From the NCBI GenBank assembly GCA_046756565.1, contig JBHHWO010000004.1:1-63984 (forward strand): DNA of 63,984 nt. Direction: 5' to 3'. The notes under the pieces are model-generated. The model saw nothing but the letters and a program-made list of their open reading frames with translations, did no database searches and was not told where the DNA came from. Positions 1-63,984 of this stretch are shown here, piece by piece (position 1 is the first letter of the stretch; the number at the start of each line of letters is the position of its first letter). The DNA comes from Thermoanaerobaculia bacterium. GTDB lineage: Bacteria > Acidobacteriota > Thermoanaerobaculia > Multivoradales > JAHEKO01. Made by a program: the position numbers and the translations under genes.

Positions 1-17
1 ACCGTAAGACCTTGTCG

Positions 18-52
18 CGCGACCATCTGGACTTCTGCCACGGGCTGCTAGG
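18..52. repeat. Left copy of a 35-nt inverted repeat shared with 63931..63965 (33/35 identical in reverse complement)
   Basis: The reverse complement of 18..52 is cctagcagcccgtggcagaagtcCagaTggtcgcg. Positions 63931..63965 read cctagcagcccgtggcagaagtcGagaCggtcgcg. The left copy lies 16 nt downstream of the stop of the minus-strand gene ending at 68. Confidence 0.7.
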
Positions 53-67
53 GCGACGTCCCGGCCT

Positions 68-2347
68 CTACAGGCCGGTCCCGCGCAAACTGACCTGGGC
101 CACACCCGCTCCGGCGCCGTGCCGGACCACGATGGTGCCGCGTCTTGGTCCGACGGCTCCGGGCGCCAGCCTCACTCCCACGGTGCAGCTGCCGCTCGGC
201 GCCAGAGCGGTGACCCCGTCGCAGGTCCCGGCGACCAACTGGAAGTCTTCGGCGTGATCGCCGCGCAGCACCACGCTCTTGAGGTCCAGCCAGGCCGCGC
301 CCGGGTTGCTGATCACGACGGTGCCGATCTCGCCTCGCCCCCCGACCCTAGCCGAGCCCAGATCGAGCGAATCCGTCGAGATCCGAAACGCGGGCGCCGG
401 CGTCCTCGCGATCCCGGTGAGCTGGATCTTAGCCGGGCTGTCCGGACCGTTGTACGACAGAACCAGCTCCGCCCGGTGAGTCTTGGCTACCGTGCCTTCG
501 AACGCGATCTTGAAGCGGCAGCCCGCTCCGGGGGCCAGCCCGGCATCCAGCGCGCAGCCCATCTCGGTCAGGGCGAACGCTGAGGCGTCATCGCCCTCAA
601 AGCGCAGCCCGGCGAGTTGCAGACGCGCGGCACCGTCGTTGGTGATCGCCAGATCCAGCTCCTCGAAGCGTCCGAGATAGACGTCACCGAAGTCGAGCCG
701 GCTCGGCCTGACTTTGAGGGCCGAAACGGCCCCGGATCCGGAGAGACCGATCCGCACGACGGGCAGGTCGAACCCGGGGTCCACGATCAGCGTGGCCGCG
801 CGCGGCCCTCGACGAGCCGGGCTGAAACCCACATCGAGGGAGCAGGACTTGCCGGGAGCCATGGCCTTGCCCACACACTGATTGGCGCGCACGAGAAAGT
901 CCCCGGCCTCGCGCCCGCTGATCGCCGAAGACTGGAAAGTCAGGGTCGCGGTTCCCGAGTTGGTGAAGCGGAGCCTTCTGGGTGCGCTCTCGAAACCGAC
1001 GCGCTGCTGCTTGAAATCGACCGCCGTCTGAGCCACCGCGAGGCGTGGCGTGACGCCGAGTCCCGCTAGGCCGACCGTCGAATCCTCGCTCGCGCCAGTG
1101 GCCGAGAGGCGTAGCCTTCCCGTGACCGGACCGTCTTCGACCGGCAGGAAGGTGAGCGCGATCGAGCACCGGTCACCGGACGGCACCACGCTTTCGCGGC
1201 AGCCGTCCTCGACCACCGCAAACGACGAGCTGCCCGATACCACGGTTTTGTTCACCGAGACCGGCCCACCGGTCCGGTTCACGAACACGACCTCCCCGGC
1301 CGCGCCGCGAACTCCGACGCGCTGCTCGCCCAAGTCGAGTCGGTCAGCCTCGGGATCGAGCGGCGGTCCTTCCCAGAGACCGGTACCGTCCAGCGGCAGC
1401 TCGCCCGCGCCGCCGAACGCATCGCTGTCTACGATCAGCTTCGCTCGCCGATCGCCGGAAACCGACGGCTTGAACCGGATGTCGAAGGAGCAGGCCTCAC
1501 CGGGATCCAGCCTCGAGCTCGGGCACCGCCGGCTGCGCGAGAAGTCCGCCTGCGCAGGGCCGTCGATCCGAATTCGAGCGAACCGGAGAGTGTCCGTTCC
1601 AACGTTGGACAGCGTCACTCTCCGCGCGACGGGGTCGCCCTCCAGGGGCACGACGCCAAAGGACATGGTGGTCGGCGCGAGACCGAGTCTCGGAGCCACC
1701 GCCAAGGCCTCGAGGGCGACGCCGGGCTCTTCGCGGTCGTTGCCTTCGATCAACAGGCGCGTGCTCCGGTCGCCGGGTGTCTGGGGTCGAAACCGGACCC
1801 GGAGATTGCAGCTCTCGCCGGTCGCCAGTGCCGATCCGACGCATCCGTCGTCGACCAGCTCGTAGTCGGCGGTGGCCTCGCCGGCGATGGTGAGAGCATG
1901 GACCTCGAGGCGACGCTCGCCTCGGTTGATCACGGCGACGGCCTGCTCATCGCCGGCCTCTCCCACCCGCACGGTGCCGAACTCGAGCTTTCCCGCCGAG
2001 ACCTCTGCGAGCGGCGGCCCCGGAAAGAACAGCCAGAACAGCGCCGCGACGACGACGAGGCCGGCCAGCCACCACAGCCACCGTCTCGGACGGCGGCCGG
2101 CGTGGTAGGCGCGACGCACCCCCGTCGGGCTCTCGGGTTCCGGTGCTGCGCGCCGCCGGTCGGCACCGGGCTCCGCGGCCGTCTCGGGGGCCATCGGATC
2201 GAACTCCAGACCCGAGGAGTTCCTCGCCGAGTCCCCGGGTGCCTGCGGCGTCGATCGGCCAGGCCTCAGTGGCAGATCGACCAGGCCGTCGTCGCCGCCG
2301 GCGCTATGGGGTCTGCTGCCGTTGGTATCCGAGTCTCTGGGTGTCAC
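68..2347 (-). CDS. Single-pass membrane protein with six tandem choice-of-anchor-D / ASH(HYDIN)-like beta-sandwich repeats
   Basis: 759-aa ORF with a GTG start at 2347. The N-terminus is Pro/Arg/Gly-rich and is followed by one TM helix (WLWWLAGLVVVAALFWLFF). Six repeats of about 95 aa follow. Each repeat has L(D/E)FG..(V)G, N.G...L, a Cys...L.PG..C pair and F.P...G.R.A.L(I)V. Confidence 0.75.
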   Translation of the reverse strand: MTPRDSDTNGSRPHSAGGDDGLVDLPLRPGRSTPQAPGDSARNSSGLEFDPMAPETAAEPGADRRRAAPEPESPTGVRRAYHAGRRPRRWLWWLAGLVVVAALFWLFFPGPPLAEVSAGKLEFGTVRVGEAGDEQAVAVINRGERRLEVHALTIAGEATADYELVDDGCVGSALATGESCNLRVRFRPQTPGDRSTRLLIEGNDREEPGVALEALAVAPRLGLAPTTMSFGVVPLEGDPVARRVTLSNVGTDTLRFARIRIDGPAQADFSRSRRCPSSRLDPGEACSFDIRFKPSVSGDRRAKLIVDSDAFGGAGELPLDGTGLWEGPPLDPEADRLDLGEQRVGVRGAAGEVVFVNRTGGPVSVNKTVVSGSSSFAVVEDGCRESVVPSGDRCSIALTFLPVEDGPVTGRLRLSATGASEDSTVGLAGLGVTPRLAVAQTAVDFKQQRVGFESAPRRLRFTNSGTATLTFQSSAISGREAGDFLVRANQCVGKAMAPGKSCSLDVGFSPARRGPRAATLIVDPGFDLPVVRIGLSGSGAVSALKVRPSRLDFGDVYLGRFEELDLAITNDGAARLQLAGLRFEGDDASAFALTEMGCALDAGLAPGAGCRFKIAFEGTVAKTHRAELVLSYNGPDSPAKIQLTGIARTPAPAFRISTDSLDLGSARVGGRGEIGTVVISNPGAAWLDLKSVVLRGDHAEDFQLVAGTCDGVTALAPSGSCTVGVRLAPGAVGPRRGTIVVRHGAGAGVAQVSLRGTGL

Positions 2348-2466
2348 TGCCGTCCTGCCTCGGCGAGAGTACTACAAGATATTTCCCTTTTTTGATGCCA
2401 TGTTCCCTATTCCACAGGGGCCCGGCGAGCGTATGTCAGAATCGTCGGCAGGAACCCGAGAGGACC

Positions 2467-4902
2467 ATGCCGAGCCCAGCTGAAGGACAAGCCATCGGTG
2501 ACCCCGGCGACGCCCAGGCGATTCCGGATCAGCTACCGATCTATCCGCTGGTCACGACGGTCCTGTTTCCGTCGGGAGTAGCCGCCCTGCAGATCGCCGA
2601 CGAGAGGAGCCTGCGTCTCGCCGAGAGCCTGGAGGAAGAAAAGGACCTGATCGGCCTGTTCTGCCTTGCGGGCGACGGCGGGCGGCTGAGCGACAACCTG
2701 GCCGACCTGCAGACTGTGGGAGTGGCCGCCAAGGTCGTACAGAAGCTGCGGCTCGGTGAAGGCCGCCTCCAGATCCTCTGCCATGGCTTGGCTCGGGTCG
2801 AGCTGGACCGGATCGAGGAGACCGAGCCTTTCCTGATCGGGCGGGTCCGGCCGCTCGAGGTCGACGAGACCCTCGACGACAGGCTGGCGGCACAGCTCAA
2901 ATCGACCCTGGACGGCTACGAGCAGCTGACCCAGATCGACAACCGATACAGCCCGGAGACGGTCGACGTGCTGCGCATGAACGCCGATTCCGGCCCCAGC
3001 TTTCTCGCCGACCTTTTGGCCTCGTTCCTGAACATACCTCTGGATGAGAAGCGGTCGTTGATCGGCGCCGTCGCGCCCGCCAAGCGACTCCAGCTCCTGG
3101 ACGGGATTCTCGAGCGGGAGCACTCGCGCAACGCGGTCGAAGCTGACATCGACAAGAAGGTCCGGGCCAGCCTCGAAGAAAAGCGCCGCGATCACTTCCT
3201 ACGCGAACAGTTGAAGGTGATTCAGGAGACACTGGGCGAAACCAGCGGACCGAAGCGCGAAGCCGAGCAATACGCCGCGATGGTCGAGGACCTGCCGATC
3301 GACGACGACTCGAAGCGCACAGTCGAACGTGAATGCGAGCGGCTGGCGCTGATGTCCGAGCAGAGCGCCGAGTACCCGGTCCAGAACAACTACCTCGACA
3401 CCCTCTTCGGCCTGCCCTGGTGGGAGAAGACCAAGGACAGTCTCAACCTCAAGAAAGTCGAGCGACTGATAGCGCGGCGGCACCATGGCGTCGACGAGAT
3501 CAAGGAACGGCTGCTCGAGTACCTCGCCGTCATCAAGCTCAAGGGACACATCTCCGGACCCATCCTCTGTCTTGCCGGCCCGCCGGGAACCGGCAAGACT
3601 TCTCTGGCCAGGTCCATCGCCGAGGCCATGGGCCGGAAATTCGTCCCGATCAGCCTGGGTGGGATCTCCGACGAGGCCGAGATCCGCGGCCATCGCAAGA
3701 CCTATGTTGGCGCGATGCCGGGCAAGCTCATGGCGGCATACGACAAGGCCGGAGCCAAGAATCCCGTGATCCTTCTTGACGAGTTGGACAAGCTCGGCAA
3801 GGGCCTGCGCGGAGACCCCGCCGCGGCTCTGCTCGAAGTACTGGATCCGGAGCAGAACACGGCGTTCGTCGATCACTACATCGGGGTTCCCTTCGATCTC
3901 TCAGAAACTCTGTTCATCGCCACCGCCAACCTCCTGGACGACATCCCGCAGCCGCTCAAGGACCGCCTCGAGGTCATCCGGCTGGCCGGCTACACCGACG
4001 CCGAGAAGCAGGTCATCGCTCGCAAGTTCATGCTCAAGCGCCTGCTCGACGCCCATGGCCTCGAGCCGAGGTCGATCGAGTTCACGCCTTCGGCTCTGGT
4101 GCGAATCATTCGTGGCTACACCTCCGAAGCCGGGGTCCGCAATCTGGAGCGCTGCCTGGCCACGATTTGCCGCAAGATGGCCTATCGCCGAGCCGGGTCC
4201 AAGGAGCCGCTCCCCGAAGTGATGCGCATCCGACGGGACGACATCGAAGGCCTACTGGGTACCGTCCTGTTCGAGCAGGAGTTCGCCGGCCGGCGAGCCG
4301 AGATTGGCGTGGCGACAGGACTCGCCTGGACCGGAGCCGGCGGCGCGATCCTGTTCATCGAAGCGACCCGCATGGACGGCAACGGCAAGGTCAGGGTGAC
4401 CGGCCAACTCGGCGACGTCATGCGCGAGTCGGTCGAGACGGCCTACTCCTACGTCAGAGCCCACGGATCCGAGCTCGAGATCCCAGGCGATCTGCCCCGC
4501 TCGAGCGACTTCCACATCCACTTCCCCGCGGGGGCGATTCCCAAAGACGGACCCTCCGCCGGCGTTGCGGCAGCGACCTGCCTGGCCTCGCTGCTGTCGG
4601 GTCGGCCGGTCCGCCACGACGTCGCGATGACCGGCGAGATTACCTTGCGCGGCAAGATTCTCTCCGTCGGCGGAATCAAGGAAAAAGTGCTCGCCGCCCA
4701 CCGCGTCGGGATCAAGAAGGTGCTGCTGCCGATCGGCAACCGCAAGGATCTTGTCTCGGTGCCCGAGGACATTTGCGAAGACATCGAGCTGGTCTTCATC
4801 GACCGGGTTCAGGACGCCTGGAAGGAAGCCCTCGTGCCGCTGGTCATGGCCCAGGAATCGGACCTGGCGCAGTACCGGAAGCCTGTCGGCTCGGCGAACT
4901 AG
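2467..4902 (+). CDS. lon: ATP-dependent Lon protease
   Basis: N-terminal LON substrate-binding region. AAA+ Walker A is GPPGTGKTS and Walker B is ILLDELDK. The protease domain has PKDGPSAG (catalytic Ser) and GGIKEKVLAAHR (Lys). The ATG at 2467 (MPSPAEG) was chosen. The 2143 start of the ORF track only adds an Arg-rich extension antisense to the neighbouring gene. Confidence 0.95.
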   Translation: MPSPAEGQAIGDPGDAQAIPDQLPIYPLVTTVLFPSGVAALQIADERSLRLAESLEEEKDLIGLFCLAGDGGRLSDNLADLQTVGVAAKVVQKLRLGEGRLQILCHGLARVELDRIEETEPFLIGRVRPLEVDETLDDRLAAQLKSTLDGYEQLTQIDNRYSPETVDVLRMNADSGPSFLADLLASFLNIPLDEKRSLIGAVAPAKRLQLLDGILEREHSRNAVEADIDKKVRASLEEKRRDHFLREQLKVIQETLGETSGPKREAEQYAAMVEDLPIDDDSKRTVERECERLALMSEQSAEYPVQNNYLDTLFGLPWWEKTKDSLNLKKVERLIARRHHGVDEIKERLLEYLAVIKLKGHISGPILCLAGPPGTGKTSLARSIAEAMGRKFVPISLGGISDEAEIRGHRKTYVGAMPGKLMAAYDKAGAKNPVILLDELDKLGKGLRGDPAAALLEVLDPEQNTAFVDHYIGVPFDLSETLFIATANLLDDIPQPLKDRLEVIRLAGYTDAEKQVIARKFMLKRLLDAHGLEPRSIEFTPSALVRIIRGYTSEAGVRNLERCLATICRKMAYRRAGSKEPLPEVMRIRRDDIEGLLGTVLFEQEFAGRRAEIGVATGLAWTGAGGAILFIEATRMDGNGKVRVTGQLGDVMRESVETAYSYVRAHGSELEIPGDLPRSSDFHIHFPAGAIPKDGPSAGVAAATCLASLLSGRPVRHDVAMTGEITLRGKILSVGGIKEKVLAAHRVGIKKVLLPIGNRKDLVSVPEDICEDIELVFIDRVQDAWKEALVPLVMAQESDLAQYRKPVGSAN

Positions 4903-5092
4903 ACGCGGCTAATCGCCGAGTCCCCGGGATCAATCGAGGTCCCTGCTTGGGCCGGACGGCGTCAACACTCTCGCCACTGCTAGAATCCGGTCCGAACACC
5001 GCCAATAGCTGCACAGAGTCGGCGCGAGACACGCGCGATGGGACACCCCGCCAAACTGACGGCTATGGGTGCTATCGAGCCGCCTTATGACT

Positions 5093-5400
5093 TCAGACGC
5101 CGTCAGTCGCCTTCACCAGCTCGTCGAGGTTCTCGAGATGAACTTCGAGGCAGCCAGTGTGCCACCACCGGACCGGCCCGACCGCTACTGGGCACGTCAG
5201 ACGGCGGCTCGGGAACGCGACTCCACGGCTTGCAGGATCGTTTTCCCCAGGTCCGGTCCCCGTCGTGGTCCCTGGTCGGCCTCCCCGCTCACGAGACATG
5301 TGAGCCGGTCCGACGGGCGAACGCGCCGATGCGAGTAGGCCAACAGCAGTGCCTGCCATCGCTGGTAGCGGTCGTTGCTTATTGAGAATACGGTGTGCAT
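5093..5400 (-). pseudogene. Possible frameshifted or truncated gene remnant between lon and folK
   Basis: Two overlapping minus-strand ORFs with coding-like GC3. The first is 5197..5400 (MHTVFSISNDRYQRWQALLLAYSHRRV...LTCLVSG). The second is 5093..5359, ending ...HLENLDELVKATDGV. Joining them needs a 1-nt shift near 5200. Only about 165 codons of space are available. Confidence 0.25.
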
Positions 5401-5425
5401 CGCGGTTCGCTTCCCGCTCGGCCGC

Positions 5426-6025
5426 CTACCGGTGCGGGTCGGAGGACCGTCGATCCCGGTCGAGGAAGCCTCGTATCAAACCACTGCGAGCCGCCGGTCG
5501 GATCCCACCTTTCTCCGCCACCGCTCCGAGCCGCGTCGCAATAACAGACAACGAATCTCCGGTCACTGGATGCACACGTTCGGGTGCCAGATCGGCCAGA
5601 GGACCCGCTACGTGGGCACGAGTGAGGATCTCCGGATCGGGGACTTGGAGCCCCAGCGGCTCGCTCTCGATGACCTCGTCGCCATAGAGTGCGATGTCGA
5701 GGTCGATCGGGCGCGGCGCGTTGCGATCGGAGCCCCGCCGACGGCCCAGGTGCGCTTCGACATCGCGAAGCACACCGTATTTGAGATCGGCGGCCGAGAG
5801 ATCGGTCATGATCTCGACCGCGGCGTTGAGAAACTCGGGCATCGACCTGGAGATTGGGCCCTCCGCAACGGCCGCGGAGACGAAGACGCGCGAGGCTGCC
5901 ACCACCTGAAGCACGTCCGCCACGCGCTCGACCGCGGCCGTCAGGTTCACCTCGGGCTCGATGTTGGAGCCGAGGGAGATCAGCACCGAGACCTCCACCG
6001 TCGAAATGTCCGGCTCGCCGCTCAC
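5426..6025 (-). CDS. folK: 2-amino-4-hydroxy-6-hydroxymethyldihydropteridine pyrophosphokinase (HPPK)
   Basis: Typical HPPK pattern: LISLGSNIEP, FLNAAVEI, LRDVEAHLGR.R.....PRPIDLDIALYGD, L.VP(D)P.I..RAHV. The GTG start overlaps the folB stop (GTGA). Confidence 0.9.
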   Translation of the reverse strand: MSGEPDISTVEVSVLISLGSNIEPEVNLTAAVERVADVLQVVAASRVFVSAAVAEGPISRSMPEFLNAAVEIMTDLSAADLKYGVLRDVEAHLGRRRGSDRNAPRPIDLDIALYGDEVIESEPLGLQVPDPEILTRAHVAGPLADLAPERVHPVTGDSLSVIATRLGAVAEKGGIRPAARSGLIRGFLDRDRRSSDPHR

Positions 6026-6399
6026 TCGAAATCGGGCCGGGAACGATCGATCTCGATGCCGACCGACTCGGCGAAGCGCAGAGCCCCCGGCTTCTCCACT
6101 CGCACCAACACGCGCGGAGCTCCGAAATCCATCACCACGATGCGTGCGATCTCGGCACCCAAGGCCTCGACCAGCCGAAAGCTCGAGGATTCCACGAGTG
6201 CGATAATCGTCTTGGTGATCGAGCGATAGTTGAGCGTGTCGCCGATGTCGTCGGTGGCTCCGGCTGTTGCCAGATCCGAGAAGATGGTCAGGTTGATCAG
6301 GATGTCCTGCTTCTTCTCCCGCTCCCAGTCATTGACACCGATGATCCCTCGCAGGAGCAGGTCACGGACGAAGATCCTGTCGGTACTCGAATCGGCCAT
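6022..6399 (-). CDS. folB: Dihydroneopterin aldolase
   Basis: Sequence is MADSSTDRIFVRDLLLRGIIGVNDWEREKKQDILINL...DDIGDTLNYRSI...VRVEKPGALRFA. ATG at 6399. The upstream part of the 207-aa ORF is Arg-rich and overlaps the SDR gene. Confidence 0.9.
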   Translation of the reverse strand: MADSSTDRIFVRDLLLRGIIGVNDWEREKKQDILINLTIFSDLATAGATDDIGDTLNYRSITKTIIALVESSSFRLVEALGAEIARIVVMDFGAPRVLVRVEKPGALRFAESVGIEIDRSRPDFE

Positions 6400-6428
6400 C
6401 TGTTTCTGCCAACGCGGACAGTGCCGGA

Positions 6429-7184
6429 CTAGAGTATCGCTCTCGGTGCAGCCAGGTGGTCGCCGCCGTCGACTGGAAGGACGGCTCCGGTGATGAAGTC
6501 GTTCGAGATCAGAAACACCACCGCCTCCGCAAGCTCTCGAGGGCTGCCGGTCCGTTGAAGCGGTGTTTGCCTTGCGAGCTCGCGCCACCTGTCCGAGTCT
6601 TCGTCCATGCCGGGCGGCGGCAGGATCGCACCCGGTACCACACAATTCACGCGGATCTCCGGAGCCAGCTCGCAGGCGGCGGCTCGTGTCAGGTGAATCA
6701 AACCTGCCTTACTGGTGCCGTGGTGAGCGAATTTCTTCCAGGGTCTGACTCCGCTGAGATCCGCGATGTTGACGATCGCGCCCGACCCCGCCGATCGCAT
6801 CAATGGAGTCGCGAGTTGGGTGCAAAGAAAGGGCGCTCGGAGGTTGAGCGCCATGACCTCGTCCCAGGCCTCGACTGTAATGTCTGCGAATCGCGCCCGC
6901 TCGAAGCTCGCCGCGCTGTTGACCAGGACGTCCAGGCGGCCCGCGCGCTCACGGATCGCATCGAACAACCGCTCGACCTCTTTTCGCCTTCGAAGATCCG
7001 CCTGGACCGGCCACGCGGAGACTCCCAGGTCTTCGATCTCGCTGGCGGCCTCGGTTGCCGCGACTTCGGAGCCAGCGTAGTGAACCACCAGCGACGCGCC
7101 CCGTCGTGCCAGCGCGAGGGCGATCGCCCTGCCGACCCTGCGAGCCGCTCCGGTGACCAGAGCGGTCTTGCCTCCGAGGTCCAT
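6429..7184 (-). CDS. Short-chain dehydrogenase/reductase, probably a pteridine/dihydrofolate reductase-type SDR (by context)
   Basis: Rossmann motif TALVTGAARRVGRAIA. NSAA motif as VNSAASF. Catalytic region YxxxK-equivalent is HHGTSKAGL. PG motif as VVPGAI. It is the first gene of a co-directional SDR-folB-folK string. Confidence 0.8.
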   Translation of the reverse strand: MDLGGKTALVTGAARRVGRAIALALARRGASLVVHYAGSEVAATEAASEIEDLGVSAWPVQADLRRRKEVERLFDAIRERAGRLDVLVNSAASFERARFADITVEAWDEVMALNLRAPFLCTQLATPLMRSAGSGAIVNIADLSGVRPWKKFAHHGTSKAGLIHLTRAAACELAPEIRVNCVVPGAILPPPGMDEDSDRWRELARQTPLQRTGSPRELAEAVVFLISNDFITGAVLPVDGGDHLAAPRAIL

Positions 7185-7290
7185 CGCGGGATGATGATGG
7201 CGGCAGGACGGCAGTGTCAACCGCCGGCCTGATCCGAGCACTCGGCCTCGATAGAATCCGACGCCACTACACTATGAGGAGAGCAAAGGA

Positions 7291-9276
7291 ATGAAGCGCA
7301 GACACAAGACACTGTCAACGGTCGCATTGATCGCCACGTTCACCTGCCTACCGGCACTTGCGGAGGTCGAGCGTCGCGAGGTGAACAACGGCAATGTCGT
7401 GCTGGAGGGAGTCCCCGAGATCCCGGCCAGCCTCACCGCGAGTATCGATCGCTACCTCGAGGTACGCGATGCCAGGTTCACGCACTGGTCGGCCGACGGA
7501 TCGGCGATCTTCGTCACGACGCGATTCGGCAACGTCCGGCAGCTCCATCGCGTGGGCGGTCCGGGAGCCTTCCGTCAACAACTGACCTTCTTCGAGGAGC
7601 CAATCAGCGGGATCGAGCGACAACCCAACGGCGACCGGCTGACCTTTCTCATGGACGAGGGCGGCAGCGAGTTCTCGCAGATCTTTCTCCTGGACCCGGC
7701 GAGCGGCGAGAGCCGACAGCTCTCCGACGGCGAGTCACGGAATCGGGCGGTCGAGTGGAACCGAGCCGGCAACAGGATCGCGTTCCAGAGCACCCGCCGC
7801 AATGGACGGTCGAACGACATCTGGATCACGGACGTGAACGATCCCGGCTCGGCGAGTCTGGCCCTCGAAGCCGGAGACGGTAGCTGGTGGGGAGCCAACG
7901 ACTGGAGCGCGGACGACGGCCGGCTTCTGATCGGGCAGTATGTGAGCGTCACCGACTCGCGGATCCATCTGCTCGACCTCGGGTCGGGGGAACGTCGCTT
8001 GCTGGCGGGAAGCGAAAGCGAGCCGTCGAAGAACCTGGGCGTCGCGCCCGCCTTTGCTGCCGACGGAGAGGGGATCTTCCTGGCCACCGACCTCGGCAGC
8101 AACGTGACGCGCCTGGCCTATCTGAGTCTCTCCACCGGAGAGATCGAGACCATCACCAACGACATCACCTGGGACGTCGACGATTTCGCCATGACCGACG
8201 ACCGCACGAGGGCAGCCTTCGTCGTCAACCAAGACGGCGTCGACCGGCTCTACCTTCTCGAGCCCAATTCGAGGGCCTATGTACCGGTGCGCTCGCTACC
8301 CGTGGGATTGATCGGCGGGCTGTCTTTCAGCCCGCAAGGCGACCGGCTGGCGCTCACCCTCAACACGGCCAAGACGCCGAGCGACGTCTTCGTACTCGAA
8401 CTGGGCGAAGGAGCGCTGGACTCGGGCGAACTCGTGCGCTGGACCTACAGCGAGGTCGGCGGCCTCGACACCGAGTGGTTCTCCGAGCCCGAGCTCGTTC
8501 ACTACCCCACCTTCGACGAAGTCGGAGGAGCGGCAAGACAGATCCCGGCGTTCGTATACAGGCCCGAGGGCGACGGCCCGTTTCCGGTCATCGTCTCGAT
8601 TCACGGCGGACCCGAAGGCCAGTACCGGCCCAGTTTCCGGAGCACCGTTCAAATGTGGATCGCCGAGCTGGGTGTCGCTGTGATCGCGCCAAACGTGCGA
8701 GGCTCCTCGGGCTACGGACGCGAGTACGTCGGGCTGGACAACGGCTTCCAACGCGAAGACTCGGTCAAAGACATCGGCGCCCTGCTGGATTGGATCGGGA
8801 GGCAGCCCGATCTCGACTCGTCCAAGGTCGCCGTCTACGGTGGCAGCTATGGCGGCTACATGGTCCTGGCCAGCCTGGTCCACTACAGCGACCGGCTCAA
8901 GGCTGCAGTGGACATCGTCGGGATCTCGAACTTCGTGACGTTCCTCGAAAACACGCAGGACTATCGCAGAGATCTTCGCCGAGTCGAGTACGGCGACGAG
9001 CGGGACGCCGAGATGCGTGAGTTCCTCCAACGGATCAGCCCGAGCAACAACGTCGACAAGATCAGTGCGCCGCTCTTCGTCGCCCAGGGCCAGAACGACC
9101 CAAGGGTACCGGTCACCGAATCCGAACAGATCGTCAAGGCAGTGCGCGAGGCCGGCCACGACGTCTGGTACATGAATGCACTCAACGAGGGCCATGGTTT
9201 CCGAAAGAAGGAGAACTCGGACCTCTATCGAGCGACCGTCGTGCTCTTCTTCAAGAAACACCTGCTCGGACTATGA
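7291..9276 (+). CDS. Secreted S9 family serine peptidase (prolyl oligopeptidase / dipeptidyl aminopeptidase type)
   Basis: Signal peptide (TVALIATFTCLPALA). The N-terminal half is beta-propeller-like. The C-terminal half is an alpha/beta hydrolase with GxSxGG (VYGGSYGGYM), GQNDPRVP (Asp) and NEGHGF (His). Confidence 0.9.
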   Translation: MKRRHKTLSTVALIATFTCLPALAEVERREVNNGNVVLEGVPEIPASLTASIDRYLEVRDARFTHWSADGSAIFVTTRFGNVRQLHRVGGPGAFRQQLTFFEEPISGIERQPNGDRLTFLMDEGGSEFSQIFLLDPASGESRQLSDGESRNRAVEWNRAGNRIAFQSTRRNGRSNDIWITDVNDPGSASLALEAGDGSWWGANDWSADDGRLLIGQYVSVTDSRIHLLDLGSGERRLLAGSESEPSKNLGVAPAFAADGEGIFLATDLGSNVTRLAYLSLSTGEIETITNDITWDVDDFAMTDDRTRAAFVVNQDGVDRLYLLEPNSRAYVPVRSLPVGLIGGLSFSPQGDRLALTLNTAKTPSDVFVLELGEGALDSGELVRWTYSEVGGLDTEWFSEPELVHYPTFDEVGGAARQIPAFVYRPEGDGPFPVIVSIHGGPEGQYRPSFRSTVQMWIAELGVAVIAPNVRGSSGYGREYVGLDNGFQREDSVKDIGALLDWIGRQPDLDSSKVAVYGGSYGGYMVLASLVHYSDRLKAAVDIVGISNFVTFLENTQDYRRDLRRVEYGDERDAEMREFLQRISPSNNVDKISAPLFVAQGQNDPRVPVTESEQIVKAVREAGHDVWYMNALNEGHGFRKKENSDLYRATVVLFFKKHLLGL

Positions 9277-9320
9277 GCTCTGACCGTCTGGCCTGACCGG
9301 TCACGGACGCTCTTGGGGAG

Positions 9321-10160
9321 CTAGTGCTCGAAGGCCGATAGCGGCAGGATGCTCCCGGGCGGCCGCGAGAGGAGCGCCCGGGCCTGTGCGTTCGCGGGCC
9401 GGCGAATCACCGGGTCCTTCGGATCCGACTGGGGCGGCCGGATCGGTTCGCCGCGAAAGATCCAACCGCTGCCGGCAAAGCCGGCCCCGACTCCGATGAA
9501 GGGATATGCCACGGTGCCGAGAGTGGTAAGCCGCGTGCGAACCGGCTCGTCCCGTTCGCGGCGCGCGCGCGTCCGCTCGAGCTCCGCCTCGGCGAGCCGC
9601 TCGATAGCCCGGGTCAGGCCCTGCGCGACATCCCCCGTGCCCGAGTCCCAGGGACCGTGGCTCGCGGTTCGCCGGGCCGGCGGATCGCCCTGCCCGGCGG
9701 GGCGCTCGGAGCGCGGCGGAGCCTGACGGCCGTGCGACCAGATGCCGGATTCGGTCTTGAAATAGAAGTCGATCGACGCCATCAGTGGAGCCAGCCCGTC
9801 GAGCTGAGGCTCGAGCTCACCGGCCATCAACAACGCCTCGCGGAAGCCGTGTCCGACCCCTTGGGCGCGGGCCCACCGCGCCAGGTCGAGCCAATCTACG
9901 CCGGTGGCGACGCCGGCTCCATCAAGCGCGTCCTTGCGCTCGAAGTACTCTTCGAGCGCACCCTTCGTCCTCTCGACCTCGGCGACCCAGCTCAGCGGGA
10001 GACTCATCTCGCCGGACGCCAGCCGGAACTGGATGGAGCTGTCGGTCTGCTCCACGATGACGACGTCGTCGAAGCTCTTGCCGTTCTCCAGACGGATCCG
10101 GTCGGCCCCGGCCGCGGCCGGCAGCAGAACGAGACCGAGAAGCAGGGCTATGCTCCGCAT
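9321..10160 (-). CDS. Secreted hypothetical protein
   Basis: 279-aa ORF with a clear signal peptide (MRSIALLLGLVLLPAAAGA). Coding-like composition. There is a Gly-rich hydrophobic segment near the C-terminus (YPFIGVGAGFAGSGWIF). I recognise no motif. Confidence 0.6.
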   Translation of the reverse strand: MRSIALLLGLVLLPAAAGADRIRLENGKSFDDVVIVEQTDSSIQFRLASGEMSLPLSWVAEVERTKGALEEYFERKDALDGAGVATGVDWLDLARWARAQGVGHGFREALLMAGELEPQLDGLAPLMASIDFYFKTESGIWSHGRQAPPRSERPAGQGDPPARRTASHGPWDSGTGDVAQGLTRAIERLAEAELERTRARRERDEPVRTRLTTLGTVAYPFIGVGAGFAGSGWIFRGEPIRPPQSDPKDPVIRRPANAQARALLSRPPGSILPLSAFEH

Positions 10161-10258
10161 CGACGCTTGGTTATGCTATCACCCCTTCGGCGGCGGCCTG
10201 CACGGCCGTCCGGAAGCATTACGCTATAATTATCGGTCACGCCTCACCTTTCCGGCCC

Positions 10259-11467
10259 ATGCCATCGACAAGTAATCGACAAGCATCGATCGACTCCAGA
10301 CGTATAGCTCTGGAGCGCGAGATCACGATCCGCGTGCCCAGGTTCGACACCTTCGTCACCGAGTACTCCAGCAACATCTCCACCACCGGGATGTTCATCG
10401 TCTCCGACAAGCCGCAGGCTCCGGGCACCACCTTCGGCTTCGAGTTCAGCGTCGCCGACGACTGGAAGCTCATTCGCGGCAAGGCGCAAGTGGTCTGGGC
10501 CCGCTATCGCGATGAGGGCGGTGAACGCCCAGCCGGTATGGGCGTCCGCTTCGTGGAGCTGGACGCGCAGAGCCGGCGGCTCATCCGCTGGATCGTGGAG
10601 AAGCATATCCGCGAGGGTGGCAAACCCTTCGAGTTGGACGAGCTTCGCAACGTCATCGACGAGGCGTTGGAGGAGGTCGTCGACACCGATGAGGTCCCGC
10701 CCTCCGCGCAGACTCACGGTCCGAGCAAAATCGTGACGGCAGGCTCGACCAGACCGGTCGCACAGCGGCCGGTCGCGAGTCGACAGACCTCCGAGCGCAA
10801 CATCGTGCCGTTGGTGGCGACGGCGGGAGCCATCGTCGTCGGGCTCGTCTTTCTCTTCTGGCTCACGGAGTGGCTGCCCTCACGGGACGAAGGCGAACAG
10901 ACGGTCGCTGCTGGCGACGCAACCGGTGTCTCGCAGGCCGCCTCGACCGGAGTGGATGGAAACGGCGACGGCGCGGCCACCGCCGGCGGGGACGCGTCGT
11001 CCGAGGGCGAGCCCGACGGAGGTGCCGTCCAGGGATCCGGCACCGGCGGCAACGGCGCGCCGATTTCGACCCCGGGTGACCCGGCCGCCGATTCCGCTTC
11101 CGACGACAGCGGCGGACCGCCGGTCGGATCGGCCTACGCCGGAATTCGACAGGCTCTTTCGGACTGGTCTTCGGCCTGGTCGAATCAGGACGTCGATGGC
11201 TACCTCGCTGCCTACTCGCGGGAGTTCGAGCCTCCGGGCACGACTCGAGCCGCGTGGCAGACCTTGCGCCGCGACCGGATCACGGAGCCGAGGTTCATCA
11301 GGGTCTCGATCGCCCGGTTGGACATCCAGCGCGTACAGGACAACCTGGTCACAGCGAGCTTTTCTCAGAGCTACCGGTCGGACCGGTTCTCGGACACGGT
11401 CGGCAAAGAGCTCCAGATGGTCTGGGAAGACGGCGGCTGGAAGATCTGGCGCGAAGCCGCGCGCTAG
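10259..11467 (+). CDS. PilZ-domain (TIGR02266-like) / TM / NTF2-like (Cds6-type) domain protein
   Basis: The N-terminal PilZ has RRIALER...NISTTGMFI...GMGVRFVELD. One TM helix follows (LVATAGAIVVGLVFLFWL), then a Gly/Asp/Ser-rich linker. The C-terminal domain of about 105 aa (WSSAWSNQDVDGYLAAYS...WKIWRE) is paralogous to the C-termini of the genes at 57765 and 58977. Confidence 0.8.
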   Translation: MPSTSNRQASIDSRRIALEREITIRVPRFDTFVTEYSSNISTTGMFIVSDKPQAPGTTFGFEFSVADDWKLIRGKAQVVWARYRDEGGERPAGMGVRFVELDAQSRRLIRWIVEKHIREGGKPFELDELRNVIDEALEEVVDTDEVPPSAQTHGPSKIVTAGSTRPVAQRPVASRQTSERNIVPLVATAGAIVVGLVFLFWLTEWLPSRDEGEQTVAAGDATGVSQAASTGVDGNGDGAATAGGDASSEGEPDGGAVQGSGTGGNGAPISTPGDPAADSASDDSGGPPVGSAYAGIRQALSDWSSAWSNQDVDGYLAAYSREFEPPGTTRAAWQTLRRDRITEPRFIRVSIARLDIQRVQDNLVTASFSQSYRSDRFSDTVGKELQMVWEDGGWKIWREAAR

Positions 11468-11486
11468 GCGATCCGGCTCCGACGCC

Positions 11487-12506
11487 TTACTCGATCGGTC
11501 GCTCAGGCGCTCGCCGGGAGAAAAAGCGCTTCCGCGGAGGCTCGGCTCCATGCCGGAAGATCTCGCGACGCGCGCCACCCCGGGACGAGCGCTTACGCAA
11601 CCCGGTCTTGGGATCGATCCAGCGCTCGACGACAGCTCGCGGCCGGGGCGCCGACCAGGGGCGCAGCGCGACGGCGCTGTTCCGCGCAAACGACCGCCAG
11701 ATCGGTGCCGCGGCCTCACTTCCGCTCAGCCCCAGGGAGCCGTCCTCGTCCAGCCCAACCCATACCGCCACCACCATCGATCCCACCGCTCCCACGAACC
11801 AGGCATCCCGCTGCTCCGAAGACGTTCCCGTCTTGCCGACGACTTCCTGACCGCCGAAGGCCACGGCGCCAACAGCTGCGCCACCGGATTCCCGAAGGAG
11901 ATCTCTGACCAGGTAGGCCGTCGACGGCCGACCGACTCTCGAAGACCGAGGCTCCGATCGACCGAGACGGCGACCGGCGGAGGTCGATGCGCGCGCGACG
12001 ACTCGAGGGTGACGGCGCCTGCCCAGGTCGACGAAGGTCGTGAAGGCCGAGGCCAGTTGACTCGGCGTCACCTCCAGAGCGCCCAATACGAACGACGGCG
12101 GCGGCGAATCGGGCACGTCGAGTCCGGCCGTCCGAAAACGATCGGCGGTGGCATCGAAGCCACACCAACGGGCGACCCGGACGAGCGGGACGTTGAGCGA
12201 GTCGACGAGCGCGGTTCGCAGATCCACCACGCCTCGATGCCGCAGGTCGGGGTTGACCGGGTTCCAGTCTCCGCTTGGAAGCGCAATGGTCATCGGCCGG
12301 TCGACCACCCGCCGGGAGTTGTACAGAGTCTCGCGGTCTCCGCAACGTTCAAGCGCCTCGAGCAGAACCAAGGGCTTGACCGTTGAGCCTGGCTGCCGAC
12401 GGGCGAACCGAACCCGGTCGAAGTCGTCGCGCTTGGCCGGATCTCCCCCCACCGCGGCGAGAACGTCGCCGGTCAAGCCGTCGACCGCCACCAGCGCCGC
12501 GGACAC
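11487..12506 (-). CDS. Class A PBP, transpeptidase half (downstream of an in-frame TAA)
   Basis: SxxK is present as GSTVKP, SxN as DSLNVP and KTG as GKTGTS. The track start is a GTG only 14 codons after a TAA. That TAA is in the same frame as the glycosyltransferase half. Confidence 0.8.
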   Translation of the reverse strand: MSAALVAVDGLTGDVLAAVGGDPAKRDDFDRVRFARRQPGSTVKPLVLLEALERCGDRETLYNSRRVVDRPMTIALPSGDWNPVNPDLRHRGVVDLRTALVDSLNVPLVRVARWCGFDATADRFRTAGLDVPDSPPPSFVLGALEVTPSQLASAFTTFVDLGRRRHPRVVARASTSAGRRLGRSEPRSSRVGRPSTAYLVRDLLRESGGAAVGAVAFGGQEVVGKTGTSSEQRDAWFVGAVGSMVVAVWVGLDEDGSLGLSGSEAAAPIWRSFARNSAVALRPWSAPRPRAVVERWIDPKTGLRKRSSRGGARREIFRHGAEPPRKRFFSRRAPERPIE

Positions 12507-12548
12507 CTGACCGGCGTTTGGACCGGGGAAGGCGTTTCCTGACGCGGA

Positions 12549-13328
12549 TTAGTCCGTGGAGGACCGACTCTCGCGCCCCCGCCTGAGCTGCGGATCCAGC
12601 GTCGTCTCGACGATCAGCCCCCGGTCGGAGCGAGCGCGGCGCGGCGCCACCGCCTGGAGATCCTCGCGAATCCAGGCCAGCGTGCTCGGCAGTACCGAAG
12701 CCCCGAGCCGTCCCCGCCGAATCGACGGAAGCCCGGCCTCCCAGGCGCGGCGTATCCGTTGCGGCGATACCCACTCCAATTCTTCGAGCCGATCCAGGAC
12801 GGCCCTCTGCCTGCCCAAGGCGCGTTCCGCGTGTCGTCTCGGATGAAGCCGATTCGGACCCTGAATCACCGCCGCTAGGAGCGCGGACTCGCCGACCGTC
12901 AGATCTTCGACTCGCTTGTTGAAATAGGCCCTTGTCGCGGCACGGAATCCGTAGAGGGAGGACCCGTCCAGGTGCCCCATGTACACCGAGTTGAGATACG
13001 CCTCGAGAATCGCCTCCTTCGAATACTCCGCCTCGAGTGCGACCGCTCGAACCGCTTCCGAAACCTTGCGACCCAGCGTGCGCCGAGGAGTGAGATCGCG
13101 AATCTTCACCAGTTGCTGGGTGATCGTGCTGCCGCCCTGCTTGACCCGGCCCGCCTTGGCGTTCTTGAGAACCGCGCGAGCCACCGACCTCGGATCCACG
13201 CCTCCATGATCGAAGAAACGGGCGTCTTCGATCGCCAGCACGGCTCGCCAGGTGTACTCGGGGAAGGCCTCGAAGGCGACCCAGGACCGGGGAGCCCGCT
13301 GCTCACTCAAGCTCTCGGCGAGAAGCAA
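12549..13328 (-). CDS. Class A PBP, GT51 transglycosylase half (ends at an in-frame TAA)
   Basis: GT51 motifs are present: AIEDARFFDHGGVD, GGSTITQQLVK, RKVSEAVRAVALE, ILEAYLN.VYMG. The TTG at 13328 is only the first possible start after a stop. The frame stays open and PBP-like upstream to 13626 without any start codon. Confidence 0.8.
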   Translation of the reverse strand: MLLAESLSEQRAPRSWVAFEAFPEYTWRAVLAIEDARFFDHGGVDPRSVARAVLKNAKAGRVKQGGSTITQQLVKIRDLTPRRTLGRKVSEAVRAVALEAEYSKEAILEAYLNSVYMGHLDGSSLYGFRAATRAYFNKRVEDLTVGESALLAAVIQGPNRLHPRRHAERALGRQRAVLDRLEELEWVSPQRIRRAWEAGLPSIRRGRLGASVLPSTLAWIREDLQAVAPRRARSDRGLIVETTLDPQLRRGRESRSSTD

Positions 13329-13659
13329 CGGATCGAGGGAGATCTCCCGGATGGTGGCCCCTTCGGCGCGGAGCTCCTCGACGCGCCCGGACGACGAATC
13401 CAGGTCGGATCTCGACCAGGCGCGGCTCCTGCGCGGGACGACCGGCGCGGCTCGAGCGGCGAAGATAGATCCAGAAGCGCTCGAATCCCCAGAAGAACTC
13501 GCCCGGTGCCTTCGGCCTGCCCCGAACCCGTCTATAGCCGCGCGACTTGAGCCGGTCCGGCAGGACCAGAGGCGGCCATCGCCAGCAGAGCGCCAGAAAG
13601 TCCGCGAGTAAGGTGGCGCTCCGCTTCACGCCCCTTTTCCTAGGCAACCTCCGTGCCAT
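13303..13659 (-). pseudogene. Possible displaced N-terminal segment of the same PBP gene, in a different frame
   Basis: An ATG ORF (MARRLPRKRGVKRSATLLADFLALCW...) lies directly upstream of the GT51 half and overlaps it in another frame. The basic N-terminus fits a PBP cytoplasmic tail. No clean TM helix is present in any frame. Confidence 0.3.
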
Positions 13660-13691
13660 CGGAGCGGCGCCATTCGAGCGTGCGAGCGCCG

Positions 13692-14459
13692 TCAGTCCGC
13701 GATACCCGCGCCGTACAGCAGGCGGGCGTTCGCCGTGGTCGCTTCGGCGACGGCCTCGACCGGCAACGCCTTGAGATCGGCAACGACCTCGAGAGCGGTC
13801 ACCACGTTTGCGGGCTCATTTCGTTCCCGCGGATCCGGACCCAGAACCGGGCTATCGGTCTCGAGGAGAATATGCGAGAGCGGAAGTCGCGTCGCCAGCT
13901 TTTGTTTCTGCGGCGACCTCACCACCGAGGGCGGTACCGAGAAGAAGAAGCCCGCTTCGGTGCCGGCGTGGGCTCGAGAGGCCTTGCCGTCGAAGGCGTG
14001 CATCTGTACGCGCCGCGCGTCGCGCTCCAGCAAGAACGCGATGGCGTGATGGCCGGCCGACCGGGAGTGGACATTGAGCGGTAGGTCGAGATCCAGAGCC
14101 AAATCGATGAACCGCCCGAAGATCTCGCGCTGCAGCTCGCGGCCCGACTCGTCCTGGACCCTCCAGTAGTCCAGGCCGACCTCCCCTATCGCCACCCAAC
14201 GGTCTCGCCGTTCGCGGATAAAGGCCTCGAGCTTCCGAGCAGCGGCTTCGTCCAGTAGCGCCGGGAACAGACCGGCCGCGGGCGCAACCAGATCGGGATG
14301 GCTCTCGGCCAGCTCGAGATTCCTACGGGCATCCGCCATGTCCTCTCCCACCGCGACGACTCGAGCCACTCCCGCATCAGAGGCGCGTCCGAGAACCGCA
14401 TCCAAGTCCTCGGCGAGCTCAGGGGCACAGAGATGGGCGTGAGTGTCGACGAGTTGCAT
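13692..14459 (-). CDS. TatD family metal-dependent hydrolase
   Basis: The sequence starts MQLVDTHAHL. Other TatD blocks are IGEVGLDY, PLNVHSR and LLETDSP. Confidence 0.9.
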   Translation of the reverse strand: MQLVDTHAHLCAPELAEDLDAVLGRASDAGVARVVAVGEDMADARRNLELAESHPDLVAPAAGLFPALLDEAAARKLEAFIRERRDRWVAIGEVGLDYWRVQDESGRELQREIFGRFIDLALDLDLPLNVHSRSAGHHAIAFLLERDARRVQMHAFDGKASRAHAGTEAGFFFSVPPSVVRSPQKQKLATRLPLSHILLETDSPVLGPDPRERNEPANVVTALEVVADLKALPVEAVAEATTANARLLYGAGIAD

Positions 14460-14485
14460 CCTGGGTCAGAATACCGGACACCTGG

Positions 14486-15517
14486 ATGCCGCAAGCCCGT
14501 CCGATCGTGTCTGTCCTCCTGCCCGTACGCGATGGCGCAGAGCACCTCGAGGAATGCCTCGCGAGTCTCAAAGCCCAGACGCTCGAGGAGTTCGAGATCG
14601 TCGCGGTCGACGACGGATCCATGGACGCCACCGGCGAGATTCTGGCCGCATGGCACCGCGAGGACGATCGCCTGCGGGTGATCCCCAACCAGGCACCTGG
14701 CTTGATCGCAGCCCTCAACCTGGGACTCGAGCAATGTCGCTCGAATCTCGTCGCCAGGATCGACGCCGACGACCGGGCCCATCCGGATCGACTCCTGCGC
14801 CAGGTCGAGCTGTTGCGGGCCGACCCCGGCCTGACCGTCGCCGGCTGTCTCGTCGAACACTTCGCCGAACAGGAGGTCGGCAGGGGCCTGAGAATCTACG
14901 AGCGTTGGCTCAACTCGCTGCTGACTCACGAGGAGATCCTGCGCGAACGATTCATCGAGAGCCCGATCCCCCATCCCGGAGCGATGTTCCGGCGCACCGC
15001 GATCGTCGCCGCCGGCGGCTACCGGGACCTGGGCTGGCCCGAGGACTATGATCTCTGGCTCCGGCTGGCGGCTTCGGCCCACCGCTTCGGCAAGGTACGC
15101 GAGGTTCTCCACTTCTGGCGGGACCGCTCCCTCCGCATGACTCGCACCGATCCACGCTACTCTGTAGAGCGATTTCTGGAGTGCAAGGCAGAGCACCTCG
15201 TGCTCGGGCCGCTCGAGAAGTGCCGAGAACTGCTCGTCTGGGGCAGCGGCCAGACCGGCCGCCGTCTGACCAAGCATCTCGTGCGACGCGGCGCGCCGCT
15301 TGCCGCCTTCATCGACATCGACCCGGCCAAGATCGGGCGAACCGTCCGCGGAGTCGAAGTCCTGGCGCCACTCGCTCTCGAGCGGTTCGCGGCCAGGCGA
15401 GGCGACGGCTTGATCATTCTCGCCGCAGTGTCCTCGCGCGGAGCCCGGGCCAAGATCCGGACCGCCCTCGACGCCGGCGGCTGGCGGGAGACGATCGACT
15501 ATTGGTGCGCTGCCTGA
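14486..15517 (+). CDS. Family 2 glycosyltransferase with a C-terminal Rossmann-like extension
   Basis: GT-A signature is VSVLLPVRDGAEHLEECLASL..Q...EFEIVAVDDGSMD. The C-terminal stretch reads LLVWGSGQTGRRL...FIDIDP.KIG. Confidence 0.85.
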   Translation: MPQARPIVSVLLPVRDGAEHLEECLASLKAQTLEEFEIVAVDDGSMDATGEILAAWHREDDRLRVIPNQAPGLIAALNLGLEQCRSNLVARIDADDRAHPDRLLRQVELLRADPGLTVAGCLVEHFAEQEVGRGLRIYERWLNSLLTHEEILRERFIESPIPHPGAMFRRTAIVAAGGYRDLGWPEDYDLWLRLAASAHRFGKVREVLHFWRDRSLRMTRTDPRYSVERFLECKAEHLVLGPLEKCRELLVWGSGQTGRRLTKHLVRRGAPLAAFIDIDPAKIGRTVRGVEVLAPLALERFAARRGDGLIILAAVSSRGARAKIRTALDAGGWRETIDYWCAA

Positions 15518-15552
15518 GGGAGAGAGGAACCCGAGCTCCGATCGCTGCGAAG

Positions 15553-16470
15553 TCAGCTCCGAATCCGGTGCCCCCCGGTATAGACGTTGAAGCGGCCATC
15601 GCGCACGAATCCGCTCAAGGTCATGCCGAAAGCCTCGGCCGTCTCGATCGCCAGGCTGCTCGGCGCGCCCACCGCCAGCATGACGGCGATGCCGCCCGCC
15701 ATCGCCTTGTGGACCAGCTCGAAGCCGGCGCGACCGCTGACGAGCAGGATGCTGTCCGAGGCCGGCAGCCGGTCGTCAAGAAGCAACCGTCCGATCACCT
15801 TGTCGAGGGCGTTGTGCCGCCCGACATCCTCCCGGAGCAGCTCCAGCTCTCCGGTGCCGGAAAAGAGACCGCAAGCATGCAGTCCGCCGGTCTCCGCGAA
15901 CACGCTCTGGGCGGACCGCAGAACTTCCGGCAGAGCGCGGATCACCGCTGGCGCGATCACAAGGTCGCTCACCGGTGCCGCCCCTCCCATCGCCTTCAAC
16001 TGCTCGATTGACTCCTTGCCGCAAACGCCACAGCTCGAACTCGTGTAACCGCTTCGGCGATGATCTTCCGGATCGAAGCCAACGCCCGGCGCCAGGTGAA
16101 CTTCCATAGTGTTGTCGACGCCCTCGGCGTCCGCGTCTTCGCATCGGCCAGTTCTCCAGATGTCCAATGGCCGCGACACGATTCCCTCAGCGAGCAGTAA
16201 GCCGCAGGCGAGCTCGGCATCGTGGCCGGGAGAGCGCATGGTCACTGCATAACGATGACTGCGGCGCGACCCACCGGCCTCCGCGAACAGGCGAATCTCG
16301 AGGGGCTCTTCGACGGCGACCAGATCGTCGCACTTCTCGATTCGGCCTCGAGGATCGGAGCCGCCGTGGATCGCGCGAATCGTGACCTTCGCCGCGGCTC
16401 CAGGCGGGCGATCTCCTCGTCTCGGCAACGCCACCTCAGCCGACAGCCGGCACGACCTCGACGACCGCAT
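15553..16470 (-). CDS. fdhD: Formate dehydrogenase accessory sulfurtransferase FdhD
   Basis: The FdhD hallmark SSSCGVCGKESI is present, with GGLHA, RHNALDK and SGRAGFELVHKA. The ATG at 16470 overlaps the upstream gene by 35 nt, so the start is uncertain. Confidence 0.9.
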   Translation of the reverse strand: MRSSRSCRLSAEVALPRRGDRPPGAAAKVTIRAIHGGSDPRGRIEKCDDLVAVEEPLEIRLFAEAGGSRRSHRYAVTMRSPGHDAELACGLLLAEGIVSRPLDIWRTGRCEDADAEGVDNTMEVHLAPGVGFDPEDHRRSGYTSSSCGVCGKESIEQLKAMGGAAPVSDLVIAPAVIRALPEVLRSAQSVFAETGGLHACGLFSGTGELELLREDVGRHNALDKVIGRLLLDDRLPASDSILLVSGRAGFELVHKAMAGGIAVMLAVGAPSSLAIETAEAFGMTLSGFVRDGRFNVYTGGHRIRS

Positions 16471-18619
16471 CGCGGTACGCCGGAATGCCGCACTCGGGGT
16501 CCGACACGCCCCTTGGAATCAGTACGTTCGCCTCCGGCCAGTACATCATTGCCGTCCCGGGCCGGATATCTCCGATCTCGACACGCGCCGGCAGGCTCCC
16601 TGTCGCCGAGCGCACCAGCACGCGGACTCCTTGCGTCAGGCCCAGTCGATCGCAATCCGGTCCTGCGAGAATCACCGCGTCCCGCCCCGCGCCGACCAGC
16701 ATGTCGCGATCGCCGAAGACCATGCTGTTGAACTGCTTGCCTCGTCGCGTGTTGAGCTTGAACTTGCCGTTGAGCTCGGGAGCCTCGGGCAGGTCGACGG
16801 TGACAAACCGGGCCCGCCCGTCCGGGAACCCGAAGCGGCCATTCTCCGCCAGCAGACGCCCGCCCCACTGGAACTGATCACCCTTCGCTTCGAGATCCTG
16901 AATTCCGTCGTAGAGCGGCACGATCTCGGCAATCTCGCGGCGGATCGCCGCTGTGTCCGCGAAGGTGCAGAGGTCGGCCTCTTCCGGACGAACCCGATGA
17001 GCGAGGTCGACGAGCACTCGCCATTCGTCGCGCGCTTCGTCGATCCTCCGCCCCGGGATCTCGGGACTGAAGATCACTCTACGCTCGGTCGTGGTCTCGG
17101 TGCCGCCGCCCCTGACCTCGTACCGGGTTGTCGCGGGAAGCAACAGCACGACGTCGGACGCCTCTACCAGCATCTGAGGATTCAACACGATGTCGTGATG
17201 AACCCGGAATGGAATCCGCTCGAGGGCACCGCGCACGAAGCTGGGGTCCGGCAGGACTCCGAGCAGATTGCTGCCGACGCAGTAGAGCGCGTCGACGCCT
17301 CCGTCGGCGGCAGCCTCAATCATCTCGGCCGCGAAATGGCCTCTCTGCTCCGGAATAGAAAAACCCCAACGGCGGCCGAGATCGGCGACCGCCGGGGCAT
17401 CCACCGCAGCCCCACCGGGTAGCTGGTTCGGAACACAGCCCATCTCGGCGCCGCCCTGCACTCCCGAGTGACCGCGGATCGCCATCAGTCCGCACCCGGG
17501 CCGGCCGACCATACCCCGCGCCAGAGCCAGATTCGCGATCGCGCTGACATTGGAGACGCCGTAGCGGTGCATGGTGATCCCCATCGACCAGACGAAGATC
17601 GCCCGGTCGCTACCACCGTAGAGGCGAGCAAACTCGCGCATCTCACGGCTCGACACTCCGGATGCCGTCTCCAGCTCCTCGAAGCTCAGCCGCGACAGCG
17701 CTTCGGACAGCTCGCGCCAGCCTGCGGCCCGATCGGCCACGAAGTTGCGGTCGATCCAGCCGTTCTCGTCCATGTGCTTGAGAACGCCCTGGATGAACGC
17801 GATGTCGCCGCCCACTCTCACTTGATAGAAGGCATCCGCGATCTTGGTTCCGACCAGAGCCGAACGAGCCGAGGACGGTACCCAGTACTTCTCCAGGCCG
17901 GGCTCTCGATAGGGGTTGATCACAACGACGCGAGCACCGCGGGCCTTGGCCTGCTCGATGTACTTGATGGCAACCGGTTGGTTGTTGGCCACGTCACTCC
18001 CGAAGAGCACGATCAGCTCGGACTCGATCAGATCCTTGTAGCTACACGTGGTGGCCGCGAATCCGACCGTCCGCTTGAGCCCCAGCGTGCTGGGCGAATG
18101 GCAAACCCGAGCCGAGTTGTCGACATGGTTGGTGCCCAGATACCGCGCCACCTTCTGCGCGACGTAGTAGGTTTCGTTCAGGGTGCCTCTGGAAACGATG
18201 TAGAACGCCCGCCGCTCGGGGTCGGCGGCGCGGAACCGCTCCCCAGCCAGATCCAGAGCCTGGTCCCAGTCCAGCCTCGCAAAGCCCCGGTCACCCCGCC
18301 GCCGAATCATCGGATAAGGGATACGGCCGAGCGCGCGCAGCTCGCGCTCGTTCATCCGACCCAGGCTGGCGCCGTCCTCCGCGAGCGCTCCGTCGAAGCC
18401 GGGCATGGTGTTGAGGCGCAGGAGGCTCAGCCGGATCCAACAGAGATGGATCCCGTCGATCGTCCAGTCCTTCATGCCGGTCGTGCCGAGAGCACAGCCG
18501 TCGCAGACACCGCGGTTGAGGATCTTCCATGCGTATCCGGCCTGACTGCGGTTGTCCCAGATCGCTCGCGCGATCGCCCGATACGGGCCGGTTCTCCGGC
18601 CAAGGAGGTTGCCGCTCAA
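16436..18619 (-). CDS. FdhF/YdeP-family molybdopterin oxidoreductase
   Basis: 727 aa. The N-terminal Cys cluster is GVCDGCALGTTG. Molybdopterin oxidoreductase blocks include SNEAYY-like NETYYVAQK and NSARVCHSPS. There is a C-terminal MopB_CT-like beta-barrel. The TTG start overlaps the mobA stop. Confidence 0.9.
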   Translation of the reverse strand: MSGNLLGRRTGPYRAIARAIWDNRSQAGYAWKILNRGVCDGCALGTTGMKDWTIDGIHLCWIRLSLLRLNTMPGFDGALAEDGASLGRMNERELRALGRIPYPMIRRRGDRGFARLDWDQALDLAGERFRAADPERRAFYIVSRGTLNETYYVAQKVARYLGTNHVDNSARVCHSPSTLGLKRTVGFAATTCSYKDLIESELIVLFGSDVANNQPVAIKYIEQAKARGARVVVINPYREPGLEKYWVPSSARSALVGTKIADAFYQVRVGGDIAFIQGVLKHMDENGWIDRNFVADRAAGWRELSEALSRLSFEELETASGVSSREMREFARLYGGSDRAIFVWSMGITMHRYGVSNVSAIANLALARGMVGRPGCGLMAIRGHSGVQGGAEMGCVPNQLPGGAAVDAPAVADLGRRWGFSIPEQRGHFAAEMIEAAADGGVDALYCVGSNLLGVLPDPSFVRGALERIPFRVHHDIVLNPQMLVEASDVVLLLPATTRYEVRGGGTETTTERRVIFSPEIPGRRIDEARDEWRVLVDLAHRVRPEEADLCTFADTAAIRREIAEIVPLYDGIQDLEAKGDQFQWGGRLLAENGRFGFPDGRARFVTVDLPEAPELNGKFKLNTRRGKQFNSMVFGDRDMLVGAGRDAVILAGPDCDRLGLTQGVRVLVRSATGSLPARVEIGDIRPGTAMMYWPEANVLIPRGVSDPECGIPAYRDAVVEVVPAVG

Positions 18620-19224
18620 GGCGAGCTCGCTCCGAGCAGCGCTTCGAGGTCTCCCGGCTCGTTGAGGTTGTGGAACAGATCGGGTCGGAAGAACGGCAAG
18701 TCCTCATCGATCGGCACGGTGGCGACCGGCAGGGCGGCCAGCAGCTCGTGCATGGACCGCCGGCCCGCGTCCAGATGCTCCTGAGCCACCGCCAGCGCTC
18801 GCGGGCGGTAGAGGCCGCAGAGCGGCTGAGTGCGTTCCGCGAGCAACGGCACCACCGCCGCGGAGTCCGGCGAGTGCTCTGCGGCGCTCAGGATGTGCTC
18901 GACTACCTCGGTACCCACGAGAGGCAGGTCGCAGGCCAACAGGAAGACGGCTCGGCCCGAGGCTCCCTCCCCCATCAGGGCCGCCTCGAGCCCGGCCAGA
19001 GGCCCGGCGCGGGAGCGCAGATCACCGATCGGCTTCAGGGAATCATCGTCCCAGCCCGCGCCCGGCTGGATGGAGACAACGACCTCGGCGCACACCGGCG
19101 CGAGAACCTCGGAGGTTCGGACTACGAGCGAGCGGCCAGCGACTTCGAGGGCACTCTTGTCGAAGCCCATTCTGCGGCTGGCGCCCCCGGCCAGGACGAC
19201 GCCCAGAGCCTCTTCGGCAGACAT
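18616..19224 (-). CDS. mobA: Molybdenum cofactor guanylyltransferase
   Basis: GVVLAGGASRRMGFDK and LLACDLP motifs. The ATG at 19224 (MSAEEALG) was chosen. The rest of the 338-aa track ORF is antisense to the response-regulator gene. Confidence 0.85.
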   Translation of the reverse strand: MSAEEALGVVLAGGASRRMGFDKSALEVAGRSLVVRTSEVLAPVCAEVVVSIQPGAGWDDDSLKPIGDLRSRAGPLAGLEAALMGEGASGRAVFLLACDLPLVGTEVVEHILSAAEHSPDSAAVVPLLAERTQPLCGLYRPRALAVAQEHLDAGRRSMHELLAALPVATVPIDEDLPFFRPDLFHNLNEPGDLEALLGASSP

Positions 19225-19345
19225 CGCCGGGCATCCTAGCAGGCACATCCGAACGGGCTCTAAGCTCTTGCGTTTCGCCGTTTGGGGACCAAACAAGGTG
19301 GTAAACTCGCGGTCAGAGGGAAGGCGGGAGCTTCCAGGAACGAGC

Positions 19346-19720
19346 ATGAGCAAGACCGTACTTCTCGTCGACGACGAAAAACACGTGGTCAGCGTGGTCG
19401 GCCACATGCTCGAGCAACGTGGCTTCCAGGTGGTCTCGGCGACCAGCGGCGAAGAGGCTCTCGAAGTCCTCGATAACCACAATCCGGATCTGGCGCTGCT
19501 CGACATCATCTTGCCCGGCATCGACGGCGCCACGTTGGCGCAGCGGATTCGGGCTCGTGTCGACACCGAAACCCTGCCGATCGTGTTTCTGACCGGGCTG
19601 GTGGAAGCCGACGAAATCCACCGTGGCGGCAATCAGATCGGCGGGCAGTACTTCCTCGCCAAGCCCTTCGATTCGACCGAGCTCTTTGAGGTCATTGACC
19701 GGGCAATTGCCGAGGCGTAG
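19346..19720 (+). CDS. Single-domain CheY-like response regulator
   Basis: MSKTVLLVDDE...PDLALLDIILPGIDG...FLTG...YFLAKP. The ATG at 19346 follows GGGAAGGCGGGAG. The upstream part of the track ORF is antisense to mobA. Confidence 0.9.
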   Translation: MSKTVLLVDDEKHVVSVVGHMLEQRGFQVVSATSGEEALEVLDNHNPDLALLDIILPGIDGATLAQRIRARVDTETLPIVFLTGLVEADEIHRGGNQIGGQYFLAKPFDSTELFEVIDRAIAEA

Positions 19721-21245
19721 TCACCGTCTCGCGCAATCACGGAGGCTCTGGGCGGCGGCGGCAGTCGCCGCGTCGCTGATGGCTCCCGCCGCCGGCAAAC
19801 CGGCGGCAACCGACTCTCCTTTGCCGGCGCCCTCGGCCTCCCTCCCGGTTCAGGAGATCGTGCTTTCGAACGGCTTCCGCCTGCTGCTGGTGAGCCGGCC
19901 GATGCAGGCCACGGTGGCGGCCGGCTGGGTGGTCGAAACCGGATCGTTCGACGACCCGGTGGGTGCCGCCGGCATGAGCCACTTGCTCGAGCACCTGCTC
20001 TTCAAGGGCAGCCGCCTGATCGGCACGCGGTCGTTTGCCGAGGAACGGCCGCTGCTCGAGCGCGAGGACGAGCTGACCGCCGAGCTGCGCCGCCTGGCGA
20101 GCAGGGGATCGAGAGCCGAGAAGCAGACCGAGCTGCGCCGCGAGCTCGAACAGGTCAGGACGCAGGCCACCGCTCTGGCTCGACTCGGCGAGTTTTCACT
20201 GCTCTACTCCGAGGCGGGAGCCACGGACCTCAACGCGCACACCTTCAAGGACTTCGCGGCCTATCTGGTTACCGTTCCCGCCGGCAAGCTGGAGATCTGG
20301 TTCTGGCTCGAGTCCGACCGGCTGCTGAACCCGGTTCTTCGCGAGTTTGGCAAGGAGGCCGGTATCATCCTCGAAGAGCGGCGGCAGCGAGTCGAGTCGG
20401 TGCCCGGAGGCGCCGAAGATGCGGCTTTCGAAGAGCACTTCTGGGGGGACTCCGGCTACGCACATCGCCCACTGGGACGGCCCGCCGAGCTCGCTTCGAT
20501 CGTGCGGCCAGAGGCTCGCGACTTCTTCGAACAATGGTTCCGAGCCGATCGCCTGACCGCAGTTCTGGTTGGCTCATTCGAAGCACAGCGGGTCCGAGAG
20601 CTCGGCGAGCGCTACTTCGGCCGGCTGCCGAAGAAGACCACGTCTCCGCCGTCGGCGCGGAATGCCGCTCCCTCCCCGCGGACTAACGGGCCGCCGGCGC
20701 CATGGCTCGCAGAGTGCGCGTGCGCGACCCGGCTTCGAGTTCTCTACCCGGCCGTGCCTTTCGGCCATCCCGACTCTTATCCCCTTCAGGTGCTCTCAGG
20801 AGTCCTCAACGGACGCGCGGGACGATTGCACCGCTCCCTGGTGATCGAAGAGGAGATCGCGCGCTCGGCGAGGTCGCGGTTCCAGAGCTACCGGCACGCA
20901 GGCTTCTTCAGCGTGATCGCGGAGTCCAAGGGCGGCCATTCTCCCGAACGGCTGCTCGCGGCCTGGGACGCCGAGCTCGCCGGGCTGATCGACAAGCCCC
21001 TCGGCGAACTCGAGATCGGTCGAGTCAAGAGTCAAATGGCCGCCAATGCCTACCGGAGTCTCCAGGATCCGGCCAACCTCCGCACGCAATTACTGGTCTA
21101 CGCCGGGCTGGGTGACTGGCAGGAGATCTCGCGGGGACCTGCTCATGTGCTCCGGGTCAGCGCCGCGGACGTCCGGCGGGTTGCTCGCGAGTACCTCGGC
21201 GCCGACCGACGCTCGATCGCGTACTTCGAGGGCACATCTCCGTGA
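19707..21245 (+). CDS. M16 family zinc peptidase (active subunit)
   Basis: The inverted zincin motif HxxEH is present as HLLEHLLFKGS. The Tat/Sec-like N-terminus is QSRRLWAAAAVAASLMAPAAG. The start is ambiguous: GTG 19623 overlaps the regulator gene by 98 nt, and the alternatives are TTG 19707 and ATG 19779. Confidence 0.88.
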   Translation: MPRRSHRLAQSRRLWAAAAVAASLMAPAAGKPAATDSPLPAPSASLPVQEIVLSNGFRLLLVSRPMQATVAAGWVVETGSFDDPVGAAGMSHLLEHLLFKGSRLIGTRSFAEERPLLEREDELTAELRRLASRGSRAEKQTELRRELEQVRTQATALARLGEFSLLYSEAGATDLNAHTFKDFAAYLVTVPAGKLEIWFWLESDRLLNPVLREFGKEAGIILEERRQRVESVPGGAEDAAFEEHFWGDSGYAHRPLGRPAELASIVRPEARDFFEQWFRADRLTAVLVGSFEAQRVRELGERYFGRLPKKTTSPPSARNAAPSPRTNGPPAPWLAECACATRLRVLYPAVPFGHPDSYPLQVLSGVLNGRAGRLHRSLVIEEEIARSARSRFQSYRHAGFFSVIAESKGGHSPERLLAAWDAELAGLIDKPLGELEIGRVKSQMAANAYRSLQDPANLRTQLLVYAGLGDWQEISRGPAHVLRVSAADVRRVAREYLGADRRSIAYFEGTSP

Positions 21246-22741
21246 GAGCTGTCGCGTTCCTCTCCGCCGGAATCATGCTGACCCGCCTTGCCCCCGCTCC
21301 GTCCGGCGACATCCCGGCGCATCCTCGGCTGCTCTCATTCGAGGAGCGCACGTTTCGAGTCCCGGAGGCGAACGAACGTCGCGTCGAGCTGGCTGACGGC
21401 ATCGTGGCGTTCCTCGAGCGCGACTCCTTCCTGCCGTTGATCGAGATCACTCTGGCCTTCGGCGTCGGCAGCCAGGACGATCCGCCCGGCCGGACGGGGC
21501 TGGCCTTTCTGACCGGGGCGATGCTGAGCCGCGGTGGCAGCGCTGCGCTTTCACCCGCCGAGCTCGACGCCACCTTCGAGGGCATGGGTGTGGACCTCGC
21601 GTCTTTCGTCCGGGCTCGGACCGCAATCGTCCGGCTGAGTACACCCAGCTGGGCCGCCGACGAGGCGATCGACCAGCTCTTCGACCTCCTGGCCGCTCCT
21701 CGCTTCGACTCGGACATTCTCGAGAATAGCCGGCGCAGCGTCCTCGAAGGGCTCGGCCGCCGCAACGAGAACGCTCTCGACGTACTCGAGCGCGAATGGA
21801 CGTGGCTCATGCTCGGACCGAGCCACGCCGGCGCGCGCGCGCCGACGCCGACGACGATCGAATCGATCACCCGGCTGGAGCTGGTGTCGTTCTACGAGTG
21901 CTTCTGGCGCCCGAGCAACCTGATCGCGGCTCTGTCCGGCGACGTTTCGGATGAGGTTCTTCGGCTGATCGACCGCCGAGGGTCCGAGTGGCACCAAGGC
22001 TCGGGCGACGCTCGCGCCTGTGACTCCTCAAGCACAGCAGACCCGACGGGTTCCCTGAGCCCCCGGCCCGCTCCCGGGCCGGGAACGCGGGTCGCCTTTC
22101 ATCCGGCGCCGCAAGCCAAGATCAGAATCGGCCATCGGATCGCGAAGCCGCCGGCCGCGACCGAGCGCGAACGATTCGCCCTGCGGGTTGCGGGCGAGAT
22201 CCTCGGTGGTGGCGGGGCGATCTCCCGCCTCAACGGCCGGCTACGCACTTCGGAGGGGCTCGTCTACCGGGCGAACGCCGAGATCGAGCTCGACCGGGCA
22301 GGCGAGGAGGAGTTCCGCATCTTCCTCGAGACCCGAACCGACCGGGCTTGGCGTGCCGTCGACCTGGCGCTCGAGGAAGTCGAGCGGCTCCGCAACGAGC
22401 TCGTCCACCCGCGCGAGCTCGACGTCGTGCGCGAAACCCTGATCGGAAACCTGCGCTCAGAGTTCGACACCGCCGAGGAGATCGTCGGGTATCTGGCCGA
22501 AAACGTCGTCCTGGACCGGCCGGACGACTACTGGAATCGTTATCTCGAAGCCGTCCGGACCGTGACCCGTGAAGAGGTCCGCGCGGCAGCTCGCAAGTTC
22601 ATCCGGCCCGAGGACTTCTCCGTCCTGGTCGTCGGGCCGAAGGGGCGAATCCTCGAGGGCGCCGAGCGTGGACTCATGATCCTCCCCGAGCGGGACCCGC
22701 GGACGCTGGAGCCACTGGCCGCGACCGACCGGCCGCTCTAG
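21242..22741 (+). CDS. M16 family peptidase-like protein (no HxxEH, non-catalytic partner)
   Basis: It has the same two-domain M16 layout, but the zinc-motif position reads GLAFLTGAMLSRGG. The GTG start overlaps the upstream stop (GTGA), suggesting translational coupling. Confidence 0.85.
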   Translation: MRAVAFLSAGIMLTRLAPAPSGDIPAHPRLLSFEERTFRVPEANERRVELADGIVAFLERDSFLPLIEITLAFGVGSQDDPPGRTGLAFLTGAMLSRGGSAALSPAELDATFEGMGVDLASFVRARTAIVRLSTPSWAADEAIDQLFDLLAAPRFDSDILENSRRSVLEGLGRRNENALDVLEREWTWLMLGPSHAGARAPTPTTIESITRLELVSFYECFWRPSNLIAALSGDVSDEVLRLIDRRGSEWHQGSGDARACDSSSTADPTGSLSPRPAPGPGTRVAFHPAPQAKIRIGHRIAKPPAATERERFALRVAGEILGGGGAISRLNGRLRTSEGLVYRANAEIELDRAGEEEFRIFLETRTDRAWRAVDLALEEVERLRNELVHPRELDVVRETLIGNLRSEFDTAEEIVGYLAENVVLDRPDDYWNRYLEAVRTVTREEVRAAARKFIRPEDFSVLVVGPKGRILEGAERGLMILPERDPRTLEPLAATDRPL

Positions 22742-22769
22742 ATCACACCCAGGGCACGGTGGCCCGGTG

Positions 22770-25154
22770 CTACTCCGACAGGAGGCGCAGCGCCTCGCCC
22801 ACCACCTCCGACGACTTGGGCAGGTAGTCGAACTCGAGCGGTGGCGAGTACGGCACTGGGGTGTCCGGGGCGGCCACGCGGCGGATGGGCGCGTCCAGGT
22901 CGTAGAAGCACTGGTCGGCAAGGGTCGCGGCGAGCTCGCCGGCGAGGCCGCCCCTCCTAGTGTCCTCGTGGAGGATGAGGACCCGGTTGGTCTTCTTGAC
23001 AGAGGCACGGATCGCCTCGACGTCGAGTGGCACGAGCGATCTCAGGTCGACGACTTCCGTATCGCAGCCCTGCCGTTCGAGATCTCCGGCGGCCTCGAGA
23101 GCGGTCCAGACCATTGCGCCGTAGGTGAGCACCGTGAGGTCGCCCCCCTCTCGCCGCACGGCCGCCCGGCCGAGCGGAACCTCGTGGCTCGCTCCCAGCG
23201 GGACCTCCTCGCGCAGGTCGGTGCGAAAGAAACCGTACAGACCCTTCGCTTCCAGGAAAATGACCGGGTTCTCGTCGCGAATCGCCGAGATCAGCAGCCC
23301 CTTGGCGTCCGCGGGCGTTGCCGGCGCCACGATCTTCCAACCCGGCGTGCGCACGAACCACATCTCGGGGCACTGGCTGTGAAAAGGACCGCCGCCCAGC
23401 AGCATGTTCATGGTGCCGGTGGCCCCGCCATAGGGCAAGCGCACCACCAAAGGCACCGGCCGGCCCCACCGCCAGTAGAGCTTGGCGGCGTTGTTGACCA
23501 GCGCGTTGAACGCTGGCGCCAGGAAATCCGCGAACTGCATCTCGACCACCGGACGGAGCCCGGCGAGTGCCGCGCCGACACCACAGCCGACGATCGCGGA
23601 CTCGGCGAGCGGAGCGTTCAGACAGCGCTCGCGCCCGAACCGCTTGGCGAGACCGCGCGTGACGCCGAATGCCCCGCCGTAGCGCCCCCCCACGTCTTCG
23701 CCCAGAGTGCACACCGAGTCGTCCTCGGACATCATCTCCACGAGAGCCTGGCGCACGGCCTCGTCATAGGACATCCGTTGGGTCGGCGGCGCCGGGTCCG
23801 GCTTGGGGATGGGAAGAGCGCGGGCCGCGAACACGCGGTCGCGATAGTCGGCCGGTCCCGGCCATTCGGCCCTCTCCGCGACCTGAGCCGCCTCGGCGAC
23901 CCTGTCGGTGACTTCGTCGCGCATCGCGTCGAGGTCGGCTTGCGTCAGCTCCTCCTCGGTCACGAGCTTCTCGGCGTATGCGTCAATCGGATCGTGCCGC
24001 TCCCAGGCCTTGCGCTCTTCCTCGTACTCGTAACCCGGCACCTTGGCCTCGGGATTGCCGTGAAAGCGGTCGTCGTCGTGGTGGGCATGACCACTTCGGC
24101 GGTAGGAGACAAGCTCGATGAGAGTTGGTCCCGCCCCGGATCGGGCGCGCTCGGCCGCCCAGCCGACGCCCGCGGCCACCACCTCCGGGTCATTGCCGAA
24201 CAGAGTGACTCCCGGAGTCCCGTAGCCCGCGGCGCGAGTTGCGAACCGATCGGCACTACTCTGCTCACTGACGTGGGTGCCCAGGGCCCACTGGTTGTTT
24301 TCGATTACGAAGACCATCCCCAGCTTCTGGACAGCCGCGAAATTGATCGCCTCGTGCCACTCGCCGAGACTGGCGCCACCGTCACCGATGAAGCCGACGC
24401 AAACCCGATCGTGCGCCCGCACCTTGGCCGCGTAGGCGACTCCAATCAGGGTCTGAACCGCTATTGCCAGGGGCGCGGCGGGAGGCAGAACGCCTTCGTC
24501 GAAATCGCCCACGTGGAGGTCGCGGCCGCCAACCGGTGTCCCGCGCTTGCCGTACTGCACCAGAATCGGCTGCAGCGGATCCGGATTGAACATCATTCGA
24601 GCGCCCAGGTCCCGGATAAGTGGGCTGATGACGTCACCGCGGTAGCCCGGACCCCTTTCGAAGGCCGGCGGCCTACGCAGCCGAAGCGCGGCGCCGACGA
24701 TCGCCTCCTGACCGGTCGAACGGAAGCCCTTCTGCGGCGACGGATACTTGCCCCAGGCGACCTGCTTGCGATCGAAGGCGCCCTTCAAGAAATCGTCAAC
24801 TGCACGAGTCAGCAACATCGCCCGCAGCATTTCGAGCTTCTCTGCTCTCGTGATCGAGCCTCGAATTCGACGCCGCTCGAAGAACCCCCGGACGAGTACG
24901 TCGAGGGCCTGCTTGTTGCGGGCTACCGCTCGACGGTGACTCACCATCGGGTAGAGGCGCGCCTCCGCATAGTCCGGACCGGTCTGATAGCGGGCCTCGA
25001 TTCGCTCGAGCAACACTCGCTCGAGCTCCTCTTCATTGTGAACTCGCGGCGGTAGATCGCGGATCAGAAACGGAGCCTCCAGGCTCAGAAAGCCGTGCAG
25101 CTCATGCAGCAGATCGCGGGGCAGCGAGGTTCGTATCGGGCTCGTCTCGGGCAT
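22770..25154 (-). CDS. Fused 2-oxoacid dehydrogenase E1 component (alpha + beta in one polypeptide)
   Basis: The N-terminal half carries the TPP motif GDGGASLGEWHEAINFAAVQKLGMVFVIENNQWA. The C-terminal half is an E1-beta (transketolase-like) module: MSYDEAVRQAL...LGEDVG..GG.F.VT.GL...FG.ER..N.PL.E. The C-terminal domain ends ...YLPKSSEVVGEALRLL. Confidence 0.9.
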   Translation of the reverse strand: MPETSPIRTSLPRDLLHELHGFLSLEAPFLIRDLPPRVHNEEELERVLLERIEARYQTGPDYAEARLYPMVSHRRAVARNKQALDVLVRGFFERRRIRGSITRAEKLEMLRAMLLTRAVDDFLKGAFDRKQVAWGKYPSPQKGFRSTGQEAIVGAALRLRRPPAFERGPGYRGDVISPLIRDLGARMMFNPDPLQPILVQYGKRGTPVGGRDLHVGDFDEGVLPPAAPLAIAVQTLIGVAYAAKVRAHDRVCVGFIGDGGASLGEWHEAINFAAVQKLGMVFVIENNQWALGTHVSEQSSADRFATRAAGYGTPGVTLFGNDPEVVAAGVGWAAERARSGAGPTLIELVSYRRSGHAHHDDDRFHGNPEAKVPGYEYEEERKAWERHDPIDAYAEKLVTEEELTQADLDAMRDEVTDRVAEAAQVAERAEWPGPADYRDRVFAARALPIPKPDPAPPTQRMSYDEAVRQALVEMMSEDDSVCTLGEDVGGRYGGAFGVTRGLAKRFGRERCLNAPLAESAIVGCGVGAALAGLRPVVEMQFADFLAPAFNALVNNAAKLYWRWGRPVPLVVRLPYGGATGTMNMLLGGGPFHSQCPEMWFVRTPGWKIVAPATPADAKGLLISAIRDENPVIFLEAKGLYGFFRTDLREEVPLGASHEVPLGRAAVRREGGDLTVLTYGAMVWTALEAAGDLERQGCDTEVVDLRSLVPLDVEAIRASVKKTNRVLILHEDTRRGGLAGELAATLADQCFYDLDAPIRRVAAPDTPVPYSPPLEFDYLPKSSEVVGEALRLLSE

Positions 25155-25212
25155 GGACCGAGGGAGAGTATAGCCGCGCGCGGAGCCCGAAGAACCTGCC
25201 GCTGCGGACGCT

Positions 25213-26346
25213 CTAGGACACCAGACGGCGCTCGATGCGGGCGCCCAGCCGCGTCAGAATCTCGTATGGAATCGTTCCGGCCTGACGAGCCAGTCGCTCC
25301 ACCGAGTTACCCGCGCCGAAGTCCGGCGAGATGATCTCGACTTCCTCTCCGACCTCGGCATCGGCTACATCGGTGAGATCGAGAATCGTCTGATCCATCG
25401 CCACCGAACCCCGGCACGGTACTTCGGTACCGCGCAGTCGCATCACGCTCTCGTTGCTCAAAGCGCGCAGGTAACCGTCGGCGTACCCGATCGGAACCAG
25501 ACCGATGCGGCTGGTGCGATCGAAGCGGTGGGTCAAGCCGTATCCACAGCCTTCACCCTCGGCCGCCTTCTTGGTCTGCATCACGTGGGTCACGAGCCGG
25601 AGCGCCGGCTGCAAGCCGGCCGCTGCCTCGAGATGCTCCGCGGGTCTATAGCCGTAGACGCTCAACCCGGGCCGCACCAGGTCCAAGTGGCTGCCGCCGA
25701 GGCTCAGAAGGGCGGCGGAATTGGCCGCGTGGCGTCGCGCGGAGTCCGGGATCGAGTCGACCGATCGCGTCCAGTCCAGAAACCGTTCCAGCTGCTCCTC
25801 GGCGAAGCTCGTGTCCACATCCTCGGCGGTCGCGAAGTGGGTGTACACGCCGGCCAGCTCGCAATCCTCGCGGCCCGCTACGGTATCCGCCAAGGCAGCG
25901 GCCTCCTCTAGGTCGGCTCCACCTCGATGCATCCCGGTGTCGACCTTGAGATGCACCCGGGCGATGCGATGCGCCCGGTGGGCCGCGCTGTTCAACCACT
26001 CGATCTCGTCGAGCGACGCCACCGTCATCTCGACACCGAGATTCACCAGCCGGGCTAGGTCTTCGGCCGACCCGATCCGAGCCCGCGCCCCCATCGGAAA
26101 GAGCACCAGCAGCCCGCCCTCGTAGCCCCAGTCCCGGAGCTCCAGCGCCTCACGGGCGTTCGACACGCAGAGGCCGTCCGAACCGCCGGCCAGCGTCGGC
26201 CAGAGCTCCTCGAGTCCCAGCCCGTAGGCGTCGGCCTTGGCCACCGGCCACAGCCTGCAGCCCTCCGGCAGGAGTCCACGAAGGTGACGAAGATTGTGCT
26301 GGACCGCGCCGGTCGACACCTCGGCGATGAGATGGCTCGGAATCAT
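25213..26346 (-). CDS. alr: Alanine racemase
   Basis: The PLP-lysine motif is WPVAKADAYGLG. Other blocks are HLKVDTGMHRGG, Y.LTHRF, IGLVPIGYADGY and the C-terminal beta-domain block IPYEILT.LG.RI.R. Confidence 0.92.
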   Translation of the reverse strand: MIPSHLIAEVSTGAVQHNLRHLRGLLPEGCRLWPVAKADAYGLGLEELWPTLAGGSDGLCVSNAREALELRDWGYEGGLLVLFPMGARARIGSAEDLARLVNLGVEMTVASLDEIEWLNSAAHRAHRIARVHLKVDTGMHRGGADLEEAAALADTVAGREDCELAGVYTHFATAEDVDTSFAEEQLERFLDWTRSVDSIPDSARRHAANSAALLSLGGSHLDLVRPGLSVYGYRPAEHLEAAAGLQPALRLVTHVMQTKKAAEGEGCGYGLTHRFDRTSRIGLVPIGYADGYLRALSNESVMRLRGTEVPCRGSVAMDQTILDLTDVADAEVGEEVEIISPDFGAGNSVERLARQAGTIPYEILTRLGARIERRLVS

Positions 26347-26391
26347 CGGATCGTCATGATAGACGACCCGCTAAGCGGCCTCAGCGGCCCG

Positions 26392-29300
26392 CTACGCGGG
26401 CGCCGTCTCGCCCTCGGTAACAGGCGCCGTTTCGGAGGCCCGGCTTGCACGCTCCGAACCGGCCCAGACTCGCCGGAGCCACGCCGAGATGGCTTCCATC
26501 AGGACGGAGATAAACGGCAAGACCAGGAGGGTCAGGATGACCGAAGACATCAGGCCGCCCATGACCGTACGGGCCAGCGGGTAGTAAAAAAGCCCGCTGG
26601 TTGCCGGCCCGCGAATGGCGAGCGGCACCAGGCCGATGATGGTCGTAGCCGCGGTCATCAGAATCGGGCGCAGGCGCTCCTGGCCGGCGAGAACGATCGC
26701 CTCGTCGCGTGGCAGGCCCGTCTTTCGAAGCTGGTTGACGTGATCGAGCAGCACGATCCCGTTGTTGACGACGATGCCCATCAGGATCAGAACTCCGATC
26801 TGCCCCATCAGGTTGAAGCTGGTGCCGGTCGCTGCCAGCATCCAGGCGATGCCTGGCAGGGCGAACGGAATCGAGAACAGGATCGCGAACGGCTGGGCCA
26901 ACGACTCGAACAGCGACGCCATCACGAGATAGACCAGCGCCAGAGCCAGAAGGAAGTTCACGCCCATCTGGGCGTTCTGGTCCTGCTGCTCGACGATCCG
27001 GTCGTTCCAGCTCCAGGAGTAGCCGGGAGGCAGCTCGAAGGCGTCCATGAGACCGGCGATCTCGTCCTGGGTGTCCTTCCAGTTTTCGCCTTCGTAGGTG
27101 CCGCGGACAGAGACGCGGACCTTCCGGTTCTCGCGCTCGATCTGGCGCGCGCGCGGAACGATCTCGAAGGTGGCGACATCGGCCAGGGTGATCGCCGCGC
27201 CGTCCTGCCCACCGATCTGGAGGCGCTTGAGGTCGTCGAGGTTCTCGCGGTCCTCGAGCCGCAGCGCCAGCCAGGTGTCTACTTCGCGCTCGCCCGCGTT
27301 GAAGCGCGGCAGGCGCATGGCCCCGAGGGTGAACGAAAAGATGTCCGCCATGTCTTGGGCGTCGAGACCGTTTCTCGCCGCCTTCTCGCGGTCGATCTTG
27401 ACGCGGACTTCCTGTTGGGAATCGCGAAACGAAGTGCGAATGTCCTGAATGCCGTCGAGGGTCTCGATCCTGCGCAGGGCCTCGTTGGCATAACCCTGGA
27501 GAACCGAGCTGTCCTGGCCGAAGAACTTGACCGCAAAGAAGGTGCTCGAGCCGCCGGTATCGGCATCGTCGTCGAACATGAACTTGACGCCCGCGATCTC
27601 CGGCAGCCTTTCGCGAATCCGGCCCTGAAGCTCGCGCACCTCCTCGTCGGTCATGTTCTTGCGCGCCAGAACCATTGTGGTCTCGGCCCGGTTCTCCATG
27701 TAGAAGCTGTACAGCGATTTGATCTCGAACTCTTCCCGGTGCTCCCAGAGGAACGGTTCCAGCTCCCGAACCGTCTCACGAGCCTCCGACTTGTAGGTGT
27801 GGTCGGCAAACTCGTAGCGTAGGAAGATGCGCTCGTTGACGATGCCCGAGAAGATGGCGCCCTCGACCATGCCGGTCTGAAAGGGCACCATGCCGATGCC
27901 GAGAAACAGGAGCAGCACGCCAGCTGTCTTCCATCGATGGACCAGGGTCCAGCGCAGAACCCGGGCGTACTTTCCCTCGAGCCAGGAGACCGACTTGATC
28001 TCCTTTGCCTTCTTCCTGCCCAGGAAGTGCGCCGACATGAGCGGGATGAGAGTCAAGGAGGAGAAGAGCGAGCAAGCCAGCGCGATCGCGATCGCGATGC
28101 CGATCTCCTTGAGCCACGTGGTGAGTCCGGTCGCGGCCCCGATAATCAGTGGCAGGAATACGATCAACGTGGTCAGAGTCGAGGCCGAGACCGCGGTCGC
28201 GACCGCTCGCGCCCCGATCAGCGCCGACTTCTTGCGGTTCCTCTCGGTTCGATGCAGCCGGTCGATGGACTCGAGCACCACGACCGCGTTGTCGACCAGC
28301 ATACCCACCGCCAGCATCAAACCCATCATGGACAGCACGTTCAATGTCTTGCCCATGAAGTACATGATTCCGCAGGCAGCCAGGATCGAGAACGGAATCG
28401 ACAGCGACACGATCAAGGTCGAGTCGAATCGGCGCAAAAAGAAGTAGAGGCTGAGGATCGCCAGAACGGCCCCGATCAGGCCCGCGGTCATCAGGCCGGT
28501 GAGCCCACCCATGATCTCTTCGCCCTGATCGTCCCAGACGAACAGGTTGACGCCCTCGAGGAGTGGGTCGTTATTGATTTCGTTCCTGATCACCGCCATC
28601 ACGCTGCGCACCACGTCGACAGTGTTGGCCGTGGACTCCTTGAAGACCTCCAGACCGACGGCGAACTGCTGATCGAGGAAGCGGCCGTGAGGAATTGGCG
28701 GCTCCTCGTAGGTGATCTCGGCGATATCGCGAAGCCGCAGGCCGCGCTCGTCGATCACCATGTCACCGACCTCTTCCACGGACCGGAACTGACCCACCGA
28801 ACGGGCCGTGAGGCGCAAGCCGCCCTGATCGACCTGACCCAGGACCATATTCGTCGAGGAGCCCTGCAGCCGCTGGATGAGCGCACTGACGTCCACGTTG
28901 TGCTCGCGCAGGCGCGCCAGCACGAGATCGATCGAGATCTCACGCGGTCGGACGCCGTCCAGATCCACGCGCGCCACACCGGGCACCCGCCGGAGGCGGT
29001 TCAAGACGCGCGCTTCGATGAGATCGTACGATTCGGAGAGGTCGACACCTTTCGAAGACACCCGCGCCTGCACCACGGGCATGTCGTTGGTGTTGAAGGA
29101 GAAGATGACGATCTCGCCGATCGAGGTCGGCAGATCGGCCTTGATCTGATCCATCTTCTCGCTGACCTGCATGCGAACGATGTCGAGCTCCTTGCCCCAG
29201 TCAAATTCGAGGAAGAACGACGCCTGGTCGGCGTCCGCGCGTGAGTTGAGCGTTTTGACGCCCGGCATGGTCGCCAGGACCTCCTCCACCGGCTTCAGGA

Positions 29301-29487
29301 TCTCCTTCTCGATCTGCTGCGGATTGGCGTTCGGGTACGGAACCTGAACCATGATGAACGGGGCGTCGACCTCGGGCAGGTAGGCCAGCGGAAGCCGGGC
29401 GAGCGCAATGCCCCCTATGACCAGAATGCTGATCAGGATCATTGCGGTCGTGATCGGGCGGCTGACCGCCAGCTTGGAGAGGTTCAT
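26392..29487 (-). CDS. RND efflux permease (AcrB/MdtC-like), second permease of the operon
   Basis: 1031 aa. The N-terminus is LAVSRPITTAMILISILVIGGIALARLPLAYLPEVD. It has 12-TM RND architecture with two large periplasmic loops. It starts 3 nt after the stop of the upstream permease gene. Confidence 0.95.
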   Translation of the reverse strand: MNLSKLAVSRPITTAMILISILVIGGIALARLPLAYLPEVDAPFIMVQVPYPNANPQQIEKEILKPVEEVLATMPGVKTLNSRADADQASFFLEFDWGKELDIVRMQVSEKMDQIKADLPTSIGEIVIFSFNTNDMPVVQARVSSKGVDLSESYDLIEARVLNRLRRVPGVARVDLDGVRPREISIDLVLARLREHNVDVSALIQRLQGSSTNMVLGQVDQGGLRLTARSVGQFRSVEEVGDMVIDERGLRLRDIAEITYEEPPIPHGRFLDQQFAVGLEVFKESTANTVDVVRSVMAVIRNEINNDPLLEGVNLFVWDDQGEEIMGGLTGLMTAGLIGAVLAILSLYFFLRRFDSTLIVSLSIPFSILAACGIMYFMGKTLNVLSMMGLMLAVGMLVDNAVVVLESIDRLHRTERNRKKSALIGARAVATAVSASTLTTLIVFLPLIIGAATGLTTWLKEIGIAIAIALACSLFSSLTLIPLMSAHFLGRKKAKEIKSVSWLEGKYARVLRWTLVHRWKTAGVLLLFLGIGMVPFQTGMVEGAIFSGIVNERIFLRYEFADHTYKSEARETVRELEPFLWEHREEFEIKSLYSFYMENRAETTMVLARKNMTDEEVRELQGRIRERLPEIAGVKFMFDDDADTGGSSTFFAVKFFGQDSSVLQGYANEALRRIETLDGIQDIRTSFRDSQQEVRVKIDREKAARNGLDAQDMADIFSFTLGAMRLPRFNAGEREVDTWLALRLEDRENLDDLKRLQIGGQDGAAITLADVATFEIVPRARQIERENRKVRVSVRGTYEGENWKDTQDEIAGLMDAFELPPGYSWSWNDRIVEQQDQNAQMGVNFLLALALVYLVMASLFESLAQPFAILFSIPFALPGIAWMLAATGTSFNLMGQIGVLILMGIVVNNGIVLLDHVNQLRKTGLPRDEAIVLAGQERLRPILMTAATTIIGLVPLAIRGPATSGLFYYPLARTVMGGLMSSVILTLLVLPFISVLMEAISAWLRRVWAGSERASRASETAPVTEGETAPA

Positions 29488-29490
29488 CGG

Positions 29491-32400
29491 CTACCCCACT
29501 TCTCCGACGATCTCGCCGGCGAGTGATTCAGGCGTTTTCGTCGAGTCTGTCTCTGCCTCCGCAGCCGGCAGCTCGTCACGCCGGTCAACCAGGGAGTACA
29601 CCACCGGGATGACGATCAGGGTCAGCATCGTGCCCACCGCCAGGCCTCCGATCACCGTAATCGCCAGCGGCGCCCGAAGCTCCGCTCCCTCGCCCAGGCC
29701 GAGTGCCATTGGCAGCAGCCCGAAGATGGTGGTGGCCGAGGTCATCAGGATCGGTCGGAGTCGGTCGCTGCCGGCCGCAACCAGGGCATCGACCTTGCTC
29801 ATTCCGGTCCGGCGTCTCTGGTTGACGGCATCCACCAGCACGATTGCGTTGTTGACGACGATGCCGGCAAGCATGACCGCACCGATCATGGCGACGATGT
29901 TGATCGACCGACCGGTGATCGCCAGAGCCGCAATCACGCCGATGGCGCCGAGGGGCAGCGTGAAGATGATCACGAACGGATGCAGGAAGGACTCGAACTG
30001 TGACGCCATCACCAGATAGACCAGGAAGATCGCAAGCGCCATCGCCAGGACCAGGGAGCGCTGCGCGGAGGCGCGCTCTTCCTCCTGGCCGGAGAGCGCG
30101 GCAGTCACCCCGGCGGGCATGATCATGTCGCCGAGCTCCGCCCGCACGTCGGTCGCAACCGCAGCCATGTCCCGGCCGGCAATGTCGGCCGAGATCACGC
30201 CGGCGCGTTTCTGGCCGATCCGGCGGATCTCGCTCGGACCCTCGGTCAGATGCACGCTGGCTACGGACTTGAGATAGATTGGCACTCCTTCGCGCTGGCC
30301 GACGATGAAGTTGCTGACATCGTCGACCGAGGCCCGTCCCAGATCCACGGAGCGCACGACGATGTCGATCTCACGATCGCCCTCGGTGAATCGGGTCGCG
30401 ACCTCACCCTGGACCTTGTTGCGAATCGTGTCCGAGACGTCGCCCAGGTTGAGGCCGAGTCGAGCGAGCTGGTCGCGATCGAACTGGATCTGAAGCTCCG
30501 GGTTGCCGAGCTCGGCACTGGACTTCACATCCACGAGGCCCGGCACTCCGGCCATGCGAGCCCGGGCTTCTTCGGCGGTTCGGTGAAGGTCCATCAGCCC
30601 ATCGCTGTAGATCTCGACCTCGATCGGCGTCCGGAAGCTGAAGAACGTCGGGCGCTCGAACTTGGAGTTGGCGAGTCCGGACTGATCCAGGCGATCCCGA
30701 ACCCTTCGAATGACGGCGTGCTCCTCCTCGGGCGTGGTGCCGGGAGCCATCCGGATCTGGAGTCGAGCGGTGTTCTCGCCTTCGCTTCCAGTATTGGTGA
30801 GCGAGAGACCACGGCCACCGACGATTCCGGCGAAGGTCTTGACCGTCTCGTCGCCCTCCAGCACCGACTCGACGTCGGCCAGGAACCGATCGGTGGCCTC
30901 CAGCGGTGTACCTTCGGGTAGCACGACCGTGAAGCTGAACTCACCCTGCGAGAAGGTCGGGATGAGATCAAAACCCAGCTTCGGCACCATCCGGACCGCA
31001 GCGGCGAACGCCAGAAGCGCGATCGCGAGAACCAGCGGGCGGGCCCGAAGAGCGCCGCGGAGTACACGCGGATAGGCCGCAGAGACGATTCCCAAACCGG
31101 CGTCGAATGCCGCGGTGAGAGGCCGGCTGGCGATCGAAAGCACTCGGCCGAGCAGCCGCAACAGCCAGCGGATCGCGAACACGATCCAGGCCGGGCCGGT
31201 TACAAAGATCGAGCGCAGTCCGACGCGGGTGTAATGACGGGTACGGGCAAACCGACCCTCGGCGACGGCCGCGGCGGGAGGCGGCGCCTCGAGCGCTTTC
31301 TGCTTGCCGAGAATCGCCGCCAGCATCGGGATGAGCGTCAGCGCGACGGCGAGCGACGCGATCAAAGAGAACGATACGGTGAGCGCCATGTCGCGGAAGA
31401 GCTGTGCTGCGATGCCCTCGAGAAAGACGACCGGCAGAAACACGGCCACCGTGGTGAGAGTGGAAGCGGCGACCGCGGTCCCCACTTCGGACGCCCCGCC
31501 GCGGGCAGCCTCGTAAGCCGAAGCTCCCTGCTCGCGGCGCTTGAAGATCGCTTCCAGCACCACGATGGCGTTGTCGACGAGCATCCCGACTCCCAACGCC
31601 AGCCCGCCCAGGGACATGACGTTCAAGGTGGTACCGGTCCGGTACATGAGAAAGAAGGTCGCGACCACCGAGATCGGAATCGAGAGTCCGATGATCAAGG
31701 TGCTCCGGGGGTCCTTCAGAAAGAAGAGAAGCACCAGGATGGCGATGCCGCCGCCGACCAGAGCGTTCATCAGCACTTCGTCGATCGAGGCCTGAATGAA
31801 CTCGGACTGGTCGATCCCGGCGACGACCTCGATGCCCTCGGGCAGCTCGCCCTTGACGTTGTCGAGCCGGGTCAGAATCGAACGGGCGACCTGAACCGTA
31901 TTTGTGTCGCCCTCCTTGTACATCGCCAGCTCGACGGCCTCATCCCCACCGAAGCGAGTGATCACCTCGCGCTGTTTGTGCCCGCGCCGTACGGTTGCGA
32001 CATCAGAGACCTTGACGCTGCGGCCCTGGTGAGACATGACCACGGTGTCGCCGATGTCCCCGAGACCCTCGAACTCATTGTTCGCGCGCACCAGATACCG
32101 AGCTTCCTCCTCATAGAGGCTGCCACCGGCCTGGTTGACGTTCTCGCGCAGGAGAACCGAATTCACGTCCTGAATGCTCAAGCCCAGAAGCGCCAGTTTG
32201 CCCTCGTCGACCCGGACCTGAATCTCCTCTTCGAAGCCACCGTTGACCTTGATCGCCGCGACGCCCTCGGTCGACTCGAGATCCTTCTTGAGGACCTCCT
32301 CGGCCACGTAACGCAGCTGATAGAGGTCTCGGCCCCCGGTCACGTACAGACGTACGATCGGGTCGTTGGCCGGATCGAAGCGCAAGAGCACCGGCTTCGG

Positions 32401-32763
32401 GGCTTCTCTGGGCAGGCGAAGCAGATCCAGCTTCTGCCTCACGTCCAGCGCAGCGAAGTCCATGTTTCGGCCCCATTCGAACTCCAAGGTGACCTGCGAG
32501 AGGCCCGGCCGTGCGATCGACGTCAGGCGCTTCACACCCGCGACGATTCCCACCACCTCTTCGATCGGGCGCGAAACCAGCGCTTCGACCTCGGCCGGGG
32601 CCGCACCGGGCAGTCGCGTCTCGACCGTCAGGCTCGGATACGAGAGGTCGGGCAGGAGGTTGATCGACAGCCGTCCGAAGGCGACCATTCCGAAAAGCAT
32701 GAGCGCCACCGCCGCCATCGAGATGGTGACGCGGCGTCGAAGCGAGAACTCGACGAGCTTCAT
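29491..32763 (-). CDS. RND efflux permease (AcrB/MdtB-like), first permease of the operon
   Basis: 1090 aa. The N-terminus is FSLRRRVTISMAAVALMLFGMVAFGRLSINLLPDLSYP. Conserved TM4 region GLALGVGMLVDNAIVVLE. Confidence 0.95.
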   Translation of the reverse strand: MKLVEFSLRRRVTISMAAVALMLFGMVAFGRLSINLLPDLSYPSLTVETRLPGAAPAEVEALVSRPIEEVVGIVAGVKRLTSIARPGLSQVTLEFEWGRNMDFAALDVRQKLDLLRLPREAPKPVLLRFDPANDPIVRLYVTGGRDLYQLRYVAEEVLKKDLESTEGVAAIKVNGGFEEEIQVRVDEGKLALLGLSIQDVNSVLLRENVNQAGGSLYEEEARYLVRANNEFEGLGDIGDTVVMSHQGRSVKVSDVATVRRGHKQREVITRFGGDEAVELAMYKEGDTNTVQVARSILTRLDNVKGELPEGIEVVAGIDQSEFIQASIDEVLMNALVGGGIAILVLLFFLKDPRSTLIIGLSIPISVVATFFLMYRTGTTLNVMSLGGLALGVGMLVDNAIVVLEAIFKRREQGASAYEAARGGASEVGTAVAASTLTTVAVFLPVVFLEGIAAQLFRDMALTVSFSLIASLAVALTLIPMLAAILGKQKALEAPPPAAAVAEGRFARTRHYTRVGLRSIFVTGPAWIVFAIRWLLRLLGRVLSIASRPLTAAFDAGLGIVSAAYPRVLRGALRARPLVLAIALLAFAAAVRMVPKLGFDLIPTFSQGEFSFTVVLPEGTPLEATDRFLADVESVLEGDETVKTFAGIVGGRGLSLTNTGSEGENTARLQIRMAPGTTPEEEHAVIRRVRDRLDQSGLANSKFERPTFFSFRTPIEVEIYSDGLMDLHRTAEEARARMAGVPGLVDVKSSAELGNPELQIQFDRDQLARLGLNLGDVSDTIRNKVQGEVATRFTEGDREIDIVVRSVDLGRASVDDVSNFIVGQREGVPIYLKSVASVHLTEGPSEIRRIGQKRAGVISADIAGRDMAAVATDVRAELGDMIMPAGVTAALSGQEEERASAQRSLVLAMALAIFLVYLVMASQFESFLHPFVIIFTLPLGAIGVIAALAITGRSINIVAMIGAVMLAGIVVNNAIVLVDAVNQRRRTGMSKVDALVAAGSDRLRPILMTSATTIFGLLPMALGLGEGAELRAPLAITVIGGLAVGTMLTLIVIPVVYSLVDRRDELPAAEAETDSTKTPESLAGEIVGEVG

Positions 32764-32769
32764 GACCGG

Positions 32770-33987
32770 CTAGCTCGCTTCTCGGGCTTCGGCGATTTCG
32801 TCCGTGTCTTCTTCGTCGACACCCACCAGCTTGACGGCCGCGCCATTCTTTAGACCTCCCTGCCCTGCGACGATGACGTCGTCTCCGACTCCCAGCCCAC
32901 TCACAGCCTGCACCCAGAGCCCTTCCTCGAGTCCGAGCTCGACCTCGCGCTTCTCGGCCTTGCCCTCGTCGGTGAAAACGAAGACGTGCGCCGACTGGAG
33001 CTCACGAAGAACCGCCTCGCGCGGGACCAGCACCGCCGCTGTCCGGGTCTCGCGAACGATGTCGATCGTGACGAAGCTTCCCGAGCGTACGGTTTTCGGA
33101 GGCGCTACCGCTTCGATCGTCACCTTGATCGTCCCGGTCGCGGTGTCGACGACCGGGCTCACCTGCCGGACCAGGCCCTCGAACACGGTGTCGGGGCTGG
33201 CGTTCAAGGTAATCCGAACGTCACCGCCGCCCTGGAGTCCGATCACGTCGCGCTCGGGCAGAAAAATCCGGGCGACGAGCGGATCGACGTCGGTCAGCTG
33301 GAAGAGCTCATCGCCCATCCGCAGGTTCTGGCCGACCTGGATCATCCGTTCGCTGATCTGGCCCGAGAAGGGCGCCTTGATGGTCGTCTTCTGGAGTCGC
33401 CACGCCGCCTCGGCCTTCTCCTGCTGAGCGATCTCGAAGTCCATCTTGAACTTGTCGAACTCCTCGCGGCTGATCAGCTCCTTGGCGATCAGATCCTGGC
33501 CCCTTTCGAACGCCAGGCGAGCATTGGTCTCCTTGAGATCCGTCTTGCGGAGGTTGATCTCCTCGTCGTCGCGAACCAGGGTCGCCAGATGCTGTCCCTC
33601 ACGAACGAAAGCGCCCTCGTCCACGAGCAGGCGGGCCACGCGTCCCTCGACCTCGGCCAGAAGCCGGACTTCGTTCTCGGCGACCAGATTGGCGGTGGTG
33701 GTGATGTAAGCCGAAATCTGGCCCGCTTCGATCGCGGCGATCTCCACCGGAACCGGGGCTTTGCCTTCGTCTGCGCCTTCACCCTCGCCGTCGGAGCCTT
33801 CGGCGTTGTCCCCGCTGTCGCCCGAATCCGCCTGCTCCTCAGGCGCCGCGTCGGCGCCATTGGCCTCGCTCGCGCTCATGTTCATGAGCGCTGCCCCACC
33901 GACCACCAGCAGCGCGACCAGACCCGAGATCCAGAAGATGCGACTGCGCTTCTTTCGTTTCCGACCCGCGGACGTTTCCAGGCTCAT
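32770..33987 (-). CDS. RND periplasmic adaptor (membrane fusion protein, HlyD/AcrA family)
   Basis: It has an N-terminal anchor (IFWISGLVALLVVGGAALM), a lipoyl/hairpin pattern (G.V..L.VDEG..V..GQ.LA.L) and a beta-barrel segment (V.V...G.A..R.VELG). It is the first gene of the MFP-RND-RND operon. Confidence 0.9.
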   Translation of the reverse strand: MSLETSAGRKRKKRSRIFWISGLVALLVVGGAALMNMSASEANGADAAPEEQADSGDSGDNAEGSDGEGEGADEGKAPVPVEIAAIEAGQISAYITTTANLVAENEVRLLAEVEGRVARLLVDEGAFVREGQHLATLVRDDEEINLRKTDLKETNARLAFERGQDLIAKELISREEFDKFKMDFEIAQQEKAEAAWRLQKTTIKAPFSGQISERMIQVGQNLRMGDELFQLTDVDPLVARIFLPERDVIGLQGGGDVRITLNASPDTVFEGLVRQVSPVVDTATGTIKVTIEAVAPPKTVRSGSFVTIDIVRETRTAAVLVPREAVLRELQSAHVFVFTDEGKAEKREVELGLEEGLWVQAVSGLGVGDDVIVAGQGGLKNGAAVKLVGVDEEDTDEIAEAREAS

Positions 33988-34170
33988 TGGTTGTCTCCCT
34001 TGAGTCCACCTCGGGACAGCCGCGGTGGTGTACAGCTAGCAATACGCAAAGAAACGCAGGAGTGTTTCAGGGTTGGCGACAGCCCGAGGGGTCCAAAGCC
34101 GCGTGTTAAGATTGCCTGCAATCCGCACCGCGCCCATCGCTCGCGGAGGTCGTACCCGGGGGCGAAGCTC

Positions 34171-37149
34171 ATGATCGAAACCACCGAGCTCCTCCAGTCC
34201 TACGTCCACGGAATCCGCAGCCTGAGCGGCGCTCGCAGCGTCTCCCTCTACGTGCCGGCCTCTCTGAGCGGTCTGTCCCAGCCGTTTCTGATTCACGATG
34301 GCGAGGATTTGGCGGTGCCGGAGCTCGCCGACCTCGAAACCGCCGACGCCTTTGCGGCCGGGCGCACGGACGACGCGACCGGCGAGCCCGGCACCATGAT
34401 GCCGAGCGCTGATCCCCTCGCCAGCCTGCTGCCGCTGCCCGCCGTGGAGTCGTTCTGGTCAGGAGGCGTCTGGCCCGCCGATCGGGAACAGCATGAGCAC
34501 GCGACACCCAGTCGAAGGAGGTCCGACGCTGCGCCGCCCACCTCACCGCCCTCGGCCTGGCTGGGCTTCCGCTTCGCGGACCCGAGCGAGGCGCTCGGCG
34601 ATCGGCTCAAGGATCGGGACTTCCTGGAGAAGCTCGCGAAAGACGATCCGCTGCCGTGGTGGGAGTGGCTGTTCGCCCTCGGCGGAGCCCTGGCCAGCCA
34701 TGCGTCGCAGGTGGCCGCAATCCTCAAGGATCCGATCACCGGTTTCCCCGACCGCACCGGCTTTCAGGCGATCCTGACCGAGGAGCTCGAGAAGGCCCGT
34801 CGCACGGGACGACCGCTTTCGCTGCTCCTGATCAACCCGGACGAGTTCGCGACCATCAACGAGAGGTTCGGCAGAGAGGCCGGCGACTCGATCATCCACG
34901 ACGTCAGCCGGCGTTTGCGCTCCGCCCTTCGCAGCTCGGATCCCATAGCCCGCTACGGTGGCGTCATCTTCGCGGCGATTCTCTCCGAGACGAACCTGGC
35001 CACGGCCCGCGAAGTCGCGGGCAAGGTGCTCGAGAGCATCGCCGAGGAGTCGTTTCTGGACGGCGCGGTCCGGCTGGGATTCTCAATCGGCGTTGCGGTC
35101 CTCGACGGCGAGCAGGAAACCGGACTGTTGCCTCTCGAGCTGGTGCGTCGAGCGGATCAAGCCCTCAATGCCGCCAAGCGGCTGGGAGGTGGATGTCTCG
35201 TCGACTGGGAGGAGCGCTCGGGCCTGGAGGAGTCGGGAGCCTTCGACCGGCTGAGCGGCATTTTCACCGGCAACCTTTCCAAGGACTACCGCAACATGGT
35301 CCTGATCTGGGACACGATCGACGTGATCGCTCTCAATCAGGATTTCGACGGGCTTTGCGGCGAGGTGGCCGAAAGGCTCTACGGCGTTTTCAAGCCCAAT
35401 CGAATCGGCGTCTTCTCGAGCCAGGACGACGGCTCGATGCTGCTAACCCGCGGTTTCACGCGCCGCGCCGCCGGATCGCGTAATCAGCAGAGGGTCGAAA
35501 CCGTCGAGCTCTCGCACGAGGAGCGCAATCTCCTTCGGCTCGCTGTGGCTGCCGGTGAGCCCAGGGAAGGCGCGAACGATGTCCAGGACGGCGTCGAGGA
35601 AGTCAGCTATGCGGTGCCGCTGCGCACGAGCGGCGCCTCGCTCGGCGCCCTGTTTCTGGCCGGAGATCGCGATCTCCTGGTCCTGGAGTCTTCGGACCTG
35701 GGCTTCCTGAAGGCGCTCGCCGGGCAGCTGGCGGTGGCTCTCGATCGCGCCCGCCTCTCAGAGCTCGACCGGGCTCGCCAGGAGGGCGAGCGCCGGCAGC
35801 TCAAAGCCGAGCTCAAGGAGCTTCGCCAGGCCCTGCAACAGGCCAAGCTCGTCTATCGGTCGCCGGAGATGGAGGACGCCGTGGGCACCGCCCGCCGGGT
35901 CGCGCCCACAGACGCCACGGTGCTGATCACCGGTGAAAGCGGCACCGGCAAGGAGCTGCTCGCCCGCACCGTACACGAGCTTTCGAGCCGGCGAGATCGG
36001 CCGTTCGTCATCGTCGATTGTGGCTCGATCGCGACCACCTTGATCGAGAGCGAGCTGTTCGGTCACGAGAAGGGCGCCTACACCGGCGCCCAGGTGCGCC
36101 GTCGAGGGCAGCTGGCCGAGGCCGACACCGGAACTGTCTTTCTGGACGAAATCGCAGAGCTTCCGCTCGAGGTGCAGAGCAAGCTCTTGCGCTTCGTCCA
36201 GGAAAAGCAGTTCAGCCCGGTCGGCGGGAGCCGAGTTCGGAAGGTCGACGTCCGGATCGTCGCCGCCACGAACCGCGACCTCTCTCTCGAGGTTGCGGCC
36301 GGTCGGTTTCGCGAGGACCTCTACTATCGGCTCAATGTCGTTCGCATCGAAGTACCGCCGCTCAGGCAGCGCCCAGTTGACGTCCTCCACCTTGCCCGCC
36401 ACTTCCTCGACACGTTCACCGTCCAGTACCAGAAGAGCATCCGCCGGTTCACCCCAGCGGCCGAGGACGACCTCGTGCGCTACACATGGCCCGGCAACGT
36501 CAGGGAGCTACAGAACAGGATCATGCAGGCCGTAATTCTGTGCGACGGCGATGACCTCGACGCTTCGGATCTGGATCTGCCCACCGACGGCACCGTGGCT
36601 CCGATCGCGGAGGTGCCGACGCGAATTCTGGTCAGCCGCGCCGAGGCGGCCAGCCGGTCCACCGGACCCACCCTGGTCGGGGAGGACTGCTGGAGCCGGC
36701 TTCGCGAAGCCCTGGGACGGGAGGTCGACCTTGCACTCGGCGACGACGGCGACATGCTGTTCCCGCTCGGTACCTGGATTCGAGAAGATCTCATCCTCGC
36801 CGCCAACGACGCCGCGAGAGGCGTCGCGAGACGTGCGGCTTCTCTGCTCGGCATCCCGGAGACCACCTTCCGGCGGAGGTTGTCCAAGACCCAGCGGCAG
36901 CAGCGCTCCGGGCTCTCACCGAGGTCGGGGCGGTGGGTCGAGATCCGCTCGCTGCTCGCGGAGGTCGTGAGCTCGCCCACCGACGGGGAGGATCTGATCC
37001 GGAAGGCGCTCACGATTCTGCTCGAAGAGATCCTTCAACGCCTTCCCGACGACGTCTCGTCCGGCGCCCAGCTGCTTGGAGTCACGGCCCCGACCTTCCG
37101 GACGCGGACCGCCGAGCTGACCAAGCGGGCGAACTCTGCGGCCAAGTAG
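34171..37149 (+). CDS. Sigma-54-dependent transcriptional activator with N-terminal sensory region, degenerate GGDEF domain (intact I-site), GAF-like domain, AAA+ domain and two Fis-type HTH motifs
   Basis: ATG at 34171 (MIETTELL). The GGDEF fold is ITGFPDRTGF...LLLINPDEFATINERFG...RSSDPIARYGGVIFAAIL. The AAA+ domain has VLITGESGTGKELLA, ESELFGHEKGAYTGA (a GAFTGA variant), FLDEI and RIVAATNRDL. The C-terminal HTH-like motifs are AASLLGIPETTFRRRLSK and GAQLLGVTAPTFRTRTAELTK. Confidence 0.9.
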   Translation: MIETTELLQSYVHGIRSLSGARSVSLYVPASLSGLSQPFLIHDGEDLAVPELADLETADAFAAGRTDDATGEPGTMMPSADPLASLLPLPAVESFWSGGVWPADREQHEHATPSRRRSDAAPPTSPPSAWLGFRFADPSEALGDRLKDRDFLEKLAKDDPLPWWEWLFALGGALASHASQVAAILKDPITGFPDRTGFQAILTEELEKARRTGRPLSLLLINPDEFATINERFGREAGDSIIHDVSRRLRSALRSSDPIARYGGVIFAAILSETNLATAREVAGKVLESIAEESFLDGAVRLGFSIGVAVLDGEQETGLLPLELVRRADQALNAAKRLGGGCLVDWEERSGLEESGAFDRLSGIFTGNLSKDYRNMVLIWDTIDVIALNQDFDGLCGEVAERLYGVFKPNRIGVFSSQDDGSMLLTRGFTRRAAGSRNQQRVETVELSHEERNLLRLAVAAGEPREGANDVQDGVEEVSYAVPLRTSGASLGALFLAGDRDLLVLESSDLGFLKALAGQLAVALDRARLSELDRARQEGERRQLKAELKELRQALQQAKLVYRSPEMEDAVGTARRVAPTDATVLITGESGTGKELLARTVHELSSRRDRPFVIVDCGSIATTLIESELFGHEKGAYTGAQVRRRGQLAEADTGTVFLDEIAELPLEVQSKLLRFVQEKQFSPVGGSRVRKVDVRIVAATNRDLSLEVAAGRFREDLYYRLNVVRIEVPPLRQRPVDVLHLARHFLDTFTVQYQKSIRRFTPAAEDDLVRYTWPGNVRELQNRIMQAVILCDGDDLDASDLDLPTDGTVAPIAEVPTRILVSRAEAASRSTGPTLVGEDCWSRLREALGREVDLALGDDGDMLFPLGTWIREDLILAANDAARGVARRAASLLGIPETTFRRRLSKTQRQQRSGLSPRSGRWVEIRSLLAEVVSSPTDGEDLIRKALTILLEEILQRLPDDVSSGAQLLGVTAPTFRTRTAELTKRANSAAK

Positions 37150-37337
37150 GCGCCGATTTTTAGCCAGGATTCTCCGTTTTTTGGTGCTCTCATGAGCATT
37201 CCCGGCGAGTCTTGGACCGAATCGACGGACACAATACCGGGAGCGCACCAGCCTTTCCCCCGGGTATTATGCAGAAAACCATTTGCATATTTGAATTTAC
37301 GCCCGAGGGGTAGTGCGACAGTGGCATATTCCCTTGT

Positions 37338-37354
37338 CCGGTATGCCGTTTGCC
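37338..37354 (+). promoter_or_regulatory. Weak candidate sigma-54 -24/-12 element upstream of the REC-PAS-GGDEF-EAL gene
   Basis: ccGGtatgccgtTTGCc has exact GG-N10-GC spacing, but the -24 box is poor (CGGTAT versus TGGCAC). An overlapping gTGGCATattcccTTGT (37321..37337) has spacing one nt too long. It lies in an AT-richer 268-bp intergenic region. Confidence 0.2.
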
Positions 37355-37417
37355 TTGATTCTCTGACGATCACCGCGGCTTTGCGCCGATGCAGGCGCCA
37401 AATCCCGGGAGACGACT

Positions 37418-39622
37418 GTGCTCAGCGACTTTCGAACGGCAAACAGGTCTCGTGACTCCCGGGCGCGGGAGACGCCCCGCGAGCGACGTCCGGCCCCCAC
37501 GCTCGCACGGACGATCCTCATCGTCGAAGACGATCTGGAGCTGACCCGGCTCGCGCGCCGCCATCTCGAAAGCCACGAGTTCCAGGTGTTCGTGGCTGGC
37601 GACGCCGCTTCGGCGATGGAGGCCTACATTACCGATCCTCCCGACCTGATTCTGCTCGACGTGGCGTTGCCGGATCGCTCCGGCTTCGATGTCTGCCGAA
37701 CTGTTCGGGAGCTCCCGGGCGGGCATTCTGTCCCGATCGTGATCATGACCGGGCTGGACGATCCGGACACCATCAAGCAGGCCTACACGAGTGGAGCCTC
37801 CGATTTCGCGGTCAAGCCCCTGAACTGGACGGTCCTGAGCAACCGGCTCTCCCTCCTGATCGAGGCCGACCGGGCTTGCCGGAAACTCGCAGCCAGCCAG
37901 ATCAAGCTCGAGAAGACCGAGCGCATCGCCCGCCTCGGCACCTGGGAGTACGACCTGGCGACCGAGCAGGTCTCGGCCTCGCGGGAGACTGCGAGAATCC
38001 TCGGAATACCAGAAACCGAGTGTTCGTCGCGAGACGCGCTGCTGAGCTCGATCCACCCTCTGGATCGGGACCGGGCGATCGAGTCGCTCCGGGAGATGGT
38101 CGACGATCTGGCCGAAGCCGAGCTCGAGCATCGCGTGCTGTGGAGCGATGGCAGCGTGCGCTCCGTCAAGCACCGCTCCCAGGTTCGGCGGGATTCGGCC
38201 GGCCACGCGGTGAGCGTTCACGGCGTGCTGCGGGATGTGACCGACATTCGCAGGGCCGAAGAGAAGATCCGGCACTTGGCCAACTACGACCGCCTGACCG
38301 GATTACCCAATCGCCACATGTTCCTCGAGCTCTTGCAGGGCACGATGGCTCGGTGTGAGCGCAGCGAAGCGATCGTCGCGATCGCCTACGTCGATCTCGA
38401 TCGATTCAAGAAGATAAACGACACGCTGGGGCCCGAGATCGGAGACGAATTGCTCACCGCGGTCGCCGATCGCCTCCGGATCTCATTGCGCAGAGGCGAC
38501 TATCTGGTTCGCGAACGAGGACCCCAGGTCGCCCGTTGGGGAGGAGACAAATTCCTCGTCCTGCTGAGCGACCTCGACGAAGTAGGCGGCGCAGCCAAGG
38601 CTGTTCGACGCCTCTTGCGTCAGCTCGAGATTCCCTTCGCGGTCGCCGATCGCGAATTCTTCCTGACCGCAAGCGCCGGTATCTCGGTATATCCCACGGA
38701 TGGCGCTACCGCATACGAACTCCTGCAGCACGCGGAGTCGGCGATGTACCACGCAAAAGACCTGGGGCGGAACCGCTTCCAGTTCTACAGCGAGTGGATG
38801 AACGCCGCGTCCGCGCGCGAGATGGACGTGGAGAACGAACTCCACAAGGCGATCGAGCAGAACGAGCTCTACCTGACCTACCAACCAGTCCTCGACAGCC
38901 ACTCCCAGAACGTGATCGGTGGCGAGGCTTTGGTCCGGTGGGTGCATCCCGAGCTGGGTACCGTCTCGCCCGACGAGTTCGTACCGATCGCCGAGGCCGC
39001 CGGGCTGATCGTACGCATCGGCGAATGGGTGCTGCGTACCGCGTGCCGGCAGTTCCAGATCTGGTTCGAGGCAGGGCTGCCCAGGATTCGCCTGGCGGTC
39101 AACCTCTCGAGCCTGCAGCTGCACGAGGAGGACTTCGTGGGCAGCGTGGCGCGTATCCTCGCCGAGACCGGCTTCGACCCGTCGCTTCTGGACGTCGAGC
39201 TGACCGAACGAGGCGTCGCCCTCGACGACCGGCGCGCCGTCCGGAGCCTCGAAGGCCTCAGAGAACTCGGAATCCGAATCGCAGTGGACGACTTCGGCAC
39301 CGGTAATTCGGCGCTCTCGTATCTCAAGATCTTCCCCCTCGACGTCCTCAAGATCGATCGGTCATTCGTTCAGGGAATCGAGCGGGAGTCGAGCGACTCG
39401 GCCATTATCTCGGCGGTAATCGCGATGGCGCACCGATTGGGCCTCGAGGTGGTTGCCGAGGGAGTCGAGACCGACTCGCAGCTCGAGTTCCTACGAGAGC
39501 AGGACTGCAATCGCGTACAGGGCTTCTTGTTCGCCAAACCGCTGCCGGCGGAGGACTTCAGGGAGGTATTCGATAAGATTGGGCCCGGCCTAGGCGGCCA
39601 GTCTCGACCGGAGCCGAGTTGA
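37418..39622 (+). CDS. Response-regulator receiver / PAS / degenerate GGDEF (GGDKF) / EAL protein, a likely c-di-GMP phosphodiesterase
   Basis: REC: ILIVEDD...[20 protein letters not shown]-like segment follows. GGDEF fold with [15 protein letters not shown] domain with [36 protein letters not shown] and EGVET..Q. Confidence 0.9.
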
Positions 39623-42600
39623 TGCGCCCTCATCCAGCCAGCGTTACCAAACACCGGCTGATGGCACTAAGCGGAGCGGGGCTCGGGCTGCTCTGCGCAA
39701 CGCTGCTGCTTGTCGGCGGAGCGAGCCCGGCCGCGGGCCAACAGCGCAAGATCCCCTTCGACCGGATCGGCGTCGAGGACGGGCTGCCCCATTCGGCGGT
39801 CAACGCCATAGTTCAGGACGACACCGGCTTCATCTGGTTCGGTACCCAGGACGGGCTCGCCAAGTACGACGGCAATCGCTTTCAAGTATTCCGCTCGAAC
39901 GAAGAAGACCCCGGATCGCTGTCGAACAATTGGGTGTGGTGCCTGCTCAAGGACTCCAGCGGTCGGCTCTGGATCGGAACCAACGAGGGCGGTCTCAACC
40001 TCTGGCAACCCGCCACGCGATCGTTCCGGCGTTACATCAACGCCGAGGTGAACCGTTCGTCGATCTCCAACAATCGAGTCCGGTCCTTGATGGAGGACCG
40101 CGACGGACGGATCTGGGTCGGCACCGAATCGGGTCTCAACGTTTTCGATCCCGTCTCCCAGACCTTCAAGCGCTATCTCCACGATCCCTCGAAACCCGAA
40201 AGTCTCGGGCATAACCAGGTACGGGCCATCTTCCAGGACAAAGACGGCTCGATCTGGGTCGGTACCAACGGCGGAGGTCTGGATCGGCTGAACCCGGCTA
40301 CGGGCACTTTCGCCCACCTCCGGCACGATCCGAACGACTCCTCCTCGCTCAGCCAGGATCGGGTCAGGACCATCTTCGAAGACCGCTCCGGTAACTTCTG
40401 GATCGGCACGTACGAAGGCGGACTCAACCGTCTCGACCGTTCGACGGGAGCTTTCGAGCGCTTTCAGCACAACCAGCTCGATCCCACCAGCCTGAGTGAC
40501 GACCGCGTTCGGGCGGTGTTCCAGGACGCCAGCGGCGTGCTCTGGGTGGGTACCGACGGGGGGCTCAACGAATGGCTCCCGGAGCGCGGCGAGTTCGTGA
40601 GTCACGAAAGAAACCTGGCTGATCCTGGCTCGCTCAGTGACAGCCAGGTGATGTCGATCTATCAGGATCGAGGCGGCGTGCTCTGGATCGGAACTCAAGG
40701 CGGCATCAACAAATGGAATGCCATCACCGGCTCGTTCTCGGGCTTTCGACAGGATCCGGACAAGCCCGAGACCAGCCTCGCCAGCAATACCGTGATCTCG
40801 TTCTCCGAAGACCCCTCGGGCCGGCTCTGGGTGGGCACCTACGAGGGGCTTGATCTTCTCGACCGGAAGACCGGCCGGGTGCGGCATTTCAGGAAGAACG
40901 ACCGCGACCCGAACAGCCTTCGCGACGACCGGGTGATGTCACTGTTCACCGACAGATCCGGCACGCTCTGGGCCGGAACCTACGAGGGCGGGTTGCATCG
41001 CTTCAATGCCGACGAAGGGGGGTTCAAGAACTTCCGCAACGATCCAGACGACCCGACCAGCCTCAGCCGCGACGCCGTCACCGCCATCTATGAGGACAGC
41101 CTGGGCGTGCTCTGGGTGGGAACCTTCGGCGGCGGGCTGAATCGCTTCAACCAGGACCGCACCTCCTTCATCCGCTACCTGCACGATCCCAATAACGCAG
41201 CCAGCCTGGGAGCCGATCAGGTGCTCTGTCTGTTGGAAGGCTCCGACGGAATCCTCTGGATCGGAACCGACAGCGGCGGTCTCAACGGGTTCGACCGCAG
41301 CACGGGGTCGTTTACCCGGTACCGAAACGATCCCTCGAACCCCGACAGTCTCAGCAACAATACGGTGTTCTCGCTCCGGGAGACCGAAGACGGAACCCTC
41401 TGGATCGGAACCCAGGGTGGCGGGCTGAACAAGTGGACCCAGGCCGACAGGGAGGCCAACCTGGCCCGGTTCGTCAACTACGATTCCCGTCATGGTCTGC
41501 CCAACGAGGTCATCTACGGGATCCTCGACGACGAGGACGGCAACCTGTGGATGAGCACGAACGAAGGCCTGGTCGGCTTCGACCCGAACACCGAAGGTGT
41601 CCGGACCTACGACACGACCCACGGCCTTCTCTCCAAAGATTTCAACTTCGGCTCTTACCGGAAGCTGTCGACCGGAGAGATGCTATTCGGAGGTAACGAG
41701 GGTTTCAACATCTTCCATCCCTCCTCGATCCAAGCGAATGCCCACATCCCCGAGGTCGTGATGACTTCCTTCCGCAAGTTCAACCGGGAGGTCGAAACCG
41801 ACACACCCCTGACCGACCTCGAAGAGATCGAGCTCTCGCACAAGGACTACGTCGTCTCGTTCGAGTTTTCCGCTCTCGACTACTCGGCCCCTCAGAAGAA
41901 CCGGTACTCCTATCGGCTGGACGGCTTCGAGACCAACTGGAACGAAGTCGGCAACCGGAATCGAGCGACCTACACCAACCTCGATCCGGGCACGTACACG
42001 CTGCGTGTCAAGGCGGCCAACAACGACGGCCTTTGGAACGAGGCCGGACTGACGATACCGATTCGGGTGATTCCACCTCCCTGGAAGACCTGGTGGGCCT
42101 ACCTTTCGTATGCCGCCGCTGTCGTGTTCGGCGTGATGGCGATCCTCGGAAACCTGTCCGCAAAACGGCGTCGCGAGACCGAGCAGCGGCGCTATCTCGA
42201 GCGTCAGGTCGCGGAGCGTACCCGCGAGCTGGCCCTCAGAAACCGTGACCTTCAGGAGGCCATCGACAAGGTCGAGCTTGCCAGCGTCACGGACACCTTG
42301 ACCGGTCTGCGCAACCGTCGCTTCCTGGTCAACAATATCGATTCCGATCTAGCGCTGGTCGACCGCTACTACGAAGACCTCAAGCGCCGCCCGGAGGCCG
42401 TCGACGCCGACCAGGAGCCCGACACCCTGTTCTTGATCTTCGATCTAGACGGCTTCAAGGAGATCAATGACACCTATGGCCACGCCGCCGGCGATCGGGT
42501 GCTGCTCCAGGTCACCGACCTGCTCGAAGCCACGTGCCGGGAATCCGACACCATTATCCGATGGGGCGGAGACGAGTTTCTGATCATCGCTCGGCGTACG

Positions 42601-42978
42601 CGGCGGCAGTCGGCGGAAGATCTCGCGGAGAGGCTCAGGGCCAGTGTCGCTGCTCACGAGTTCGAGCTCGGACTCGGCAAGAGCGCCAACCTGTCCTGCT
42701 CCATCGGATTTGCCTTCTACCCGTTCTTACGCAAGTTCCCGAGAGCGCTCTCGTGGGAGCAGGTCAACGCCATCGCGGACCGCGCGCTCTACATCGCCAA
42801 GAAGAGTAATCGCAACGCCTGGGTGGGTATCTTCGAGGATGACAAGGCCAGCGACGTTCACCCGTCGGCGTTGGTCCAGAAAATCAACCACGAGCTCGAC
42901 GAGCTGGTCGAGCAGGGCGTGGTCAGCTTGAGTACCTCGATCACCAGCGAGGAGCAGCTGGTGTGGGCCTGGGCCTGA
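39622..42978 (+). CDS. Periplasmic two-component-regulator-propeller + Y_Y_Y sensor diguanylate cyclase
   Basis: Signal/TM at the N-terminus. More than 12 repeats of the W(I/V)GT..GGLN.(F/W) propeller motif. Y_Y_Y domain (YSYRLDGFETNWNEVG...YTNLDPGTYTLRVKAANNDG). Then a TM helix, a coiled coil and a GGDEF domain with the I-site (RESDTIIRWGGDEFLII). The ATG at 39622 overlaps the upstream TGA (TGATG). Confidence 0.9.
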   Translation: MRPHPASVTKHRLMALSGAGLGLLCATLLLVGGASPAAGQQRKIPFDRIGVEDGLPHSAVNAIVQDDTGFIWFGTQDGLAKYDGNRFQVFRSNEEDPGSLSNNWVWCLLKDSSGRLWIGTNEGGLNLWQPATRSFRRYINAEVNRSSISNNRVRSLMEDRDGRIWVGTESGLNVFDPVSQTFKRYLHDPSKPESLGHNQVRAIFQDKDGSIWVGTNGGGLDRLNPATGTFAHLRHDPNDSSSLSQDRVRTIFEDRSGNFWIGTYEGGLNRLDRSTGAFERFQHNQLDPTSLSDDRVRAVFQDASGVLWVGTDGGLNEWLPERGEFVSHERNLADPGSLSDSQVMSIYQDRGGVLWIGTQGGINKWNAITGSFSGFRQDPDKPETSLASNTVISFSEDPSGRLWVGTYEGLDLLDRKTGRVRHFRKNDRDPNSLRDDRVMSLFTDRSGTLWAGTYEGGLHRFNADEGGFKNFRNDPDDPTSLSRDAVTAIYEDSLGVLWVGTFGGGLNRFNQDRTSFIRYLHDPNNAASLGADQVLCLLEGSDGILWIGTDSGGLNGFDRSTGSFTRYRNDPSNPDSLSNNTVFSLRETEDGTLWIGTQGGGLNKWTQADREANLARFVNYDSRHGLPNEVIYGILDDEDGNLWMSTNEGLVGFDPNTEGVRTYDTTHGLLSKDFNFGSYRKLSTGEMLFGGNEGFNIFHPSSIQANAHIPEVVMTSFRKFNREVETDTPLTDLEEIELSHKDYVVSFEFSALDYSAPQKNRYSYRLDGFETNWNEVGNRNRATYTNLDPGTYTLRVKAANNDGLWNEAGLTIPIRVIPPPWKTWWAYLSYAAAVVFGVMAILGNLSAKRRRETEQRRYLERQVAERTRELALRNRDLQEAIDKVELASVTDTLTGLRNRRFLVNNIDSDLALVDRYYEDLKRRPEAVDADQEPDTLFLIFDLDGFKEINDTYGHAAGDRVLLQVTDLLEATCRESDTIIRWGGDEFLIIARRTRRQSAEDLAERLRASVAAHEFELGLGKSANLSCSIGFAFYPFLRKFPRALSWEQVNAIADRALYIAKKSNRNAWVGIFEDDKASDVHPSALVQKINHELDELVEQGVVSLSTSITSEEQLVWAWA

Positions 42979-42992
42979 TCGCCGATCCGGTC

Positions 42993-43943
42993 CTAGCGCC
43001 CCGACTCCCCGGTCGCCAACAGCTCGACGGTTTCCGCGAGACGATCGAGTCCCTCCGGTACGCTCAGCCGATTCACCGGAGTGGCGTGTGCGAGGGCGAT
43101 CGAGAAATCCAGGTGTCGAGCCCGGAGATCCGGAGCGAACAGCCGTGAGGCGACGGTGTGCTCCAAGACACCGAGAACCGCATCCCGGATCGACAGCCGG
43201 CTCCGGACGGCGCTCGAATCCAGCCCCACTCGCTTCAAGACCGCCAGCTCCCCGACTCCGAGTAGGTCGGATCCGATCCACTGCTCCGGATCGGTGAGCT
43301 TGAGTTGGGGAAACCGGGGATACGCCATCGCGGTTCCGTCTTCGATCACCCCGATCGGAACCACATCATCTGCAATCCGGCGGAAGAGCGATCCGACATT
43401 GCCCGCCGCGGCCAGGGTCGACTTGCCGGACCCGGAGTCACCCAGAATCAGGGTCGCCCGCCCGCCTATCTCGACGGCGCTCGCGTGCAAGCTGAAGACG
43501 CCGCGCTCGGCCAGGGCCAACGCGAGCCCTGGACCTAGCGCCGCGAAGCGGGCCAGCGTCCCCGAGACGTCGGCGTACACGCGCAGCCTGCAGGCTCCAG
43601 GCATGGTCTCGAGCTCGAGATGCACCGAGTCCTTCACCACGATCCGGTACAGTCCCCGGGTCCACGAGCAGACCACGTCGACGTCCCGTCCGCCGACCCA
43701 GCCGCGCCCGGTGTAGATCGGCCGTAGATCCTCGGCCCGAACATCGCGGGCGCCGGGTGGCGGATAGCCGGCTGTGCTCTCCGGCGCCGCGTACGGCTTC
43801 AGCTCGGGAATCGCTCGGTTGGTCACCAGCGTCCGGCCGGCCACCCGGTACCTCCGTGGCCGCTCGTCCGAGCGGACAGCGCCGAACTCGACGACCAGCT
43901 CCGGAGCGGTGGGCTTGCTCATTTCAAGCAAGCCCCCAGCCAT
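42993..43943 (-). CDS. HPr kinase/phosphorylase C-terminal-domain-like P-loop protein (lasso-cluster-type kinase candidate)
   Basis: The P-loop LILGDSGSGKSTLAAA is followed by RIADDVVPIG, as in HprK-like kinases. The N-terminal half of about 150 aa has no recognisable motif. ATG 43943 overlaps the cyclase stop by 20 nt. The alternative ATG 43922 lies 1 nt after that stop. Confidence 0.75.
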   Translation of the reverse strand: MAGGLLEMSKPTAPELVVEFGAVRSDERPRRYRVAGRTLVTNRAIPELKPYAAPESTAGYPPPGARDVRAEDLRPIYTGRGWVGGRDVDVVCSWTRGLYRIVVKDSVHLELETMPGACRLRVYADVSGTLARFAALGPGLALALAERGVFSLHASAVEIGGRATLILGDSGSGKSTLAAAGNVGSLFRRIADDVVPIGVIEDGTAMAYPRFPQLKLTDPEQWIGSDLLGVGELAVLKRVGLDSSAVRSRLSIRDAVLGVLEHTVASRLFAPDLRARHLDFSIALAHATPVNRLSVPEGLDRLAETVELLATGESGR

Positions 43944-45702
43944 GCCGGCGCCGCCAGAGCTCCAAGCTCAGGCACCGCCACAGAAGCACCTTCTCGATCG
44001 GCTTCGAGTCGACTCCGACCGAGCGAATCCGCTCTTTCTCCAAGAAACGGGGCCAGATCGCTCCCTCGCCGTGAAGAAGATCCTGGACCAGCCGCGCCCG
44101 GCGATCGAAGACGCCGAGGTCGAAGAGCGGATCCAGGTGCGTGGGCTCCTGGCGCAGCCGAATCGTTTCGGGAATCAAACCCTGAGCGGCGTTGCGCCCG
44201 ACGAGCTTGCTCCTTCCCGGCCGAAACACCTGATGCGCCGGTAGCGCCAGCATGAATTCGACGAAGTCGAGGTTCCAGAACGGGCTCAGGACCTCGACCC
44301 CCTGGCGGCCGGCGAAATCGTGTTCGAGGTTCTGCCCCCGAGCCTGGAGGTCGAGGTATCCGACCACATCGCGGTGACCGGGAGCGCGCACAGGCGCCTC
44401 GGCGTACTCGCCCTTTAGGAAGGCCCTGGCTTCCCGGGTCAGCCACTGGGTATGCGGACCGGCCGGCCCCCGGCCCGACGGACGCACAACGCGCGCGATC
44501 GCACCGGACGCAGCCCTCAACCCGTCCCTCCGGGCATGGCGCGCGAGACAGGCGCCGGCGGTTCGAAAGCGTCCTTCCAGAAGAAGATCTCTCAGATACA
44601 GGTTCGTCTGCCTCTGCAGAATATCCGCAGGGCCGCCGTTGAAGAGGACGCGGCGCCCGCCCGAGACGGCCTCGCGGTAGAGGGCCGTCTTCAGCGAACG
44701 GTAGGGATTCTCCTCCGGCGTGCCGGCCAGCTCGCAGTACTCGTCGGGTTCGGAGAGGGTCCAATGTCGGTCTCCGGCAGTCTGGATTACCTCGAAATCG
44801 GCCGACTCGAGAGTGAGCTCGATCCATTCGCGCTCGTCACACTGCGCCAGTTGATCGAACACCCAGGAGCACGCGCCGACGCGGCCCCCGGCGGGCGCGG
44901 CCAGATCCGCCGACAAGCAAGCGAGCGTGGTCGAATCGAGCCCACCGCTCAGCATGACGCCGACCTCGTCCAGGTTTCCGGCCATCTCCGAAATCGCACT
45001 GCGGATCAGATCGGCAAAGGCCTCGGCGCAGGCCGCATCTGTCCTCCCACGCTCGGGCCGGATCGCCTCGGGCCTCCAGAACGGAACCGCTCGCGTCGAG
45101 CTCTCGTCGAACTCGATCGCCGTGCCACGAGGAACTTCCCGGATTCCCTCGAAGAACGTACAGCTCCTCCGCGGCCCGAGGACCGAGAAGAAGCGCGCGA
45201 GCTCGCCTGGGACAAGGCTCCACGACGTCTCGGGCCGGTTGAGCAGAGTTTCGATCCGGTCGGAGACGATGACCAGCCCGTCCCGCTCGATGTAGAAGAG
45301 AGTCCCCGGCCCGAGGGGATCGCACGCGAGTCGAAGACTGCGACTCTCCGCGTCGAAGACCAGGGCCGCGTACCGGGATCGAAGCCGCCTCCAGAGTTCG
45401 CTACCCCATCGCCGATGACCCTCCGCAACGGAAACCGAGAGGTCGCCGGATCCGCCCAGCGCGTTCGAGAGCTCCCTGGCATGCCGTGGGCCGAGTCCGA
45501 CGATTGCCTGCCCGCGAGCCGAGGCCGAGAGGACTTCGCCTTCGCCGGCGCTGTGCAACAAGCGAAACCCCCGAAGCTCGGTATCCGACCGGGCTCCGAC
45601 GCCGCCCCGATCCGAATGGCCGAGGGCCACGGCCATGCGCTCGCACTCCGAGACCGGAACCGGCAAGCCCCGGCGGTCGAAGATCGCCGCGAAGGAGCTC
45701 AC
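43924..45702 (-). CDS. Asparagine synthetase B-like protein, a candidate lasso peptide isopeptide-forming cyclase
   Basis: The PP-loop is GVMLSGGLDSTTLACL. The N-terminal Ntn-like domain begins (V)SSFAAIFDRRG and lacks the Cys2 nucleophile, as in lasso cyclases. GTG 45702 was chosen. The track start at 45777 would overlap the precursor core. Confidence 0.8.
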   Translation of the reverse strand: MSSFAAIFDRRGLPVPVSECERMAVALGHSDRGGVGARSDTELRGFRLLHSAGEGEVLSASARGQAIVGLGPRHARELSNALGGSGDLSVSVAEGHRRWGSELWRRLRSRYAALVFDAESRSLRLACDPLGPGTLFYIERDGLVIVSDRIETLLNRPETSWSLVPGELARFFSVLGPRRSCTFFEGIREVPRGTAIEFDESSTRAVPFWRPEAIRPERGRTDAACAEAFADLIRSAISEMAGNLDEVGVMLSGGLDSTTLACLSADLAAPAGGRVGACSWVFDQLAQCDEREWIELTLESADFEVIQTAGDRHWTLSEPDEYCELAGTPEENPYRSLKTALYREAVSGGRRVLFNGGPADILQRQTNLYLRDLLLEGRFRTAGACLARHARRDGLRAASGAIARVVRPSGRGPAGPHTQWLTREARAFLKGEYAEAPVRAPGHRDVVGYLDLQARGQNLEHDFAGRQGVEVLSPFWNLDFVEFMLALPAHQVFRPGRSKLVGRNAAQGLIPETIRLRQEPTHLDPLFDLGVFDRRARLVQDLLHGEGAIWPRFLEKERIRSVGVDSKPIEKVLLWRCLSLELWRRRHGWGLA

Positions 45703-45736
45703 CGGATGGAGGATACCGGGCGCGCCGCAACGCGGC

Positions 45737-45943
45737 CTAGCCAAGCCGCTGCTCGATGAAGGCGTTGCCGCTGTCACCTAGGCCCGGAGAGCCGCCCAGG
45801 GTGAGCGTCCGGAGATCGCCGAAGCACTCGAGGCGGGGAGACACGTAGGCCCTCTTCGGGCAAGCTGTCGTATGACCCGCCCGGAGATTGCCGGTCCCGG
45901 CGTGCGCTCCTCCTCGCCTTTCGCTCTTGCCTGCCGCCTTCAT
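45737..45943 (-). CDS. Candidate lasso peptide precursor (leader ...AYVSPRLECFGDLRTLTL / core GGSPGLGDSGNAFIEQRLG)
   Basis: The small ORF sits 34 nt upstream of the cyclase gene on the same strand. The leader matches YxxPxLx3Gx5Tx exactly: Y35, P38, L40, G44 and T50 in track-ORF numbering. Thr is at -2, Gly at core position 1 and Asp at core position 8. The core is encoded at 45740..45796. The start is uncertain (ATG 45943 or GTG 45949). Confidence 0.6.
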   Translation of the reverse strand: MKAAGKSERRGGAHAGTGNLRAGHTTACPKRAYVSPRLECFGDLRTLTLGGSPGLGDSGNAFIEQRLG

Positions 45944-45967
45944 CGCCACCCCGGTTTCGCGCCGGCC

Positions 45968-48900
45968 CTATTCCGCCCCCTCGGGCACGATCGACAAAGT
46001 CGGATCGCCGAGAAGCGTCCAACCCAGAATCACGTCCAGACGACCCGGATCGGTCTCGGCCAGATCCTGCTTCGCTTCCAGGATCGCTTCGCCCAGACTC
46101 CTGCCCGGAATCGCCAGTCTCTCGAACACCCTGCGGCCCAGGCGTCGCTCCGAGAGCGCCTCGGTCAAGGTGGCCGCTCCCAGAACCGCCGCCGCACCGG
46201 TGTCGGGCTCGAGCAACAGCCGGTTGCCCAGCGTCTCGAAGCTCGGCAGCACATGGTACGTGTTCCAGCAGCCCCACTGCGTCACGATCGTCGGGTCGCC
46301 GCTGTTGGTCAGCTCGGCCACATCGTCCGACTTGAACAGGCCGTCGAAGCTCCACACGGTGAGCCCCGAGTGGCCGAAGTAGCTGGTCAGCGCCGGTCCG
46401 GCACTGATTCCGTCGATCAGCGCTTGGCGGGCTTCGGCCACGGGCTGATCGTCGAGGTAGGCCCGGTCGATCTGCCAGCCCGGGCCCAGGAGCGCAGCCA
46501 TGTCCTCACTGTCGCTCGCGAACGAGTAGCCGGAGCCGAGGTCGAGTCCGTCCGCGGCCAGTACCGCGCTCAGCCCACCGTCTGCGTTCGAATACGCCAG
46601 CGTCTTCGCGATCACAGTAGCCAGCTCGTCGGTCGTACGAACCGGCCAGCGACCCACGGCCATGTCCGGTATCAGGTCGCCGTCGACGTCTCCGTACAAC
46701 GGGTCCACCGGCGCGTAGGTGACGATCACGTCCGTCTGCGCGTACAGACTCGGAACGAAGCTCACCGAGCCGAGACCCAGATAGTCGAAGTAGTCGTAAG
46801 TGTCTCCACCCACCAGCAGCAGAGAGCGAACGCCGTGGTTGTAGGCCGCCGTCGCGTACCGCCGGATCGATTCCGGATCGACCACGCCGTGGCTGAACCT
46901 CGAGTAGAGGTCCGCCACGTCGACGACCTTCACCGCGAGCCCCTGGGACTCGCGCAAGGCCACCCAGGGCGCCAGGCTGTCGATGAAGTCCGCGTGTGAG
47001 ACCACCAGCACGTCCAGGTCTCGGAGACCGAGATCGGAGTTCACGGCAGCTTCCTCGATCGTCGGGCTCAGGATCCCGGCGCCCGCCGCCGTCCAGTATG
47101 CGGCAGCCTCGCCGAGACCGCCGGCGGAGCCGAACAGCGCCTCATAGGCCCCCGGCGATCCGAGCACCTGCACGCCAAGACGCGAGGTGCCAGCTTCGCC
47201 CCGCGCGTAGGCCACCACGTCGGAGGAGCCAAAACCGCCCACTGCGAAGTTACTGCCCTCGGAGGCGAAATCGAGCGCGTCTCCGATCGCTACGAAGGCT
47301 CGCGGATAGGACACGGTCAGGTGGTCGTAGTTCACCAGGTCGTACTGTGCCCCGGTGTCGTGCGGCAACTCGATCTCGAGCGCGTTGCCGGTGGCCAGAA
47401 GAGCACCGTCCGAGACCTCGAACGCGAGCTCGGGCACCGAAACGCCGTCGAAGAGCTCGTCCGCGACCTGAGAGCCGTTGACGTCGAGCACCACGTGGTG
47501 GTCGGGAGCCGAGGGGAAGTCGGTGCCGCCGAAAAGCGCCACATCCAGAGCCACCGGCGCCGCCCCCGGCACCCAGCCCTCGAGATCGAACGGAATCGAG
47601 GCCTCGACCGGACCCGATATCGCCAGCAGCCGTAGGTCGTACCATGGATCGTCGGTCGGGGACGCGAAATGGTACTGGACCTGGTTCTCGACCAGTGCCG
47701 ACTCCAGATAGAAGCTCTCGGCGGCGCCGCCACCGTTGAACGGCAGCTCGGAGACGCGAGCCGCCGCGCGGCGGTTCACGCTCAAGCGGTAGACGTTGGT
47801 CTTCGTGTAGAGCGAGTCCACCGGCTCTCCGACGAACTCGATATACGAGCCCGGGCCGAAGACCGGTTCCGGCGAAACGTACATCGGCACCGAAGCGCCG
47901 GCGGCCGAAAGCGCCAGCCAGTCCCTGCGCGCGCCGGCGAAGTCGAGGCCGGCGGCCGCCAGGTCGTCGTAGCTGACCCGGTAGATGCCCTCGCGATCGG
48001 CCCCCAGACTCGCCGTCGGGTAGACCGAGCGCCGCTGTGGGCGGCAAGCGAGGCAACGGTCACTGCCGCCACCAACGCCGATCGCGCTCGCGATGAAACC
48101 GCTGCCGCGCCGCGAGTCCTGCGCCGCGGCGTCGCGTCTCAGAGCGTTGCGGGTCGCGGCACGCGCGCGGGACTTTTCGGCCTTCTGCTGACGGATCTTG
48201 CCCCAGGCTACCGGCTTGACCCGGTCGACCTCGGAGCCGCGCGCTGCGTCCAGGTAGAAAGGACCGTGGTGGCGCAGCTGGCCATGGATGTCGACGTCTT
48301 CGAGCACGAAGACCTTGCCGGCCGAGCCCGAAGCCTCGAACTCGTAGGTCTGCGGCTCGAGCGAGTCGACTACATGAGACGCGATCAGTTCGCTGTTGAG
48401 CTTCTCGAGGCCCTCGTCCGTCACCGCGTACAGATTGAAGCCCAGGTTGCCCACCTCGGTGGAGGTCATCCACCGGAACGAGCCGCCGGAACGGGCCTCG
48501 AAATACGCCAGGGTCACCGGCGTCGTGGTAATGCCGCCGTTCCAGAAGCCGAAATCGTTGCCGGTGGAGTTGGCAGCCACCAGGGTCACCGGCTGAACAC
48601 CGTTCTCGGGGAAGCTGCCTCCCTGCTGGGTCGTCTGGATAAAGTCCTCGACCGCCGTGCCCGCCGTGTCCGCCGTCACGATGTAGTCGCCGGGGGGCAG
48701 ATCGGTGAAGGTGTAGTCACCGGCGGCGTCGCTGGTGGTGACGTCGATCTGGGGCTCAGCCGGATCCAGAATGCCGTCGCCGTTCAAATCACGGTAGAGA
48801 CGCATCGTCGCGCTCTGGACCAACGGCTCGCCGTTGAGCGTCGCGCTGCGATCTTCGTCCTCGAAGACGGTCCCCGAGATCGAGAGTCCCGCACCCAACG

Positions 48901-51900
48901 GACCGGCGTAGCCGAAGTCCTGATCGAAGTTGCCGGAGCCGGCCACCACGGTCAGGTCTCCGAGGTTGTCGCAGGTACCGCACGGCATGCCGAACTCGTT
49001 CGGATCGTGCGTCTGTACGAAGGCCTCGAGCACCGCGCCGGCGACGAAGTTCTCGGGCGCCACTCGCACAACATAGTCCTCGGGCGGCAGCGACTTGAAC
49101 TCGTACTCGCCGTTGACGTCGGTGAACTCGGTGCGGACGCGGTTATCGATGCCCGGCTCGATCGTGCCGTTGCCGTTCAGATCGACCCACAGCTCGACGT
49201 AGACGCCCTCGATCCCGGGCTCGGTTAGGTCTTGAATGCCGTCGCGATTGATGTCGTGCCAGACGAGGTTGGAGATCGTCCCGGTGCCGCCTGAGGGGGC
49301 GTACCCGAAGTCGATCGTGTCGATGTTCGCGCCACCCAGAGGAATCGTCACCGAGCCCTGCATGTCACAGGTGGAGCAGATCCCACCCTCGTCGGGATCC
49401 CCGGTCTGCTGGAGGAGACCGGTCACGCCGTTGATGTCCGAGACCACGACCGTGTAGGTGGCGTCGTCGGGCACGCCGGCGAACAGGTAGTTTCCGCTCA
49501 TGTCGGTAGTGGTGGTCGCGATAATGTCGCCGGAGGCGTCCACCAGATTCACGGTCACGCCTTCGATGCCCGCCTCGCCAGCGTCTTGAACGCCGTCGCC
49601 GTCTTCGTCGATCCAGATGAAGTCTCCGATCGACCCGACAGTGCCGCCGTCGAAGCCGAAGTCCAACGTCGTGATGATGTCTCCGGCGATGGTCGTCACG
49701 ACATAGGTGTCGTTCGGAGCAGTCATATTGGTCGGCTGGGTGTTGTAGCCGAGGGCCGTGACGTCGGCGTCGTCGAAGCTGACCGTGTACTCGCCCGGTG
49801 TCAGGTTCTTCGCCAGCCACACGCCGTCGGGACCGGTCGTAACGGTGCAGGAGGGCATGCACGACGGTCCGACCAGGATGACGTCGATGCCCTCGATCCC
49901 GACTTCGCCCGGATCCTGCAGCCCGTCGCCATCGGCGTCGTACCAGACCCGATCACCCAGAACCGAAGTGCCAGCGGTCGGAACGTAGCCGAAGTCGGCG
50001 TCGGTGAACCGCTCGCCCTCGGAGAGCCGGATCACAGAGGATGGATCGGTCGTGCCGGCGGTCTCGGTCAGATTGGTCAGGATCGAGTTGGTGTCGGTTA
50101 CGTCGACCACATAGTTGCCGGCCGGCAGATCCGGCAACACGTACTTGCCGTTGGCGTCCGAGATGGTTGACGCGACCACGCCGACGTCGTCGGCGGTGCC
50201 GAGCATGCCGTCGGGACCGACGTCGATGAGATCCAGCGTCACCCGCGTTAGACCGGGCTCGGAGGCGCTGGCGACACCGTCACCGTTGACGTCCAGCCAG
50301 ACCGTGTCGCCGATCGAGGCGGTGCCCGGATCCCGGATGTAGCCGAAGTCGATGCCGCTCACGTTCATCGCGGCGACCGTGATCGGGATCATCTCGAGGC
50401 CGCTGGTCAGCGTGTAGCCCTCGAGAATGCCTGCCCTATCGGTGACCCAGACCTCGAAGTTGCCCGCCGGCACGTCCGAGAAGGTATAGGTGCCATCGGA
50501 GGCGCTGGTGGTCTCGGCGACGATCAGGTCGTCGTTGGTGCCGAAGATTGCATCCGGGCCCGGGTCGAAGAGAGTCACCGTCACGCCCTCGAACCCGGGC
50601 TCGCCGGAGTCCAGGACGCCGTCGCGGTCCGGATCGAAGAACACCGTTCCGGTCACCTCGGGCAGCGACACGTTCCGGTAGCCGAAGTCCTGCGCCAGAT
50701 CGCTCCTGTTGAGCGTCACCGTGGTACTGCCTTCGTCGTCACAGATCGTGCACTTCACGCCCGGCTCGCTCGGATCGCCGGTCTGGGTGAAGCCCATCAA
50801 AAGCATCCCGGTGTCGGTGACCCGAACCGTGTACGAGCCCACCGGCAGGTTGTCGAAAAGATAGCTGCCGTCGGCCGCCGTCGTGGCGGTGGTGATCACC
50901 ACGCCGGTCGCGGCGTCGACGAGATCGAGCGTGATGCCTTCGATGCCCGACTCGCCAGGATCCCGAACGCCGTTGTCGTTGGTGTCGTTCCAGACCAGAT
51001 CGCCGATATTGCCGGGGGCGTAGTAACCGAAGTTGACCCCGCTGATCGGAGCGCCAGCCATGGTCAGCGGCAGCTGGCCCGCCCTCGCCGGTACCGTCGT
51101 GCCGAACAGATCGGTCAACTTTGCGTCGGTGTCGTCGATCTGGATGATGTAGTCCCCGTCGGGCACCAGCGGAAAAGTGAACTTGCCGTCGGTGCCGCTC
51201 ACGGCAGTCGCGATCACCTCTTCGTCGCCGTTGTTGGGTGTTCCGTCGGGATCGGAGAGCAGGCTCGCCGTCACGCCCTCGATGGTCTGCTCTCCCGGCG
51301 CGAACTTACCGTCGCCGTTCTCGTCCAGCCAGACCGTGTCGGAGATAGGATGCAGCGGCGGCATCGCGCAGAAGTCGATACCGGCCAGAGCGCCCGCGTC
51401 GTCCAGGGTGACGGTCAGGCGCCGCACGCCGGTTTCCGCAATCGCTACGTTCTGAAAGCTGTTGCTGCCGAGGTCGGCGATCGCTACCGTGCCCAAGGAC
51501 ATCAGGGCGGCATCAAAGGTCTCGACGGTGTTGCCCGGCGAGTTGCCGTCCATGAAATCGATGCTCGCAACGTCGACGTCGTAGTTGAAATCGAAGGTGA
51601 GCGTGCCACCGTTGAGGTTGTCGTCGGGATCGCTAGCGTCCCCGTCTTCAGAGATGATCAGGATGTTGCCCTGCGGAACGCAGTTCTCGCCCGGCTGACC
51701 GAGCTCGCCGCCGGTGCCGACTCCCAGACCGGGAGGTGCGCAAGTCTCGTTGGGCGAGCCCAGATCGGTGTCGCCGCCGGTGGGCACCCTGCTGTCGAAG
51801 ATCATCGCCGGGCCGGTGCCAGGAGCCGCCGCGGTGAAGCTCACGGCGATGCCCCACTTCGCGAACTCGTCGTCGATGGTCTGGCCAGAGGCGAGCGCGA

Positions 51901-54900
51901 AGCCGCCGCTGTCGGTCTCGAAACCGATCCGCGGAAGGCAGGTGTTGGCATAACCGAAGTCGAGGTCGGTGATCGCCTCGCCGGCCATGAGGGTGAACGG
52001 AGCGCTGGTCTCGGTTCCGATCGACTGCGGTCCCTGGGTGGCGCCGTAGCCGTCCAGATCTCCGCCTCCCGCAAGCTCGGCCGCGTCGATCTGGACGTAA
52101 TACTCGCCGGGCGGCACGTCGGTGAACAGGTACTTGCCGTCCGCACCGGTAACCACGGGCGAGACCCCCGCCACCTCGGTGCCCGTGGCGGCGTCGAACA
52201 GCCGCACGGTGACGCCCGAAATCCCCAGCTCACCGGGATCCTGGATACCGTCGCCGTTCGAGTCGTTCCACACGTAGTCGCCCAGGGCACCCAGGGTCGG
52301 CGCCGGCGAGTAACCGAAATCGACGTCCAGGAAGACCTCGGTAGAGGTGATCACGATCGTGCTGATCGGGTTGCTCGAGCCGGGCGCGATCGAGAGCCCG
52401 GTCGGTATCGTTGTCTCGTCGACGAAGACCTCGTAGGTGCCCGGCTGCAAGTGGCTGAAGAGATACTCGCCTCTGGCGTTCGTCAGTGTCGTCGGACAGT
52501 TGACCGCGGGTGTGCAGACGCCGTCTCGAAGCTCGACCAGGACGTTGGCCAGACCCGGCTCGAACTGGTCGTAGTAGCCGTCCTCGTCCACGTCGAGCCA
52601 GACCAGATCCCCGATCGCGCCGCCGGGACTCACGAAGTCGGTGACTTGTCCCTGAACCGGGTTCGGATTCTCGAAGGTCCTGCCGATCGCGGTGTTGATC
52701 AAGAATGGGACGTCGAGCGGATCGTCGGCGACCACATCGAAGGTAGCGGTCATGACGTCGCCAGGCGCCAACGCAAAGCTGTCCCCGGGAAGCGTGATGA
52801 CCGGTGGCGCCCCGTCGAGAAGCTCGGGATGGTTGGGGGGATCGGGCAGTGCCACCCCATCGTTGTCCTTGGTTTCGACGACCTGGATACCGGCCTTGAC
52901 CCGCACGTTGTCGACCGAGAAGAACTCGGTGCCCTCGAGGGCTTGCGAAATGCGGAAACGGACCGCCGTGTTCGCCGAGATGAACGGTGTGATGTCGTAA
53001 CTGCGTGAGCCGTCGGGATCGTTGACGAATTCGCCGATCGCGGTGAACGTGCCCGCAACCCCGGTGCTCGAAACCTCGACTTGCATGCGATCCGCGTTGC
53101 CGAGGGCGTTGATCTCTTCGCTGGTGTCGTAGTCGAAGCTGAGAATCGCGAAAACGCTACCCGAGAGATCCACCTCGCGCTGAGCGCTGTTGTCGACAGC
53201 GCCGCTCAGGCGAAGCTCACCGGCGGTAACCAGTACGTCGCCGCCACCGGAGCCGCCACCACCGGCATCGGTCTCGGTCCAGTCGATGAGCCAGCCACAG
53301 GGAGTCGCTCCGCACGGCACGCCGGTGCCGCCGGTGTATCCGGAGGAGAAGTCGTCCAGGGCCTCGACGCTGTCGCCCGCGGCCCGCACGTCCACGACGT
53401 CAGCAAAGAAGAACTCGCCGGCGCCACCGTAGTTCGCAGCGACCCGGAACCGGACAGCTGTGTCGGGCGGCGAGGGGGGCGGCGCGATGCAGCCCGAGAT
53501 GTCGTAGCCGAGGCTGCCATCGGGGAACGAGTTGACATCCCCATCGATCCCGTCGAGGGTGCTGTCGGGCACCGGCCCGAAGGTTCCGCCGCTGCCGTCG
53601 GAGGCGCACTCGATCTCGATCACGTCGGTGGTATCGACCACGTCGCTGACCCGGAAGTCGAACAACAGGGCGGCGAATGGATCGGGACCGTCGATCACCC
53701 TCAGGTCGCCGACCGCGCGCGCGGCCGCGGAACCCACATCCTCCATGCGCAGCTCGATGTTGGCCGGTCCCTGAAAAACCTGAACGTCGCCGGCCGAGGG
53801 GTCCTGAGGCGGGCCTGCGGTGTCGGTCTCGAGCCAGTTCCCGCTCCAATCGTTGGGCCCCTCCTGGTTGGCGTAGCTCTGCAGCTCGAAGGCGTCTCGC
53901 ACGAAGAACTGCTCGGGGCCGGTCACCACCGTCGATCCGGCCACATAACTCACCTCGGCTGGTAGCAGGTCGCTGAGCTCGACACCGGTGACCGGACTTC
54001 CCGAGGTGTTCTCCACGGTCACCGTGTAGGTGATGGTCTGTCCCGGAATCACCGGCGACCCGGCCGCGCTCGAGGTCTTGGTCACCGTGATCTCGCCCGC
54101 CCGCAGCGGAGCCGCATCGGCGTCGACGAAGGTCTCGGTGTCCGAGCTCACCACGACGTTGTTGACGATCTCCTCGACGCCGACCGGCAGTGGATCGTTC
54201 ACCTGAGCGACGAAGGTGACCAGTATCTCGGCACCCGGCGCCAGCTCGTCCGGGGATGCGACCAGTGCGTAGCCCATCGGATGCCCCGCGTCCACGTCGA
54301 GCGGGAACGGCGTATCGAGCGGCAGGTCGTCGGGAATCGCCGCGCCGTCGACCTGGGTCGAATCCAGCACGTAGGTGGTGTTCGGGTCCAGGGTGTCGAC
54401 CAGGAAGATGTCGGTGATCGGCACGATCCCGGTGTTGACCACCCGAATCGTGTAGAGGATGGTCTCGCCCGGATCCAGCCCGCCGTTGTTGTTGGCGTCG
54501 TCGAGCAGAGCGCCCGACTTGAAGGCCGTCAGGCTCGAGAACGGCAGCACCGTTGTGCCCATGTCGAGCTGCTGCGGCTGGCCCGAGCTCGAGAACGCGG
54601 GATCCTGTCCCCAGGCCGCCGTCAGCCGCGTGCCGTCCACGGTGTAGACCCTCAGACCGGTCTGGTCACAGTCGCCCGACGTGCAGGGGTCTCCCGGGTT
54701 GGTGTCGGGCGGGGCCTGATCGAAGATCCGGATCGCCTCGAGCTGGACGACGCCGGAGAATAGCTGGTCGTACCGGTTGCCGAACGGGTCGATCAGGGAT
54801 CCGGTCGCCGGATCGGCGTCGAAGTCGACGTAGATGTCTGTAGTCCCGTCGATCGGCGTGACGAAGACCGGGCTCACGTTCTCGGTCAGATTGGTCGATC

Positions 54901-56263
54901 CCGGGGCCCAGCCGACCACCGCGGTCGGCGTGAGAGAGGAAGTCGGAATCAGGGTGAAGCCCCAGTCGTGGATGGTCGCGTTGCGATCGATCGAGCCGAT
55001 GGCGAAGAAATCGCCGCCGGGAACCGCAGCCGCCGCGCAATCGGTGCCGTCGCTCAGGAATCTGGCCGCCGAGAGCGGTGTCTCGATCGACAGCGTGTAC
55101 TCGGCGGTCGCTCCTGCGCCCACGACCTGATCCGTGCAGGTCGGAACCCCAGCGATGAGCTCGAAGACCTTGACCGTGATCGCGGCCAGGCCCGGGTTGT
55201 AGAGATGAACCCGGGTCTCGTCTCCGGACGTGGTCGAGGGGACCGGGCTGAAGTACTCGTTGCTCCAATCGACTCGAGGGAGCTGGCTGTACCAGCGCCC
55301 CTCGTAGGTCGTGCCTTCGTTGGCGGTCAGCATCTGGATCTCGACGTCCGCGCTGGCGTCGACCACGGCGCCCACCAGGATGTCGGTCACGCCCACGGCC
55401 CCGGCCAAGAGGCTCTCGCCCATGTCGAGCGGCACGTTCAGAAGGTCGTTCGCGTCGATGAAATCGCCGTCGCCATTGGCATCGACGCTGACCAGTGTGC
55501 CGTCCTCTTCCGCCATGATCGACAGGCCGACGAACTCGAACGCCGCGTTAGCGGTGTTCTCGCCCATCGGAGCCACGTAGTTGGTGCCCCAGGCGCTGGT
55601 GTCGAAGACCTCGACTGCGCCGCCGAGCTGGGCCTCGACGCCGGTCGAGGGCCACAGCGCCCGCGTCACCGCCAGAAACTCGGTAGTGGCGAACTTGTCG
55701 CGGCCGTCGAAGAAGGTCTGTGACGGATCGCGGAAGTTGGTGGGCCCTAGAGGCACGTCGTCTTGGAGGATGATGACGTCGCCGGCGCTGAGCGTGTCAT
55801 CGGAGCCGACTGTGCACGTGACGGTCGGAATCGCGCCGTTGGAGCAGTCCTGATCGCCCCAGATCTGGGTACCGGCGTCGTTCGGCACTCCCGTCCAGAC
55901 CGACAGAGGCGCGGTGATGTCGAGCTCGTAGCCGTTCTCCCACTGGTCCCAGAAGACGACCGCATCGTCGGCAGTGACCGTCATCGAGATCACCGAGCGC
56001 ATGGTCTCGTTCTCGCCAAGATCCTGAATGCCGTCCGCCCAGATCCGCACCTGGGTCTCCGGCAGAGGCACGAAGAACTCCTGGACGATGGTCTGAGCCG
56101 CAGCCACTCCCGGAACCAGTGCCGAGAGCGCCAGAACCGCGGAGATCAGCAGGCCGCGACTCGATGAGCCTACACTTGACGCGACGCCTGCCGGCTGGCT
56201 TGGATTCAAGCTGTGGAGATCCTTCGAGCCCCGCGAGGTGGGCTTCAAGAGTTGTTTGATCAT
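45968..56263 (-). CDS. Giant (about 3430 aa) secreted surface protein: N-terminal unknown region, DUF11 repeats, about 10 SdrD-B/Cna-B-type repeats, C-terminal peptidase C25 (gingipain)-like domain
   Basis: Signal peptide (LLISAVLALSALVPGVAAAQ). DUF11-like segments (ITVTKTSSA...GQTITYTVTVENTSG). Repeats carry GD.VW.D.NGDG.QD.GE.GI.GVTV.L. The C-terminal domain of about 450 aa has GRWPVRT, YFGHSG (His) and QWGCWN (Cys). The ATG at 56263 is preceded by AGGGAA. The track start at 56281 is a TTG. Confidence 0.9.
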   Translation of the reverse strand: MIKQLLKPTSRGSKDLHSLNPSQPAGVASSVGSSSRGLLISAVLALSALVPGVAAAQTIVQEFFVPLPETQVRIWADGIQDLGENETMRSVISMTVTADDAVVFWDQWENGYELDITAPLSVWTGVPNDAGTQIWGDQDCSNGAIPTVTCTVGSDDTLSAGDVIILQDDVPLGPTNFRDPSQTFFDGRDKFATTEFLAVTRALWPSTGVEAQLGGAVEVFDTSAWGTNYVAPMGENTANAAFEFVGLSIMAEEDGTLVSVDANGDGDFIDANDLLNVPLDMGESLLAGAVGVTDILVGAVVDASADVEIQMLTANEGTTYEGRWYSQLPRVDWSNEYFSPVPSTTSGDETRVHLYNPGLAAITVKVFELIAGVPTCTDQVVGAGATAEYTLSIETPLSAARFLSDGTDCAAAAVPGGDFFAIGSIDRNATIHDWGFTLIPTSSLTPTAVVGWAPGSTNLTENVSPVFVTPIDGTTDIYVDFDADPATGSLIDPFGNRYDQLFSGVVQLEAIRIFDQAPPDTNPGDPCTSGDCDQTGLRVYTVDGTRLTAAWGQDPAFSSSGQPQQLDMGTTVLPFSSLTAFKSGALLDDANNNGGLDPGETILYTIRVVNTGIVPITDIFLVDTLDPNTTYVLDSTQVDGAAIPDDLPLDTPFPLDVDAGHPMGYALVASPDELAPGAEILVTFVAQVNDPLPVGVEEIVNNVVVSSDTETFVDADAAPLRAGEITVTKTSSAAGSPVIPGQTITYTVTVENTSGSPVTGVELSDLLPAEVSYVAGSTVVTGPEQFFVRDAFELQSYANQEGPNDWSGNWLETDTAGPPQDPSAGDVQVFQGPANIELRMEDVGSAAARAVGDLRVIDGPDPFAALLFDFRVSDVVDTTDVIEIECASDGSGGTFGPVPDSTLDGIDGDVNSFPDGSLGYDISGCIAPPPSPPDTAVRFRVAANYGGAGEFFFADVVDVRAAGDSVEALDDFSSGYTGGTGVPCGATPCGWLIDWTETDAGGGGSGGGDVLVTAGELRLSGAVDNSAQREVDLSGSVFAILSFDYDTSEEINALGNADRMQVEVSSTGVAGTFTAIGEFVNDPDGSRSYDITPFISANTAVRFRISQALEGTEFFSVDNVRVKAGIQVVETKDNDGVALPDPPNHPELLDGAPPVITLPGDSFALAPGDVMTATFDVVADDPLDVPFLINTAIGRTFENPNPVQGQVTDFVSPGGAIGDLVWLDVDEDGYYDQFEPGLANVLVELRDGVCTPAVNCPTTLTNARGEYLFSHLQPGTYEVFVDETTIPTGLSIAPGSSNPISTIVITSTEVFLDVDFGYSPAPTLGALGDYVWNDSNGDGIQDPGELGISGVTVRLFDAATGTEVAGVSPVVTGADGKYLFTDVPPGEYYVQIDAAELAGGGDLDGYGATQGPQSIGTETSAPFTLMAGEAITDLDFGYANTCLPRIGFETDSGGFALASGQTIDDEFAKWGIAVSFTAAAPGTGPAMIFDSRVPTGGDTDLGSPNETCAPPGLGVGTGGELGQPGENCVPQGNILIISEDGDASDPDDNLNGGTLTFDFNYDVDVASIDFMDGNSPGNTVETFDAALMSLGTVAIADLGSNSFQNVAIAETGVRRLTVTLDDAGALAGIDFCAMPPLHPISDTVWLDENGDGKFAPGEQTIEGVTASLLSDPDGTPNNGDEEVIATAVSGTDGKFTFPLVPDGDYIIQIDDTDAKLTDLFGTTVPARAGQLPLTMAGAPISGVNFGYYAPGNIGDLVWNDTNDNGVRDPGESGIEGITLDLVDAATGVVITTATTAADGSYLFDNLPVGSYTVRVTDTGMLLMGFTQTGDPSEPGVKCTICDDEGSTTVTLNRSDLAQDFGYRNVSLPEVTGTVFFDPDRDGVLDSGEPGFEGVTVTLFDPGPDAIFGTNDDLIVAETTSASDGTYTFSDVPAGNFEVWVTDRAGILEGYTLTSGLEMIPITVAAMNVSGIDFGYIRDPGTASIGDTVWLDVNGDGVASASEPGLTRVTLDLIDVGPDGMLGTADDVGVVASTISDANGKYVLPDLPAGNYVVDVTDTNSILTNLTETAGTTDPSSVIRLSEGERFTDADFGYVPTAGTSVLGDRVWYDADGDGLQDPGEVGIEGIDVILVGPSCMPSCTVTTGPDGVWLAKNLTPGEYTVSFDDADVTALGYNTQPTNMTAPNDTYVVTTIAGDIITTLDFGFDGGTVGSIGDFIWIDEDGDGVQDAGEAGIEGVTVNLVDASGDIIATTTTDMSGNYLFAGVPDDATYTVVVSDINGVTGLLQQTGDPDEGGICSTCDMQGSVTIPLGGANIDTIDFGYAPSGGTGTISNLVWHDINRDGIQDLTEPGIEGVYVELWVDLNGNGTIEPGIDNRVRTEFTDVNGEYEFKSLPPEDYVVRVAPENFVAGAVLEAFVQTHDPNEFGMPCGTCDNLGDLTVVAGSGNFDQDFGYAGPLGAGLSISGTVFEDEDRSATLNGEPLVQSATMRLYRDLNGDGILDPAEPQIDVTTSDAAGDYTFTDLPPGDYIVTADTAGTAVEDFIQTTQQGGSFPENGVQPVTLVAANSTGNDFGFWNGGITTTPVTLAYFEARSGGSFRWMTSTEVGNLGFNLYAVTDEGLEKLNSELIASHVVDSLEPQTYEFEASGSAGKVFVLEDVDIHGQLRHHGPFYLDAARGSEVDRVKPVAWGKIRQQKAEKSRARAATRNALRRDAAAQDSRRGSGFIASAIGVGGGSDRCLACRPQRRSVYPTASLGADREGIYRVSYDDLAAAGLDFAGARRDWLALSAAGASVPMYVSPEPVFGPGSYIEFVGEPVDSLYTKTNVYRLSVNRRAAARVSELPFNGGGAAESFYLESALVENQVQYHFASPTDDPWYDLRLLAISGPVEASIPFDLEGWVPGAAPVALDVALFGGTDFPSAPDHHVVLDVNGSQVADELFDGVSVPELAFEVSDGALLATGNALEIELPHDTGAQYDLVNYDHLTVSYPRAFVAIGDALDFASEGSNFAVGGFGSSDVVAYARGEAGTSRLGVQVLGSPGAYEALFGSAGGLGEAAAYWTAAGAGILSPTIEEAAVNSDLGLRDLDVLVVSHADFIDSLAPWVALRESQGLAVKVVDVADLYSRFSHGVVDPESIRRYATAAYNHGVRSLLLVGGDTYDYFDYLGLGSVSFVPSLYAQTDVIVTYAPVDPLYGDVDGDLIPDMAVGRWPVRTTDELATVIAKTLAYSNADGGLSAVLAADGLDLGSGYSFASDSEDMAALLGPGWQIDRAYLDDQPVAEARQALIDGISAGPALTSYFGHSGLTVWSFDGLFKSDDVAELTNSGDPTIVTQWGCWNTYHVLPSFETLGNRLLLEPDTGAAAVLGAATLTEALSERRLGRRVFERLAIPGRSLGEAILEAKQDLAETDPGRLDVILGWTLLGDPTLSIVPEGAE
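48560..52620 (-). repeat. Array of about 10 diverged coding repeats of about 100 aa (SdrD B-like / Cna-B fold) inside the giant gene, interrupted by a unique insert of about 200 aa
   Basis: Repeat heads seen: IGDLVWLDVDEDG, LGDYVWNDSNGDG, ISDTVWLDENGDG, IGDLVWNDTNDNG, VTGTVFFDPDRDG, IGDTVWLDVNGDG, LGDRVWYDADGDG, IGDFIWIDEDGDG, ISNLVWHDINRDG, ISGTVFEDEDRS. The boundaries are approximate. Confidence 0.75.
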
Positions 56264-56501
56264 GGCAGATTCCCTATGCAAGGCGCAAGAAAAACATGAG
56301 CTTTTCCACCGTCTTCACGGCCTCCGAGTCCGACTGCTTTCCGGCTTGATGGCCCAGGCATTACAGGCTCTCAACGTCGCGGCGACCAACGTGCGCACCT
56401 CGGCGGCTTGGTACCCCAAAACTGCAGTTCAATTCTCACTTGTTTCCGGTTTTTTCGCTGTGGACTACGACCAGCCCAGAGTGGTCTTCTCCTACCGCAG
56501 A

Positions 56502-56518
56502 AAGCATGTTTCCTGCCA
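56502..56518 (-). promoter_or_regulatory. Candidate sigma-54 (-24/-12) promoter for the giant adhesin / RiPP transcription unit
   Basis: The minus strand reads TGGCAGGAAACATGCTT, against the consensus TGGCACG-N4-TTGCW. The GG and GC dinucleotides have the exact consensus spacing. It lies about 240 nt upstream of ATG 56263 in an AT-richer, ORF-poor 480-bp intergenic region. A sigma-54 activator is encoded in the same window. Confidence 0.4.
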
Positions 56519-56759
56519 TCCCTGCGCCCGTCTTGCGAAGCTGCGTAAGCGAATGAAAACAAGCCATTTATGACCCCCATCAACGACTCCAGTCGGAGCC
56601 GATTTACCGGTCGTTTCGCTACATAAAGTAACAATCTCGCCAGCCCGAAGACACCAACGCCCGGAGCAGGCTAAAAAATGGCGAACAAAGGCACCGGTCC
56701 CTACGCTCCGCGCTGCACAGCGATCTTCCGGCCGGACGTATTAGGATCGCGTCTGAGCG

Positions 56760-57689
56760 ATGAGAATTCCCGCGCCCAGGAGACGAACTGGACTACTGGC
56801 GGCGGCTGTTGCCGCAGCTTTGCTGTGCCCGATGCAGGTCTCCGCGGCTGGCGAGTGGTTCGTGCCCTGGGCGCGTCTCAACCAAGAGCTTTCCCAGGCG
56901 CGCATCGACGTCTGCGCGAGCCTCGCGAGCCGCCTGGGAAGCGTTACCGGGGCCGATTGCCGGATGGCGGACTTCCGGCTCGCCGGCGGCCGGTCTGTCG
57001 GTGGCACACCTCTTCTGATTCGCGAGTTCCCACCGCTCGCCGACCGCGCGCCACGGGGCCGCGTCCTCCTGTTCGGTGGAATCCACGGCGATGAGCTCTC
57101 ATCGGTGAGCATCATGTTTCGCTGGATCGAGATCCTCGACAAGCACCACAGTGGGCTCTTCCACTGGCGGGTGGTGCCGGTGCTGAACCCGGACGGTCTT
57201 CTCCGACGGCCGGCGCGACGGACCAATGCGAACGGCGTCGACTTGAATCGGAACTTCCCGTCACCCAACTGGCGGCCCGAAGCCCTCGACTATTGGATCG
57301 CACGTACCGGCAAGAACCCGCGCCGATACCCGGGCGCCGGCCCGCTATCGGAGCCCGAGAGCCGCTGGCTCGCCGCGGAGATCGAACGCTTCCGCCCGGA
57401 CGTAGTCGTGGCCGTTCACGCGCCGCTCGAGGTACTGGACTTCGACGGCCCACCGGATCCGCCCGAGAGATTCGGACCGCTTTTGCTGGACCAGCTGGGG
57501 ACCTACCCGGGATCGCTCGGCCGCTGGGCCGGCATCCACCTTGGTCTGCCGGTGGTGACGATCGAGCTGCCGAGCGCCGGCATCATGCCGACCCCAGTCC
57601 AGCAGGAAGACATGTGGATGGATCTGGTTCGGTACCTCAGAAACAGACTGCCGAAACCGGCTCTCGACACGGTGCCCCTGGCGCGCTAG
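56760..57689 (+). CDS. Secreted M14 family zinc carboxypeptidase/amidase (MpaA-like murein peptide amidase)
   Basis: Signal peptide (LLAAAVAAALLCPMQVSAA). The zinc motif HxxE is in FGGIHGDELSS. Other motifs are NPDG, NGVDLNRNFP and a second His in VVAVHAP. Confidence 0.85.
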   Translation: MRIPAPRRRTGLLAAAVAAALLCPMQVSAAGEWFVPWARLNQELSQARIDVCASLASRLGSVTGADCRMADFRLAGGRSVGGTPLLIREFPPLADRAPRGRVLLFGGIHGDELSSVSIMFRWIEILDKHHSGLFHWRVVPVLNPDGLLRRPARRTNANGVDLNRNFPSPNWRPEALDYWIARTGKNPRRYPGAGPLSEPESRWLAAEIERFRPDVVVAVHAPLEVLDFDGPPDPPERFGPLLLDQLGTYPGSLGRWAGIHLGLPVVTIELPSAGIMPTPVQQEDMWMDLVRYLRNRLPKPALDTVPLAR

Positions 57690-57764
57690 TCACCCACTCG
57701 GTCGACGATCGCCAACGCTTGGAAAACCAGTCGGGAGGAGACATCAAGGAAGGGTGTCCCCGAT

Positions 57765-58967
57765 TTACAGCCCTTCTTCGTACACGATCCGCCAGCGTCC
57801 GTCGTCCCGCCGCCAGTACTGGTGCTTCCGGCGGCTGGCTCGGAAGTTATCGGACTCGTAGAGCTGTCGGAAGTCGACCAGAGCGAGGTCCGGCTCACCC
57901 GGGTAGCGGTAGATCCCAACCTGCTCCAGTCCGACCCGAATGTACTTTTTCGACGCGTTGACCGCCCGCTTGTGGCGCGCGAAGGCACTCAGATCCATGT
58001 TCCCGGTGCGGAAATCATCCGCATAGTGACTCAGGTAGCGATCACTGTCACGGCTCTCCCAATCGCTCCTCCAGCTCTCGAGACTCGATTCGAGGGAGCG
58101 ACGCGCCACGTCGACGACCTCTGACTCGACCCAGGTTATGCGGTGCGCCACGATCACCGGCGTGCGCGAGACTTCCACCTGCCGTTTCAGGACGCCAAAG
58201 TCCTCGTTACTCAACGTGACGCATCCCCGGCTCGAGAGCGGCGGTCGGCTATAGCTGGCCGACTCAGTTCCATGGATCCAGATACCGCTACCGGTCCGGC
58301 CCTGGAGCCGATCCCAGGCATTGGGATAATTGATCGGAAAGGCACCGATACCGTAGAGATCAGGAAGCGTCTCGCCCGGTAGGTAGGAGTTGACGATGTA
58401 GACTCCGACCGGGGTCTTTTCATCGCCCTCGTAGCGTTTCTCGCCGCCCGCCTTTCCTATCGAGACATAGAAGTCTCGAGTAAGTACGAACCGCCCATCG
58501 CGCTGCTGAAAGACGTACAGCCTGTAAGCCGAGAGGTCGATGAAGATCGCGGCCGGCGTGCCCGGGGGCAGCTTGAGCAACTGGTCGGGGACGGCGGTGG
58601 CCGGCGGCGCGTCCATATAGCGCAACAGCCGAGCCCGCGCCTCTTCGAGGTGCCCCTCGATCTCCTGCTTCGGCGCTCCGTTCCCAACCCGCGCGAGCGG
58701 TCCGGCTTGCGCGGACAGCAGGTCCGCGTAGATCAGCTGGGCGAGCCGGAAGTCAGGCTGCTCCTTGACCAGGTACGAGACGTTGCGCAGAGCGTCCGCC
58801 ACCCGGCCCTGTCGAAGATCGAACAGGCTCTGCATCAAGCGGCGCTCCTCGAGCGTGGTCAGGCTGCGCTCGGGAGTCGGCGACAGGCCTGCCGCTTCCA
58901 CGCCGAGAGCCGCAAACGTACCGATCCCTAGTACGCCGAGAAAAAGCGAACGACGGAAGGTCCTCAT
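57765..58967 (-). CDS. L,D-transpeptidase (YkuD domain) with C-terminal NTF2-like (Cds6-type) domain
   Basis: Signal peptide. The YkuD active-site block is GSGIWIHGT....YSRPPLSSRGCVTLSNEDF. The C-terminal stretch is WRSDWESRDSDRYLSHYADDF...DGRWRIVYEE. Confidence 0.9.
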   Translation of the reverse strand: MRTFRRSLFLGVLGIGTFAALGVEAAGLSPTPERSLTTLEERRLMQSLFDLRQGRVADALRNVSYLVKEQPDFRLAQLIYADLLSAQAGPLARVGNGAPKQEIEGHLEEARARLLRYMDAPPATAVPDQLLKLPPGTPAAIFIDLSAYRLYVFQQRDGRFVLTRDFYVSIGKAGGEKRYEGDEKTPVGVYIVNSYLPGETLPDLYGIGAFPINYPNAWDRLQGRTGSGIWIHGTESASYSRPPLSSRGCVTLSNEDFGVLKRQVEVSRTPVIVAHRITWVESEVVDVARRSLESSLESWRSDWESRDSDRYLSHYADDFRTGNMDLSAFARHKRAVNASKKYIRVGLEQVGIYRYPGEPDLALVDFRQLYESDNFRASRRKHQYWRRDDGRWRIVYEEGL

Positions 58968-58976
58968 GGGCTGGTA

Positions 58977-60221
58977 CTACGAGTCGACGGTCTCGCTTAC
59001 GATCTTCCAGACGCCATCTTCGCGGGCCAACACGAGGGTCTTGGTCACCACGTCGCTGAAGGTATTGGAGTCGTACGACTGGTTGAATCGGACTCTCGCC
59101 CGGTCCGGAGGTACGCCGTCGAAGTCCAGAAACGCCACCGACACCTTGATGAACTCGGGCACAGCGACTCGCTTGCGCCGCAGGTCCTCCCAGTCGTCTC
59201 GGCTGATCTCGCCGCTTGGCGAAAAGTCGCGGCCGTAGAAATAGAGGTAGTCGTCAACCCTCTGCTCAGACCAGGCCAGCGCCCAGGCTTCTACCAGATC
59301 CGCCAGCTCTCCGGGCTCCACTTGGGATCCAGCGGGCTCGGTTCTGCCATCCGTGCCGACCTCCAGCGCCTCGGCTATCGCTTCTTCCGGCGACGAGACC
59401 GGCTCCTCGGGAGTCGATCTCTCTTCGCCCTTGCTCGCAGCCATCGAATCCGAGTCCATTGGCTCGGCAATCTCCTCACTCGCTTCCGCGACCGCGACTT
59501 CGGCCTCGGCCATGGACTCCCCGGTCATCGGCTCACTGTCCACAGCGTCTGTCCCCATCGGCTCGTCCCGATCCCCATTCTCGGCCAAGGGCTCGGCGAT
59601 TTCGGCCCGTAAGGACTCCGTCACGTCGACCGGCAGCGGCTCGGCGGGACTCTCGAGCTGGGATTCGGCGACCTCCACCTCCGGTTCCGGTGAGGCTTCG
59701 ATCCGGATCTCGGGGAGCACCATCTCACTCAGCAAAACGAGCTCGACCGACGAACGGTTGCGCGTCTGATCCACAGTCAGCGCACGACTGTAGGCTTCGC
59801 TCGCGAGCTGTCCGTAGATCTTGGTCAGGTTCTCGTACGCCGTCCGGTATGCCGGATGGGTTCTCAGAGCCTCCTTGAGTGTCTCTACTGCCGCTTCGTA
59901 GTCGCCTCGGGACGCCTGGATGACCGCCAGATTGTTGAGCGGTTCGGGACGATCGGGCCTCAGACCGGAGGTCTCCTGAAACAGCTCGATCGCCTGGTCT
60001 TCCTGCCGAGTTTGAGCTAACACCAGGCCGCGCATGAAAAGAGCCTCCGGATCCGTCGGGGACCCCTTCAGGTACTCGTCCAAGCTGGAGAGGGCCTCGG
60101 TGGCGCGTCCCTCGTCGATCATTGCCCGGATATCGGACAGATCAGCGGCCCCTAGGGCCGAGCCTAAAAGCGCGGGCAGCAGTAGCGCCAGCGTTTTCCA
60201 TCGCATTGAGACTCTCCTCAT
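58977..60221 (-). CDS. Secreted TPR-repeat protein with acidic linker and C-terminal NTF2-like (Cds6-type) domain
   Basis: Signal peptide (WKTLALLLPALLGSALGAA). Three to four TPR units (ALFMRGLVLAQTRQEDQAIELFQE..., NNLAVIQASRGDYEAAVETLKEAL). Then a Glu/Pro/Ser-rich spacer and VEAWALAWSEQRVDDYLYFYGRDF...DGVWKIVSE. Confidence 0.85.
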   Translation of the reverse strand: MRRVSMRWKTLALLLPALLGSALGAADLSDIRAMIDEGRATEALSSLDEYLKGSPTDPEALFMRGLVLAQTRQEDQAIELFQETSGLRPDRPEPLNNLAVIQASRGDYEAAVETLKEALRTHPAYRTAYENLTKIYGQLASEAYSRALTVDQTRNRSSVELVLLSEMVLPEIRIEASPEPEVEVAESQLESPAEPLPVDVTESLRAEIAEPLAENGDRDEPMGTDAVDSEPMTGESMAEAEVAVAEASEEIAEPMDSDSMAASKGEERSTPEEPVSSPEEAIAEALEVGTDGRTEPAGSQVEPGELADLVEAWALAWSEQRVDDYLYFYGRDFSPSGEISRDDWEDLRRKRVAVPEFIKVSVAFLDFDGVPPDRARVRFNQSYDSNTFSDVVTKTLVLAREDGVWKIVSETVDS

Positions 60222-60407
60222 GGCTCCCCCGCCAAGAGGCGGCCTGAATCGCCCGCCTGCCGCCTGCCTGGCCTTACCTGAACGCCGAAAATGCTAGCAC
60301 GGGGCGCTCCCCAGGTCGAACCGTCCGAAGCCCCGGGAACTTTGCCAATTCCTGCGCGTTATGGTTACTGGGAGCGACCGCCAGAGGCTCGGACCGCCGC
60401 TGATTCA

Positions 60408-60977
60408 ATGACCGAAACCCTCCGCATGACCTCGGACGCCGAGCTGATCGCCGGAGCCCGATCCGGCGAAGCCGCCGCCTTCGGTGAGATCGTCGACCGC
60501 CACAAAGACGCCCTGGTCGGCTACCTCTACCGCATGGTGGGGAACCGGGAACGGGCCGAGGACGTGGCCCAGGAGGCCTTTCTACGTCTCTTCCAGCGCA
60601 GCCGACACTACCAAGAGCGCGGACAGCTCAAGGCCTATCTCTTCCGCATCGCCACCAACCTGGTGCGAAGCGAGGAGCGACGCGCGTTTCGCTGGGACCG
60701 AATACGCTCGTTTCTGCGCCCCGGGCTGGACGCCTCGCCTCCCCAGGAGCGCGAGCTCCTCGAAACCGAGCTCCAACGGGAACTCCTGCAGGCGATCGCG
60801 GCGCTTCCGGTTCGGTATCGAGCACCCCTTGTGTTGAGGGAGATCGACGGGTGGAGATACCGAGCCATCTCCGAAGCCCTCGGCTGCAGCGAGGGCACCG
60901 TCAAATCCAGAATTCACCGCGGGCGCAGCTTGCTTCGGCAGCGTCTGTCCCACTACTGGCAAGGAGCCACATCATGA
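60408..60977 (+). CDS. ECF (RpoE-type) RNA polymerase sigma factor
   Basis: Region 2 is DVAQEAFLRLFQ...YLFRIATNLV. Region 4 is LPVRYRAPLVLREIDGWRYRAISEALGCSEGTVKSRIHRGRSLL. ATG at 60408. Confidence 0.9.
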   Translation: MTETLRMTSDAELIAGARSGEAAAFGEIVDRHKDALVGYLYRMVGNRERAEDVAQEAFLRLFQRSRHYQERGQLKAYLFRIATNLVRSEERRAFRWDRIRSFLRPGLDASPPQERELLETELQRELLQAIAALPVRYRAPLVLREIDGWRYRAISEALGCSEGTVKSRIHRGRSLLRQRLSHYWQGATS

Positions 60978-61426
60978 CTGCGCAGCGGCAAGATCCGAAA
61001 GCGGAACACCTTGATCGCTACCTTCGGGAGCTGCCCGCCGCCCGAGCTTCAGCCGGCTTCACCGAGCGGGTGCTGGATCAACTCCACAGACCCGTGCCGG
61101 TCTCGGATCCAGTCCCGGCGACGCGACTCGCCTGGGGCGCTCTCGGGCTGGCAGCCCTGCTGGTCGTGGGCCTCACGTTCCTGCGCGAGCCGGCGGAGGG
61201 ACCGGCCGCCTCCCTGTCGGAGGAGGCCAGCGAGATCCGGCGACAGCACGCGCTGCTGACCGAGGAGCTCGACCGGCTTCGCTCTCGAACCCACGAGGCG
61301 GCACCGGTCCTGTACCTGGGCAGCGACAACGAGGTCGACTACGTTCTCGATCTGTCGCCCTTCTTGCTGCCGCCGGCGGGCGGGATCATGCCGGCGTCGA
61401 ACAACAACTCATCGACTACCTTCTGA
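60974..61426 (+). CDS. Putative anti-sigma factor (single-pass membrane protein)
   Basis: Its ATG overlaps the sigma factor stop (ATGA). It has a short cytoplasmic N-terminus, one TM helix (LAWGALGLAALLVVGLTFL) and a periplasmic tail. The call rests on position and topology only. Confidence 0.65.
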   Translation: MTAQRQDPKAEHLDRYLRELPAARASAGFTERVLDQLHRPVPVSDPVPATRLAWGALGLAALLVVGLTFLREPAEGPAASLSEEASEIRRQHALLTEELDRLRSRTHEAAPVLYLGSDNEVDYVLDLSPFLLPPAGGIMPASNNNSSTTF

Positions 61427-61448
61427 GCAGTTCAGGACAGGAGACGAC

Positions 61449-62303
61449 ATGAGAATCTACTCTTCACTTTGTCTGGCCGCCGCGCTGGCCCTGGGAGCCG
61501 GAGCCACTCCGGGCCACGCTCAGGCCGATGCCGAGCGTGCGGAGACCGTCAAGCGTGTGGTCCGGATCGGCCAGTCCCAAGACGGCGAAGACACGCAGCA
61601 GAATCGCCGGATCGTCAGGGTCTTCTCCGCTGCCAGCGAAGCCGACGCTCGCGACGACTCCTCGGTCGTGTTTATCGGTGAAAACGGGCCTCACGGCTAC
61701 AGCTACTCCTATGGGTTCCCGCGCAGGCGCGGGTTTCTGGGCGTTCAACTGGTCGATCTCACGCCCGAGCTGCGCGAGCACTTCGGCGCTCCTGAGGGCG
61801 CGGGCGTTTTGGTCTCGAGTATCGCCGAGGACAGTCCGGCAGCGCGGGCAGGCCTCAGAGTCGGCGACGTGCTCAGCGGGATCGACGGCAAGAGCGTCGG
61901 CACCGGCTTCGATCTGGCCCGCAGAATCTCCGAGTTCGAGGACGGCGATACGATCGCTCTAGAAGTCTGGCGTGACCGCCGAGTGATCACGCTTTCGGCT
62001 ACCGTCGAAGAACGCGAGCGCACGGCCATCGACCTCGGCCGGTTCGTTCTCCCGGACCCGGTCAAGCTGAGGGAGGGAATCAAGATCGACGTCGGCAGAC
62101 TACCGGAGCAGCTGATCGAGATCGACGAAGAAGGGATTCACGACGCACTGCGCGACCTGCAGCTGAAATGGCAAGACGAGGGCATGCTCGAGAGATTTCA
62201 AGTGCTCGGCCAGAACCGGATCGATCTGGAGGAGCGCATTGAGGAGCTGGAGGAGCGCCTGAAGGAGCTGGAAGAGCAGCTCGACGATCTGCCGAAAGAT
62301 TGA
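61449..62303 (+). CDS. Secreted PDZ-domain protein with C-terminal coiled coil
   Basis: Signal peptide (LCLAAALALGAGATPGHA). PDZ domain: GFLGVQLVDLTPELREHFG...GVLVSSIAEDSPAARAGLRVGDVLSGIDGKSV. Acidic heptad tail: LEERIEELEERLKELEEQLDDL. Confidence 0.8.
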   Translation: MRIYSSLCLAAALALGAGATPGHAQADAERAETVKRVVRIGQSQDGEDTQQNRRIVRVFSAASEADARDDSSVVFIGENGPHGYSYSYGFPRRRGFLGVQLVDLTPELREHFGAPEGAGVLVSSIAEDSPAARAGLRVGDVLSGIDGKSVGTGFDLARRISEFEDGDTIALEVWRDRRVITLSATVEERERTAIDLGRFVLPDPVKLREGIKIDVGRLPEQLIEIDEEGIHDALRDLQLKWQDEGMLERFQVLGQNRIDLEERIEELEERLKELEEQLDDLPKD

Positions 62304-62359
62304 CGCGCCAGAGCGGCCCAGGACGCTCCGGTCGCACAGGCCGCGCAGGCCGACGCACG

Positions 62360-63217
62360 CTACCGGTCGGTTCCCGACTCGGAAGCCGGCTCGTCTCGAG
62401 GGCGCGCCGCCCGCCGCTCGAGCACCGCCGCGACTTCCGCCCCCAGGAAGACCGCCGCCGCCGAGAGGTAGAGCCAGAGCATCCAGACCAGGACCCCTCC
62501 GAGAACGCCGTAGACGAGATTCAGAATCGAATAGCGCGCCAGATACAGCCGGAAGAGCATGGTTCCGATCACCCACAGGGCGGTTCCGCTCATCGCACCG
62601 AGCAAAATCCGCCAGCCGCTGCGCGGATGCGCGGGCGTCGGCAGAACGTAGTACAGAATCCAGAGCTCGAGAGTCATGATCCACCAGATCAGCGGCCATC
62701 CCATCAACCCCGACACGAAGCCCAGGCCGAGGGCGGCCGCGAGTCGGGGACCGGCGAGCAGGCCCACGGCGCCGGCGACCAGCAACAGCGAGTTGACCAG
62801 CAGCAGTGCCAGCGCGATCGCCTTCTTGCGCCACCAGGGCCTGCGCGTGCCGACTCGGTAGGCCCGGTTGATGCCGAGCGCGAGCGATTCGACGACGCTC
62901 GAGGCCCACAGCAGTGTCAGCACGGCCGAGACCGAAAGCAAACCCGGCGTCGAGGCCGATTTGATCTCTCCGACCAGAGCCGAGAGCACCGCCCCGGCCT
63001 GCTCCGGCAGACCGGCGACGACCGAGGTCACGAAGCCTTCGAGCGCCTGCTCCGTGCCCAGTAGGCCGGCAAGCGCGAACAACACCATCGCCGCCGGGAC
63101 CGACGCCAGCGACAGATAGAACGCAGCCCGTGCCGCCTCCGCAGCCGCCAGGTCGCGGGTCCAGGATCGGGCGACTCGTCGTCTCAGTCCGGTCAAGCTG
63201 TGCATCGAGAAACGCAT
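62360..63217 (-). CDS. YihY/BrkB family inner-membrane protein
   Basis: 285 aa with about 6 TM helices. The family-typical segments are AAFYLSLASVPAAMVLFAL, GINRAY and LVWMLWLYLSAAAVFLGAE. Confidence 0.8.
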   Translation of the reverse strand: MRFSMHSLTGLRRRVARSWTRDLAAAEAARAAFYLSLASVPAAMVLFALAGLLGTEQALEGFVTSVVAGLPEQAGAVLSALVGEIKSASTPGLLSVSAVLTLLWASSVVESLALGINRAYRVGTRRPWWRKKAIALALLLVNSLLLVAGAVGLLAGPRLAAALGLGFVSGLMGWPLIWWIMTLELWILYYVLPTPAHPRSGWRILLGAMSGTALWVIGTMLFRLYLARYSILNLVYGVLGGVLVWMLWLYLSAAAVFLGAEVAAVLERRAARPRDEPASESGTDR

Positions 63218-63268
63218 GGTCTCCCCGTCATGACATTCCTCTCGGGCTAGGATACAGCTCGCTTCGCG

Positions 63269-63658
63269 ATGCCCACGTATACCCGAGACGACGGTAAGCC
63301 GATCGTACAGTTCGACGGCGAGCTCGAGCTGTCGCCCTTCGCCCTCTATCGGCGCCTTCGGAGCGACACGCCGCTGATTCTGGTGGACGGCCGTCGCAAC
63401 TCGGATGGTGTGAGAACACTCGCTGGAGCCCTCCCCTACCCCGACGAAGAGTGGCTACCCGATGATCCGAGCGCCGAAATCGTGGTCTTCGACGACGACG
63501 GCTCCGAGGCCTTCGAGCTCGTCACCAGCCTGCGCGAGCGCGGCTGCTCTCGGGTCCGACTCCTGTTCGGCGGTCTCGATCTCTACGAGTTCTCGCTCGA
63601 CCCGGAGATCGTGGGCGGCGAGACGTTCCTGGTGCGACATCGACGCCGTCCTCTTTGA
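63269..63658 (+). CDS. Small rhodanese-homology-domain-like protein lacking the catalytic Cys
   Basis: The layout PLILVD.R........GA...P......D......IVVFDDDGSEA..L...L...G...V..L.GG fits a rhodanese fold. The active-site loop position reads DDDGSEA, with no Cys. Weak call. Confidence 0.5.
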   Translation: MPTYTRDDGKPIVQFDGELELSPFALYRRLRSDTPLILVDGRRNSDGVRTLAGALPYPDEEWLPDDPSAEIVVFDDDGSEAFELVTSLRERGCSRVRLLFGGLDLYEFSLDPEIVGGETFLVRHRRRPL

Positions 63659-63930
63659 ACCTCCTCGCGTCGACAGAGATGAGACGCCCGGAGCCTGAGC
63701 GACGTCCCTCAGCCGCTCGTCTCGCTTCGCACTCGGCGGAGTCGTGCTATGTGGTACTTCGCGCGTCGGCGGCGATCGGCAGGCGAATCCTCCAGGGGAC
63801 GGCTCGGGCTAAGAGGCCTTCAGTAGAACGGCCCTCGCCTGCGCTCCGCTGCGCGCAGACCGTTCGTTGCCTGCCACCGATGTCTCGGGCGCTTGCGGAG
63901 AGCCCCCTGCGCGGATTGCCTGCCGCCTCG

Positions 63931-63965
63931 CCTAGCAGCCCGTGGCAGAAGTCGAGACGGTCGCG
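63931..63965. repeat. Right copy of the 35-nt inverted repeat shared with 18..52
   Basis: cctagcagcccgtggcagaagtcgagacggtcgcg. It matches the reverse complement of 18..52 at 33 of 35 positions. It lies in a 326-nt non-coding tail after the last gene. Confidence 0.7.
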
Positions 63966-63984
63966 TTGCGAGCGCCATGGGGCC

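Follow-up and report, generated by a model that had tools for sequence, protein, structure and literature searches.

What does a sigma-54 activator sense when its input module contains a diguanylate cyclase domain that has lost its catalytic residues, and which genes does it switch on? Both questions are raised by one gene in the window (the whole stretch of DNA that was analysed, 63,984 nt from a Thermoanaerobaculia bacterium). The reading that we favour, with a probability of about one half, is that the product would be a sigma-54 activator that responds to c-di-GMP and in turn regulates the enzymes of c-di-GMP turnover by feedback, with ligand binding proposed from homology and conservation. 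The gene and the parts of its product are as follows.

34171 to 37149, plus strand: coding sequence of the sigma-54 enhancer-binding protein (translation of 992 aa and a stop)
34171 to 34650, plus strand: N-terminal alpha/beta domain, aa 1-160 (AF2 pLDDT 79, pTM 0.75)
34657 to 34719, plus strand: stalk helix, aa 163-183, running into the GGDEF domain in the manner of sensor-GGDEF cyclases (DSSP on AF2 models)
34726 to 35187, plus strand: degenerate GGDEF domain, aa 186-339 (Pfam PF00990, E 5.9e-30, 104.6 bits)
34834 to 34836, plus strand: Asn222, which alignments pair with the Mg-binding Asp of cyclases (PleD D327)
34930 to 34941, plus strand: I-site RSSD, aa 254-257, aligned with the RxxD of DosC and PleD
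34951 to 34971, plus strand: degenerate signature RYGGVIF, aa 261-267, replacing RYGG(D/E)EF
35023 to 35025, plus strand: Lys285, aligned with PleD R390, the third primary I-site residue
35257 to 35298, plus strand: family-invariant junction motif GIFTGNxxKDYRNM at the GGDEF-GAF boundary, aa 363-376
35341 to 35748, plus strand: GAF domain, aa 391-526 (Pfam GAF, aa 393-524, 26.2 bits, cut-off 22.4)
35851 to 36576, plus strand: sigma-54 AAA+ core and lid, aa 561-802 (PF00158, PF25601)
36073 to 36090, plus strand: sigma-54 contact loop GAYTGA, aa 635-640
36790 to 36888, plus strand: Fis-type HTH_8 DNA-binding motif, aa 874-906 (Pfam)
36934 to 37143, plus strand: extra C-terminal helical module, aa 922-991 (AF2 helices, pLDDT >90)

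The protein runs from a GAF-like N-terminus and a stalk helix through the degenerate GGDEF domain, a GAF domain and a long helix to the sigma-54 AAA+ module, HTH_8 and the C-terminal helical module. The start methionine is M1 in at least 90% of orthologues, and the AF2 model is confident (pLDDT 86.8). Strong HMM matches and conservation in more than 100 orthologues argue that these features are not due to chance, and the GGDEF, GAF, sigma-54 AAA+ and HTH anatomy given in a preliminary description agrees with the Pfam HMM boundaries. The N-terminal region of about 190 aa in that description is indeed present, and now divides into aa 1-160, probably a further GAF-like sensor, and the stalk helix. 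The Pfam scan of aa 1-160 gave no match at E<=1; with the predicted structure, GAF domains (those of DosT/DosS among them) make up nearly all of the top Foldseek matches in the PDB, at weak scores (E about 1e-2, TM 0.4-0.5). In the junction motif, residues D372, Y373, R374, N375 and M376 are invariant in all 106 orthologues, and a long linker helix (aa 507-557, DSSP on the AF2 model) joins the GAF domain to the AAA+ module.

The output half of the protein is easily recognised. Sigma54_activat (PF00158) covers aa 561-727 at E 4.4e-69 and AAA_lid_14 (PF25601) covers aa 732-802; phmmer gives E 5.4e-80 to ZraR and 1.5e-72 to NtrC1, and the Foldseek alignment of the AAA+ part shows 52% identity to ZraR (Foldseek TM at least 0.9). 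The columns of Walker A (GESGTGKE) and Walker B (FLDE) are invariant in 106 of 106 orthologues. The contact loop, GAYTGA, had been taken as a conservative variant of GAFTGA, with some worry that the variant could cost the protein its sigma-54-dependent activity. That worry is removed, since tyrosine is the majority residue of the family (85/106, against 19/106 for phenylalanine) and GAYTGA is always present in HrpS, a working activator (PMC3105312). HTH_8 reaches 21.2 bits in a scan of the full-length protein, and a separate scan of the fragment gives 23.6 bits (cut-off 22). The helical module behind it carries a conserved LLGVTxPTF and is possibly a second HTH: the Pfam scan of the window protein found no match in aa 922-991, and a relative (P0256) matches HTH_23/28/29 at this position. 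Judged by its AAA+ core, contact loop, HTH and nearby predicted promoter, the protein belongs to the sigma-54 enhancer-binding proteins. No rpoN gene was found in the DNA examined.

Could the GGDEF domain make c-di-GMP? The fold itself is well supported, with phmmer matches to PDB cyclases at E values down to 3.6e-20 and AF2 pLDDT mostly above 85 over aa 190-340. Within this fold, RYGGVIF pairs column for column with the RYGGEEF or RYGGDEF of solved cyclases, which upholds the earlier statement that both catalytic acidic residues are lost, and the Mg site reads NPD instead of DxD. With GGVIF and NPD, the domain has neither the acidic residues of GG(D/E)EF nor the DxD Mg ligand of a diguanylate cyclase. 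Because all three acidic Mg or catalytic residues are replaced, the domain is unable to make c-di-GMP. (The third loss, Asn222 at PleD D327, was absent from the preliminary description.) The degeneracy is a family trait: among 106 orthologues of 45-80% identity, which served as the conservation set, position 222 is Asn in 105, the signature is GG[VA][IV]F, and neither of its two positions is acidic in any sequence.

The inhibitory site has fared very differently from the active site. Five residues lie between RSSD and the signature glycine (D257 to G263), and the alignment places RSSD on the RxxD of DosC and PleD, as the proposed I-site geometry demanded; in the phmmer alignment, the I-site of DosC is the identical RSSD. 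(PleD positions were assigned by aligning the domain locally with the GGDEF sequence of PleD, a result that agrees with the phmmer alignments.) R254 is kept in 103/106 orthologues and D257 in 102/106, and the Lys285 column is basic in 96/106 (K in 69, R in 27); the secondary I-site position (PleD R313) is basic in 66/106. RxxD is present in 83 of the 85 loci taken from metagenomes and genomes, with middle pairs that include SS, ST, AT, MT, GT, SE, QS, RS and HS among others, and in 81 of 90 sequences when representatives of 50% identity clusters are aligned. That the middle residues are free while the motif is kept shows that selection acts on R and D specifically. By alignment and conservation, then, the domain retains the allosteric I-site residues R254, D257 and K285, and it is the best conserved part of the activator after the AAA+ module.

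Nor is the protein an isolated oddity. Searches with aa 1-560 recover 209 clusters (50% identity) at E<=1e-30, most of about 1000 aa, and those that carry an organism name come from Acidobacteriota/Thermoanaerobaculia MAGs. By these matches, the activator represents a large, uncharacterised Acidobacteriota family and no one-off.

If the input points to c-di-GMP, what is the output? The surroundings of the gene contain the following elements.

26392 to 33987, minus strand: divergent MFP gene and two RND pump genes (Pfam), 183 nt upstream of the activator gene
37149 to 37187, plus strand: pair of GC inverted repeats, each centred on a T-tract, spaced by 22 nt (37149-37165; 37171-37187, the weaker of the two)
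37270 to 37287, unstranded: palindrome TGCA-N10-TGCA, a second candidate binding site, with its centre some 87 nt ahead of the predicted transcription start
37339 to 37354, plus strand: candidate sigma-54 promoter CGGTATGCCGTTTGCC (GG at 37340-37341, GC at 37352-37353)
37418 to 39622, plus strand: gene for a REC-PAS-GGDEF(GGDKF)-EAL protein (Pfam), first gene of the putative target operon
39619 to 42978, plus strand: gene for a Reg_prop beta-propeller/Y_Y_Y-GGDEF diguanylate cyclase (Pfam), a conserved partner of the family

The phosphodiesterase/cyclase pair announced in the preliminary description does lie directly downstream. The REC-PAS-GGDEF-EAL protein is likely a c-di-GMP phosphodiesterase, and the propeller-GGDEF cyclase has an intact RWGGDEF with an I-site of its own (RESD). 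Between this pair and the activator gene lies the candidate promoter, 189 nt past the activator stop and 64 nt ahead of the GTG of the next gene. Taken alone it is weak (7.0 bits, rank 18 of about 128,000 window positions), with C for T at -26 and TTGCC at -12; it is positionally homologous to CGGTAC-N5-TTGCC in loci L003, L004, L009 and L012, with a spacer that varies, and also to the near-consensus promoters of the wider family. The case for it is comparative. Within 450 nt past the stop codon, 22 of 54 loci have a forward-strand site with a consensus score of at least 10 of 11, whereas none of the 54 has one on the reverse strand, and all near-consensus promoters of the family fall 154-270 nt past the activator stop codon. 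Comparable sites upstream of the activator gene occur in only 2 of 73 loci, on either strand. Across the family, a conserved predicted sigma-54 promoter is thereby shown to link the activator to downstream genes for c-di-GMP enzymes: the propeller-GGDEF cyclase, the REC-PAS-GGDEF-EAL protein or both stand behind it in 26 of 47 informative loci, and in about 15 loci the leading genes encode S8 subtilases. Two loci (L002 and L071) have the cyclase gene directly adjoining that of the activator, within one operon. As exceptions that weigh against the favoured reading, about six loci of an ECF-sigma clade and a few others lack both the promoter and an adjoining cyclase, yet retain RxxD. The downstream operon is the likely target of the activator.

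Two kinds of repeat precede the promoter. In the 215 nt ahead of family promoters, the GCCGCCG-TTTTT-CGGC motif has a density of 5.7 per kb, against 0.13 per kb elsewhere, and lies mostly on the plus strand and, in several loci, as tandem copies 21-22 nt apart. These repeats could be binding sites for the activator or, given their strand bias, a terminator-like element; the terminator scan called no terminator at 37149-37187. The TGCA-N10-TGCA palindrome is limited to one clade, being exact in the window and in L004, L009, L012 and L026, with one mismatch in L003 and an N9 spacing in L028.

How might these parts work together? The input module is built like a sensor diguanylate cyclase (GAF-like domain, stalk helix, GGDEF) and is fused to a GAF domain, linker helix, AAA+ module and HTH. 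Because of its HTH and the conserved repeats upstream of the promoter, the activator would bind DNA 3' of its own gene, and from adjacency we infer that it would switch on the promoter at 37339-37354, and with it the phosphodiesterase and the periplasmic-propeller cyclase; in other clades, the promoter would drive subtilases and a cyclase. Intercalated c-di-GMP at the I-site might cross-link or re-orient the GGDEF domains, and this shift could put the helices on which the AAA+ domains are held into a different register and thereby change the dimer-to-hexamer step. The outcome would be direct transcriptional feedback of c-di-GMP upon its own enzymes. As to the sign of that feedback, we lean slightly towards c-di-GMP keeping the activator locked off, in analogy to FleQ and to the inhibition of PleD and WspR by their product, which would make the circuit a homeostat.

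Perhaps, however, the degenerate domain answers to another ligand. The guanine contacts of the former active site (A-site) are invariant or nearly so, with N230 (PleD N335) kept in 106/106 orthologues, D239 (PleD D344) in 105/106 and K336 (PleD K442) in 102/106. Hence the earlier label of an I-site-only input stands as regards a dead domain with an intact RxxD, and falls short in that the A-site contacts are conserved as well. Their conservation equals that of the I-site, and the domain could therefore bind GTP or a different guanine nucleotide, or take two ligands. In an unlikely version, the domain senses GTP, or GDP, pGpG or ppGpp, at its remnant active site and reports guanine-nucleotide status, the RxxD being structural or secondary; GTP sensing by a degenerate GGDEF domain is established for the GEDEF of Caulobacter PdeA (CC3396) (PMC7288161). 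Tight GTP-Mg binding is doubtful here, because the Mg and phosphate ligands are all gone (D327 to N, E370 to V/A, E371 to I/V and R446 to G), and the A-site N and D may be retained for the fold. A GTP ligand would also leave unexplained both the retention of R, D and the third basic residue of the I-site and the linkage of the family to c-di-GMP enzymes.

We are similarly sceptical that the domain binds no nucleotide, acting instead as a dimerisation or transmission relay from the GAF domains to the AAA+ module or docking with the GGDEF domain of the cyclase encoded next to it. A mechanical relay is suggested by the succession of sensor, stalk helix, GGDEF, GAF and long helix and by the invariant KDYRNM of the junction. 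Docking would suit a cyclase that is a conserved neighbour, and control of an activator by direct contact with a GGDEF-EAL protein is described for RpfR/BerB (PMC9684580). A mere scaffold, however, has no need for conserved R254, D257 and K/R285 around free middle residues, and RxxD persists in clades that have lost the neighbouring cyclase. Control of the divergent RND efflux operon, with the downstream c-di-GMP genes regulated independently, seems highly improbable. The divergent arrangement pointed out earlier is real, and its order of MFP and two RND genes is conserved in the window, L001-L006 and many metagenome loci, all in the clade of at least about 50% identity. No conserved -24/-12 element faces the RND genes, however; the best site on that strand of the window scores 2.4 bits, and the family PWM reaches 8 bits or more towards the RND genes in only 2 of 73 upstream regions. 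Moreover, the RND linkage is gone below about 50% identity while that of promoter and cyclase persists to about 38%, and the gene order (E1 dehydrogenase, RND genes, activator and, further on, ECF sigma) suggests general colinearity. The RND operon is probably not a sigma-54 target.

Selection on the I-site and the conserved promoter linkage to c-di-GMP enzymes together strengthen the idea of a dead GGDEF domain with an I-site as the input of a c-di-GMP-responsive activator. A literature search found no published description of a sigma-54 activator with such a sensor, in agreement with the preliminary impression that none had been characterised. Tentatively, as a plausible if not quite probable extension, the family might form an unrecognised class of c-di-GMP effector, in which an I-site-only degenerate GGDEF domain gates an AAA+ module that acts through a 3' promoter on a cyclase, with or without a phosphodiesterase, and on secreted subtilases. 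If so, it would constitute a self-contained c-di-GMP feedback module that is widespread in Acidobacteriota, and the conserved A-site contacts might even allow GTP to be compared with c-di-GMP. What this analysis adds is the predicted sigma-54 promoter 3' of the activator gene, feeding the c-di-GMP enzymes; activator and downstream genes together suggest a new kind of feedback switch.

Several known systems share parts of this design. PelD combines GAF and GGDEF. PopA, PelD and SgmT resemble the candidate receptor domain described here in having a dead GGDEF with RxxD five residues ahead of the signature; the catalytically dead GGDEF of PopA serves as a c-di-GMP receptor (PMC12564702), as does the degenerate GGDEF on the histidine kinase SgmT (PMC3509222). 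Their outputs are localisation and proteolysis for PopA, polysaccharide synthesis for PelD, and histidine-kinase localisation, via the separate DNA-binding DigR, for SgmT; unlike the window activator, these proteins are neither transcription factors nor AAA+ ATPases themselves. FleQ, FlrA and VpsR of Pseudomonas and Vibrio share with it the AAA+ core, a Fis-type HTH and, as proposed for it here, an output tied to c-di-GMP and surface- or biofilm-related genes, and its AAA+ module matches that of FleQ at a Foldseek TM of about 0.92 and 48% identity. Those three, however, bind c-di-GMP on the AAA+ domain itself, FleQ through the motifs LFRS, RN and ExxxR (PMC10333796). Here the pair after Walker A is R599-T600 rather than the RN of FleQ (T in 101/106 orthologues), and the phmmer alignments to FleQ begin past the LFRS region. 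While FleQ, FlrA and VpsR have REC-like N-termini, the candidate site of the window activator lies in a separate, dedicated GGDEF domain.

The C-terminal two thirds share the layout of NifA, NorR and FhlA (GAF, linker helix, AAA+, HTH_8), from which one would expect the AAA+ module to be controlled by the N-terminal sensor. The best NCBIfam match is the NifA model (334.9 bits, aa 468-814); identity with NifA (TIGR01817) was rejected, the equivalog cut-off being 528.85. Compared with these activators, the window protein adds the GAF-like domain, the degenerate GGDEF module and the second C-terminal helical module, and its apparent genomic targets are c-di-GMP enzymes and subtilases instead of nif, nor and hyc. 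In Burkholderia cenocepacia, the GGDEF-EAL protein RpfR cooperates with the c-di-GMP-linked enhancer-binding protein BerB as separate proteins in trans (PMC9684580), whereas the window activator carries a dead GGDEF fused in cis. A very small, uncharacterised group of metagenomic proteins (P0251, P0272 and P0273) has the same GGDEF-GAF-AAA+ order, HTH_8 being confirmed for P0251, which is about 29% identical to the sensor module of the window activator. Unlike it, all three retain the full RYGGDEF signature, two of them with a DxD Mg site as well, and they may be real cyclase-activator hybrids.

The open reading frame at 34171-37149 (+) translates into a 992-aa activator whose start Met is the same in its orthologues. 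The preliminary description had proposed GGDEF, GAF, sigma-54 AAA+ and DNA-binding parts, and each of these is matched by Pfam. Those matches, combined with a confident AlphaFold2 model (mean pLDDT 86.8, built on an alignment of 106 orthologues), divide the protein as follows:

aa 1-160: alpha/beta domain (model), then a helix at aa 163-183, then the GGDEF domain
aa 186-339: GGDEF (Pfam, E 5.9e-30)
aa 393-524: GAF (Pfam, 26.2 bits against a cut-off of 22.4)
aa 507-557: 50-residue helix (model), after GAF and before the AAA+ core and lid
aa 561-727: Sigma54_activat (Pfam, E 4.4e-69)
aa 732-802: AAA_lid_14 (Pfam)
aa 808-836: disordered linker (model), then two helical modules, the first being HTH_8
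aa 874-906: HTH_8 (Pfam, 23.6 bits against a cut-off of 22, fragment scanned alone)

The sigma-54 AAA+ and HTH module is bona fide. The AAA+ domain is canonical, with phmmer E values of 5.4e-80 to ZraR and 1.5e-72 to NtrC1, and its Foldseek alignment to ZraR shows 52% identity, with TM scores of at least 0.9 to several activator cores. Foldseek with the full model returned mostly AAA+ matches and no match that informs the multi-domain arrangement. An NCBIfam scan gave NifA, NtrC and similar models, all below threshold, and the activator is therefore no equivalog of any named activator. The sigma-54 contact loop is GAYTGA in 85 of 106 orthologues and GAFTGA in 19; since GAYTGA is the native loop of HrpS, an active activator (PMC3105312), the variant is no argument against sigma-54 dependence.

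The N-terminal domain is harder to place. Modelled separately (pLDDT 79, pTM 0.75), it has top Foldseek matches in the PDB that are nearly all GAF domains (DosT, DosS, PDE5, phytochromes) but weak (E ~1e-2, TM 0.4-0.5), and a Pfam scan of the N-terminal 185 aa gave no match at E<=1, so that this predicted fold can be called 'GAF-like' only tentatively. In its first third the protein resembles an ordinary sensor-stalk-GGDEF cyclase, and in the remainder a GAF activator of the NifA/NorR type. At the GGDEF/GAF junction lies the best-conserved stretch outside the AAA+ domain, GIFTGNxxKDYRNM (aa 363-376, window 35257-35298), in which D, Y, R, N and M are each present in 106/106 orthologues; the leading 'DRLSGIFTGN' resembles the 'DxLTGLxNR' start of GGDEF domains. 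At the other end of the protein, aa 922-991 (window 36934-37143) form an extra, confidently modelled helical module after HTH_8, with a conserved LLGVTxPTF. Pfam gave no match to this module in the window protein, and a relative, P0256, matches HTH_23/28/29 at the same position; the module is possibly a second DNA-binding HTH.

What remains of the GGDEF active site? In phmmer alignments to PDB chains, RYGGVIF (aa 261-267) falls on RYGGEEF/RYGGDEF, and RSSD (aa 254-257) falls on the RxxD inhibitory site (I-site), being identical to the RSSD of E. coli DosC. The correspondence to PleD is as follows.

PleD residues and their counterparts in the activator, from local alignment to a PleD GGDEF sequence; counts are alignment columns over 106 orthologues.
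D327, Mg ligand: N222 (105/106)
N335, guanine contact: N230 (106/106)
D344, guanine contact: D239 (105/106)
R359/D362, RxxD of the I-site: R254 (103/106) and D257 (102/106)
E370/E371, catalytic acids: V265/I266 (signature GG[VA][IV]F, never acidic)
R390, third I-site residue: K285 (K in 69, R in 27)
K442, phosphate contact: K336 (102/106)
R446, phosphate contact: G340 (104/106)

On this mapping the domain has lost the three acidic catalytic or Mg-binding residues and one phosphate-binding Arg; what it retains is the triad of I-site residues together with both guanine contacts. The earlier reading of a signature stripped of both acids, with RSSD at the canonical I-site, is thus upheld against both DosC and PleD, and the alignments indicate a non-catalytic domain in which the I-site is selectively conserved.

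More than 100 full-length relatives (45-80% identity), all with an identical set of Pfam domains, were found in a database search; they bear automatic names only, and those with an organism name come from Acidobacteriota or Thermoanaerobaculia MAGs. The two loci found by a genome-contig search with the single protein as query, a Thermoanaerobaculia MAG and an 'Acidobacteria bacterium' MAG, are the closest genomes; no contig was hit by an exact look-up of the window protein. With aa 1-560 as query, an exhaustive search at a limit of E<=1e-30 gave 209 clusters (50% identity), and most of these are 940-1080 aa long and match end to end. RxxD is present in 83 of 85 genome and metagenome loci with at least 12 combinations of the two middle residues, which points to selection acting on R and D themselves; an alignment of cluster representatives (>=850 aa) has it in 81 of 90 sequences. 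Judged by these residues, a catalytically dead GGDEF domain with its I-site kept is the normal state across the family. Three metagenomic relatives, P0251, P0272 and P0273, share the GGDEF-GAF-AAA+ architecture (HTH_8 was confirmed for P0251) and carry an intact RYGGDEF plus RxxD. This tiny sister group may consist of real cyclase-activator hybrids, and hints that the ancestor of the family was a catalytically competent fusion of that kind.

A conserved sigma-54 promoter and genes for c-di-GMP enzymes lie immediately 3' of the activator gene. In the window this region contains:

37149-37165: T-tract repeat, good copy
37171-37187: T-tract repeat, weaker copy
37270-37287: TGCA-N10-TGCA palindrome, centred ~87 nt upstream of the predicted start site
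37339-37354: promoter candidate CGGTATGCCGTTTGCC, 189 nt past the activator stop and 64 nt before the phosphodiesterase GTG
37418-39622 (+): REC-PAS-GGDEF-EAL gene (probable phosphodiesterase)
39619-42978 (+): Reg_prop/Y_Y_Y-GGDEF gene (cyclase)

Within 450 nt past the stop codon, TGGCAC-N5-TTGCW (GG-N10-GC) is matched at 10 or 11 of 11 positions in the forward direction in 22 of 54 loci, some of them near-duplicates, and in the reverse direction in none of the 54. All 22 sites fall 154-270 nt past the activator stop, and across ~200 kb, made up of loci from eight relatives and 22 kb of the window and scanned on both strands, only 4 sites scored at least 10. The copy of this family site in the window is degenerate: weak by itself (7.0 bits, rank 18 of ~128,000 positions), it aligns to CGGTAC-N5-TTGCC in two relatives' loci, L003 and L004, with a variable spacer, and L009 and L012 carry that motif at an equal offset past the stop. 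A neighbouring candidate, TGGCATATTCCCTTGT at 37322, was rejected because its spacing is one off and its -12 element is GT; the conserved site is the one at 37339-37354, where the spacing is correct (GG-N10-GC). The top weight-matrix match in the whole window (12.3 bits) is an exact sigma-54 consensus, TGGCACGGAGGTTGC, at 13644-13658 (-). It falls in the gap that separates a TatD-type gene (13692-14459) from a small ORF, after which comes a monofunctional transglycosylase gene (12549-13328), and it suggests that the host employs sigma-54 elsewhere also. No RpoN box was found in the DNA examined from the window and the relatives' loci.

Of 47 informative loci, 26 have a cyclase gene and/or a REC-PAS-GGDEF-EAL gene behind the promoter. 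In ~15 loci from other clades, at least one S8 subtilase gene comes first (L026 8785-12447, L032 8563-11511, L036 4424-7552, L037 8672-10453, L085 8576-10429 and others), followed in at least six of these by the cyclase, sometimes with the phosphodiesterase ahead of it, and in eight the contig ends before any such gene could be seen; the predicted regulon therefore joins c-di-GMP synthesis with proteases that are secreted. In L002 and L071 there is no gap between the activator gene and the cyclase gene, which also comes directly after the activator in L009 and L012. The phosphodiesterase gene occurs in the window and L003 and is absent between activator and cyclase in L001, L002 and L004. The enzyme pair named in the preliminary description is supported by domain and motif content. 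In the window cyclase a hydrophobic segment at the N-terminus is accompanied by 12 propeller repeats and RESD-x5-GGDEF. Its partner, with GGDKF in the GGDEF domain and intact EALVR and DDFGTG, is probably a phosphodiesterase whose GGDEF domain is regulatory. A different neighbourhood is seen in a clade of six loci (L005, L006, L017, L020, L022 and L024; ~53% identity), where an ECF sigma, anti-sigma-like and PDZ cluster lies 23-53 nt past the activator gene; this clade is without cyclase and without sigma-54 promoter, and keeps RxxD.

The divergent RND operon of the preliminary description, which consists of one MFP gene and two RND pump genes (26392..33987, -), is conserved only in the clade of at least ~50% identity. 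Neither a simple consensus scan nor a weight matrix trained on the family promoters found a -24/-12 element between this operon and the activator gene. As a sigma-54 target the operon was rejected, there being no such element toward the pumps in 33988-34170 or in the relatives. Sigma-54 autoregulation of the activator was likewise set aside: a sigma-54-like match at 34026-34041 (+), TGGTGTACAGCTAGCA, scores 9.9 bits 130 nt upstream of the ATG, but in L003 (81% identical) GC has become GG (2.5 bits), so the match is probably due to chance, and scores of at least 8 bits on either strand occur in just 2 of 73 upstream regions. TGTTTCA/TGAAACA recurs in this intergenic region (window ~34062-34068, L002, L003, L011, L014, L050, L076 and L078); either the RND operon or the activator gene may have it as a promoter or operator element.

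What might the activator bind upstream of the promoter? A de novo motif search found GCCGCCG-TTTTT(T)-CGGC at 5.7 per kb in the 215 nt 5' of the promoters versus 0.13 per kb elsewhere in the same loci, often in tandem at a spacing of 21-22 nt, from -130 to -210. Nearly all copies of the repeat are on the + strand, and in several loci a T-run follows a perfect stem, so that some of the signal may come from the terminator of the activator gene; the inverted repeat as a whole may be a simple intrinsic terminator. A terminator scan of the window, however, found none, and the two-turn spacing of the tandem copies and the hairpins with a T-run in the loop argue for a putative protein-binding site. 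The TGCA-N10-TGCA palindrome is common to the window's clade and one other, and this restriction led to its rejection as a universal binding site.

The idea of a dead GGDEF domain with an intact I-site survives, and gains a concrete circuit that runs from the activator through a sigma-54 promoter to c-di-GMP enzymes. In the proposed mechanism, R254, D257 and K285 would bind c-di-GMP, binding would change the geometry of a pair of GGDEF domains and, through GAF and the helix at 507-557, the assembly of the AAA+ ring, and the activator would act on the sigma-54 promoter downstream of its own gene. In NtrC1 and DctD, negative control goes with long linker helices ahead of the AAA+ domain, and I-site occupancy immobilises the GGDEF domains of PleD and WspR. 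Because of these precedents we lean slightly, by analogy, toward the view that c-di-GMP would stabilise the activator in its off state and so feed back negatively on expression of the cyclase; a switch of the opposite sign, with positive feedback, is possible. A live proposal, as a rival or an addition to c-di-GMP, is that the domain senses GTP or another guanine nucleotide, considering that N230 and D239 are as strongly conserved as the I-site. The feature is real, conserved and uncharacterised, with c-di-GMP as its candidate ligand.

If I-site-bound c-di-GMP does gate the AAA+ domain, this would be a fourth mode by which activators read the nucleotide, beside the FleQ/FlrA-type AAA+ site, the VpsR mode and trans-acting partners. 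Moreover, the activator would then be the first GGDEF I-site receptor found that is itself a transcription factor; to our knowledge, none of the known I-site receptors PopA, PelD and SgmT is one. The regulator, the promoter and a target operon of cyclase, phosphodiesterase and subtilases have each been predicted from sequence, and would offer a concrete handle on c-di-GMP signalling in Acidobacteriota, which are environmentally abundant and genetically hard to study. One protein and ~220 bp of DNA would make a compact, portable engineering part, a c-di-GMP-responsive sigma-54 switch. In agreement with the preliminary description, full-text literature searches found no account of a GGDEF-containing enhancer-binding protein or of an activator with an I-site GGDEF input. 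FleQ, FlrA, FlrC and VpsR bind c-di-GMP on the AAA+ domain (PMC10333796; PMC7288161; PMC12564702), and where FleQ has an 'RN' pair the present protein has R-T. In RpfR-BerB, a GGDEF-EAL protein is coupled in trans to an activator (PMC9684580). The activator described here combines two known kinds, the I-site receptor and the c-di-GMP-controlled activator, and is not categorically new, because the receptor principle and such activators are both established.

Follow-up and report, generated by a model that had tools for sequence, protein, structure and literature searches.

Genes of the module

The window, by which we mean the whole 63,984-nucleotide stretch of DNA that was analysed, carries three minus-strand genes for a 68-aa precursor peptide, a 592-aa cyclase and an HprK-like kinase, and all three open reading frames lie where the initial annotation had placed them. 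Together they are predicted to form a functional lasso-type RiPP module, as had been proposed: the precursor follows the rules for lasso precursors, the best profile match of the cyclase is a lasso cyclase model, and the kinase has the HprK/P fold. In what follows we call the three genes A, C and K.

The precursor open reading frame (45737-45949) gives 70 aa from a GTG start and 68 aa from the ATG at 45943, and we use the ATG (45737..45943, minus strand). The C-terminal half of the peptide is YVSPRLECFGDLRTLTL/GGSPGLGDSGNAFIEQRLG, where the slash marks the leader/core border. The 49-aa leader (45797-45943, minus strand) has Y(-17)xxP(-14)xL(-12) and T(-2) (YVSPRL...TL), and the 19-aa core (45740-45796, minus strand) has Gly1, Ser3, Asp8 and Ser9 and ends in Gly. 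These agree with the lasso precursor rules of Thr(-2), YxxPxL, a small residue 1 and an Asp or Glu at 7-9. The NCBIfam model lasso_leader_L3 gave 15.6 bits on the window precursor against a cut-off of 19, and 20.6-27.7 bits on six of the seven relatives' precursors that were tested.

The peptide adjoining the cyclase is conserved in 55 of 73 loci. Since the same peptide sits beside the cyclase in related loci, the window precursor is not a chance open reading frame, which settles the initial annotation's question of whether the small frame is conserved next to cyclase homologues. Core position 1 is Gly or Ala, position 3 is Ser or Thr, and an Asp or Glu stands at position 8 or 9 in all 50 tabulated family cores; a C-terminal Ser occurs in one of the 50. 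The leader motif YxxPxL...Thr(-2) is on every precursor found, and this 100% retention is partly circular because the precursors were searched for with a regular expression that demands the motif.

The precursor stop codon is at 45737-45739, and after a 34-nt gap a GTG at 45702 starts the lasso-type macrolactam cyclase (43924..45702, minus strand), an Asn-synthetase-like protein (Pfam Asn_synthase, 1.2e-22). The N-terminus is MSSF, without the Cys2 glutaminase nucleophile, and the PP-loop is MLSGGLDST. The top NCBIfam model was the lasso cyclase NF033535 with 145 bits, which is under its curated cut-off, compared with 90.6 bits for AsnB (TIGR01536, cut-off 267) and 52.5 bits for the XrtA/PEP-CTERM amidotransferase (TIGR03108, cut-off 817). 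Our HMM of the family cyclases aligned over positions 1-597 of 597. In a neighbour-joining tree without support values, the window cyclase was nested among cyclases that adjoin B1/B2 and precursors; it did not group with AsnB or EPS amidotransferases, a placement that the initial annotation had raised as a concern.

The kinase ATG at 43922 is one base past the cyclase TGA (43924-43926), and the gene (42993..43922, minus strand) encodes a 309-aa P-loop peptide kinase with the HprK/PEPCK fold. Its AlphaFold model has a pLDDT of 94.5, and the best Foldseek matches were the HprK/P catalytic domain (E = 6e-7) and PEPCK. The P-loop is GDSGSGKST. His146, Lys167, Ser168, Asp185 and Asp186 are invariant or nearly so among 102 sequences, and G161 is invariant among the 19 closest. 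The catalytic His, the GxxGxGKS P-loop and the DD motif are features of BsfK from the bsf lasso cluster of Bradymonas sediminis FA350, which has the catalytic residues H148, G163, K169, S170, D186 and D187 (Duan et al. 2023, PMC10368454). Compared by catalytic residues, H148, K169, S170, D186 and D187 of BsfK correspond to H146, K167, S168, D185 and D186 in the window. The same P-loop kinase fold is found in the HprK-related kinase A / ScmC cassettes, whose profiles match weakly (25 bits for TIGR04352 and 17 bits for TIGR04249, far under the cut-offs), and many relatives of the window kinase are annotated with PF27840. However, the partners here are a lasso cyclase and a precursor, not radical-SAM enzymes.

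Behind the kinase, the border is a convergent Reg_prop/Y_Y_Y-GGDEF sensor (39619..42978, plus strand; Pfam) that lies outside the module. Its stop is 14 bases (42979-42992) from the kinase stop, so there is no space for B genes between them. The same convergent sensor is present in one related locus by its Pfam domains (L001) and in two more by size, position and flanking genes (L073, L074).

A giant secreted C25 protein upstream

On the other side the initial annotation had the locus boxed in by a giant adhesin gene, and the picture of a self-contained three-gene unit beside an unrelated adhesin is not supported. The giant gene (45968..56281, minus strand; up to 3437 aa) is on the same strand as the module, its stop is 18-24 nt upstream of the precursor start, and its C25 domain is found at 40 of the 65 loci in our census. 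Pfam and signal-peptide prediction gave a Sec signal peptide, DUF11, ten SdrD_B domains, CarboxypepD_reg repeats and a C-terminal Peptidase_C25; signal peptides were found in the related proteins as well. This C-terminal Peptidase_C25, which was missed in the earlier reading, accompanies the module as a conserved partner. The giant protein and the lasso module are probably transcribed together.

The PorU-like catalytic domain (45983..47218, minus strand) has the motifs GHS and QWGCWN. It matched PF01364 with 215 bits against a cut-off of 23, over positions 2-373 of 374, and Propeptide_C25 was not among the Pfam matches of the giant protein. PorU was the best match in both NCBIfam (T9SS sortase PorU, NF033707) and the PDB (6za2, E = 8.7e-10), where Lys-gingipain also matched (7e-6). 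The window domain has in common with PorU and the gingipains the full-length C25 match and the His/Cys dyad (GHS and GC motifs), which is invariant in 32 family members. We rejected the giant protein as a type IX sortase PorU on its score, 113.8 bits against an equivalog cut-off of 420, and on the host phyla. To our knowledge, type IX secretion is not known in Acidobacteriota, Chloroflexota or Proteobacteria. Unlike PorU, the C25 domain in these three phyla is the C-terminus of a repeat protein of 0.6-3.4 k residues.

The census covers 65 species-level loci that were found through the kinase with local HMMs, in Chloroflexota, Acidobacteriota and Proteobacteria. The cyclase is present in 49 of them. 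In 27 loci the end of the C25 domain and the cyclase are on the same strand and 8-1381 bp apart, with C25 upstream; the gap is at most 574 bp in 26 of these 27. We found no mention in the literature of a lasso module paired with a giant C25 protein.

B1 and B2 in the window and in the family

Lasso clusters are defined, and mined for, by B (or B1/B2) co-occurring with C. The initial annotation had seen neither B gene, and our searches agree with it. No PqqD (PF05402) and no Transglut_core3 (PF13471) was found by Pfam in the 37 open reading frames of the window, which are all of its plausible genes. HMMs built from the B1 and B2 proteins of the family, run with --max on six-frame stop-to-stop translations of the window and nine related loci, gave nothing better than E = 0.8. 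B genes are thus missing from the 64-kb window, and none lies within 10 kb of the locus in any member of its clade. There is also no fused B domain, because the cyclase and kinase align over their whole length with their counterparts in B-containing loci and the N-domain of the kinase is all-beta in the AlphaFold model, with no winged-helix RRE. A search of 5.8 billion proteins with the B2 profile gave 456 matches, and among the best 120 none was on the large contigs where B-less loci lie.

The initial annotation had left room for an assembly error that hides a B gene, and it had suggested looking for A, C and K without B in related genomes. Both points are answered by about nine independent assemblies of clade members, in which the B-less layout recurs; this excludes an assembly artefact. 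These members share only 40-47% identity in cyclase and kinase, and they keep intact open reading frames, the PP-loop, the P-loop and near-identical precursors.

From gene content, the full form of the family is C25-A-C-K-B1-B2: 19 of the 65 loci combine C25, cyclase, kinase, B1 and B2, and the B2 proteins of these full-set loci have the canonical Cys and His. In the ancestral unit, B1 (the RRE) and B2 (the leader peptidase) are right behind the kinase. The window clade (Thermoanaerobaculia-like) was monophyletic in neighbour-joining without support values, with L030 and L070 from Acidobacteriota, both of them carrying C25, B1 and B2, as sister loci. Since these sister loci retain both B genes, the B-less state of the window clade is derived. 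B is also lacking in eight fully sampled species-level loci; the B-less lineages outside the clade include L009, the L011/L028/L059 group, L016 and L034, of which the last two have neither C25 nor B. We read the B-less state as recurrent loss within the family.

Several loci differ in other ways. Three have B1 without B2 (L021, L038, L039), three have the B genes on the other strand (L041, L044, L054), and in L017 B1 lies some 7 kb upstream, with B2 some 3 kb downstream and on the opposite strand. At L035, L049, L064 and L066 the DNA covered contains the kinase, B1 and B2 and lacks a cyclase (L064 is a 4.6-kb contig), and L035 and L049 have the precursor too. In those four genomes the cyclase must come in trans, and such loci show that the genes of this pathway can be dispersed.

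Mining rules that look for B and C together presumably overlook this conserved B-less clade. Its existence implies either that lasso genes can routinely be split over the genome or that leader removal can take another route.

The predicted product and competing explanations

Our preferred reading, to which we give about an even chance, is a Ser3-phosphorylated lasso peptide of the BsfK type with B1 and B2 encoded elsewhere in the genome. The HprK-fold kinase would phosphorylate the linear 68-aa precursor, and the likeliest site would be core Ser/Thr3, as in BsfK. A distant B1/B2 pair would recognise the kept YxxPxL...Thr(-2) leader and remove it in trans, with the cut expected behind Thr(-2)-Leu(-1). 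The cyclase, for which the family is clear and the chemistry predicted, would adenylate Asp8 and couple it to the amine of Gly1. The expected product has an 8-residue ring and an 11-residue tail, with a calculated mass of 1812.875 Da, or 1892.842 Da when monophosphorylated.

The closest model is the bsf cluster, which consists of BsfA, K, B1, B2, C, D and N. BsfK phosphorylates Ser3 of a Gly1-Asp8 core on the linear precursor; it needs the leader, is inactive on the bare core, and is strongly stimulated by B1, while YxxPxL serves B1 binding and the penultimate leader residue serves processing by B1/B2 (PMC10368454). The window precursor resembles this one in its YxxPxL at -17 to -12 and in Gly1, Ser3 and Asp8 of the core. 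However, the bsf cluster also includes B1, B2, an ABC exporter and a nucleotidyltransferase, none of which the window locus has. Position -2 is Ile in bsf and Thr in the window, and the neighbour of bsf is an FG-GAP repeat protein with no C25 protein reported, whereas the window neighbour is the C25 protein.

We lean towards B1 and B2 acting in trans on circumstantial grounds, namely the dispersed genes in relatives and the kept recognition pattern: the B-less loci where cyclase and precursor were found all retain Y(-17), P(-14), L(-12) and T(-2). Several observations count against it. No B1 or B2 gene was found for the window organism in the 64 kb covered; B-less loci are frequent and stable over deep divergence, which would also fit a B-independent route; and leader conservation would be equally explicable if the kinase or the cyclase needs the leader.

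It is also conceivable, if unlikely, that the pathway is truly B-free, with the leader cut by a housekeeping peptidase or by the C25 domain, and with kinase and cyclase recognising the leader unaided. This would account for B1 and B2 not being found in the window or at about nine loci of its clade, for the recurrence of the B-less state in other lineages and for the existence of B1-only loci, and C25 is the only peptidase domain conserved beside the module, with its dyad invariant. However, the Sec signal peptide would put the C25 domain outside the cell, whereas cyclisation is an intracellular step that requires ATP and a free Gly1 amine. The 19 loci where C25 coexists with B1 and B2 indicate that its ancestral role was not leader removal, and the two loci without either C25 or B indicate that it is not a general substitute for B. 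Thr(-2) and YxxPxL are still kept, and we found no B-less lasso pathway described in the literature. More specifically, the genomes might hold no B-type enzyme at all, which would make A-C-K the first lasso pathway without an RRE or a transglutaminase-fold leader peptidase, and the (phospho)lasso peptide might be a substrate, covalent cargo or inhibitor of the giant PorU-like cysteine peptidase/transpeptidase; we consider this combination distinctly unlikely.

Decay is very unlikely. A remnant that makes nothing since the loss of B1 and B2 would fit the frameshifts that break five related loci (L047, L051, L060, L061, L072) and the split cyclase of L037, but the three genes are intact in about nine members of the window clade despite their low identity, and invariant catalytic motifs and a nearly identical precursor core are unexpected without selection.

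We also find it hardly probable that the leader stays on and the cyclase-like enzyme activates Asp8 and couples it to some other amine, on the giant protein or on a small molecule, in a tagging role. The tight linkage of the module to the giant protein, the missing B genes and the near-absence of an ABC exporter (within the family only L017 has one, and otherwise the outgroup) would suit such a non-lasso product. On the other hand, nothing distinguishes the precursors from those at B-containing sister loci, where a lasso product is expected, the cyclase is collinear with the cyclases of B-containing loci, and the invariant Gly/Ala1 is what an N-terminal macrolactam requires. That the enzyme is no RiPP cyclase, and instead an asparagine synthetase or EPS/exosortase-type amidotransferase beside a surface-protein gene, is almost certainly wrong, for although every NCBIfam match is under its cut-off and cell-surface and c-di-GMP genes adjoin the locus, the lasso model scores 145 bits against 91 and 52, Cys2 is missing, a conserved lasso-type precursor is adjacent and relatives adjoin B1/B2.

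Returning to the phosphorylated lasso peptide, we think that it probably acts together with the giant C25 protein. The pairing, with an ABC exporter nearly absent, suggests a surface-protein or protease role and not the usual logic of antibiotic plus exporter, and it gives a concrete, testable couple of peptide and peptidase. If the B-free reading with a C25 partnership were true, a RiPP would be tied to how a cell-surface protein is assembled or controlled. Canonical class II lasso clusters have the same precursor rules, an ATP-dependent Asn-synthetase-like cyclase and the predicted 8-residue Gly1-Asp8 ring; what sets the window apart from them is the lack of B or B1/B2 (from the locus and the 64 kb alike) and of an exporter, and the tie to the giant C25 protein.

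Kinase-containing lasso clusters of the paeninodin / ThcoK / SyanK type offer another comparison. There an HPr-kinase homologue modifies the precursor at the linear stage, ahead of lasso folding, the target is the C-terminal Ser, and the clusters carry B1, B2 and D (PMC8498205). We rejected C-terminal Ser phosphorylation of this kind for the window, as the core ends in Gly and a Ser end is the exception among the family cores. A distant relative of the cyclase (L006/L007) has exactly such a layout, with an NTP-transferase, A, C, K, PqqD, Transglut_core3 and ABC, and its precursor ends in Ser.

The lasso module and its kinase

The module lies on the minus strand (42993-45943) and consists of genes for a precursor (A), a lasso-type cyclase (C) and an HprK-fold kinase (K). 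The precursor ORF spans 45737-45949 (-) and encodes 68 aa from an ATG at 45943. Conservation is confined to the C-terminal half of the peptide, YVSPRLECFGDLRTLTL followed by GGSPGLGDSGNAFIEQRLG, in which the leader has the lasso pattern Tyr(-17)-x-x-Pro(-14)-x-Leu(-12)...Thr(-2) and the core has Gly1 and Asp8. With the NCBIfam model lasso_leader_L3 the window peptide scored 15.6, below the cut-off of 19, which six of the seven relatives tested passed. We located precursors with a motif search that presupposes this leader pattern (YxxPxL...Thr(-2)), and found them in 55 of 73 sequences, in three clade loci derived from the kinase search and in three of four metagenome loci, with only three off-target matches. 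All of the 50 cores compared have Gly or Ala at position 1, Ser or Thr at position 3 and Asp or Glu at position 8 or 9, and Ser or Thr follows the acid in 43. Tails vary, the whole core being 13-40 residues long, and one core has a C-terminal Ser.

The cyclase gene starts with a GTG at 45702 (-), 34 nt after the precursor, and encodes 592 aa (Pfam Asn_synthase, 1.2e-22). It has the PP-loop MLSGGLDST, and since the N-terminus reads MSSF, the Cys2 nucleophile is missing. The lasso cyclase model NF033535 was the best in NCBIfam (145 bits, with 91 for AsnB and 52 for the XrtA/PEP-CTERM amidotransferase), all three scores being under the models' own curated cut-offs. We consider it very improbable that this is a non-RiPP enzyme. 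Close relatives are few (43-45% identity), and in all of them a giant C25 protein is followed by a small ORF, the cyclase and the kinase; the same order was found in three more members via the kinase and in two from metagenomes. Scanning metagenomes with the clade's cyclase alignment added only L077 and L078 to the clade, plus the family relatives L079 and L137. The remaining 76 loci were distant Asn synthetases and were left out.

The kinase gene starts with an ATG at 43922 (-), one base past the cyclase TGA, and encodes 309 aa with the P-loop GDSGSGKST. A profile search of PDB chain sequences gave P-loop-level matches only, so we took the fold from AlphaFold and Foldseek. The model (102 homologues, pLDDT 94.5) has as its best structural matches the HprK/P catalytic domain (E = 6e-7, probability 1.00) and PEP carboxykinase. 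H146, K167, S168, D185 and D186 are invariant or nearly so over the 102 sequences, and G161 is invariant among the 19 closest.

Among characterised systems, the bsf cluster of Bradymonas comes closest (PMC10368454). Its kinase, BsfK, phosphorylates Ser3 in a Gly1-Asp8 core; it does not accept the core without its leader, and B1, the PqqD-like RRE protein, strongly enhances its activity (PMC10368454). BsfK depends on H148, G163, K169, S170, D186 and D187 (PMC10368454), where the window kinases have H146, G161, K167, S168, D185 and D186. The module belongs to a known kind, that of lasso clusters with a BsfK-like kinase. From the likeness in core and catalytic residues we infer that the kinase would first phosphorylate Ser3 on the linear precursor. 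The leader would be removed after that, and the cyclase would then close the Asp8-Gly1 macrolactam. The calculated product masses are 1812.875 Da and, with one phosphate, 1892.842 Da. Older lasso kinases act on a C-terminal Ser (PMC8498205), a target that does not fit the window family.

Three loci (L046, L065 and L068) hold full-length kinase homologues with no cyclase, B1, leader peptidase, C25 domain or recognisable precursor within 10 kb on each side. The kinase family may serve another system too.

B1 and B2 at the locus and in the family

The initial annotation had described a lasso-like locus with no gene for a leader peptidase or RRE, and this is confirmed. A Pfam scan of 37 ORFs, which take in every plausible gene in the 64-kb window, found neither PqqD (B1) nor Transglut_core3, the transglutaminase fold of the leader peptidase B2. 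Family HMMs for B1 and B2, built from 37 and 29 sequences of relatives and run with all filters off on six-frame stop-to-stop translations of the window and nine related loci, gave nothing better than E = 0.8. The kinase stop is 14 bases from the stop of the convergent Reg_prop/Y_Y_Y-GGDEF gene, so there is no space for a B-gene remnant. We also rejected an RRE fused to the kinase or cyclase: neither has any added domain, and the predicted N-terminal domain of the kinase is all-beta, unlike the winged-helix fold of an RRE. The A-C-K arrangement without B recurs in all of the window-clade loci examined.

A scan with the kinase alignment, taking one genome per species, gave 65 loci from Chloroflexota, Acidobacteriota and Proteobacteria. 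In a local HMM census of these, 49 have the cyclase and 40 a C25 domain. C25, cyclase, kinase, B1 and B2 occur together in 19, where the B2 proteins have the canonical Cys and His; B1 is found alone in seven and B2 alone in two. Within the DNA fetched, neither B gene is present in 20 of the 65, and for eight of those (L008, L009, L011, L016, L028, L034, L053 and L055) it covers at least 5 kb either side of the kinase. Sources of B-less loci include the assemblies GCA_945786845.1 and CAMYNM01 (L001/L008) and GCA_024224155.1 (L073), and the 3.99-Mb contig CBDCYF010000005.1 (L016). L021 (with B1 twice), L038 and L039 retain B1, and no B2 was found there within 10 kb. An 854-aa protein is encoded after B1 in L039, and seven loci have a similar one. 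Clustering of neighbouring ORFs gave no further component common to most loci, with a nucleotidyltransferase recurring in about 12.

The window cyclase is placed with the family cyclases in a neighbour-joining tree that carries no support values. In this tree the window clade is monophyletic and B-less throughout, and its sister group consists of Acidobacteriota loci that have C25, B1 and B2, so the absence of B is derived. The family in its full form is C25-A-C-K-B1-B2, and B has gone missing from it more than once.

As to who removes the leader, we see about an even chance that B1 and B2 act in trans from elsewhere in the genome. The genes are visibly scattered in relatives. L017 has B1 about 7 kb upstream and B2 about 3 kb downstream on the other strand. 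L035, L049, L064 (a short contig of 4.6 kb) and L066 have kinase, B1 and B2 and no cyclase in the DNA fetched, so the cyclase must come from elsewhere in those genomes; L035 and L049 (features at about 9.5-11.3 kb) also hold a precursor. In these four loci the window's B-less state is reversed, and they show that the pathway is often split across the genome. The lack of an added domain on cyclase or kinase also favours action in trans, as does the full YxxPxL...Thr(-2) pattern in every B-less cyclase-bearing locus that yielded a precursor. However, leader conservation could be explained by the kinase or the cyclase, the motif search presupposes the pattern, and for none of the clade members was a B gene found. 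When we searched 5.8 billion proteins with a B2 profile (alignment A3), none of the best 120 of 456 matches could be assigned to the large B-less contigs (3,986,945, 842,349 and 339,079 bp, and others).

A B-independent protease that cuts the leader is a less probable answer, and we would be somewhat surprised by it. We rejected the C25 domain as a general leader peptidase: the protein carrying it is secreted, 19 loci have it alongside B2, and L016 and L034 have neither C25 nor B. It is unlikely to be a general substitute for B. That the module makes a different, non-lasso product, or that it is a dead remnant, we hold in each case to be highly unlikely.

The giant C25 protein

The gene next to the module had been taken for an adhesin that bounds it, and this view is not supported. 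The protein ends in a C25 peptidase domain and adjoins the module in relatives' loci as well, and we count it as part of the system. The gene (45968-56281, -) encodes 3437 aa with a Sec signal peptide, DUF11, ten SdrD_B and a C-terminal Peptidase_C25, and leaves 18-24 nt between its stop and the start of the precursor gene, which has the same orientation. The C25 domain (45983-47218, -) is full length, scores 215 bits and sits at the very C-terminus. It is nearest to the type IX secretion sortase PorU (PDB 6za2, E = 8.7e-10; NF033707, 113.8 bits, which is far under the PorU equivalog cut-off), with a weaker match to Lys-gingipain (7e-6). The GHS and QWGCWN catalytic motifs are invariant in 32 family members.

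The cyclase follows the end of C25 on the same strand in 27 loci, at a distance of 8-1381 bp, and 26 of these gaps are at most 574 bp and are empty or have the precursor inside. This operon-like adjacency over three phyla argues for a functional tie between C25 and the lasso peptide. So does the scarcity of exporters: apart from the distant canonical outgroup (L006/L007), L017 alone has an ABC exporter. For the PorU-like domain the peptide could serve as substrate, covalent cargo or inhibitor; simple co-regulation of the genes is another possibility. We found no sigma-70-like promoter between the giant gene and the module and nothing upstream of the giant gene. Terminator-like matches were confined to an overlapping pair within the cyclase gene, a number not above that in shuffled sequence, and Rfam gave no matches in the window. 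It is therefore the 18-24 nt spacing that suggests co-transcription of the giant gene and the module.

Searches of papers and preprints for lasso peptides with C25, gingipain or PorU, for an orphan cyclase, and for Chloroflexi or Acidobacteriota returned nothing relevant. Both the stable clade-wide absence of B1 and B2 from the locus and the link with a giant C25 protein of the PorU type appear to be unreported in the literature searched, which comprised 8.3 million papers and preprints.

PorU-like C25 domains were found in Acidobacteriota, Chloroflexota and Proteobacteria, always at the extreme C-terminus, in proteins with signal peptides and 600-3400 residues (window; L009-L070). The conserved segment right before the domain (47300-47500, -), PVTLAYFEA...W.T.TEVGN.GF.LY, is also present in L021 and L041, has no Pfam family assigned and recurs in short and long C25 proteins. 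Between its C25 gene and an inverted cyclase gene, L011 has two tandem precursor genes (6383-6799, +) with slightly different cores, AGSIFPGESG... and AGSLIPGESG....

Neighbouring genes

Three consecutive c-di-GMP genes (32986-42978, +) converge on the module. They encode a sigma-54 activator with GGDEF and GAF, a PAS-GGDEF-EAL response regulator and the Reg_prop/Y_Y_Y-GGDEF sensor. L001, L073 and L074 have this trio or a near equivalent beside the module, and the synteny in the window clade may reflect relatedness only. Lasso isopeptidases fall within the prolyl-oligopeptidase (S9) superfamily; the window has an S9 gene (7291-9276, +) about 35 kb from the module, with no sign of linkage. A Cds6_C NTF2-like C-terminal domain occurs in three window proteins (10259-11467, +; 57765-58967, -; 58977-60221, -), which differ at the N-terminus (PilZ, YkuD L,D-transpeptidase and TPR repeats). 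Two adjacent AcrB-type RND pump genes (1031 and 1090 aa) lie with a membrane-fusion protein gene at 26392-33987 (-), and the membrane-fusion gene is syntenic in L001 and L073.
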